A DNA stretch of 43,738 nucleotides, counting the filler, from Catajapyx aquilonaris (taxonomy: Eukaryota), in NCBI GenBank assembly GCA_000934665.2. It is 2 parts of 2 records of this genome, joined end to end, with 100 filler letters (N's around TTAATTAATTAA, not from the genome) between each part and the next. Parts side by side here need not be neighbours in the genome. Positions count along the whole stretch, not along the records: positions 21,900 to 43,738 come from JYFJ02005966.1; 1 more part is not named here. One strand, written 5' to 3'. Of this stretch, positions 1 to 43,738 are shown one piece after another. The translations under genes and the position numbers were made by a program. Within the stretch, counting starts at the first letter, position 1; each line of letters opens with the position of its first letter. Below the pieces are notes generated by a model, which saw only the letters and a program-made list of their open reading frames with translations, made no database searches and was not told the DNA's origin.

Positions 1-775
1 AAACTCATGGCATTGTTAGCCGCATTGTAATATAAATTATATCTAGTGATTTGGAATATTATTGCTGCAAAAGCTATTGTTCGAATTTCAAATAGCATAT
101 CGTAAATATAGTAGACCTTATCATTACGCCAGTAATTGACATGTACTGTCTAATATTGACATAATGGCTGATCGATATTAAAGTCGCAAAAAAGCAATGA
201 ATACACCACAGAATTGACAGTGACATTCTGTATTAGACTATATTGAAATGAAAGTGTTTATACAGTTTATATTGCAGACAAAATTGAAAATCTAGACACA
301 ATTGAAATTCAATTGGCTCATCGAAACTCAACAATAAAACGTAACCAGATGGGGAAGGGTTTCAGTGAAAAAGCGAGTTTGAATCTAGTCATTACTATTG
401 GCGACAGCGCCAATTTGCTTCATTCTGCTGGAATGCAAACCCGGTTGTCTTTCCTACTCTTTTGGTACCCATTCTACAGGAGTAATCAGCCTTAGCATAC
501 TTGGAATGTGGAATAAGGGTCATAATTTACGAGAGGGGGGCCTGTAATTTGTACTGTGGCTTGAGAGTACTGAATAGAACTCCGACAAGTTCCTAGAAAA
601 TCGGGGTCATCGTATTTCCACATTCAAACCACCTTTCCGGTACTATACGAGAGTGTCCATATATTCAAATTACGCAGTAGAATTTCTGCTTCAATTCAAC
701 TGTCATATCATTAAATAATTATCCCAATTATGCCTAACGTCCACATCGTACAATATTATTAGATTGTTAGTTATA

Positions 776-960
776 CACTCTTAACCATTTACCTTCTCTA
801 GAGAGGGTAAAAAAGGGCCTCTTTTTACCCTCTATTTTCTAAGGTAATACATGCAAAATTTACCTTAGAATCAATTTACCCAAGAATATTTACCCTACAA
901 TGTAAGGTAAAAAATGGCCACTTTCTTACCCTCTCTAGAGATAGTAAATGGTTAAGAGAG
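776..960. mobile_element. MITE / non-autonomous DNA transposon with CACTCTTAACC termini
   Basis: Long terminal inverted repeats CACTCTTAACCATTTACCTTCTCTAGAGAGGGTAA...TTACCCTCTCTAGAGATAGTAAATGGTTAAGAGAG, flanked by TA on both sides. The same termini recur near 6041 and at 16570-16617. Confidence 0.85.
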
Positions 961-3381
961 TAGTGTTACTTATTTGCTCATGGCACTTTTAAACGATTAA
1001 ACAAACTAGGAAAAAATTATTTACATAAATAACAAAAATTTATGACAATGGTCAAAATATTGGAATAAATCGTTCCACACTTTTGTAAAGAATAATAAAT
1101 ATGTCCTGTGAACATTTTTGGAATTGCTATACATTGCACAGGGTCCTCCAGATTTTGGAAACACTGTCACGAGAGACCCCCCTCATTAGACGTAACAGGG
1201 CCTACGATTGTCATGAGGTGTCCTCGAGAGAAATTCCGACAAGAAAAACGGCATCCCGCTTCCTTTTCACGTCTTCTCAGCCTTGGCCCAATCCTATGGA
1301 CCCCCATTGGATCAGACCCCTCCAAAACCCCACAAAAGTCGGTTGGGGAATAATACTGGAATCTGAAATTCTCAAGAAAATGACCATCTTCCACCACAGT
1401 TCTGCTCAACTTTCTTTCTCCCTATCGCCATTGCAAACTTGAAACCCTGCTTAAGTATAGTTACATAGGCTCTTACTCTATGAACTTAAGTGACCAAAAC
1501 TCTGATAGTTATTTTACAGTAATCACAGAGTTGAATTAATGTAATTTTATCAAGGAACCATCATGACAGACTCTATGGGGATTTTCCTAGAAACGATTCA
1601 GTCGATTACAGTCGAAGTAAAGCCGTTGGTGCTTATGACATTGCGCGAGTGCACGTTAAAGATCCCCAGAGTGGCCAAACTTCCAGAAGGACCTGGGGGC
1701 TGAGCCGTTTCCTTAGTCTGACACTTATATTACGTGCAAGAATAGATCATACAGTGTTATGTAGACGATGATTCGGTTCTGTAAACATTTGAAGTCTTAG
1801 CCACTATGACAGGATCAGACGTAATTAATTTGGATGTCCATTCTAGTGAAGGCAAGTCTATTTTTCATGATTTTTTTTGCAACTCTACGAAAATTCTTTG
1901 GCTCCGGGTCGACGCGATGGAGTTTCCTGGGACAGAGCCCCGGAAGTCTGGCTTGTCGTTCATCATTAATTTATGTCATGGTTGTGATTAGTCGGAAGGA
2001 GCACAAATGAAGTTTGAATCCGGAAGAGAGAAAATTTGATCTGATGCTAGAGAAAGAGTACTGCATAAATGTTCTCACCATAGCCTATAAAACGTATGAA
2101 AATTTATGTGAGCTAGTGTTAATTACATTGCAACACGCTACTTTTGTGACCGTTTTTGGAGTCTCTTTAGCGACATTAAATTTTAAAATATGGGATTGTA
2201 AAAATTCAACAGTTTTATGTCCATTCACGTGGGGTTTTGATAATAAAACGTTTTATCTCTCAGCACCTTTAATGCTAAGTGGCACACACTATGACAATAC
2301 TAGTGACCTACCAAAATTTGGCAAAACGATTCAGTACGGCAGTGACAATTACATAATTTAATGAGATAACCCGCAGCATCGAAGCGACATCCGACGGTAA
2401 AGTGCAGACGTCTCCACCGAGCAGGTGGCGCCCGGAACGGCGGAATTTGGAATTCCGTGGAACTGCGTCGCCTTTTTATTGCGTTTAACAAAGTCCCTGG
2501 GCACTGTTTCCAAAAACCAAAAGTGGTTTGCAAATGTAGAAAACGCGGGCAAAATTTTGACACCACTCCCAATGCTGTAGGCCCTACTGTGCGGGAGGAA
2601 TTATAGGAACAGTCGGATGTTAATAATATAAATGGTGTTATTTCATTAAAATATTCAAATAATAGCTTCGAAAATGTCAGCACTGTTCATTGCCATTGTC
2701 CCTAGACATTTCCACTAAAATTATAAAGACATTATCTTACTGCGCAAGTAGAAATATATATTTTTTACTCTCTCCAGATTCAATTTCTATCATTCTTGGC
2801 GTGCCAACTTGGCCTCACGTCGACTTTTATTTGAGCAGCGTAGATGCTGAGCAAGAAGAAGGAAAAAGGATGAAGGGACTTTGGGGGGAAAAAAGGGTAG
2901 GGAGAGGAGGGGGGGGGGGCACCATCGACACAAAGTTACACAACTTCAGGCCTGGGTTTTTTGGGAATCTGGAAATGCACCAGATCCGGCCATTTCCCAA
3001 CCTTAAGCTTCACAACCACTTTGGATCGACTCCTATAGACATTTTGGAAAACTGGCATGGGGCTAGGAAAGTTTGTTCTTAAAAATGCCACTTTTTTGTG
3101 GATTGTGTATATAAATATGCAAATTTGTTATTACAATTAGCACTGATAATTTTGTTTGAATAATGTCACTAATTAGTTCTGAACATGTTTTTTTTTACAG
3201 ATTACTTACACATCGTGATGTATAATTGGAAACCACTTCTATCGACGGCCATCATTATTGAGTCTGCATCAATGGCAGTCACTTAAACTATGATGTGTCC
3301 ATTATAACCATAATAATAAGCCACATCGATATTATTAATAAGTCAAATACTACTACTACTGCGATTCACCAATTGATAAAG

Positions 3382-6300
3382 ATGGAGGACGACAATGTGA
3401 CCCTGTCAGGTCTAGCTTCAGCTCAACGTGACCTGGGTGTACTTCCTGCAATACTCTTCGGGGAAGGTCAGTTACTTCTTTGTATACACTAATATTGATT
3501 GCCATTACCTTGAATGTAGTCGCGGTTGATGATATAATGTCATTACGCTAAGTGTTGTTTATTTTCATGTGCATGTGTCCACCTGTGTTATTGTTCGTTG
3601 AATATGTAAGGATTTTTTTAAATTTAAAATGGTGGACAACTTTTAATTAAAAAAAATTAAGTTTCTGGTTAATTTCATTTTGCCAAAAAGCACCTATATC
3701 AAAAGTGATTACTTTTGCCTCTTTATACAAAAAAAAAGTGGAGCCATGTATAATCAAAACTGCACGTAACATGCGACTTATGAATAACTTAATGGGGGCA
3801 ATTCGCACACCATTACGTAACTAGTAATTCGCATTCATACCTGCCACCTTCAGTCAAAACTATTTGTTTGGACATAACAATCGATGCGTACATGACCTTG
3901 AGCTTGAAGAATATTGCCTTCAACCTTTACAAAGTCAAGGGCACCTATTCAAATATTCAATGCGCTTATTTCGCCTTTTTTTCCTCCCCAAACATGGCTT
4001 GAATATATATCAAGGCAAAATCAGTTTTTCACAAAAGAGTCACATATTGTACAAAATTTTCAAAATATGTCCTGAGTCTATGGGACTCCCGGCTATCTTT
4101 CTCTCTGGGACCGATAGACCGCACGTGGCTTCCACCGACTATCGCCAAATTTGTCAAGCGCAATTTAGCCACGCGTGTCGTTTTCCCCAGGCACAAACCA
4201 GAGGGGGTTGGGGGAAGTACTTTCGACAACAATTCTACTAAAGTACATAAAAAAGAGACAGTCAGACAAAAGGGTGGGTCTCTAGAGAGCTACTTCTCGT
4301 AATGGAATTTTGGGAAGAGCCCCTAGCTTCCTATTGAAGTTTTTGGTCAAAATCTGTGATAGGTCGGTTATAAGTGGTGTTGCTACTGGCTACGTATGAC
4401 CACTTAGCCCGTGGACTAACGGAAAGGTCACCAAATTTTGTTGGTTTATTACAGGCTTTAGGATGAGCTTGAACATGCTCAGCTGAGAGCAAAGTTTCAG
4501 CTCAATTAGCGCGAAGGTACTTTACGAGACAAAGGCATGGCATTGTTCCCCTAATTATTTCTCACTGAGATACGTCATGGTTGTTTATAACTTAAAGAGC
4601 AAAATTTACTACCTAAATGATTTAAATAATATATTATATTTGTAACTGTAATTGAACCAAAATGACGCAAATAACGGTTGACCCTAGAGGCTTGTTCTGA
4701 GACAATTAACTCTTCAAACCTAGAGGCCTAATTATTTTTGAGATACGTCTGAGATACGTCATGGTTGTTTATAACTTAAAGAGCAAAATTTGCCAACTGA
4801 ATTATTGAAATAATATATTATATTTGTAATAGTAATTGAACCAAAATGACGCAAATAACGGTTGACCCTAGAGGCTTGTTCTAAGACAATTAACTTTTAA
4901 CCCTAGAGGCCTAATTATTTCTGAGATACGTCTGAGATACGTCATGGTTCTTTATAACTTAAAGAGCAAAATTTACTAACTAAATTATTTAAATAATGTA
5001 TTATATTTGTAACTGTAATTGAACCCAAAATGGCGCAAATAACGGTTCACCCTAGAGGCTTGTTCTGAGACAAAGCTTCATTAACAAAAAGGCCCTCAAG
5101 CTTCAACCAATTAATCCAAAGGAGCTTCTGGTTGAATTGTACCTTTACGAGTGTAATATTGGCGTTTCCTTGACATTGAGCTTGTCGTAAAGCCAAATCG
5201 TAGCCTGTAGCTATTTTACTATCGAGGATTAATTAGAAACTCTTTCCAAGTTCGCGATATTTTACTGTACAAACGTCGCCACAAAGCCTGCAAAAAGTGA
5301 CAAAAGCTGGCATTGTTGGGTTGGAAACTATTTGTGGATAAAAATGGCATCAAGGTTGTGTCTTCCCACGGCTAAGGTCGCAGTTTCACCATTAGAGAAG
5401 CAACTTTGGCCATTGTCATGTAATTCACACCCAAGACCTTTTCTCCACCAAGTCGCGCCATTACTTCTACGTATTTGTGTCTTGCAAAATTGGCAAAAGG
5501 TCTTTGGCCAAGCAAATTGGAACTCCGATATGTCTCCGGTTCGGTGACAGAAATTATAGTGTTTATCCCTAATCAATGTTTCTGAACAGAATCGCATAAT
5601 TGATTAATACGATCTGTTTTAGCAGCTATAATTTGTCTGATAATATCGCAGTTACTTGATCATATTGGCATACCCCCTTTTTTTTTGCTATAGAAAGTGC
5701 TTGGAAGCTCAACATGAAATATGACTCACAGTGGAACAGCGACCACAAATTTAAGTTTGGAGTGCATTGAACCTACAGTGGAACACATTTTTCATACTGT
5801 AAATATTTGAATCATTTCATATGATAACGTATAGCTCTTACTAACCTATAGGGTTTCGAATGAAATACCTTATACCCGGAATTTACCTTATAGGCGACTC
5901 ATGTTAGCCTCCCATTTACCCTTTATACGTGTCTGTTTACCTTCTATGCACGACTTTACCTTCTATATTTCCCCTTACCTTCCATATTTAGAAGGTATTT
6001 TGCACATAGAAGGTAATTTATAAGGTAAATGGTTAAGAGTGTATAACTCCTTATGAGTAGTGATTCTATGAGTGATATAAATAAAGTGGGCATGTACAGC
6101 CTTGGCAATGAGGTATTTCCTTTGCGAAAAAGCCAGCCTTGATCAAATGAGAGATGCTCCAGACCCAATGGGTGTAATTTATTAAGTCGGACGTGGCTTT
6201 GAAGGATATCCTAAAGTTACCTCTACCCCCGTACCTCCAATTCAGTTTCCTGGCCTTGGCTTGTAGGTTTTTTCACCCTAAGTTATCTCAACTTGTAGGA

Positions 6301-9300
6301 CGTTGAAATAACTTTACGGTTATTGGCATATTGTAACAAACTTGGTTCACAGTATGATGGATTATGCCATCGGTCAGACCCTTGGATAGCATATTTAATT
6401 ACATGATTTTAAGGTAGATAACTTCAGCTCAAGTTTGACTGAACTTAAAATGCTGCATTATATGCAAATGACATTTTTAGAGTGTGTTTTTAAAAAAATG
6501 TACTGATAACCTAATTTTTAGTTATCGCAAGGTATGAAATGACATTACACTTTATCAATCTGGAGAATTATCTTGAAAACGTTGCATGCAATTTTAGACG
6601 TTTGTTTAGAGTCACGCAGCAATAAGAAAGCATTGTTGGCATGCGATGTCTATAGTTTCTAGTTTAAGCCAGTATTCGTTTGTCCTATATTCTAACCATG
6701 AACCACACCCACTTGTGTATCTAACATTGTTGGGGAAGATAATAGCTCAGATTGGATTTTCGCTATATAATTTGCCTTGGCTTTGACCTACTTTTGTGCC
6801 CTACTACACAGTGCCAATTACAATAATTGAAACTAAATGAACCAATCCCACTAACCTACATATAAATTAACTTGGTTAATCAACCGTGACTGTAGATGTC
6901 AAACCGCCCATTTTTTATTCCGAACTTATTTAGAAACATGGTGGGACGGAGGCGTTTAATGGAGGTTCGGACCTCGGACCCTAGAGGGGGTTAGGGATCC
7001 TGTTGCAATGGGTGAGACGCCATCTTTGATATAGTTTCCGTTTATATAATTTCGGTTTCGAGTCATTTCTACAAAATACTTTCTCAAAACTTGAAGCCAG
7101 TATGGATATATAAAACTTGTCCTATCCGTATAGGTCATGGACCATCAATCTGCTCCACTCCCACGATCTAACATCTCAAGTTTTGCGCACAAAAACCTCA
7201 AAAGAGTTGGAAGAGAATCGACAACCCACGCCCCACTGAAGATATTCTTTCCTTCTTCTTTCAACGATCTGGAACACTCCCAACTATTCTTTGACGCACC
7301 ACAAAAACTCTGGATGATATTTATCGAACCTTATTAGCCCTGTCAGTTCACAAAAGCTAGAGACCGCTGAACTTTTACGTAATGATGATATGAGGTTACC
7401 TTCCATTGCGGATTTTGGGGGACAATATTATGTGCACTTGGGACTGGGGGTAATGAGCATATCCCACTGCAGGCGAAGCATGTATTAGCTTTCAAAGCAG
7501 GAAAACGCTGTTAAATCACTACATTATCGAGCGTGGAATTAGGTGCATCAAGATAGTTTAATTAGGTACTATAAAATCAGATGGTGTGGAAGGTAGTGTT
7601 AATAACTAGGGTTTATCTGACAGGAAAACCTGACCTTACTGAGGAGATTTGGTTAAAATGTGGCATTATACTGCTCGTAAATATGCACGATGTGACCGCT
7701 GCCAAGGATGACCTCGGAGGTAAAGTCCAATGTGCTAAAAACTTTCCCCGTTAAAAACTACCCCTAATGATCACCCTGGGGCATACGTCGAAGCCTCCAT
7801 ATTGATTTGCATCGAGAACAAGGGGACATACGTTGTGAAATATGTTCCATAACGATTTGCAGAGAGCATTTCTTTACCATCTCACATGACCATCACTAGG
7901 TGGCATGCCGTGAGACCTGACCTCTGTGAACTACCATCATAATTAATATTCTACACCTCACCCTTTCAGGTACAAGGTGCAATGTCATGATGATTAATCC
8001 CTTCTAAGCTTGTAGTATAGACTTTCGGTGTGCTGTATCCGGGCTCATGTGCAGGGAAGCTTAAGCTTTCAAGAGTGGACCGACGATCAAGTGACGTCAA
8101 AGTCAACCTTGTAATGTTCTGTGTCTGCCCGGAATTTATTGGGGGATTCGGCTGTTTCCTTTCAGGAGCCACTTGGGGATTATGTGGGGAAGCTTTCCCT
8201 TTAGGCCTAAACCTATAATTTATTCAGAAGAAGTCGAGGTTACACTGTGGTAGGACAGATGCTATGTAGATGTTTCGAGATGGAGCTACAGCAGCCTTTG
8301 ACCTAAAGTGCAGATAACGACTTTTTTGTGGTACCCCTCTGGCTCACAAGGGAATATTTAATTATTTATTTAAAAAAGATGTTAAGGCCAAAGTTTTTGT
8401 TGTTGTGGTCACATAATGGGAGGGTTGAAATTTTAATGCCAATAAATTTTAATTGAGATTGGTTTAAGAGTTGACCGAGTTGACCCTTTAAGGGCAAAAA
8501 AAATGCATCCGTCACCAAAATCCTATCCCTTTGACAAATGTTGTCAAAGGCATTCCCGACGCGTCTTTCGTTCAAGAGTGTAGAAATGCCAGCATTTTAG
8601 AAATACTTCCACGACTTTTTAAAGGCCAACTTCAAGAAAGTTCTGGTCCTGTCTATATATCATTTAAAATCATTTTAAAAATGGGACAACTGAACTATAT
8701 GGACAATTCCTAATTACTTCATGGTTGGCATCCTACTTTGATGTTGATTTGCAGGGCGTGTGTTTTTTCTCAGTAATTTCCGATTTTCAAAGTGGATTAG
8801 TGTATACAGGTGCGTCGATAAAAGGTGTTTCATGATTGAGTCCATTGCTCAATATTAGATGAGAATGTTGGGCGAGCTCACATGTCTAGAGGTGGGAGGA
8901 ACGCACCTTCAAGTTACACTCACCCATATGCCTACGATCGAATAATAATATTAAGAATTTTCAGTACAATTTTATAATAACTACAGTAATTTATTTCCCG
9001 CAGATATTTGATATATCTGACATCATCAACAGCAGGTTATTTGATAGTCATATGCAAATCCCATTGTAATAAAATTATGTTAGTGAGCCATCAGGTCAGA
9101 CAGCATCTGTGTTAAACTATGATTTTATTATGCTGTGGTTTGACAGTATTTCCAAACTATTACAGTTCCATCCGGTACTATATGCATAATTTTTTTTTAT
9201 TATGACGCACATCTGTTATATCGATTCTCTTAATTCATTGTTCGACACTTTTTTTTGCCATTTTTCTTCTCTCCATTTTGCGTCGAACTTCCAACCGTCG

Positions 9301-12300
9301 GTCTATACTTTTATAGCCCTATAGTCAAAGCACTGACCTTCCTTTGATCAATCACTAAGGCAACAGATTCAAGAGAGAAGAACGATAATCATTAAGATCA
9401 GCAGAAAAATGAGTAACTTGATATTTTTTTGGCAGATACATTGCTCGGTATATTTATATACAAAAATTCCAATGAAGCTTGGAAACGGATAATAGACTTT
9501 GCATGATTATTCCACGTACCTGTTGGGTCGATATGAAACACTAGAGCAGGACAACATGAGCTCTGCTATTGGATGAAAGGTCGGAGGAATGCACTACATG
9601 TTTGATTTTCTAATTTTGACGCAGAGGACTTTCATACATTGGTTAATTAATACACCCAATTTTGGCCAGGTTGCTTCTTCTTTTGAAAAATTTAGAAGCG
9701 ACTCATATTTCCCTTGGTATGACATAACTATTCCCTATAGTCAGCAGTTTGTCCTTTAAAAATTTGCGTTTTAACATGACAGACTTATAGGATAATATCG
9801 TGCTTTCAGCAATCCATCAGAGGCATTTACAAAACTCGCTTACATAATACGGGTCCATCTGAGATGCATGTGTTGTTGATTTCAGGGCGTGGTTTTTGAG
9901 GTTTGGTCACGCAAAGGTCGTAGGGACGCTTGATTCCCCCTGAGATTTCCCCCAGATCCTTACAGCCTCTCTTACAACAACACCAAAGAAAATGATAGCC
10001 ATATTCAACCTGAAGTGTGATCAGTGAAAGTGTAGTTAATCAAATACGAAAATTAACTAGTAATTTGGAGATCGAACCCTACACTCAATTACCCATGTCG
10101 CATGAATTGTTTACCTTTAACAGCGCTGTTTATTTGATCATTACAGTACACCTATTGATCACATGCATACACAAAATTGATGATGCATATGATTTGATTA
10201 CTACACTTTGCCCTTTTCAAAAATATAGCCGCACCTTGTAGTCATATATCACTGTTGGGTATTAGCTACCTTGCTCTAACATCCTAAGTGAGATTTACAG
10301 CACCCTGTAAATTGTACCTTTCGACGTCGTAAGGCCTGGGTTTTAAATGGGCGCATTCAAGTTTTTATTATTTTTTGCCGAGCAGGTGTACAGTGTGGCC
10401 ATGGCCTTATAGTACCGTAATTCGACCTTCATTTTCCGGTGCACTCTCACCTTGCTGTTTTATTCATACTGGACGAATGTGTTTCCGGGATATAACGGAG
10501 CGGGCCTGGGCTGAATTACTGGAGCTTTATGCATTAGATCACTTTGTTTCAGCCTGGTGCGGAATACATGGGATTTACTAGGATTTGATAGAATGTGTTG
10601 AGGGCATTGACAGGAAGAATGTTCCAGAGAGATGCGTCACGTCAAATATTACATGGATATGGCGACAATTTTACTTATTAATCAAGAGTTAATTAGGCAG
10701 TCGGTATTAAAATTTTAGGTAGTCTCTAGTTTAGGTAGGCCTAGATGTAAATTAACAATGTTAACCAACTTGTTGCATATACAGTACCGCTCATTATAGT
10801 TAAATTTATAACGCTTTTTAATATAACAAAAGTTGTGTTGCGTAAACTTAAAGCGTGTTACATAATGCGTCATAATTAAGCATGTTCTGCGTCAACAATT
10901 AGTAGAAACCTGTGTGTAATCTAATAGAGACAAAAATGGGTTAGGTGGATACAATCAATACAAGTCTAGCCGTGGGTGTTTTTCTTTTCTAAAATGGTTT
11001 CAAAGAGCTGCGGCAAATGACGGCTTATTGTAAGACAGAATTGCGAATAAGCAATTATAAAATAATTAACTATTAAGGATTCAATTTTGGATTTGCAGAG
11101 AGAAGTCATTCTTGATTATGTAAACTTGGTTAGTTCTAAAAGGTCGTTTTGAGGATTAATCGGATTGAAATGTTGACCTTGAATTAGGATGAATATTTGA
11201 AGCTTTTTCTTTCATGTAAATCAAATTAGTGCCAACTGTGTCCCTCAATAGAATTGTTTGGCTTTAATCAGGCGGCGTTTAATGTATTTAGAGGTCATTT
11301 AAATATATTGTCAAATTCAAACATACGCCGAAGCCACGACCTTTGAGATCGGTTCTTGACAGCGTTTAACTCTTGCAACATCTAATTGAATGCATATTAG
11401 TTCGCGTGGGAGCTATTACAAAGAAGTCTATAAATAGCACAGTAATCGAAGTAATGTAGTAGGCTACATTAATTATCTTTTTGATTAGCCATCTCAAAAT
11501 AAAATATTGATCATGAGATCTGCATATTTGGTTTCACCGGAAACTTTCCCTCTTACATTACTTGGTGTATTTAAAGACATAATGATCCTGTTCATTGCAT
11601 AACGTATCAATGAATATGAAACGAACAACATTTTTGTTTTGCATGGAAACACGGTGATTCATAAATTAATTAGGAATTAATTTTAGATAATCATCGACAT
11701 CTTGAATGTCAATAACCCGGATGCACTTTTGCGCACTTTCTGTGAGAGTGTAACCTGCAGTTTCACATATAATTAACCGCAACATAAACATGACCTTCAA
11801 ACTATGCCGCAGCAACTCTCATGTTCTATTTTCAGAAGATTCCTTTGTAAAAATATAATGAAAACAAAATAAATCTCTGATGAAATGAGCTTCTGAATTG
11901 ACAATACGAGAAAAAAAGTATAATTGAAAAATATTTGAGGTACGGTAGCGAAAAACTTTTTCCTAGCAAGAAAATCCAGGTACAAAATACGTTTACAACG
12001 GTCATTTCCTTGACCTCTTTTCTTTGTATTCCATAGCACTGTTGACTCTTGCCTCAAGGCCTTGGTAAAAGAGCTAGGCTCACAAGACGTACTGTACTTG
12101 AAACGAGGCCTGGATCAGAAACTGCTTAGAAGAGACGTAGAAAATCTCATTCTTCGCTTTTGCTCACAACAGTAAAAAACCTGGAAGATTATTAAAGAAA
12201 ACCTTGTACCTACATTCTAAGAAAATGTTTCCTACAACACTACCTGCGACACCAATTTAACCAAATTCCTGCTGTCCTATATGTAGGACACTTTGGTAAT

Positions 12301-15300
12301 TTAATAATGTTCATTTGCTCATTAAAATATTTTTTGGGGGTTAAATAAAATTTGCATGTCATATTTTTCTACAGTATTAATATAAACTTCTGATTTCAGG
12401 ACAGGAGTTAGTCCCTGACGCACTTTCAACCATGTTGGTGCCAACACTGCAAATTTTGCTCCTGTTCAGTCTCTGTCTGGTTGGCTCTTTGGCTAACTGC
12501 CTGGTCTTCGTGGTTTTCTACCGTCGGCCAGCTCTTCGATCGCTCTCCAACAGGTCTGTGTCTCATTTTATTTCCACCTCCCTCAACAGGGTCACTGTCG
12601 AGTAATTTGCCACTGATTGGATACCTTCGACAAAAAAAAAAAAAAATCTGGCATGATGTCTCCGTGGAGAGGGAAAATTTCAGGGGTTTCATTATCGAAT
12701 CACGTACAGATAATATACGTAGCCTACACTTTTGTCCAACCGAAATGAGCCAAAATCCCATGGGTTGTAGTGTATGATCACCAACCAGACAAAGTCCGAA
12801 ATATAGTGCCATGTTGATGACAGTAGTCCTCTTTAAATTGCGACTGATAAAGTCTTGAAATTTTATAACAGCTATTTTGTTTACCGGTTTTTTGCATATG
12901 ACCTTTGGCCCCCCAAAGGCTCTGTAAAGCCCACCGGGGTAACTAAAAAAAATTAAAAATAAAAATAAAATATGACCTTTGACCTCCGGTCCAACTCTGC
13001 AAAATTAAATTAAGGCCGCGTTTTAAAAGCTCTAAACCAGCATCAAAGGACAGGGATTAAGAGCAGCGTAGCTTTTTACAGGTCGAATCGGGTCGAATAA
13101 TAATGATGAAGGCCAGTGACCTGCAATTGTTCCAGGACAAGCCTAATAGATTGCTGACCACATCCATTAGACTAGCTTTAATCTCTGCTCACATACTCGC
13201 ATTGCAAAGGACTATAGAAGCAGGGTGGGGTCAAGGTTCAAACCTGATTCAAGGGATTGACCCACTTTATACTGCTCAGACTTTGAAAATTGCGCGACCA
13301 TTTTCTCGGTATTGACATGAGAAGTCGAGTGTCCACATGGGACTCTCTCTCAACAGGTTATCCTTGGTAGGTCTTTGTCCTTTCTGCTCGAGTTTGGATC
13401 GACCATTAATTCGATTCTATCGACTGCTCTACTTGTATGTACCATTACTCTCTAAGGGCTATTAATACAATGTAACTAGGAAGATTAAATATGTAGAGAC
13501 CTTTTTTAAATATAGTGCTTCGTTTAAAAATTGATGTTATTTGTTTACACGTGTACCAGGAAATGCTTGTCAGGTATGATGGATTTACAAGGGTACTGAA
13601 CCTATTATGTAGCCAGAAATACCGATCCAGTTTAGGTTCATCCTTGTAACCTCTGTTTAAAAAAAAATAGTGCACATAGTTACTCTTTGTAGAAATATAT
13701 ATCTCTTCTGTCCCGTTTGAAACATGGTCTTGCTTTAATAGAATCCCTTAGGTGCACTGGGCCATGAAAAGCGCTACTTGAGATCCCCCTATAGGATTTT
13801 TCAACTTGCCTTCCCAGCAGACATCTTTTGATGTTTCTTCCCCCAACAGATAGTACCAGAACCGGTCTAAATTCACCGTTAGTAAAACTTAATCTAGAAC
13901 AACCATGCAGCCAGTTCTGAGAATTCCGTAGGCATGAAACAGATCGATCAACACCGGGCTATGTTTACAAGACCAGTTTACTCGCTTTGATGGAGGGTGA
14001 AATGTTTGACCACAGGTTTGACCAAGGGTTTGACCATAGCCAAATATTTTAATTAGTGAAATTTATATGGAAAAGACGCGAAATTGTAGCGAGTTGCGGC
14101 TCTGTCTTGGGTGGGCTATCCTGTTGACTAACCACCAGGAGGAACTGACTCGCACGCCATCTGTTTTGGATGCTACGTATCAACTTGAGTTTATGCAGTA
14201 CCCAAATATGATTGCAACGAAAGATGGAGAGCTAATTTCCTGAGGCGATAGGAAGCAATTGGATTGTGGGAATGGGTCTGGCTGGAATGGAGTTCAAGGC
14301 TGTTCGACTCTATCTGCCTCATAGGCACCCCCGTTGGACTCGTATTCCCCAAACTGGCAGCAATCACCTTCCGACCCAACCCAGCTTCAAAGTGGATCCA
14401 CAGTGGAGTGGACTACCTTCGTAATCTCCCCAGAGGGTGTACGGTCCGCCATAATGCTCCAGTACAAAATGTTGACGTCATCAGGAAATTCTGGTCTTGG
14501 AGAAGGAGGACGAGTGCATGTTATTGCCGCAATGCAGGAAAATTTTTTAAGCAATGTCCACATAGAATGTTTCGCCAATTTGCTCTATTTGAGGGCTAAT
14601 TTTTGAAACTAGGGAAAGTTGTTAGAATTTCAACCACAACGCTGCACCGCGTGTTATTGATTATTGTGTCACCTGTGTAACAAGTATACCGTAGCATGTT
14701 TGCATGGGTGCAAAAATCTTTTTGTCGATATTGATAAATAAATCAACCAGTTTTATCAACAATCTGATTTATGGTTTTAAAAAAATTCAGAAAACTCAAA
14801 TTTTGATTTAAAAAAAAACTGTTTTCAATTTTAAGAATGTGCACTGAATCATATATTTTATGCAAATATCTGCACTGTAAAATGTAGATTTTTTTTCTCT
14901 CGATACACATGTCAATGTCATGCAGCAGAATCCCAAGACATCACCCGCAGCATATTACATTTATGACTTTTGGGACTCCTCGTTGGCAACCAATGACCTC
15001 ACACGTGGCCATATAAAAGAACCAAGGTTTAACACCCTTCAAAACTTTTTTTCACCCAATTAAAAATAGCACATAACTCCTAAACTTTGTTCAAAAGTTC
15101 AACACCAAAGGCTGACGCACCCTCATTATTCCACTGTCCACCCCATGACGTCATTGGGATTGGACACGACAAAAAAAAGTGTCATCTTAAAAGCTTGACT
15201 CAACCAAGAGCTCTTATCAGTCAGGACAGCGGAACAAGTGACCTTGGCATTGAAAGCCCAAGGTGAACGTTCCGATATTTCAGCTGGGTCGCACGATAGG

Positions 15301-18300
15301 TTACCGAATCGATGACGTCATTTGCAGAAATTGATGGCACATGTTAGCCGATCGCACGTGAACTTATTGCACTCAAAGTTCTTATAGGTCGCTCATTTAA
15401 AGCTCACGACATCTTCTTAATGATCGGATATTACAATTTTTTTAATTACCGGTACTTTCCGCTTTATACCCGACATGCCGGGGCAGAATTGCACTCCCTA
15501 CTCTGCCGAGGGCCAGGAAAAAAGGTCTGGTGTATTTCACCTAATGACTAAAAATTACAGCGCCCTCCCTTAGCGCCCCCTAAAACGGGGTTTTTTGTTC
15601 AAAAAATTACCGGTAATTGAAGTATGACATTATTGTGGTTACAAACATTCAGCTTAGCCATATTTTACTACTTTATCTCCTTAAGTTTGACCTACATTAT
15701 AGTTTGCTTATGCAGTCATATTAAACATCAAATAACTTCCGGCACATCCCGTAGTACTACGCTTCACGTAAACATTCTGGAGATGACAAATTACGTGTCA
15801 TACCCTATTTGCGTTTGGTGACATAAAAGGACATTGGCCCTACACATTTTCTTCTAGCAAGCGCTAACAAACCCTTCTATTGGGCTTTTCCAAGGCCGTC
15901 GCCAAAAAATGTTGCGGAAGTTTCAAAATCCCCGGACATAAAACCAAGGGGTTATCATTCGGTCCGATCTTATGCAGTATTCATGACCAGTCCCATTAGA
16001 CTTGTCCCGCTGTTTCCAAGCCCCACAACTGCTGAAATGTGAAACTGGTGCGACTGACCAATCATGAATCGCCTTTCCCATCGGAATTCCAAAAAAATCG
16101 ACCTACATACCCCGGCCATTTTTGCTTCCTGTTCCCCAAAATATTGCAGGTCAAAAGAACTTTTTTTTGACACATAAAAAACGAGGCCAAAGGGCAACAA
16201 AAATGGCCTGAATTCTAAAGTTTTGAACCATTCACGGTCGTTGCATCTACATTAATGAATGATAATGATCGTCCTCAATGTGTGGACAAAAAAAAAGCGG
16301 TGAGTCTGATACGATTCAAATGGTGGACTATTCGGTTTTTATAGGCTTGAAGATAGCTACACTCACGCAGTGTTTCAAGGTCTTAAAGTTGTTCCCCTAG
16401 AGTCGCCTTGTATCTATGCTTTTTGTGGAACAAGAGAGACACTTAAGTTGCATAGTGGTTAGGATGACTGCTGTTTCATACTTGTAGATAGTGGGAGGTA
16501 CTGGGTTCGATTCCCGGGCCGGCGATCCTGACCGTCCAGGATAATTCCGGGGTCGTTTCCCGTATAATACACTCTTAACCATTTACCTTCTCTAGAGAGG
16601 GTAAATGGTTAAGAGTGTAGGCTTCTTGGGTCCAACCAATGGTGGTATTCCACCCCCCTAATGGGATAAAATAAATAAATAAATAAAAAGATAGTGTTTG
16701 ATAATAATGTTTCACTGTAGATTTGTGNTTTGATAATAATGTTTCACTGTAGATTTGTGCTGAGCCTGGTTTCGGCTAACCTGCTGACGTCGGTGGTGGT
16801 GGTACCGGTGGTGCTGGTGCAGGTGGTACAGTCAGAGGTGACATCGTGGGGATGGTGGCGACAGAGTGTGTGCAGCCTCACTACCTTAGTGGTCATCGCT
16901 TCTGTCTTTTCTATCCTCCTGATTGCTGTGGATAGATATTATGCGGTCACTAGTCCGTTGCACTATTCCATGACTATTACAAGGCACAGGAGCAAGTTGA
17001 TGATTTTGGGTGTTTGGGTGGCTGCGTTTATACTGGCACTTCCGCCAGTGTTTATGGAGGAACAGTCTTTCACGTCGAGTTCTACGTGTTCGCCAACATC
17101 TTCTGCGATGGAAGAAGATATGTTTCCACATACCCAGAAGGTAAGTTAGTGTGTTGTGCCTTATGAGTTGGGTTCTGAAATATTTCTATTGCACAGCTAT
17201 GGTATGCCTTGGTATTGACTGTGTTTGGATTCGCGCTTCCTCTGGTGGTACTATGCTGGGTGTATGTGCGAATGTACCATGCAGCTCACAAGAACAGCGA
17301 GCGAACTCGAAGGCACAGCTTGTCCACCAACCCTGGTGAACTAGTAGACCCCGGTTCAATTCCGGGCACACCTGACCCATCTTATCAACACCAAGTGGCA
17401 TCGGCTGTCCATCACTATCACCATCCTCATCTGCACTACCTGAAGAACAAAAAGAACAGCACCAGTGGATCTGGAAGCAGCAATGGATACCGTCGGCGAA
17501 GCTCAAACGCCAGTTTCTCAGCCCTGTTCTTCCGTGAGGAAGGCAGGGCCGTGAAGACCGCTGTGATGGTCATTGCGTCCTTTCTGCTCTGCTGGACACC
17601 CTACTTTGTGACCATTCTGGGCGAAAGCAGCAGCATTCTTGCTGTGCGGATGCCGTCCATCTGCCGCTTCTTAGCTCTGGTGTCAGCTCTGAGCAGCGCG
17701 GCTTTAACACCGTTTATTTATGTGTACCGCAACGACACCGCAAGCTCCGAGGCCCTCAAGGTGAGATATACACCCATACGCCCTTCCTAGCCAGAAACAG
17801 TCAGGTTCAGACTTGTAAAAACCTGTGCTAACAAGTTCAATCCTGTTCATTCCGGTTGCGACAGGTTCAATCCTGTTCAATCCGGTTTCGACAGGTTCAA
17901 TCCTGTTCAATCCAGTTTCGACAGGTTCAATCATGTTCAATCCGGTTTCGACAGGTTCAATCATGTTCATTCCGGTTTCGACAGGATTTGACAAGTTCAA
18001 GCCGGTTATGGTTCTGAATGTTCCATCCTGACCATCTCTCAGGTATTGTGCTGGTGGAAGAAACGGGAGTCACCCACACCGTTTCCTCCAGCGACTCCTG
18101 CCAAAGGAAGCATCAGTGCTGGAGGAACTCCGGCGAAGACCTGGCTGGAGCAGGAGACCATTTCGGTGCACAGCCTAGGTTGCAGCCTGGACCTGCCGGA
18201 CGGGATTCGGGTTGTAGATGCCAGTGGTACCGGTGCTAACCAGCCTGATGCGGCGGCTGAACCAGCACATGGGGTTTTCAATGGTGTTCTGCCGCACCGT

Positions 18301-19457
18301 CCGTTCCGTCCGGTGGATGCTCTTCCTCCAGGTGAGATTTCTTGTGTGTAATGTTTGGGCATGTACTAATTTCGAGTTAGGTTACCAAGGCGTCAGCTTC
18401 CGTCTGGCTGGGATGCGGTCTCATCGGATCATGACATGCGTACGGCAGAACTCTGATTCGTCCGACAACAGCGAGAAACCATTACTAGGCTCAACTCAAA
18501 GGAGGGGTGAATCACTTAGCAGCTACCAAAGTTCATCTGTGGGAAGCAGCTTTGACACTGATGGTATCCCATATCCGTTGCCGTTAGCGGCTGCCCATAA
18601 CAGTCCGGATGACCACAGACGTCATCCACTTCTGAGGGCGTCCACTGTTGGGGACTGTCCGGTTGGTGTGCATCAGCGCTCACTTGGAAATGGCATGCAT
18701 GCTATTTCTTTGGACAATCTTCGGGCTCAATGCAAGGTCAGTACTATCCCACCAAAAACTGCTTTCTGTAAAAAAAAGGCCAAGTTTTCCTGACTGCTTG
18801 GCCGTCAAAAGTGGTGAGATCTGAAATAATTGCTATAATCATGTTTAATTCCCAAAATTGCAGGGTTCCCTAACTACATCCGGTCGTGTACGTCACATGT
18901 CCAACCCACGATCATGTATGAAGAGACAAGATTCAGGATGCAGCGCAGACAGTGGAGATGGTTCATTAGCTCTAGGAATTGACCTAGTCGGTAACAACTC
19001 AGAACATGAGGGTCGTCGAGAACGGGACAGAACATGTCCCAGACAGGACTCTAATTTTAGTGACATTTCTCAGAGGACAGTGGACAGTGGGGTTGTTGCT
19101 GACTTGTATCCGGGAAAGAGAAAACAGAAGCTTCAACGCTTAAGGGCTGTGGAAGACTATGAGGATGTGTTGGTGGAAGAAAGTGCTATGGATGAGGACA
19201 CATGTGGTGTCAGTCGTGGTTGGAGTGGTAGACGTGGTAAATGGAAGACATCCTCCAGTAAGTCCACTTCTTCGTTCAAATTGGAGAATAGTGACAAACC
19301 GGCCGATGAGGAGGGTAAGAAGAAAAGATCTAGGGGTACTTCGGCTGATGGTGCCAAATATTACCATAGAGCAAAGGCCAATGAAATTACAGCCAGGTTT
19401 AAATCCAGTTTTAAGGCAAAGTTTCAACGCTCGTCTTTTAAAGCTACTCACACTTAA
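3382..19457 (+). CDS. GPR161: Class A (rhodopsin-like) GPCR, GPR161-like; 7 coding exons, ~809 aa
   Basis: Exons 3382-3466, 12400-12553, 16753-17140, 17197-17760, 18043-18331, 18381-18736, 18864-19457. All have GT/AG junctions with matching phases (1,2,0,0,1,0) and total 2430 nt. N-terminus MEDDNVT (N-glycosylation sequon); TM1 ...LVGSLANCLVFVVFYRRPALRSLSNR; TM2 FVLSLVSANLL (N at 2.50, as in GPR161); IAVDRYYAV; TM6 CWTPY; TM7 TPFIY. The SNRFVLSL and DRYYAVxxPxxYxMxIT segments resemble GPR161 as I recall it. Exon 1 is the least certain part. Confidence 0.8.
4550..5072. repeat. Tandem repeat, ~184-bp unit, ~2.8 copies
   Basis: CTGAGATACGTCATGGTTGTTTATAACTTAAAGAGCAAAATTT recurs at 4565, 4749 and 4932 with a few substitutions. 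Confidence 0.92.
5865..6041. mobile_element. Partial copy of the CACTCTTAACC MITE family (right end intact)
   Basis: Ends in GGTAAATGGTTAAGAGTG-TA and contains repeated TTACCTT/AAGGTA subterminal motifs. The left TIR is not recognisable, so the left boundary is approximate. Confidence 0.6.
15456..15530 (+). mobile_element. Fragment of the body of the same SINE family as 40349-40629
   Basis: TTTCCGCTTTATACCCGACATGCCGGGGCAGAATTGCACTCCC...AAAAGGTCTGG aligns by eye to the reverse complement of ~40457-40533. Confidence 0.75.
16445..16689 (+). mobile_element. tRNA-derived SINE, interrupted by the 48-bp MITE
   Basis: A-box-like CATAGTGGTTAGG, B box GGTTCGATTCCC (~16504-16515) and a (TAAA)n tail at ~16667-16689. 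The 5' boundary is approximate. Confidence 0.7.
16570..16617. mobile_element. 48-bp TIR-only derivative of the same MITE family
   Basis: Near-perfect palindrome CACTCTTAACCATTTACCTTCTCTAGAGAGGGTAAATGGTTAAGAGTG flanked by TA/TA. Confidence 0.85.
17831..17985. repeat. Intronic minisatellite, 30-bp unit (three related 10-mers) x5
   Basis: ACAGGTTCAA TCCTGTTCAA TCCGGTTTCG repeated within GPCR intron 17761-18042. Confidence 0.92.
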
Positions 19458-21799
19458 ATTGTTCCGTTGTCATGAAACTTGAAGAAAATTTTGAGCTCAT
19501 TTTTCTGTCCGGTCTGATGGAAAGTTGCTTTCATCAGAATGGTTGTGGGCAATTATACAACAGGTTTTTATCTTACATTGCCAACGACAATGCTCAATGG
19601 CTGTGTCATTACATGCTTCTCGTTTTAGCGTTGCAGAAAGTCAACTCAAGACCATTTCTTTTAGGGGACCAATTATTTGGTAAACAAAACACGCGTCATG
19701 CCAAACTGCTACACTTAGCAACTGTTATGTACACACCCTAGACAATAGGTATTGTCTAAGGTACACACATTTAAAAAAATTTCAAATATGTTTTAATGTC
19801 GATGTAAACAAAGGACTGACCACAAGACTTGTTTTGTCAGCGCCAAGATTATTTAAATGTTGATTATTCTCTATTTAACTCAATGTGATTGCTATTTAAA
19901 GCTGTTAAAATTTTTGAACTTTTAAATAGGCGTGTCACGTAGTAGGCCACTTTTTATTTTTAACTTTATTTTATCGTGAGATGAATAGGTCCTTGTCCTC
20001 GCAAGGTCATGCCAGCAATCCATGACGACAATCTCGACCTGACATGACACGTAATCATGAATTTTGTAGTGTTCGTACCGAGTGTGTCATTTAAAAAAAA
20101 TGGTTCATAGTCATAGTTCATAGACTATCCAAACTCAAAACCAGATGTTTATGTCGAATCCTCATGCTGGCCATGATGATCAATAGTTATTTATAAATCC
20201 TATTAGTAGGAAAGCAGATTCAATGCATGTAGGTGTTATCTATTTATTGGATTAATTTATTTAATGGTGTAACTTCATTGGAATAGTGAGCAATAACATT
20301 ATTTTCGGTGTCATAGACCAGATTACAGGGTATAAAAAATTAGTTTGATCGTTAATTGTTGTTCAATTTCTAATTTCGATTTGAAAAGTATTGCCAGTTT
20401 TAAATGTGTGCGGGGAAAATTATTGTCCAAATGCTTCATACAAAAAAAAAAAAAAAAATGTGCACAATATTGCCATTACTGATGTACAGAGTGAATTCAA
20501 GGTTCGTCCAGTCATACCTAGTCAATCTTATTTTTCTGTAAGTATTAGAGGTTTTTTCATAATAATATTTATTTATGATGGTGTTAATATTTGATGTGTC
20601 AAGTGACATTTTGTCTCCAAAAATGATGAAGAGAAGAATTGCTGGGGGAGGTTAGTATGAAATGGCTTCCATTGTGAATTGCAAAACTTGTGAATGGAAG
20701 CGCATTAAAAATGCACGATATTTTTGTACCTGTGAAGTGTGCAGGACTACCTGAACTATGGAATAAAGGCGTGGGACGTATTATCAGCACGAGTTTTGTT
20801 GTGGGTGTCATTGGAAGCCTACCTGATATTGGGAATTTAAAAAATTGCGGGGGCTAATTCCTCGAAGTTTTTTGATCTGTGAATGGCTCATGTGCCATGA
20901 GATGATAACGTTGTTGGTTTCACAATTTCTTGGTAATTCTACAATGAGGGGGAATTCTTAGAAAATTCTTTGAACGTGACAGATGGTCTGAAGTAATCCT
21001 CAGTTCGTAGAATGAGATGAAAATATTTCATTTATCAAGCTTTTAATCCAGGAAATGAGACGCGTAACTTCTTACTTACAGTCGATTTACCCGAAGTTAA
21101 TTAAGAGGCTTAATTATTTGTTCCAGGAATCATTTTGAAAACCTAACTTCATCTAATTTTGTTTACCACTCCTCTAAAGAGAAGCAGGCGGCTTTCTTTT
21201 CAGCCAACAACATAGCTCCCAGTAAATATTGACGCAACTTTGCTGGTTTTGTTTGGGACATCATGGTGACAGGTAAGTCTTAATTAGTTTTGATGCAATA
21301 AAAATAGCTCTCATTTTTGAAATGAATGATTCTGTGTGATTTTATGTAAATTTTAAGCTATGTAAAGCTATGTAAAGATATGTAAAGCTATGTAAATTTT
21401 AAATATTTAAGTATACCGCATATATAAGCTTGGTCTACATTAAGGGTCAAGGTTGAAACTTGTGGAGCTGGCCTGCAGAATAATTTAGAAGGCTTCAAAG
21501 TTCTTCCACTTCTCCAGAAAGTGGTATTTACCAGCCTTATTGACATTCATTCTGCCAACTAGCTGTCACATTAAGATGGACAAGCAAGTTTGTGTGCTCT
21601 TCCCAAAGCCAATTTCATCAAGGTGAAGGTTTAATAGTTTGAGTAAACATTACTAACACGGCCATATTGCTAGGATAGTTCGCATCTAGGAGAAAAAAAA
21701 AGGTCAGGATTTTTTTGAACCTGCCCTCAATTTTAAATAAAACCGGATTCTTCGGCCATTAAACCGAAAATCTATCAGCCGAGTACAAAGTAAGCTCAT

Positions 21800-21899
21800 N
21801 NNNNNNNNNNNNNNNNNNNNNNNNNNNNNNNNNNNNNNNNNNNTTAATTAATTAANNNNNNNNNNNNNNNNNNNNNNNNNNNNNNNNNNNNNNNNNNNN
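21800..21899. other. Artificial contig-joining linker / assembly gap
   Basis: 44 N + TTAATTAATTAA (21844-21855, stop codons in all six frames) + 44 N = exactly 100 nt. Confidence 0.95.
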
Positions 21900-21962
21900 T
21901 GAATTTTTCATGTGCACCGCGAGAGATAGATGAGATTCACCTTCTTGTAAATCAATTCCTAG

Positions 21963-22727
21963 GTGAAGAACGCAAGCAGCTGGTCATCCCTTGCTCAGGC
22001 AACATCTCCACAGTCAAGTGCATCAAGTACCAAACTGAAGTCAGTGATGGACAGTTTCCAGCAGTTTAAGAAGCAAGCAAAAGAGAAGGCAGACCGGCAA
22101 AGAGCGCTTATAGAGCAACAGGAGATGCGTCGTTATCAAAAGGAGCAGGCAGAAAGGGAGAGGCTACGAGCAGAGACTGAGAGGAGGAGAGAGCGGGAGG
22201 AAGAGGAGGCATTGGAGAGGACCAGGAAGGCTGCACAGGAGCAGCAGCAGGCCCAGCAGCAGCAACAGGCAAAGGCTGCCACACCGCCCCAGGTGGTTCC
22301 TCCAATACCCTCGCCTAAAGTGGCACCTGCTGTGGTGGCAACACCTCCTGCGGTGGTTGCTGTGAAGCAAAGTGCGGTGAAACCTGTGTCACCGGCAGGG
22401 CAAGCAACAGGGAATGGAGGGGGTGGTGGAGGAGGTAACAGTCCTGGGATGCAGAAGTCAGCAGCAGAAAGAGAAAGGGAGAGGCTCCGGGAGCAGGACA
22501 GGAGGAGGAGAGAAGCGGTGAGTAGCGAAGCATACAGAGACTGCCTATTTTCAGTTATTTATTTGGCAGTGATATTTGTGACGTGACAAAACAAGCTTGC
22601 AGTATCGGTGAACATTGAAAGGTGTTGGGGACGACAATAATGGCATAAATTTAATTTCCAGATGGCGGGGCAGATAGACATGAATATGCAGAGCGACTTG
22701 ATGGCTGCTTTTGAGGAGACCTTATAA
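21963..22727 (+). CDS. BRD4: BET-family bromodomain protein (BRD4 / fs(1)h long-isoform type), last two exons only
   Basis: Exon 21963-22517 (ag|GTG...GCG|gtgagt) encodes VKNASSWSSLA...DSFQQFKKQAKEK...ERERLREQDRRRREA. Exon 22662-22727 encodes MAGQIDMNMQSDLMAAFEETL*, the conserved BRD4 C-terminal (P-TEFb-interacting) motif. The bromodomain and ET exons are absent from the window, which has the contig linker immediately upstream. Confidence 0.92.
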
Positions 22728-25700
22728 CGAATGCTGATGGGCATAAGCAAGACCGGACCAATTCGTTCGCTCTAAGATTGTACATGAATTAGTACACTTT
22801 CGATGGGGCTTGGGGAGGGAGGGGGGTACAACGTGGTACTGAAAAAAATTATGTAAATAATATTTGTGATACTGTCGCTGGAATGGTGGCGGCTGAAGCT
22901 GACAAGTGTGGACAGTGAGTGACAGTGGGATTTTTACCGAGGACATGATCATGTGAAAGAATGAGTGTTTATTTGTGTTCGCCACTTCAATTATTGTCAA
23001 ACATCCTAATTGTACATAGAGAGTAGCCTAATTTATTTGATAGAAGGCATGAGTTTGACAAACATTTGTTCCTCACCCCCATAATTATGTATGGCACAAT
23101 AGTTGACTTAGGAGTGGGTGGGAACAAAGCAAGTGGGTGGGAAGAACATTCTTTTTATATTTTCACCCAACCCACACGAATTGTTTAGTTGTTATAATTT
23201 ATTCATGAAATAGCTATATTTTCGTTGATATTTTTTGATTTAATTTGAATTTTTTTGGGTAGCCGACCAGAACAAACTTACCTTTGTTCATGCACATAAA
23301 TCTTGTCAGCCATTATGGGACATCCAATTTGTTATAGAGATAAAACGTATAGGATAAAAAGGATTAGTTCCAAGAACAGTGGTAACATCACATGGGAGCC
23401 CATAATCACCACCCCCACCCCCCTTCTGTTTAGCCCACCCCCTTTTTTATTGTTTTGTATTGTGCTTCATGCCCCCAACTCAATGGCACTGTCATGAAGT
23501 GTGTATGTGTGTGTGTGTGTGAAAAGTTTCCTTCTCCCTTGCAATTAGTTGTGCTTTGCAAGACGAGAAGCACTAATCCAACCCTGTAGGTGATACAGGT
23601 TTTGGTCTTGTTATGGCGTATTGTACATTTTTGTTAACTAGACTGAAAAGAGCCATGATTTTAAAAATCATTGTGTGGGGCCGAGAAATGGCCGCTTACA
23701 TTCTTCCATATTCTTTCCTTATTGGATGAACAGCCATGCAGTCACTTGGCAGGTGATTAGAGAAGCTGACTAGTGTACTTCTTTGGCAAAAATATTGTAT
23801 TATTGTTGAGAGTTGATTCACGAGTGTGTGACCAAATTGTGTTAAATGTGAAAAAAACAAAAACCCTTTTGTCCTGTATTAATTTATTGCAGTTGAAGGA
23901 TTTAAAAAAAGACCATACTTTGCTTTTGCCAGGATGCAAGAGAACCTTGATGAACTATTTCTGCAGTAAATTCTTGCTTTTTAATATTCGCCAGGATCAT
24001 TCCCATTACACTATTACCGCAGCATAGTTGATGAGGGTTCTTTTGCATGTTGATTTGGTTCCTTTCCAAGGTTTTTATTTTCCAATGAAAAGCTCAGGCA
24101 ACTAGATTTACTTTATAGGCATTGTTACATGTTATCTGCTCACCCGGCATAAATCTAGGTTGCGTCCAGTTTGTGGAGATGGAGAATAAAGGAAGTCAAT
24201 GATTGGGGGGAACAAAAAGTTTATGCTGTAATATTTAATTTACGAAGATAAAAAAACCGGTGTATTAACTTTAAAAAAACGATGTATTGACCCTGAGTGA
24301 AAGAAAATTATTTTCATAGCCGTCAGATTTTTGCAGTCATTCTTCGTTGGGGTTAGTTGTAGTGGGCTATTTGGGATACCTGTTGGGTTTTCTGGCAGCT
24401 GCAAGTGTGGCAAGGAAGACTCATAAAAAAGAATTGATTGCTCAAAGTTTCAATGTGAATGTTTTTAAACATGTCATTTGCTGGATGACTGAAAAGATTA
24501 GAAGAAGAAAAAAAAATGACTTGTATTAAATCTCTCCTGAAGTTATTTGAAATATGATGCTTTGCAGAGTATTCTGGTAACCCCCTGGCAAAAAAATTAG
24601 ATAAATGCTATCTAATGGCTACGCTGACATGACATTTTATTCTGAGGCTTGGAATTATTTACCAGAGCCATGGGTTGAGGATAGATTTTTCACGCGTGCA
24701 CATGGAAAGTTTGGTGACTTTGGGATTCGGAGCTTCGGATCATGTCGTGATTCAATTACATGTTGAACCTATCTATATGTCCTTGGCCACTAGTATACGA
24801 TTTTATTACAAGGCAGTATTAATTAGGGCAGGTCAATGAACTCATAATTGAATTTTCTCCAACTACTGTAATCAAGTAGCTTAAGTGTAATTGCCCACTA
24901 ACAGATAACTTGCCTTTCTTCTTCAACTGGCATGTTCAAAGTTCTGCTCGGGATGTATGATTTGCCAGTTACACATTGTAATGTCCTGGGACTATTTGCC
25001 TTCACTTTGAAGCAGGTTACAGCCATAATATATTTAAAAAGTAATAAAATTAAAAACCAATAAAATTATAAAATAACCACAAAAAATGTAGAGTTAGGGC
25101 TCCAGATTATGTTACTTGGGTGCATGTGAGGTAAATATCTTGCTGTAGCTTTCTGGGCAGTTTTTTCAACCAATCACCACCTGACCTCATAATTTAAATC
25201 AAGGGCAAGTTGTGGTGAGGGGGAGGAAGTGGTCATCTGTTTTCAACAAATCCCCAGTCAACTTCAGACTCATCCTACCTGAAAATACACACACACAAAA
25301 AAATAGCATTCCCCACATTATGGTGTTAAAAATACATCTAATCCTGTCCTGCATTACCTTTCATGTTTCCTCCAGCCTGTACATAGACTATATTACCATA
25401 TGCTATGGATTTCACTCTCACCTAGGAAGGGGTGGGTTAGAGGGTGGGGGAGTGGGGTGGGTAATAAATCATGACCAAACCTTTGTCCCTCCCAGAGAAA
25501 AATGATGAGAAGGAATAGTATAATCCTATATGAAAAATAAATGTGAAATATCTGCCACACTGTGCATGCCTGTACTACTAGGGAATTTGAAACAAAAATG
25601 TGTATGTTGTGATATACTCGTATCTCTTATGGTATACCATGATTTGTTTATAGTGATGGACGTTGAACTAACAAGTACATAAACTTGACGTTTAGCAATG

Positions 25701-26025
25701 AAAATGCCTCCTTTTTATTGCTGTTTGTGTGCATGCAGCGTGTTGTGTGTAACAGAACAAGTCCACTGCAATAACTCTTTTATTGTCCCATTTCTTTTTT
25801 AACTCTCAATCCTTAAAATTGGCTAAAACTTGTGCATGAAAATGCACTACATTTGCACTCAGTGCTTTAAACACATGCTGATTCATTTGGGGGTGGGAAG
25901 AACCAAAGAGAAAAAATAAATTGTCACTTGACATGGTCTATACACAACCCACTGCTTTCCAGCAACTATATAATCTTAGATGTGGCATTCCCTCTGCACT
26001 CCTGGAGAGGGGGCTGCCCTCTGGG

Positions 26026-27351
26026 TCAGTGGCAGTGCTCCGTGATGTCCACTACTACAGACTTCTTCCATCCAAAGACAAAGTACCCAAAGGCCGCTCC
26101 CAGTGCCACTGCCAGGCACAGCCACACGTTATATGTCATGAAGATAAGCATGAGGAAGTAGCTGAGCACCACTTGCACCACGTGGAGGAACGTCTGATAC
26201 AGGTGGATGCAGCTGAACATGTGTGTTCTGCCCGTAAAGAAAAATGTTTCATGAACTTGCACTGACCTCATTTTACCACAAAGAGACAGCAACCGAACAG
26301 ATGACAGTAGGCAGGAATAGTGTTAGGACTCCATATTTGCGCCTTGGAACATCACTCATGTTAGCCGTGCTTTAGTGGTTTACAAAACAAATCATGGGCA
26401 TGCTAGCCAAGATGAAAAGCCCTCCGCAACAAAGGAAAACCCTTCAATTTGTGCACTTGCAACAATAATTGCCCACGAAAGGATTCTCAATGTTTCCAAC
26501 ACATACTGAATATTAATAAATTACCAACCTTTTAAAAACGAGTTCATAATAATTATTGTCCTACATAAGGGCAAACTTGCTTCACAACAAGACTGATAAG
26601 CTCGGCACAAAAGTGGGGATGAGAACCACATAGGTGAACTTACACATGGAAGCCAAAGAGGTAGCTGTAGGGGACTCTGCTGGAATCGTTCATGTACTGG
26701 CACATGTCAATCGCTGATGGGCACTGCCCACAGTCACTCCCATGCTGGCAACCTGATGCCTTCCTGAACGCACACAGAGGTGGGAGGCAAGGGAAAGACA
26801 GAAAAACAGACAAAAAGTGGCAGGGGGAGAGCAGAAATCAGGGAAAAGACAAAGTCTACAAGCCAGTGGCAGGATACTCACGGCACTACTTTGGGCCCAT
26901 CGCTGACCACCACCCCCTTGTCATTGGGCACTGCAACTGAGCTGTACTCTATGCCCTGGTAGGTCTTGCGGAAGAGGTATTCCCTGTAGTACTTGAGCCC
27001 CTCATACAAGGCAGCCATGATGAAGATGCCAATCATGGATCCTAGTAACCCTCCTATACTGTTAACCTTCCAACCTTCGAAGAGTATCGTGGCGCTGCAG
27101 CCAGCATGAAAGTACATCTTCATCCCTCCATGGTCCATCCCTCCGGTACCGTTTTTGTCCATCCCACCGTGGTCCATTCCACCATGATCCATTCCTCCAT
27201 GGTCCATCCCACCGTGGTCCATCCCACTGTGGTCCATTTCCCCTCCACTGTGGTTCATGGAGTGCATGGAGTGGTCCATTTCGTGTATGGCGTGGCTGGT
27301 CCCCTCCGTCGTCGTGGCCATCCCCATCATGGCGTGGTGATCGTGGGACAT
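26026..27351 (-). CDS. SLC31A1: High-affinity copper uptake protein Ctr1 (SLC31 family), 223 aa (263 aa with the candidate cassette exon)
   Basis: Exons 27351-26882 and 26227-26026 join in phase 2 (cc|gtgagt ... ggcag|a). Met/His-rich ectodomain (MDHGG repeats), [18 protein letters not shown]2 MLIFM (MxxxM), TM3 GAAFG (GxxxG), C-terminal HCH. Confidence 0.96.
26644..26763 (-). CDS. Candidate 120-nt in-frame cassette exon of Ctr1 (Cys-rich cytosolic loop insert)
   Basis: ~80-nt polypyrimidine tract then ttcag| acceptor; |gtaagt donor; phase 2-2 with no stop. Translates as (P)[39 protein letters not shown](V). Confidence 0.6.
27120..27285 (-). repeat. Coding 15-bp tandem repeat (MDHGG)n in the Ctr1 ectodomain
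   Basis: Translation [39 protein letters not shown], with synonymous variation between units. Confidence 0.9.
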
Positions 27352-30300
27352 GTCTGCTGTCTCAGGAATCCTATTGTGTATTGTGCACTGCAACTGAGAG
27401 AAGGCCTTGGAATGAAGCCACCTTACCACCCACTAAAACCCAGTCTCTCTCATCCGCACCAATCACAGCCAATAATGGACAAGTGTCTCTGAACTGAACT
27501 GTTTAAAATTCGCCCCAACTCCACCCCCAACCTTCCTCCCTGCCTTATATCCTGCCTCAAACTGTAAACCATATTTCCTGCCACACAGAAAAGTCAGAAA
27601 GCACCCTTATCTAGTCTCAAGGACAGGGTTTTATCAACATGGTGGGAAGGGGGGAATACACATCTGCTGATTATGAAACTGGAAATAACTTAAATATTTT
27701 TGCCTCCCAGCATCATCTCAAGACCATCCTATTGTTCTCAAAGGCAAAGCATTCCATTCCTGGACATGTTTTGGAGGTGGGCAGCACGTACCCAAATTCC
27801 AGGAATTCTCCCTCAAATGGAATTTCATTAAAGGCAGAAGGCTATGGAATTTGTGGAATTGCAGCGCAGGAAGCCGCTTTGGCCGCAATTTCCTCCTTAT
27901 CGCAGGATTGGGGTTTGGCTCACAAACGGATCACCAGTTGATCGGTTGCAATTATTTGCCTACATGTGGCAACGACTCAGGCCAAATAGAGCATCACGGG
28001 AAAGCACTGGGAACAGATGCTTCAGCAATTTGCTTACTCAGTCAGGCGTGCATGTCAACAGCCTTGCATGACAACCATGACAAAAATGTAAAAATAATCT
28101 GATGTGGCTATGAGGCAAACAATAAGGCGTCATATGGTGATAAGAAATTCCCACAAAGCTCCCCGAAAAATATGTCCAGTTAATAGCACTGTACAGCATT
28201 GACAAATATGTACATAAGCTGCCAATAATGTAGCTGTTTGCAAATTTCCAAATGAATACTGCATGGAGGTACTGCCCTTAATCTTTGCTGAACATATTGC
28301 CACATGCTTTGACGCAGTTGATCACAGTTAGCACAGGTGCACCTTGTTGGGGCACATTGTAGCTGGAAAAACCACAGCACTTGGGGCTTCGAGCTGGCAA
28401 TGGTTAGCTATTGTCTGGCTTATCTCCAACATGTGGTTAAACCAAAAACCCACTTCCAAGCTCCTGTGGCTCCACAAAAATTTATATCACCATTTTCATA
28501 AGTCGTATAAGCTATTCATGAAGACACATGCAAGGGGCGAAAAAAGGGTCTTGGCCTTGAAGAGATAAATTCTGAAGGATGTTGCAAATTCCCACTAAGG
28601 CCGTCCCTGCAACATTGTTACTTTCATATCTGCATTTGATTAAAATAGCAAGTGTTGATGCAGCAATACAATGTGCTAAGAATAAGATCAATGACCAAGT
28701 AAATACTTATTGTATAGGGATGAGAATGGGATAGAATTGCTGATGTTTAGATAACGCTGTGTATATGTAAATGCAGTGTGACATTTTCCTAATCAATGGT
28801 GCATTGTGTATGTTAACTTATTACTTTTTGAAAGAAAGGTAGACCAAACAGGATTTTTTTTGGGGGGTCTACTACCAGTGCCTTGCATTTCTGCTATGCT
28901 GTAGGTTCACATTTTGGCCATACGCCCTAAAATGGGGTCAGATTTGTTTCGATAAGCTGTGTTTTTTTGTTTTTTTTTCAATGTTAGTTTACTCTCACCA
29001 ACAGATGCAGGAATGGTACTTACACAAAACGAAGATTACATAATTGGCATAAACCTAACAAAATGGTCACACAGATTTAAAGGTCTAATGCATCCTAATC
29101 CTATCTATTATCCTTGCCAGAAGGAAGACAGAGAAGTTTGCACCTGGTGTATCCATTTCAGAATCACTAGGATAAGGAACAGTTCGGCAATCTTACTGGA
29201 GAGATACACTTGCACTCTAATGAGTGGTACATTATGCAAGGAAAAACCTGCATCAAGTAACTTAATTTCACAACCATTACGTGACGTGGCTGCGCAGTTG
29301 GGTACATCACATGTTCTTATCTCTAGTGAGGACAGAGGTCAATTCAGATTATTGCAGAAGCCCCCCAATTGCAAGGAATGAAACAACCATGCTTCTTTTT
29401 AATCCACTCTAGTGCCTGTATTCTCAAACCGAGCTGACAGGCTCTCAAAAGATGGAAGTTCAGACATAGTTCACATGGTGCTGTGTTTCTGAGATTATTT
29501 CTCTGTCCTGTCAAAACAAGGTTGCAAATTGAGAAACAGCGACAAAAATTTTCAAAACGTGCAATGATCTGTCAGTGTCAATTATTAGTTTATACTTTAT
29601 AAGATCAAAAATTCCAGAATTCCACTTGGAATGATTCTTACTGAGGCACACACATCACGGTTAGTAATGATACAGGCCTACAATAGAGCAAACTTTGCAA
29701 GTATTTCTAATTATCATCCGTAAAACAGCATGATTATTTTTGTAATTGCTGGCTTGGTGCCACATATGATGTTTCAGAAATCAAGTTATTGATATACAAA
29801 TATTAATATCAACAGTTTAATGATATAAATAATATCTATGATATAAATAATATCTACAGTTTCATTTGAGTTTCAGTTTCCTGCCACTTGATAATATTAA
29901 AAATGTATATTACATTTAAAAAAATTAAATCAGAAATTCAAGATTTGCCTGGACAGCCTTGTTTTTATTACAGGACAGTACTGTATTGTTAACAATTATA
30001 TTTTGCTAATTATTTTTGTTGACGTCTTAATGGTATAATTTTAAAATGACACTAACCTAACCTCCCTAAGTTCCTAATGCACTTACATGTAGGCCTAACT
30101 GATCAGTTTCTCCATGTTGCATAGAAATGTGTATGATCCTAGAAATCCTTATAAAATGGATCACCCATCTGTCAACCTCTTTCCCTGTATTTTTTGGTCA
30201 CGACAAATGGCTGATTAGTGAAGCATACTGTATTTGGGGAGGAAGCCAGTCCATGCCCCAAAAACTGTCCATTCCGAATGGGTTTTCACCACAGAAGAGT

Positions 30301-30939
30301 CCTTACAACCCTCGCCAAGGCTCGACATTAGGCAGCTGTTGTCTTCCCAGTAAATCAATCAGTTTTTGCATAATCATTGCAGGCTTGGGCAAAAGATTAA
30401 CCAAAAATGCCTCACCACTTCCCTTTGAACCGTCTGAAATACTTATTCAAGCTACAATTTTACAACTTGTTTTCTTAAAGACCACCAAATATGACACAGT
30501 GAAATCTGGCTCCAGCAGACCCTGGATTCCCTGGAAACGCGCTGAATGCAGACTCCGAGTCCCAGTGGTTGATTTTCAATGCACGTCTGTCCCATTATAT
30601 TCTTTTACTAATTCCACGGAAGAGAGCATACAGATTCCACTGATTCAGTTTCCCTCCTGATCTCCGCTCTACAACACTGACTTGCATTTTTGATTTTAAT
30701 TCACCCCACACCCAACCAACATCCACACTTTGTAAACATATGGGACATGGCAAATGTTGTGTGAAGAGCTCCAGTTGTCCCTGCACATTCAAAATGCCAA
30801 AGGTCTCCCTTCCCAGAGGCAGTAAATAGGGGCGTGCCAATAGAGTGAGGGGCATGAAATATTGAAGGTGGCGAGAGACAAACGGGCAGCATATTGTGGG
30901 GGTTTGGACAGATGGGAAATTATGCTGCACTGTGGAACG

Positions 30940-31790
30940 ATCAGCTGACGTAGTGTTTCCCTTCCTTACCTGGCAGTGACTCGGGTGTCTGGGCTGCGGG
31001 CTTCAGCGCCTAGCGAAGGTGGACGGGGAGGCAGGAGCAGCAGATGTTGCCCTCGCCGTCTTCCCAGCACCATCGGCCATCTCTCCGTCTCTCGCCTACC
31101 TACCTCCAGCCAGACCTCCTCCGCCTCCTCATTTTTTCCACTCTCTCCCCGCCCCCGCCCCCATCCACTTCCAGCCTCCCACCTCCCTCCCTCCCACCCT
31201 CCACCTCCACATTTCCCCCGTTGCCAGGTCACACACTCACGCAAATCGCAGGAGGGACATTAACACACCCACTTTATCACGTCGTCTGTACGTTTCACTA
31301 CCATTCGAATTACAGCTGCAATTGGCACAGGAGAAACGATGAAATTCTTACCTGTCCAAGCTGTCCAAGTGTCGATGAGGGCGGTGTGGATCTGGCAACC
31401 TGCGTTCCAAATTAAGATGGCGGCCGAGTGAGAGTGGAGCTGGCGCACGGGGTGGTGTGAATGCAGACGAGATTTACACACACCAGCTGAGCTTGTCGTG
31501 TGGGCTGCGTTGTCAGGAGCGGTAGGTAGGCAGGGAGTGAGGGTACGGACCGACGCGGCTGGCATTGCTTGGCTGTCGGCCGAGTTGTGTCGATCGCGAG
31601 GATCTTGTTGTGTGTCCAGTCACGTGACGGCAATAAGTGACCGGGAGGAATGGATGGTCGCGGAAGAGAACTTTACTGACAACGCCTTCACTTTGCAGGG
31701 ACTGTCTCGAGTGAAGAGGAGGAGGGATGCTTTTCGGAGGGGACGACGACGATGCTGACTTTACGCTTCCAACAGGCGGAGGAAGGTGGG
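30940..31790. promoter_or_regulatory. CpG/GC-rich putative bidirectional promoter and 5' exons shared by Ctr1 (-) and FKBP15 (+)
   Basis: GC- and CpG-rich island inside CpG-poor flanks. Minus-strand splice donors cag|gtaag at 31352/31351 and 30970/30969 (candidate Ctr1 5' exons). YY1-type AAGATGGCGGCC at 31414-31425; palindromic E-box GTCACGTGAC at 31619-31628; FKBP15 ATG at 31727. Confidence 0.75.
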
Positions 31791-34700
31791 TTGTCTTTTT
31801 CAGGCGGAATGTGAAGGACAGCCACTGCAGGCTATAGTCTAGACTGGTCTGGACTAAGGCCTGCAGGGCATATGCCAAAGGTTACAGAAGTAATGAAAAA
31901 TTATCTCAGAGTTAACTAATCACCAGTGGAAAGGACTTTGTCATTCCCTTTGTGTGAATGGTACTTGCTGGACATCAGAGGACAGCGGAGTGGTTAGCTC
32001 CACAGATTTCCACCTCAGAGGTCGTGAGTTCTAGCCCTGGGTCAGAGAAAGGACACTTCTCATGTGGAAACAGTTTTTATGGGACATCTCCATGTCACTT
32101 GTGGTTGCTCTGGGATCTCACGTTTCCTGCCACAATCAAAATCCATCAAAGCACAGTGAATATTTAAAGTTGTTGATTAAAAAAGAATCCCCGAAAAGGC
32201 AACACCTATCATGGAGTAACTCTTCTGATAAATTAATTAAAATGTGCAGCACATCCTCTAATGCTTTGGAGTTGACACCATATAATATACCATCACTGAC
32301 TCCTAATGTAATAATTGATTCATTATGATGCACGGAACCACACAAGCTCCTTTGCAACATTGTCAATGCTACTTTTTTTCTACAATTAGTAGATCACGTA
32401 GTGGTATGGCTCATAATGAGGAAACAACTTCATGAATCTGGCATGCACTCCTTTGTAAATTCAGATTGAATTTTACTTAAATCCTCATTATTCCACCATA
32501 AACCCAGTGTACATCTAACCAAGGACCTTCCTCTTCACTGGATCTGTATTATTTATGAAGTTACTGACTTCTGTGATGACAATTTTATTGCTTGGGTAAT
32601 ATTTGTGCACAATTTTCAGCTCAAAATTGGCCTCACTGTTTGGAATCGGTCAGGAAAAGGAAGAAGGGAACTCGAGCTTGACTTACATGGCCCCAAAACA
32701 GCCTAAAAAGACCCAGGTAGAAAACACCCAGAAATCCTCGAGGGAAGGACCTCCAGCCCAAATGAACGTCATGCATGCCGTTGCAGTGAATGCCTACAAA
32801 CTGTAAGCAAACTGTCGTATAGTTGCATGGTTCTGCCTGTAACTCAGTGTAATTTGTGTGTAATTCGTTTACAGACAAGATGGAAATTACTCACCAGTTG
32901 GGAAGTTGGGAGCTGCCATACTTGGGAATAATGATATTTGCATCTATCAACTGCTCCTCTACAGAGGAAAACAGGAACAAGTTGCAGTTGCTAAAATTAA
33001 CATGACATTCCAGTTCATGGTAAGAGCTCATAACTTTATTGAAGCATGTTGTGTGAATCAGTGCCTTCCAAATAAATACTTAATTATGGTAATTCCTTTA
33101 GCACCATGATAGCTAAATGTTAAATATTGTATACTTCCAAATTAGTATTAATAATTTCCACATGCACTGAGGAAGCATTATTGCTTTCCTTTGCATATGA
33201 GAGGTCTGAGATAAAAAATATCCAAGTCCACTGTTGGGGGGTCCAACACAAATATGTGCCGCAATTATGTATTTTAATGTCATTGGGTATTAACTGCACA
33301 TTTGTGTACATACCTGCGGCAACATACATACGTAATAAAGTTTCAAGATTTCACCAGTGAAAGTTGAATAATCATCAGTTTTTGCTTCTTTTACGACCAA
33401 TTTTTTCAAGTGGACTGGGTGGTTTTTGATCTCAGACCCCCATATGATGGTTGATATACTGAATGAGTGTTCACTAATTAAAAGCTGCCATTTATGAAGT
33501 TGCTTTTAAGAATTGTGCACACACAATTTTATTTCAGCTTGGCTTTTCAATTCAAAATAATGCCCCCTATCTATGGCATCACACTGGTATTATTACATTA
33601 TCATTACACCCTGCAGATCTCTTGTGTGTGTGTTTCACAATTACAAATTAGTTTAATATTAACCCAGTTATCTTTATTTTTTATTTTTTATTTTTTATTT
33701 TGGAGAGATTCATTGTGGACGCCCTGGTATAATTTACAAAAATGTAAATTTCAGCCTTGGTTTGTTATCAGCTGAAATGACACAACAGTTGACTTAGGAT
33801 ATAACAGCCTTGGTTATAGCAAACTGAATTCTGCGGTCCCTTGAAGTCTGTTACATCCTGAGTGTACTGTGCATTGTTTTCATAGTTGTTGATGGTTAAT
33901 GGTCCCCATGGTTGTTAAGCTGGAGGTATGCACATGTAATTACTTGCACAGTTTTTGATACAGTAGTGTGAGTAATAATCTTACTAATGGCATATTTTAA
34001 GATTGTTGTAATTTATGCCACTGCTCTTAAAATTTAGGGTTTGCTTGAAAATTATTCCAGGTGCAGCCAAACAACTACACCAGCTTTTATGACAACCAGA
34101 GGCAAAACTGGTCGATGATGTTTGACTCCACTGCTGACATGACTGAATTTGCAAAACAAGTTGCTGTTGCCAAAGTCAACAGCCTGGATGGAAAACTGGA
34201 GTCAGTTGTTATTCAAGATGTGATCTTGGGTGAAGGACCTGAAATCAGTTCTGGCAATATGGTGGAAGTTAGCTTTACTGGATGGATATTTGCTAACAAG
34301 GAGCTAGGAGAGGTTTGTATTATTTTACAAAGTAATGTGCCTAGTTTGGTAACCCTCAGTTCTTTATGACGAAGGAATTCCCAGCCCATACATCCTTGAG
34401 AAGCTAGGGAAAAAATTGGTGATTCCAGTGGTGTCAAAATATCTCCCTGGTGAGGTTGGTCACTTGCATAATCAGGTGTACCCTCCATTGCATAATCACA
34501 TTCCTGAGCATGCTCCAATTCTTTATTGAACATGATTGTGTGTACTCTGTTCGTAATAACTTTACACTTTGAAGAGGAGAGCAAACTCTCCTTGTTAATT
34601 CATTTTTATGTTTTTTATTGAGCAGCGTACTGATTTCTCTTGTTTATTTGGGTTCATTGCACAGTAGATGAAGCAGTACTTCAGTAGTAATGACAACTCC

Positions 34701-37700
34701 CGTTCAAAAGACTAATAGTGCATTTATATTGAAGGAAATGTGGAGTGAGACTGAAGACTCACCATCACCAAAACAAACCTCCCCTTGAACAGCAAAACCT
34801 TGTTGTCAGGAGATTAGGCAACTGTTGATAACAACTATCCCCATTGTGCTCGGGCATCAAAGCAATCAAATGTTTTCTGGCACAAATAAATAAAAAAACC
34901 AATGCAGTGATTACACTGGACATGTTATTCCACGATCATTGCACCCACATTATATCACAATAATCCAGAACTATGCTTGAAGTCTTAATATGTTATTAGT
35001 TATTACCTCATACCAGAAATAGCTGTATAGCCTGACCAGAAGCTAAAGAGAGTTGGTGGGTTTTTCCCATCAACCCAAAATCCCCCACCCCCTCGAAAAT
35101 GCCCCACTTCCGGACAATCTTAATCCGCAAAAGGGTTTGGAAAGGTCAGACCGGAATACGGTGTTGCCCATCAGCAGTACAAATCTTGGAACAGGTCGTG
35201 CGGTCGTGTGCCCTTATTACAATTTCTTATACGTATAATAACCACAGATCCACAATTACGGCAACGTCTCCTTTTAAACTGACCTTTCCGAACCCTTTTG
35301 CGGATTAAGATTGTTGGGAAGTGGGCATTTTCGAGGGGGTGGGGTGGCTGTGGGGGATTTTGGGTTGATGAGGAAAACCCACCAACTCTCTTTAGCTTCT
35401 GTTCAGACTATAACCCTCTTGGTCTTACCAGCACAAGGTACAGTTGAACCAAAACCGCCCAAAACTAATGAAACTTTCGAGGTAGGGGAGGAGAGATGGG
35501 GGTGTGGGTGGTGTGGATTATGCGAGAGAGAATAAGAGTGTCCTCTTCGTTGGGAGGAGAGTCTGCTACTAAGCCCTCCACTACATTATGTTTTTAGCAT
35601 CACTGCCTTCTAATTGCACTCCCACTGCCACCACTCCTGAGCTCAGTCAGGCTCTGGGAAAATGACAGCCTGCAATGCCAAACACCTGTTTCCATTGACC
35701 CAAAATGCAGGGACAATCCTGCAGGCAGATGGCATTTGACATCTGCATTTGGTGACATTGCATGGCTGGGAGTGTCTGAAGTGGCGTGGTGACAAAGTGA
35801 TTTACTGCCTTTCAGAGTCTATAATTTGAGAGTATAGAACAGTGGTTCCCAACCTTTTTGGGGTTGCAGCCTCCTTTTATGATAGTCAAGTAACCTGCGG
35901 ACACCCCCCCCCCCCACCCCACCCCCCACCCCAACCCCAACTCGAGTATTTGTCGTAAGATAAATGTAGTGTAGGCATTAAAATCACATGCAAGTCTTTT
36001 TAAAAACCTTTGTTGTGAAATTTCCCATACAATTTATTGCAAGTAAAAATAACCACAGCCACCCCCTCGACCCCCTAGGTTGGGAACTGGTATACATAGA
36101 TACATTTTGTACAAACCTCACATGTCAAGATATCAATAATGACAATCTCAGCATGTCCCCACTATTGCACAAGTCTTATAAAAAATTTTATTTTTTAAAA
36201 ATTAGCCCTTTGCTGTAGATCAACTCCAACATGAGCATGCCAAGCAGGCTCTCCTCCCAACGAAGAGGGCTTTCTTATCCTCCCCTTGCATAATACATTC
36301 CACCCATTCCCCCATCTCTCCTCCCATACCTCTGTGTGTTCATTAGTTTTGGTTGTACTTCGGGCCACTTGGACCAAAAGTTGTTACATCAACCAGGTGA
36401 AGTGACTCTCCAGCACAAATGGAATGTGATGCATGTGGACATCTTGAGTTTTGGAGGCATATGAATTTGGTGTTTCCCCCACGTGGCTGCATTGATTTAG
36501 TGACTGTCTTGTAGTCAGATTTCTAAGTGCAAATGCTTTAAGAATTGTGGAGGAACGCTTTAAAATTTACATCCTGTAACAACCAATGCACTACTTGTAA
36601 TGCCACTTGAAAATCAATATGGATAGATATTGGGATTTTGAAATAATACTTAATGATATTTATTGCTGTTGCAGGTGTTTGACAGCACTGCAAATGGTCA
36701 GAAACCATTACGCTTCAGACTGGGAAAAGGCAAAGTAATGAAGGGCTTGGAAGAAGGCATGGTTGGCATGCGTAAATCTGGAAGGAGAATCGTTGTTGTG
36801 CCACCACACATGGGATATGGGAATCAGGTATGTTAGCATTTCTGCATGAGTATGTACATAATTAATTGTTACATACTTTACAATGTTACTTGCTTACCAG
36901 GCAGAAGCCAAAGTTCCAGTGCATTCCACCTTGGTGTATGACATAATAGTTAGTAACACCAGGCCTGGGAAGGAGAAGGATCCATCTGGATTGTCAAGAT
37001 CAGAAACACCTGTGACTCAGGAAGGTGACAAGAGTGGGAGGTACTTATCCAAGGCTGATATTGCTTGATGATAGATAGTTAAACATTAATATGGTCTCTA
37101 CCGTATCTATAAGTGAATTCACTCCAGCTTGGAGTATGGTAAAGTGGCGTTATATGCATAAAAACAAGCTTAACAAAACTTGCAGTCATAAAGTCTCCAA
37201 TGACTTATTACAATAACCAGCTCTGTTGTTATCCTTTCACTATGAATGAGCAGGCCCTGCTAAAATTAGTGACGAATTTACTAAAAATAACTACAAGTAG
37301 CATGTAGTCATCATTGCTGATAATTCACAGAACCATGTACGGTACTGTAGATGATAATAAATTCATAGGTTTCAAAGTATATTAGTAGCTACAATTTGGC
37401 ACTTACATGAATATTCACAGAGTACAGTGGAATCCTCCTATACTGTAAGCACATTGGATATAACCCTTTCAGCGCCATGTACCGAACGGTCGGTACTAAG
37501 CAAGTAGAAAGGTCGGTCCCTTCATATTTCCAGCAGCACCCTAACTGACTCTAACAGGGCATTTTTTTCCTTCCTTTTACCTGAATCTGAGCTGTTTTAA
37601 GGCATAAACAGGAAGCAGGCCTACCCTACATAATTTGTCAAGATAGTGTCACAGCTAGGTGAAAAGTCTGGACCAATAATTCTTTTTGGCATTGACTGCC

Positions 37701-40700
37701 TGTTGGTACAGGGTTCCTAAATTGTTCGTAACTGCCTTCCCGCGTCTGGACAACCCATCCCAACCTCCCTAGGACTCCTGCGAGGGCGGTACACTCTAAT
37801 TAAAAGACTTCTAAGAAGTCATTTTTCAGCTTTGAAACCTGCTCCAGTTTCCCCCTACCTCCCCGCCCCTTGTAGCTTACGTCAGGTGGAAGGTCCGGTG
37901 CAAATGATGAATGGCAGTCTCTTTTTCAAATTAGTTGTGGAGGATAAACAAAATGGGGTTAATTTATTGAGAACATTTGAAAACATCAACACTTGTGCAT
38001 TATGTATCATGACATGCTATTTTATGCCATTTGTGTGTGTGTGGGGGGGGGGGGGNGCCTCCCCTAGTTATGCCAATGTGACTTGAATATAAATTCCTTT
38101 CAGTTGTGACAGGCTATTTAGCTAGATCAAAATTTTGCACCATAAAGAGGGCCAATTACAGAAGGTAGCCGTATTGTGTGCCATATATTGCCAGGTCTTC
38201 CTAGACCAGAAACATGTAAAAAGACATTATTTCGTACAATTATCTACTTGCTATTTCACCACAGTGAAAGAATGTTAGCTTCCTGAAGTGAAAGTGGCAT
38301 ATAAAGCCTTTTCAGAAAGTTTTTACTTTCTGGTATCTAAAAGGAAGAATAAATAATGCAGAGCTCACTCCCACAAAAGTTGTAGGTGTGGAAAAATTAT
38401 GTTAAATCCTTGAAATTAGGTTATCCTTGTATGAATAATTATCAATTCTTAGAATAGTACCAGTGTCAAAAATCCTTCATTGTTAGTTGGATTTTTGAAA
38501 TGTTTGACTGTCATTGTTGCCCATTGTGATGTCAGAACTATTCTAAGGCTAAGTACATTAGATTAGAGCAGCCCCCGGACACTTATATTGCAGCACAATA
38601 GAAAAGGCTGTGCCGTTATCTCTTCCCACCCAGGTGCTAGTGTATTCCCACTGGAATACTACTCGCTGCATCATAACGACTGGAGACCCTGACGGTACAA
38701 CTCTGCATTAACACGTGCTACTGATAGCGTTACACCAAGACGGCTGCCGGATGCACCCAGCAAGTAGTATTCCACACCTTGATTCCATTGCAGATATACT
38801 AGCACCTGTGGGAAGGGTTAACAGCACGCAAGATGACGGCGAGTGTCCCGACCTATTCTTCTAAGACCATGGAGTAGACTGATACCAATATGTGTTATTT
38901 TTTCAGTGGTGAAGATGCTACCGTGAAAGCCAGAAGTGCATCTCTATCCGAGGCTTTGAGCAGCAGTCCAAAGTCAAATAAGGCACACATAATATCCCGA
39001 ATGGCTCGAATGGGCCAGGCTACTCTCCCTATGCCAAGTCATGTGACTTCTCATCCCAGTGATTCTTCTGAAAATGAAGTAAGTTGGCCTACATTTACTT
39101 GTACATGGGACTTCTAACGATTACCTTCACATTGGGACCATTATTTAAAGTAAGAGGGCATCCTTTTTCTGATGTTGTTGGCATGGAATACACAGGTATT
39201 ACAGGCCAATTAAAGATGAAATCTGTTGAGGGAAGCAATGAGATAATATTCTGGGGACATGTGGCTGGGAAGGAAATGCAAGTGAGAGGTGTTTCTGTCT
39301 GCTGCTATCTGCTATGGTGTCAAATTCCCAATGTTATGGCCAATGCAGATTGATACAACCAGTCCTACTTTCTAAAAATAATGTAGGATGTCCCTATAGT
39401 CAGTTCAGATTTGATGATATAATACAAGAATTGTGAAACAACCAGCTTATCAGTAGTATCCTATCCTCCCCAAAGCAACAGGTTATCTCATTATGACCAC
39501 TTGGCGTTGAGGCAGATAATCTGCAACTGTCATGTGAGTCATGTAGAGAGGAAGGTTAGTAGTGTTTGTATTTTGAGGCATGACTGACCCACAAGAGTAA
39601 GTCAGCAAATAATGTACCGTACCCTATATTTTAGAGGGCAAATGATTGCACTCAATGCAACAAAAACAATGCTTCTCTAAATGTACCTCTCTCTNCCCCC
39701 CCCCCCCCCAACCCCCCATCCCCAACTCAGTCCAGTAAACTTGTTGCATTTGCCATGACAGTACACTGGCAATGGAAGGATCCATTTTGCTTTGTAAAGT
39801 CTCACTTTTTTTTTACTGTATCATGAAATAGGAAGCATTTGAGTCAGGACTGTAGTTTATGTCTGACACACCATTTAATGCAACTCTAGTTTTAAAATAC
39901 AGATAATATGGTCACTGTGTACAGAATATTTCAGAGTTGCATGACATTTGACGTGCCATTTTTAGGCACTTGAATACACCGATCTGTTGCAAAATATATA
40001 ATTTTGTTTCATTTGAACATTCACTCTCTCATAATTAAGGCATCCCAAGCCAGAATGGTCATGTTGATGCAGAGAACAATACTTTGGTTTGTGGCACTTT
40101 TCAGTTATCAACATAGGTGGTGTTACCTTGTATGGTTCTGGCACTCTTGGGAACGACACAAAACATCAAATGATGGTCCCAGCAAATTTCTATAGTGTTA
40201 GCATGAAAACAGACAATTTCAGTATTTATTTAGGAAATATTGCTTGTTATAGGATGTCACTTAAAAAAAAAAAAATTATTGTACCCCGTTCTCAGTCCTT
40301 GGGCTCTTTTTAGGGGAGTGGGATACCACCATTTGTTGGAACCATATATGTATTGTTACCCCGTGCTCGAGCCATTGCGGCTCGTTTTGGGGGGAGGGGG
40401 ACAGTTCCCAAGGGGGGGCATCCACGGTTTATAGTCACTCACGACTCTCTCAGATCACCAGACCTTTTCTCTGGCCCCGGGCAGCTAAGGGAGTGCAATG
40501 CTGCCCCGGCGTGTCGGGTGAAAAGCGGAAAAAGACCCGGCCAAGCAGAGGTGACGGGGACGGGATTTGAACCCCGGCCTCCCGCTTGGCTAGCCAGTGG
40601 CGTAACCACTAGACTACCACGCCTCCCTATGTTGGAACCATATACTGGATATGTTTAGTTGTTCCAAGGGTAAGTAGGAGGGGATGTGCAAAGTGCAAGT

Positions 40701-42361
40701 GCAATGTCATATATTGGTCATTTTGTGAACTCCCCCGGGTGGATTAGTCTAGCGGAAATTTCCACCCGAGACGAAGCCAGAGATGGCCCAACTCTGCACG
40801 AGATGAAGGGGGTGTCCCCGGGCTGGGCTCGAACCCGGGACCTTAACATCCGTGGGTGCGTTACCACAGCACCACTCCGCCTCCCTTACAGGATATCACT
40901 TACTCTCTTAATTGGTGTGAACCCAGACAACTACAGTATTTATTATAGAAAAAATCAACATTTTAATCATTAATCACTTGATCAGTGAATACAATCTTAA
41001 AACGAACCATAAACTGCCATGCCCTTTTCCATTTAGTGCCATGCCCACAAATTGGTTTCTGACCCATCCAGAGCTCTCCTTTGCTTGTTCTCCCAGTTCA
41101 ATGTGCAATTATAATTTGGTAATGTTCATCCCTTGGATTATATATGTGAGTGAGGGACTGTTATTTGCTTTTGTTTGTTAATAGTCAGCCCCCACGAACT
41201 GCCTTAATTGAATTCTTCTCCCTGGGAAGACTTGAATGTGATTACTGAGAACGATGAAAGGCTCACCAAGATGTGGAGTTGCGATGCATCTTGCATTTTA
41301 CACAAGGTACAGCCCCAAGCTAAAGTTGGGGATGCTGTGGGACTTCCCTGACCTTCCTTTATCCAACTAAAATTAATGGACTCTTTTTGGGCCAAGTTAG
41401 CTGCTTTAGGGCCCCTAGTCTGATGACCCCGGGTAAGCTATCCCGGGGGCAATCACCATGGCAGCATATGTAAAAGGATAGCAGTAAACAACCAGTTACC
41501 CCAGGGGGGCAAGCTACCCCGGGTCACCAGACTATATACCTATATAGTCTGGTGACCCGGGGTAGCTTACCCGGGGTCATCAGACTAGGGGCCTTAGGCG
41601 AATGTTTACGTATTTATAACCATATATTTGATACCGTAATGGTGGGGGTTGGCAGAGCACCCTGATGAAGGGGAGGGGCTGCTGTCTCCAACTTTATGCT
41701 TGGGACTGTACCTTGGAAATTATAATGTGCGAGACATGACAATTCAGTGCTTTGGTAAGTCGTGTGTCATACTCAGTTATCACATTGCATTGGGGTAACT
41801 GTAACAGTGTAATGGATAGGGTTCAAATATGGCAGTAGGTGAGAGCGGCCCTGTAACAAAAAATGTATGGTAATATATGTGCAGTAGTTCTTAAAAACTA
41901 GAGTTGCACCTCTTGGTTAGTACTATTGTTCATCTAATGCAGCCTTTTCTGCCATTTCTTCTCAGGAGGAAGGCACACATGAGCCTGTAGGTTTGATTCA
42001 CAAGCCTGCAGTTCGACCTCGTGCCATATCATCACAGGGCCAGCCTGCCTTCCAAACTGCTCCTCCTGCAATGCATCAGGAGCCGCTCCTTAGCCAGCAG
42101 CCGCTCCTACCTCAGCAGCAGCCACAGCCTGTGGCCATGTATCAGTCTCCCCTAAGGGCTGGGTTCATGCCTGATGCAATGTATGGGATACCTGTGTCAT
42201 ACCAGAGTGTGCCCCAGGTGTCCACGCCTGTGCTCAACTCTGGTGGGGCTGCCATTGAGACTCATCTCAGTCTTCTCATGTCAGAGAGTAGATCACAGAA
42301 TACAGAGGTCAGGATTGCTGTCAGCAGAGTGTCTGATCGGTTGGAGCACATTATGAGCAAG
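31727..42361 (+). CDS. FKBP15: FK506-binding protein 15 (FKBP15/WAFL), first 8 coding exons (500 codons), 3'-truncated by the window end
   Basis: Exons 31727-31785, 32620-32802, 32875-33019, 34061-34312, 36675-36827, 36901-37040, 38907-39078, 41966-42361, all phase-compatible. Motifs MLFGGDDDDADF, KLASLFG, YMAPKQPKK, GKLGAAILGN, PNNYTSFYDNQRQNWSMMF, FKBP domain (VFDSTAN...LGKGKVMKGLEEGMVGM...PPHMGYG), KAHIISRMARMGQATLP and LMSESRSQNTEVRIAVSRV match FKBP15 as I recall it. Confidence 0.95.
31977..32130 (+). mobile_element. Degenerate tRNA-derived SINE in FKBP15 intron 1
   Basis: GCGGAGTGGTTAG...GAGGTCGTGAGTTCTAGCCC resembles decayed A and B boxes. Confidence 0.45.
35026..35412. mobile_element. 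Long-palindrome (foldback) MITE
   Basis: ~120-130 bp arms (TATAGCCTGACCAGAAGCTAAAGAGAGTTGGTGGGTTTT...GGAAAGGTCAG) are inverted at 35279-35412 (...CCAACTCTCTTTAGCTTCTGTTCAGACTATA), with TA/TATA ends. Confidence 0.88.
35411..36386. repeat. Two diverged ~150-bp copies of one repeat in inverted orientation (35411-35567 and 36243-36386)
   Basis: CCAAAACTAATGAA...GGGAGGAGAGATGGGG...CCTCTTCGTTGGGAGGAGAG is matched by its reverse complement in the second copy. Confidence 0.8.
35840..36089. mobile_element. hAT/Charlie-type non-autonomous element
   Basis: Left end CAGTGGTTCCCAACC; degenerate right end GGTTGGGAACTG; imperfect 8-bp flanks GTATAGAA / GTATACAT. Confidence 0.7.
38578..38850. mobile_element. 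Degenerate inverted-repeat element (MITE-like)
   Basis: GGACACT..CTTCCCAC..CAGGTGCTAGTGTAT..TGGAATACTACTCGCTG is mirrored by CAGCAAGTAGTATTCCA..ATATACTAGCACCTGTGGGAAG..AGTGTCC. Confidence 0.7.
40349..40629 (-). mobile_element. Young full-length tRNA-derived SINE with a 15-bp target-site duplication
   Basis: Minus strand reads GGGAGGCGTGGTAGTCTAGTGGTTA (A box)...GGTTCAAATCC (B box). Flanked by the direct repeat TGTTGGAACCATATA at 40334-40348 and 40630-40644; CpGs are retained. Confidence 0.88.
40722..40886 (-). mobile_element. Second tRNA-derived SINE (different body)
   Basis: Minus strand GGGAGGCGGAGTGGTGCTGTGGTAA (A-box-like) and GGTTCGAGCCC (B box), followed by a non-tRNA body. The 3' boundary is approximate. 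Confidence 0.65.
41409..41593. mobile_element. PIF/Harbinger (Tourist)-like MITE with nested palindromes
   Basis: 31-bp TIR GGCCCCTAGTCTGATGACCCCGGGTAAGCTA / TAGCTTACCCGGGGTCATCAGACTAGGGGCC, flanked by TTA on both sides (one extra G on the left). Internal hairpin at 41511-41568. Confidence 0.8.
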
Positions 42362-43392
42362 GTTGGACTTTTTTCTTCTTCTCCATTCTTTTTTTGGAAT
42401 AAATTTGTGGCTGTGGCTAATGCCTCCACATAAGCTGAGTTTTTAAACTAGCATTATTTTAAGAGATTAATCGCATGGGACAGCACAAAGTGGAGGTGTG
42501 GTTTCAGCATGGCTTATCATTCCCTACACCTAATCAACATATGCCTCTCAAAAATTAGTGTGACTGGGCTGTTTTAAACATAAGTAATTTGATATGAACT
42601 GCACAGTTAGGATGGAATGCTCCCTGACAGATCATCAATGACTGCAAGAAAAGCTCATGAGTGAAACAGCCCTACTTGCCCACGCTGATTATTTTACTGC
42701 AGAAGTCCACATTTCAGAAAGGGAGAATTGTGGATTATTTACAACAGCAACAAGTTTAGAGAGAAGAAATCAAGAAATGCATGAGAGATGTGACGATGAG
42801 GACTACATTATCATGTCATGATTGTTGGTTTTCTTTAAACTGGTTGCTGGGGTAGACAATCTGTAACATCTTTCCTGCCTGTATTGTTGAATTGCAGACT
42901 TTTTAAGTGTACCTTGTGGATTGCTTTTATAAAGTGAAAGTAGTAGACATAAGTTAGTTTTTGTAATCTGGAAAATTACTCATATGGATTTTATTAGACA
43001 TAGCAGGATACCCGGTGTTGCTCGGGTTATGAAATACTTTTCCATGTAGGTGTAAGTCACTGATTTGGTAGTAACCTTTGAAATAATTATGGCTATACAA
43101 TGTTGGCATACCTGTAACATGGAGCATATTGCATGTGCATGAAGTCCAAACACCAAACTGCGGATGTCAGATTGTAAGAGAGTAGGCCTACACAATAGGC
43201 CTTAAAAATCCAGCAAAAGTTTATAATGAAAAATTGAAGGTTGTGCAGTAAATGTAGAATAGCATTGAAAGACCGGCACCTCTCTTAGTCATTCCCCAAC
43301 CCCAAAATGGCCAATCTGGCCTGGATGACTGTGCCAGCAGGCAGCTATGGGGTCGCTGGAGAACTCAAGGCCCACCACCACGTTAAGGTTAA

Positions 43393-43721
43393 GGTGGCGC
43401 ATTAGTAAAAATACGGTAGGTGCATTTTTGAGGGAATTTTATATTTTTGTAGCGAAACGCACCGTTAATCGGAAAAATCGCGAAGAAGGTGCCCAGCGCA
43501 AAGGTTTGGCCTTTACTATATGGTACCATACTCGATATGATTGCATTAAAATTGTGGACATACGGGCGCAGAAGTGTCCATTGCACCATTTTTGGCGCCC
43601 GTACGGCCGCAGAAGCGTGGACATGTCGAATCCCCATATGCTGCCCATGCATAAGCGAGTTTGTTTAGGTCGTCACCAAGGGCTTCATTGTTACCTTCTT
43701 TTTTTTTTTTGCTAATGCGCC
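43393..43721. mobile_element. Possible non-autonomous DNA transposon (TTAA-associated)
   Basis: TTAA-GGTGGCGCATTAGTAAAAA with inverted TTTTTGCTAATGCGCC about 310 bp downstream; CpG-rich relative to the intron. The right terminus is imperfect. Confidence 0.45.
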
Positions 43722-43738
43722 GGTGTAGATTATGGAAC

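Follow-up and report, generated by a model that had tools for sequence, protein, structure and literature searches.

Organization of the Ctr1 locus

The window analyzed here, a stretch of 43,738 nucleotides (filler included) from the genome of Catajapyx aquilonaris, carries on its minus strand a gene that, judged from its sequence, encodes a Ctr1/SLC31 copper importer of the pancrustacean type and hosts an alternative cassette exon. The parts of the gene are listed below in the order of transcription; X1 denotes the public run described in the next section.

30970–30987, minus strand: 3′ end of a 5′-UTR exon, with the donor CAG/gtaagg at 30970/30969, located via the loose end of a transcript contig
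27394–30969, minus strand: intron 1 (3576 nt, GC 0.40)
26882–27393, minus strand: exon 2, with the ATG at 27351–27349, encoding the Met/His-rich ectodomain, TM1, and the initial portion of the cytosolic loop; covered by an X1 contig (26882–27396, depth 64.7)
26764–26881, minus strand: intron A (118 nt, gtgagt...ttcag, 74.6% pyrimidine), spliced out in X1 contig 2
26644–26763, minus strand: alternative cassette exon (120 nt, phase 2-2), with both junctions in X1 contig 2
26228–26643, minus strand: intron B (416 nt, gtaagt...gggcag, GC 0.40), spliced out in X1 contig 2
26026–26227, minus strand: coding part of the last exon, encoding the loop end, TM2, TM3, and the C-terminal HCH, with the TGA at 26028–26026; covered by X1 contig 1

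Both coding exons match the Pfam Ctr profile (PF04145, cut-off 25.3 bits), exon 2 with 55.2 bits (E 1.5e-14) and the last exon with 64.6 bits (E 1.9e-17). A sequence search of the PDB aligns the last exon with the salmon Ctr1 crystal chimera (entries 6m97/6m98) at an E value of 5.9e-28. The Ctr family is defined by a Met/His-rich ectodomain, an MxxxM motif in TM2, a GxxxG motif in TM3, and a C-terminal HCH. All of these hallmarks can be read from the translations: GMDH repeats in the Met/His-rich ectodomain, MLIFM in TM2, GAAFG in TM3, and a C terminus ending in ...TEHCH before the stop codon. The closest Ctr1 proteins in a collection of 5.8 billion clusters are insect sequences annotated as "high affinity copper uptake protein 1 / Ctr1A", with 53 to 73% identity over TM1 and the loop and 67 to 73% for the best ones. 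When the part of exon 2 that encodes TM1 and the loop was used as a query against metagenome assemblies, seven loci were found at 53 to 64% identity; those read match insect Ctr1, and there is no close relative of the Catajapyx gene among the seven.

On the minus strand, coding exon 2 ends in ...GTA GTG CC/gtgagt at 26882, and the last exon starts with gggcag/A ACA CAC ATG... at 26227, from where it runs on as 3′ UTR past position 24500. Upstream, X1 contig 4 carries a 15-letter loose end at 27396, which has a unique match at 30973–30987, while 0 of 100 shuffled versions matched. Within intron 1, an X1 contig of 253 nt and depth 2.7 maps to 28936–29188 (minus strand); it may represent an alternative leader exon, or else an unrelated transcript. 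The ectodomain contains, at 27126–27260 (minus strand), a run of near-perfect G-G-M-D-H units that appear in the DNA as tandem 15-nt repeats; this run is a lineage-specific expansion of Met/His copper-gathering motifs.

The cassette exon is both included and skipped

X1, a run from the same species whose library kind is unrecorded, is the sole public run containing the locus (0.60 of sampled words), and its contigs were compared with positions 24500–29500 of the window. The 5′-UTR splice is also visible in it, indicating that the run holds processed transcripts. Two contigs bear directly on the cassette. Contig 2 (180 nt, depth 21.4) joins the segments 26911–26881/2, 26762/3–26644, and 26227–26198, and so leads from exon 2 through the cassette into the last exon. 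The other, contig 3 (60 nt, depth 29.9), contains the direct skipping junction 26882>26227 and lacks the 654 nt from 26228 to 26881, which correspond to the whole Ctr1 intron. The junctions 26227>26644, 26762>26881 (cut +1), and 26227>26882 are all bordered by CT..AC on the plus strand, hence by GT..AG on the gene strand. The original prediction of an in-frame Ctr1 cassette exon, used beside a skipping form, had named the inclusion junctions 26882>26763 and 26644>26227 and the skipping junction 26882>26227 as its test, and all three are found in contigs 2 and 3 of X1.

The two contigs, with their common flanks, have the shape of an alternative-splicing bubble. The sum of their depths, 21.4 + 29.9, falls between those of the flanking-exon contigs, 64.7 and 38.1. 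Taken as 21.4/(21.4 + 29.9) = 0.42, the inclusion share is about 42%, a value from the contig depths of one run, which are a poor measure of expression. Inclusion and skipping mRNA forms thus both exist at comparable contig depth in this run, and we hold the cassette exon to be real with high confidence. X1 shows one difference from the window, at 27238, where it has a G instead of a T (plus strand); codon 38 in the Met/His-rich ectodomain is thereby changed from GAA to GAC, Glu to Asp, by a polymorphism or an error.

As the junctions come from a single run, contig 2 might be an assembly chimera, or it might stem from a second, near-identical copy of the gene that always includes the segment. 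Such an artefact is most improbable: the contig shows 0 differences from the window over 30 + 119 + 31 letters, has exact GT..AG borders on both sides, and shares its flanks with the skipping contig as the arms of a splice bubble do, and no second Ctr1 copy is present within the 43.7-kb window.

An internal ctacag acceptor, which would give a nested 21-nt version of the exon (26664–26644), is present in the sequence as predicted. The nested version appears in no X1 contig, and this carries no weight either way, given that contigs drop rare variants.

Sequence and composition of the cassette

The cassette (26763–26644, minus strand) lies between an upstream ...cctctgtgtgcgttcag and a downstream gtaagt. 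Its 120 nt are free of stop codons in the frame of the flanking exons, and the junction codons, CC/G for Pro and GT/A for Val, show that the frame is kept at both ends. The description that had been made of it from the DNA holds in each respect: the phase 2-2 segment, its ttcag acceptor, and its gtaagt donor lie where they had been placed, the very long polypyrimidine tract corresponds to the 74.6% pyrimidine of the 118-nt upstream intron, and the translation is the one given, with four Cys including a CGQC motif, two His, two Met, and a Tyr-rich tail. The 39-letter peptide has its Cys residues in the spacing C-x5-C-x2-C-x6-C and contains three Tyr; its aromatic tail, ...VPYSYLFGF, includes the YxxΦ match YSYL. 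Four Cys in 40 residues is a modest enrichment only.

The main alternative to a functional module is a young, lineage-specific exonization at a splice-permissive site, which would be genuinely spliced and neutral, the long isoform having no adaptive role. We regard this as somewhat unlikely, although it deserves serious weight, and the evidence from the intron itself points both ways. Open in-frame segments bounded by AG and GT are not rare there: of 591 such pairs spaced by 30 to 300 nt in the same 654-nt intron, 24 are frame-preserving and free of stop codons, so that an open segment alone is unremarkable. It is the junctions seen in the RNA that raise the cassette above chance. Against a neutral exon stand the inclusion level estimated from contig depth, the near-consensus splice sites, the preserved frame without a stop, and a base composition that is exon-like, unlike that of the surrounding AT-rich intron. 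The GC content of the cassette, 0.542, is close to those of the flanking coding exons (0.549 and 0.515), compared with 0.401 in intron B, 0.404 in intron 1, and 0.381 in the 3′ UTR; its GC3 is 0.67 versus 0.71 and 0.75 in the constitutive coding exons. This coding-like composition lends modest support to the view that coding-type constraints have acted on the exon for some time, the support being modest because the cassette has only 40 codons.

Position of the insert in the transporter

Skipping is predicted to give a protein of 223 residues with a short loop, and inclusion an isoform of 263 residues with 40 extra residues in the TM1-TM2 loop. As far as the available text of a recent review of CTR1 goes (PMC12731240), this loop is intracellular and comprises 46 residues in the human protein, in agreement with the cytosolic location given for it in the original prediction. 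The last exon of the window aligns with the 6m97 chimera from chain residue 161, and according to excerpts of PMC12748717 the crystallized construct carries BRIL in place of loop residues 94–120. The cassette junction therefore lies at, or next to, a point at which the crystallized trimer tolerates a large foreign domain.

An AlphaFold2 model was calculated for an insect long isoform (P0010), which carries a microexon-encoded insert at the same junction (see below). In this model (32-sequence alignment, mean pLDDT 63.5), TM1 is a helix spanning residues 90–130, residues 136–157, including the microexon, have pLDDT values below 50 and are predicted to be disordered, and TM2 starts at residue 163. 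Combined with the alignment of the last exon, the disorder of the insect microexon region suggests that the Catajapyx insert likewise occupies a flexible segment, only a few residues ahead of TM2. Within the trimer, the insert would be positioned near the intracellular exit of the pore and the HCH tail. A disordered, insertion-tolerant loop is also in keeping with a neutral exonization, since a neutral insert would be tolerated there.

Search for relatives of the cassette peptide

None of the 5.8 billion protein clusters contains three 5-residue words of the cassette peptide. A phmmer search of 1.84 billion representatives returned two matches only, both to repeat proteins unrelated to Ctr. 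The first (P0122, 1183 aa) shows 27% identity. The second (P0123, 94 aa) consists of three tandem CGQ/H-VPVAVDMCQ-S repeats with 50 to 67% identity over 15 to 20 residues of the cassette, a likeness that is probably due to chance or to translated repeat DNA. In the PDB, the sequence search found nothing below the E value of 0.47 obtained for PUT3 (1zme/1ajy), and in the ESM Atlas the best score was 0.79, which is at chance level. The peptide thus has no homologue in any of these searches, as would be expected of a recently exonized segment.

The CxxC motif had been likened to the metal-binding domains of Atox1 and ATP7. This comparison does not extend to family membership: the cassette gives no HMA match at E ≤ 0.1, its 39 to 40 residues compare with the approximately 70 residues of the βαββαβ fold, and its CGQC is not preceded by the M/T-x context. 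The sole Pfam match is to zf-CXXC (PF02008), at 16.3 bits and E 0.01, below the cut-off of 26.5 bits; together with the E value of 0.47 for PUT3, this does not place the cassette in the zf-CXXC or the Zn2Cys6 family. The C-x5-C-x2-C-x6-C spacing that underlies the weak resemblance to zf-CXXC and to the Zn2Cys6 domain of PUT3 could nevertheless reflect a small structural Zn(II) knuckle, acting as a protein-docking surface with no part in copper transfer. We consider such a knuckle very improbable, as both matches are sub-threshold, no fold can be assigned to 39 residues without relatives, and the site at a Cu(I) pore exit favors Cu(I) thiolate chemistry.

Homologues of the transporter itself provide another comparison. 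In the 112 arthropod Ctr1 homologues with a delimitable loop, the loop contains no Cys in 107, one Cys in four, and two Cys in one, versus a predicted five in the loop of the Catajapyx long isoform. The original prediction had described the motif as not known from this loop of animal Ctr1, and indeed none of the 112 homologues has a comparably Cys-rich loop; none has a comparable insert either, which is in keeping with a young exon. A search for Ctr1 forms longer than 273 aa found two, both from Trichogramma kaykai and neither of them Cys-rich: the insert is of the microexon type in one, while the second has an unrelated insert of 34 residues. The ligand-rich loop content provided by the cassette therefore appears to be unmatched in any homologue examined.

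An insect microexon occupies the same intron

At the same junction, 50 of the 112 arthropod homologues carry a 10-residue insert (...VV-H-MVGEVIHKQ-P-PTM...), whereas 58 read directly through it (...VV-Q-PTM...). Forty-nine of the 50 inserts were found by pattern, and P0124 has the variant MLGEVVHRQP. A few other length variants are seen in P0044, P0067, P0112, P0088/P0090, and P0125. Hymenoptera and Coleoptera include single species in which both forms are annotated as an X1/X2 pair of RefSeq isoforms (a RefSeq label, distinct from run X1):

Leptopilina boulardi: P0007/P0005, RefSeq isoform pair X1/X2
Wasmannia auropunctata: P0010/P0009, RefSeq isoform pair X1/X2
Microplitis mediator: P0106/P0104, RefSeq isoform pair X1/X2
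Coccinella septempunctata: P0099/P0095, RefSeq isoform pair X1/X2

Insert-bearing forms are also present in Bradysia, Gryllus, and Blattella.

The exon structure behind these isoforms can be read from an ant-like genomic contig of metagenomic origin (L003). Its upstream exon ends in ...gtt ca/gtaagt at 2452, a 30-nt phase 2-2 microexon follows at 2752–2781 (ag/T ATG ... CAA CC/gtaagt), and the last exon starts at 5106 (cag/G CCG ACT...). Besides L003 (2452–5106), the contigs L002, L004, and L005 bear on this alternative microexon; the transcript-like L004 and L005 are near-identical outside the insert site and differ by the insert.

Comparison of L003 with the window shows that the insect Ctr1A microexon and the Catajapyx cassette share the gene family, the intron position, the phase 2-2, and the insertion site in the encoded protein (...VV-[junction codon]-PTM/THM...). 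Both lie near the intron's 5′ end, and both preserve the frame in genes with inclusion and skipping forms. They differ in length and content: the insect microexon has 30 nt, encodes H-MVGEVIHKQ-P, and contains no Cys, whereas the cassette has 120 nt, and the two have no sequence similarity. They also differ in distribution, as the microexon is kept across Hymenoptera, Coleoptera, Diptera (Bradysia), Orthoptera, and Blattodea, while the Cys-rich cassette was seen in the Catajapyx genome only. A tblastn search with P0010 and P0068 (E ≤ 50) found no microexon-like sequence in the intron at 26228–26881 (minus strand), so that the two exons share a location and no origin that is visible in their sequences.

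The alternation of a conserved 30-nt insect microexon in this phase-2 intron makes the site just before TM2 a recurrent splice-switch point. In our literature search, neither a Ctr1 loop cassette nor the insect Ctr1A microexon, which is annotated in sequence records, was the subject of any paper, and the available text of the recent CTR1 review (PMC12731240) mentions neither splicing nor isoforms. The conservation of the microexon across insect orders suggests that splicing control of the loop is a general and overlooked feature of arthropod copper uptake.

A putative copper site at the pore exit

How copper leaves the Ctr1 pore, reaches its chaperones, and down-regulates the transporter when abundant is still debated, and the contributions considered in the available parts of two articles include the HCH tail, His and Met residues of the loop, endocytosis, and monomerization (PMC12731240, PMC12748717). 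Two precedents described in such sources are relevant to the cassette. The human loop reportedly binds Cu(I) with one His and two Met residues and makes contact with Atox1 (Levy 2016, as cited in PMC12731240), to which the HCH tail also passes Cu(I) (PMC12731240, PMC4805863). In yeast Ctr1, the cytosolic C-terminal domain, which counts six Cys among its 125 residues, takes part in copper exchange with Atx1 (PMC4805863); according to the title of Xiao et al. 2004, listed there, this domain binds four Cu(I) in the form of a cuprous-thiolate cluster. Together, these precedents make a thiolate-rich Cu(I) site the most economical reading of the cassette.

In such a site, the four Cys of each insert, 12 per trimer, would combine with its His and Met residues into a soft-ligand environment that could capture Cu(I) as it leaves the pore. 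The captured copper might then be buffered or handed on, or the transporter might be throttled at high levels of cytosolic copper. The aromatic tail of the insert, ...VPYSYLFGF, would be placed at the membrane interface and contributes YSYL as a further YxxΦ-type motif. A copper-sensing, hand-off, or endocytosis role, as first proposed for the cassette, is something that we purely infer. Considered by itself, a copper-binding role is plausible but somewhat less likely than not. As a whole, the best explanation of the locus is a genuine cassette with a putative soft-ligand Cu(I) site at the pore exit, a combination to which we give a little less than an even chance.

The precedents are analogues in function and position. 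The segment of the human CTR1 loop resembles the cassette in lying within the cytosolic loop of the same transporter and in presenting soft or borderline ligands at the Cu(I) pore exit; it is constitutive, however, and, as described in PMC12731240, offers one His and two Met, whereas the Catajapyx ligands are four putative thiolates from an optional exon. The Saccharomyces cerevisiae domain is likewise a Cys-rich cytosolic appendage that could hold a Cu(I) thiolate near the pore exit, but it lies in the C-terminal tail rather than in the loop, is a folded domain of 125 residues, is not known to be alternatively spliced, and has no sequence relation to the cassette. Fungal CTR genes (RiCTR3A/B of Rhizophagus irregularis, CTR2 of C. 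gloeosporioides, and TCU-2 of N. crassa) are described, in the available text of PMC6531763, as giving rise to pairs of transcripts, for which a connection with copper stress has been suggested. The RiCTR3 event is an intron retention with a premature stop (PMC6531763), whereas the Catajapyx cassette is in-frame and adds a putative metal-ligand segment to the loop.

The same features of the insert might instead serve trafficking or membrane tethering, with juxtamembrane Cys residues being S-acylated, or with YSYL and the aromatic tail acting as a sorting signal or interfacial anchor, so that splicing would determine where the transporter resides or how fast it is turned over. S-acylation is typical of Cys clusters that lie in the cytosol next to the membrane. 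The cassette is located a few residues before TM2 and ends in an aromatic, interface-type stretch with a YxxΦ match, and the excerpted text of PMC12748717 mentions a proposal that a YNSM motif in the loop of human CTR1 serves as a docking site for endocytosis. Yet the constitutive part of the Catajapyx loop already has the YxxΦ matches YQGI and YSSV, and short linear motifs easily arise by chance; we therefore judge this alternative improbable.

A broader scheme could be envisaged for arthropod Ctr1, in which an ancient phase-2 intron before TM2 would act as a switch that sets the metal-ligand content of the cytosolic loop into which the pore releases Cu(I). Insects would toggle a His/Met microexon and the Catajapyx lineage a four-Cys module, with up to 12 thiolates per trimer, giving an isoform able to sense cytosolic copper and to buffer it, hand it on, or limit its own flux. 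This scheme is speculative and, in our estimation, rather unlikely to hold in full. An isoform pair that differs only by a thiolate-rich insert at the pore exit would constitute a ready-made natural experiment on copper exit and on the turning down of the transporter.

Other features of the window

With its 4553 nt, the X1 contig that contains the last Ctr1 exon would, if collinear with the genome, reach about 21.7 kb and overlap a plus-strand open reading frame (21963–22586) with a weak, sub-threshold match to BRD4_CDT. A very long 3′ UTR could account for this contig, as could the merging, in an unstranded assembly, of convergent transcripts that overlap. On the plus strand, two adjacent open frames at 16721–17149 and 17179–17790 match the rhodopsin-family 7TM profile 7tm_1 (E 6e-22 and 3.4e-17) and contain a DRY-type motif; the pair probably represents two exons of a class-A GPCR gene.

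Follow-up and report, generated by a model that had tools for sequence, protein, structure and literature searches.

In the window analysed (the whole stretch of 43,738 nucleotides from the arthropod Catajapyx aquilonaris, made of parts of two contigs), Ctr1 and FKBP15 lie head to head; judged by their sequences, each is present in single copy and is orthologous to its human counterpart, SLC31A1 or FKBP15. The pairing probably dates back more than 500 million years, because a spider and a brachiopod also appear to have the two genes side by side, and the best reading of its distribution is that it was inherited from the protostome-deuterostome ancestor and patchily retained. We propose, with a probability of roughly 60%, that the genes have remained neighbours since that ancestor because their first exons share a short housekeeping promoter. 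The origin of the human bidirectional pair, known so far from tetrapods, would then lie in the bilaterian ancestor. The record also gains an arthropod lineage near the insects, although Drosophila has lost FKBP15.

Gene models and orthology

Ctr1 (minus strand) and FKBP15 (plus strand) diverge, as the initial annotation had stated, with 4,376 bp between their start codons (27351 vs 31727). Each is the sole gene of its type in the genome. The coding features are as follows.

27351-26882 + 26227-26026, minus: Ctr1 CDS, 224 aa, with a GT-AG intron
26882..27351, minus: Ctr1 first coding exon, with ATG at 27351, Met/His-rich ectodomain, TM1 and loop (Pfam Ctr match)
26026..26227, minus: Ctr1 last coding exon, with TM2 carrying MxxxM, TM3, C-terminal HCH and stop (Pfam Ctr, E 1.9e-17; PDB 6m97, a Ctr1 chimera, E 5.9e-28)
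31727..31785, plus: FKBP15 first coding exon, an acidic N-terminus typical of the family (open frame; FKBP15 profile weak, E 0.42)
32620-32802, 32875-33019, 34061-34312, 36675-36827 (FKBP_C), 36901-37040 and 38907-39078, plus: FKBP15 exons 2-7 (Pfam, profile, open frame)
41966..42361, plus: further FKBP15 exon with approximate boundaries (profile); the gene continues past the contig end

Both coding exons of Ctr1 match Pfam Ctr, and the phase-2 intron between them has an identical position in homologous loci. All the hallmarks of what we take, from the motif definitions adopted here, to be a high-affinity copper importer can be read off the translation together with the Pfam match: the Met/His-rich ectodomain, MxxxM in TM2, GxxxG in TM3 and the C-terminal HCH, in which 208 of 214 homologues end. 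An ESM Atlas search gave matches to the Ctr family only. The genome contains two Ctr loci, the second of which (contig C159) is 48% identical and lacks the HCH. In a tree of 40 rows, none of them vertebrate SLC31A1/A2, the window gene joins insect Ctr1A and one further protein (97/91). Over the two exons it is 49% and 72% identical to Strigamia maritima, and identity with that species was rejected. By these signs it qualifies as the Ctr1 orthologue, in single copy, and not as the Ctr2-like paralogue.

The seven GT-AG exons of FKBP15 between 31727 and 39078 form an open frame of 368 aa, and a profile built from 21 FKBP15 proteins matches eight exons of the window collinearly, the first of them weakly. 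The family traits present include the acidic N-terminus, a SKLASLF-type motif, the N-terminal domain, FKBP_C and collinear downstream motifs; the C-terminal coiled coil, not found in the window, would lie past the contig end. A search with PF23649 gave no match in the genome and none in the controls either. The FKBP15 tree gives the window gene no definite place among the arthropods. The orthology on which the initial annotation relied is thus borne out for both genes by the single Ctr1-type locus, the Ctr tree, and the FKBP15 profile and frame.

A hidden gene between Ctr1 and FKBP15 was rejected: none of the 15 intergenic ORFs reached the Pfam cut-off, an Rfam search of the interval gave no match, and its repeats consist of short matches only (60-140 bp).

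A CpG-rich patch between the two genes

The initial annotation had both genes diverging from one CpG-rich island of about 850 bp. The island itself exists: it spans 871 bp at the FKBP15 end of the intergenic interval, with a GC content of 0.576 and 56 CpG (o/e 0.77 vs 0.35 in the remainder of the contig), and the ten most CpG-rich of 420 sliding windows of 871 bp all overlap it. The Ctr1 start within it is predicted from the features below. It is important to note that the patch is an island only relative to the CpG-depleted gene bodies, the o/e being 0.73 in the other contig of the window and 0.67-0.96 in eight 10-kb pieces of contig C159.

30930..31800, no strand: CpG-rich, GC-rich patch, candidate bidirectional promoter (composition, skew)
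31149..31160, minus: two tandem GGGCGG (sequence match)
31379-31384, plus: third GGGCGG (sequence match)
31414..31424, plus: exact 11-mer, found once in the window (chance expectation 0.01)
31352..31420, minus: putative non-coding first Ctr1 exon ending at the donor CAG/GTAAGA; its 5' end is a guess
27394..31351, minus: putative first Ctr1 intron, 3.96 kb (CpG o/e 0.33; FKBP15 gene body 0.34)
27388..27395, minus: best acceptors ahead of the Ctr1 start codon, whose AGs end at 27394 and 27388 and are the most pyrimidine-rich of 12; predicted use
27459..27473, plus: two CCAAT some 110 bp ahead of the Ctr1 start codon, where a rival proximal promoter may lie (CpG o/e 0.13 in this region)
31522..31698, plus: possible 5'-UTR intron of FKBP15, with weak donors at 31522/31526 and a pyrimidine-rich acceptor ending at 31698

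Within the patch the GC skew, at first negative, becomes positive; its cumulative minimum lies at 31366. The three GGGCGG sites are GC boxes, an element found in many GC-rich promoters, and the 11-mer is of YY1/Pho type. The donor CAG/GTAAGA, whose GT begins at 31351 on the minus strand, agrees with the U1 consensus at 8 of 9 positions and lies 375 bp from the FKBP15 ATG, within the 400 bp previously indicated. The minus strand of the contig has four AG/GTRAG sites, this one included, and two of the four fall inside the patch. A leader exon ending at this donor brings in no ATG ahead of the start codon, whichever of five acceptors it is joined to. The donors at 31103 and 30969, which give 4-6 upstream ATGs with the start placed at 31300, were rejected as main Ctr1 donors.

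Human Ctr1 has a non-coding first exon and a long first intron, like the model suggested here, and gene-body methylation is established in arthropods. The CpG o/e of the interval 27400-30800 is 0.33, vs 0.34 in the FKBP15 gene body and 0.73 in the other contig, a depletion that is as expected for a transcribed, methylated intron. These sequence signs favour divergent starts less than 1 kb apart at a bidirectional promoter, with Ctr1 transcription beginning in the patch.

It is rather improbable that Ctr1 instead has its own promoter at about 27400-27550, with the island serving FKBP15 alone and the adjacency surviving passively because one ancestral linkage group has been rearranged slowly. 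Two CCAAT boxes, at 27459 and 27469, would suit such a promoter, donors matching at 8 of 9 positions arise by chance about 0.5 times per kb on the minus strand, and other genes of the same vertebrate neighbourhood are also close here, the Ctr2-like paralogue abutting ALAD. However, the proximal region is the most CpG-poor and contains a usable acceptor, the 3.4-kb interval resembles a gene body, the skew flip and the ATG-free leader favour the island, and the human orthologues share a promoter.

We return to the shared promoter; its existence, the start sites and its role in holding the pair together are what we infer. A single short housekeeping promoter, unmethylated and TATA-less, would serve the first exons of both Ctr1 and FKBP15. 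Ctr1 would most likely start near 31400 on the minus strand, splice from 31351 over about 3.96 kb to 27394 or 27388 and open its CDS at 27351, and FKBP15 would start on the plus strand no more than about 375 bp away. Since a break in so short an interval would damage one or both promoters, the genes would separate slowly, the pair mostly persisting until FKBP15 disappears or one of the genes relocates, and a joint function of the two proteins would not be needed.

Conservation of the pair across animals

The human FKBP15-SLC31A1 pair at 9q32 is divergent with 5' ends 244-270 bp apart (PMC2871058 supplement file 6 row 480; PMC3815023 supplement), in agreement with the initial annotation. The rows for the pair in these supplements give its conservation in human, mouse, chicken and Xenopus and a GO similarity score of 0.23; teleosts, Daphnia and Drosophila appear in the supplement table with the tetrapod pair, which does not list the pair for them. 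The Catajapyx pair resembles the human one in its two orthologues, its head-to-head arrangement, its CpG-rich interval with GC boxes and its close 5' ends, which are 201-270 bp apart in human and probably within about 375 bp here. It differs in that the published conservation ends at tetrapods whereas the host here is an arthropod with predicted start sites. In addition, the Ctr2-like paralogue sits beside ALAD on another contig than Ctr1, and a BET gene lies downstream of Ctr1. Matches to the PRP4 family occur on contigs C79 and C185, neither of which carries Ctr.

The survey of intermediate lineages suggested by the initial annotation gave a mixed result. FKBP15 was named in 15 species (15 of 20 clusters named), and seven taxa with no Ctr record were excluded from the tally (Araneus, Owenia, Gigantopelta, Argopecten, Ornithodoros, Dermacentor albipictus and Priapulus). 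Among the nine invertebrate species compared, adjacency is indicated in Lingula and Parasteatoda, and the genes share a block in Acanthaster. In Lingula they lie on one 60,491-bp scaffold (LFEI01001578) with consecutive gene ids (g30650 and g30651/2; PMC8851819 supplement). In the spider Parasteatoda adjacency is deduced from accession order, FKBP15 (XP_015907329-36) and Ctr1 (XP_015907338-42) having consecutive accessions on a contig of 102,656,114 bp. Both Acanthaster genes (NW_019091381.1) belong to block 948 (PMC8851819 supplement), where block sharing tolerates up to 5 intervening genes. The genes lie on the same chromosome with distant accessions in Ptychodera and Tubulanus, have accessions 16 apart in Strigamia (T1J224 and T1J240), and are on different scaffolds in Limulus and Anneissia for the one copy seen; the Ctr block of Branchiostoma is without FKBP15. 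About 80 named Ctr1 records vs no named FKBP15 were found for insects among the records compared. FKBP15 was found by tblastn or profile at none of 74 metagenome Ctr loci, which are mostly transcripts or too short, just 7 spanning at least 5.8 kb upstream. The 5'-5' orientation is known here and in four tetrapods, and the placement in spider, brachiopod and starfish comes from accession or block order without strand.

In the table of Robert et al. 2022 (PMC8851819 supplement file 4), blocks 948 ('Planulozoa novel') and 8489 ('Vertebrata novel') list both the FKBP15 and the Ctr orthogroup for Lingula, Acanthaster and Callorhinchus (XP_007898373 and XP_007898375), and block 8489 also has FKBP15 for Latimeria. 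This is an automatic table in which orientation and comment are absent; among the 43 rows listed, block 948 consists largely of Ctr genes in tandem, with FKBP15 in 2 of 9 species, and none of the rows is from an arthropod.

It is very improbable that Ctr1 and FKBP15 came together twice independently, once in vertebrates and once in this arthropod, and the Lingula and Parasteatoda pairs already largely refute such a history. The patchiness would fit such a convergence, three of the nine species being negative as far as seen and contigs L071 (arthropod-like) and L066 having other genes upstream of Ctr1, and a common chromosome in Ptychodera and Tubulanus raises the odds of a new meeting. However, the records place the genes next to each other in vertebrates, in a brachiopod and in two lineages of arthropods, with a shared block in a starfish. 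A linkage group holds several hundred genes, on which basis we estimate the odds of re-meeting at about 1 in 250-500 each, or about 1e-5 for two.

Conserved ancestral microsyntenic pairs (CAMPs) comprise 595 pairs of unrelated genes and are enriched for the 5'-5' arrangement (Irimia et al. 2012, PMC3514665). Their definition would fit the pair in vertebrates, arthropods and the brachiopod; in Acanthaster the two genes share a block. Like HSPD1-HSPE1, Ctr1 and FKBP15 are non-paralogous neighbours common to distant phyla, and here they are 5'-5' and probably a short distance apart; unlike that pair, they encode proteins that are not known to be partners, and they have been retained patchily. Our best reading is that they form an inherited microsyntenic pair, one of about 600 of this kind, held by a compact bidirectional housekeeping promoter, and the interest of the pair alone is modest because head-to-head pairs of such deep conservation already number in the hundreds as an accepted class. 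The human pair, its conservation in tetrapods and a claimed copper co-regulation are already in print, and the Lingula and Acanthaster linkage stands unremarked in a supplementary table (PMC8851819). Our literature searches returned no text naming the deep conservation of the pair; the CAMP list (PMC3514665) may include it, and the two supplement files of PMC13508932 contained no match.

Copper handling and the retromer

The pair may serve as a pointer, FKBP15 being a protein without settled function, CTR1 recycling needing retromer and one laboratory reporting shared copper regulation; a shared pathway, if true, would bear on copper and cisplatin uptake. The initial annotation was right that FKBP15 is associated with retromer/WASH, as an accessory (PMC4024763, PMC12311110), and that endosomal machinery recycles copper transporters, since retromer recycles CTR1 after copper washout (PMC7473646). 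Its ancient bilaterian unit stands as linkage, given the spider and brachiopod adjacency, but is so far not supported as a unit kept for coupling copper uptake to recycling: FKBP15 knockdown leaves WASH-retromer association and CI-MPR retrieval unaltered, fly and worm lack FKBP15 (PMC4024763), and the pair is patchy.

Such a coupling through the pair would be plausible. It is nevertheless unlikely that the pair is a functional regulon, in which a copper-sensing promoter with Sp1-type GC boxes induces FKBP15 along with Ctr1, and FKBP15 with retromer/WASH returns Ctr1 to the surface when copper falls. We consider doubtful, and a little more so, the stronger proposal of a copper-sensing bidirectional switch dating from the protostome-deuterostome ancestor, with FKBP15 as a retromer/WASH accessory dedicated to copper-dependent Ctr1 recycling. 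Besides the retromer findings and the three GC boxes in the patch, a review gives as an unpublished result that FKBP133 (FKBP15), 201 bp upstream of hCtr1, is copper-regulated via the same Sp1 sites (PMC5983780 section 4.2). FKBP15 and SLC31A1 also decrease in parallel in a single tumour data set (10.1101/2025.01.07.630976), as any shared promoter would predict. However, literature searches gave no link of FKBP15 to CTR1 traffic: FKBP15 has 0 occurrences in the CTR1-retromer paper (PMC7473646), and the one paper found to name FKBP15, copper and CTR1 treats them separately. The GO similarity score of 0.23 and the knockdown result also speak against a regulon. Metal-response elements number 2, vs 2.7 in shuffles, with none in the patch, and MTF-1-type control was rejected. 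Finally, the endosomal account would be equally good for the DENN-domain gene that faces Ctr1 in contig L071.

Gene models and orthology

C3605, a whole 21.8-kb contig of the host genome, makes up the right half of the window and carries, in this order, a BET bromodomain gene (+, 3' end only), Ctr1 (-) and roughly the first two thirds of FKBP15 (+). The coding features are:

21963-22727, +: 3'-terminal exons of a BET/BRD4-type gene, with a weak BRD4_CDT match
27351-26882 and 26227-26026, -: coding exons of Ctr1, 224 aa
31727, +: start of FKBP15; seven GT-AG exons from here on join into an open frame of 368 aa
about 12400-19460, +: multi-exon rhodopsin-family GPCR (7tm_1), on the left contig

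Ctr1 is matched by the Pfam Ctr domain and by the solved Ctr1 chimera structure 6m97, its top matches are insect Ctr1A proteins, and in a tree of 40 rows, none of them vertebrate Ctr, it clusters with winged-insect Ctr1A and one other protein (support 97/91), which places the host among arthropods close to insects. The genome has two Ctr loci, this gene with a terminal HCH and a Ctr2-like gene on contig C159 without it. Eight FKBP15 exons are matched in order by a profile from 21 FKBP15 sequences, the sole genomic match of the searched FKBP15 exon is itself, and the FKBP15 tree places the gene no more finely than arthropods. The Ctr1 and FKBP15 start codons are divergent and 4,376 bp apart, and these models confirm the coordinates of the initial annotation. 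Between the two genes, none of 15 ORFs reaches the Pfam cut-off, Rfam gives no match, and the interval matches the rest of the genome through short repeats only.

The Ctr1 ectodomain (27120-27260, -) contains about seven G-x-M-D-H-type repeats. The gene has no intron ahead of TM1; Ctr loci such as L044 and the metagenome loci L071 and L066 have one.

The CpG-rich island and the probable Ctr1 start site

The island between the genes (30930-31800) has a GC content of 0.576 and a CpG o/e of 0.77 versus 0.35 elsewhere on the contig, and the 10 top-ranking of 420 sliding windows all overlap it. It is not an island of vertebrate type, because the left contig (0.73) and C159 (0.67-0.96) are not CpG-depleted; its composition is best read as that of a putative unmethylated promoter flanked by two methylated gene bodies. 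Gene-body methylation is established in arthropods. The GC skew switches sign within the island, negative before and positive after a cumulative minimum at 31366, a pattern of bidirectional promoters. A motif scan of the island found three GC boxes and, at 31414, a single exact YY1-type 11-mer (chance expectation 0.01), but neither a TATA box nor a metal-response element. The YY1-type motif includes the ATG of a four-codon ORF (31417-31431, +), which lies in the FKBP15 leader or outside it, depending on the start site.

We infer that Ctr1 transcription starts in the island and that its first exon ends at donor 31351. Three minus-strand donors occur in the island (31351, 31103 and 30969). Of these, 31351 is the only one whose leader is free of ATGs with each of the five tested acceptors; the other two give 4-6 upstream ATGs if a start at 31300 is assumed. 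At 0.33, the CpG o/e of the interval 27400-30800 is close to that of the FKBP15 gene body (0.34), in keeping with a transcribed intron. Ctr1 might instead start at its own promoter at a proximal site, where there are two CCAAT boxes, and donors scoring 8/9, as 31351 does, are expected by chance at about 0.5 per kb on the minus strand; however, CpG o/e at that site is only 0.13. If donor 31351 is used, the 5' ends of Ctr1 and FKBP15 are at most 375 bp apart.

Depth of conservation

The human genes are divergent and separated by 270 bp in one table (PMC2871058) and 244 bp in another (PMC3815023), and a review places FKBP133/KIAA0674 201 bp upstream of hCtr1 (PMC5983780). For this pair, the first table records conservation in four tetrapods alone (human, mouse, chicken and Xenopus), although other rows of it cover teleosts, Daphnia, Drosophila and Ciona. 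In Callorhinchus, the two genes have the accessions XP_007898373 and XP_007898375 (table of PMC8851819). Among mainly open-access full texts, we found none that names conservation of the pair in invertebrates.

For invertebrates, adjacency was judged by scaffold size and by accession order of protein records, a proxy that carries no strand, together with one published table (PMC8851819). Across nine species, the genes were adjacent in two and in the same block in one, while three were equivocal and three negative in the records compared; a further seven named FKBP15 species, without a Ctr record, stand outside this tally. In Parasteatoda, FKBP15 (XP_015907329-36) and Ctr1 (XP_015907338-42) are on one 102,656,114-bp contig. 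In Lingula both are on a 60,491-bp scaffold, with gene ids g30650 and g30651/2 in the published table, whose microsyntenic block 948 contains FKBP15 and three Ctr genes of Acanthaster. Ptychodera and Tubulanus have both genes on the same chromosome at distant accessions, and the UniProt accessions of Strigamia are 16 apart. The single copies seen in Limulus and Anneissia are on different scaffolds. Among the matches listed, Branchiostoma has a Ctr block without FKBP15, and Saccoglossus, Ciona, C. elegans and the cnidarians Acropora and Exaiptasia, the cnidarians in which the pair was sought and not seen, occur in block 948 without FKBP15. FKBP15 was found at none of 74 metagenome Ctr loci, of which seven have at least 5.8 kb upstream; two of these seven, L071 and L066, have a DENN-domain gene and a potassium channel, respectively, as divergent neighbour.

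It is unlikely that the genes met independently in vertebrates, in arthropods and in a brachiopod; we roughly put the odds at about 1e-5, so the pair is probably ancestral and repeatedly broken. The proposed ancient linkage is supported by Parasteatoda, Lingula and the Acanthaster block, although the pair was not seen in the records compared for Limulus, Anneissia and Branchiostoma. The Ctr1-FKBP15 pair is real and ancient, and belongs to a known class.

Persistence of the pair

The simplest cause of this persistence is a promoter lock, in which two broadly expressed genes would share a few hundred bases as promoter and a break inside them would be costly, holding the pair together. This matches the pattern of the 595 conserved ancestral microsyntenic pairs, 55% of which are 5'-5' in human (PMC3514665).

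The initial annotation had proposed an ancient co-regulated unit that couples copper uptake to endosomal recycling; a role of FKBP15 as a copper-regulated CTR1 recycling factor, which would account for the persistence of the pair, we consider unlikely. Retromer does bring CTR1 back to the surface once copper is washed out (PMC7473646), and FKBP15 binds the retromer-WASH assembly (PMC4024763, PMC12311110). However, the CTR1 retromer paper makes no mention of FKBP15, knockdown of FKBP15 left the assays described in PMC4024763 unaffected, the same paper records fly and worm as lacking it, and the GO similarity of the pair is 0.23 in the table of PMC2871058. A response of FKBP133/KIAA0674 to copper via the same Sp1 sites is mentioned in the review as its authors' unpublished result (PMC5983780). 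Ctr1 and FKBP15 drop together in one kidney-tumour set, according to 10.1101/2025.01.07.630976, as expected from a shared promoter or a copper function alike.

Neighbouring genes and other loci

The BET/BRD4-type gene is convergent with Ctr1, their 3' UTRs spanning ~3.3 kb. Its ET domain is on contig C2104, not on the left contig, so that the gap at 21800-21899, where N runs enclose a 12-base filler, is a misjoin or much larger. The GPCR on the left contig, whose CpG o/e of 0.73 is not depleted, has a long low-complexity C-terminal part.

In C159:30001-70000 (L004-L007), the Ctr2-like gene is flanked by flotillin-like and QSOX-like genes, recognised from their translations, and by two genes with an F-box and a fibrinogen domain, respectively. 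Several human relatives lie in the MHC paralogon. The Ctr2-like paralogue, without HCH, is tail-to-tail with ALAD (L002:305-1680, C159 about 59100-60500). Together with the Callorhinchus block shared by SLC31A1 and ALAD, whose accessions are 11 apart (table of PMC8851819), this suggests that the vertebrate 9q32 neighbourhood may include a second ancient piece.

In L071:2342-13054, on a contig that is compact and arthropod-like, Ctr1 lies head-to-head with the DENN-domain gene, and its other neighbour is a voltage-gated calcium channel in tail-to-tail orientation. With human DENND1A and CACNA1B, which are at 9q33-34, this suggests shuffling inside one ancestral linkage group. Inverted-repeat elements spotted by eye in FKBP15 introns (35030-35410 and 41410-41600) are probably small non-autonomous transposons.
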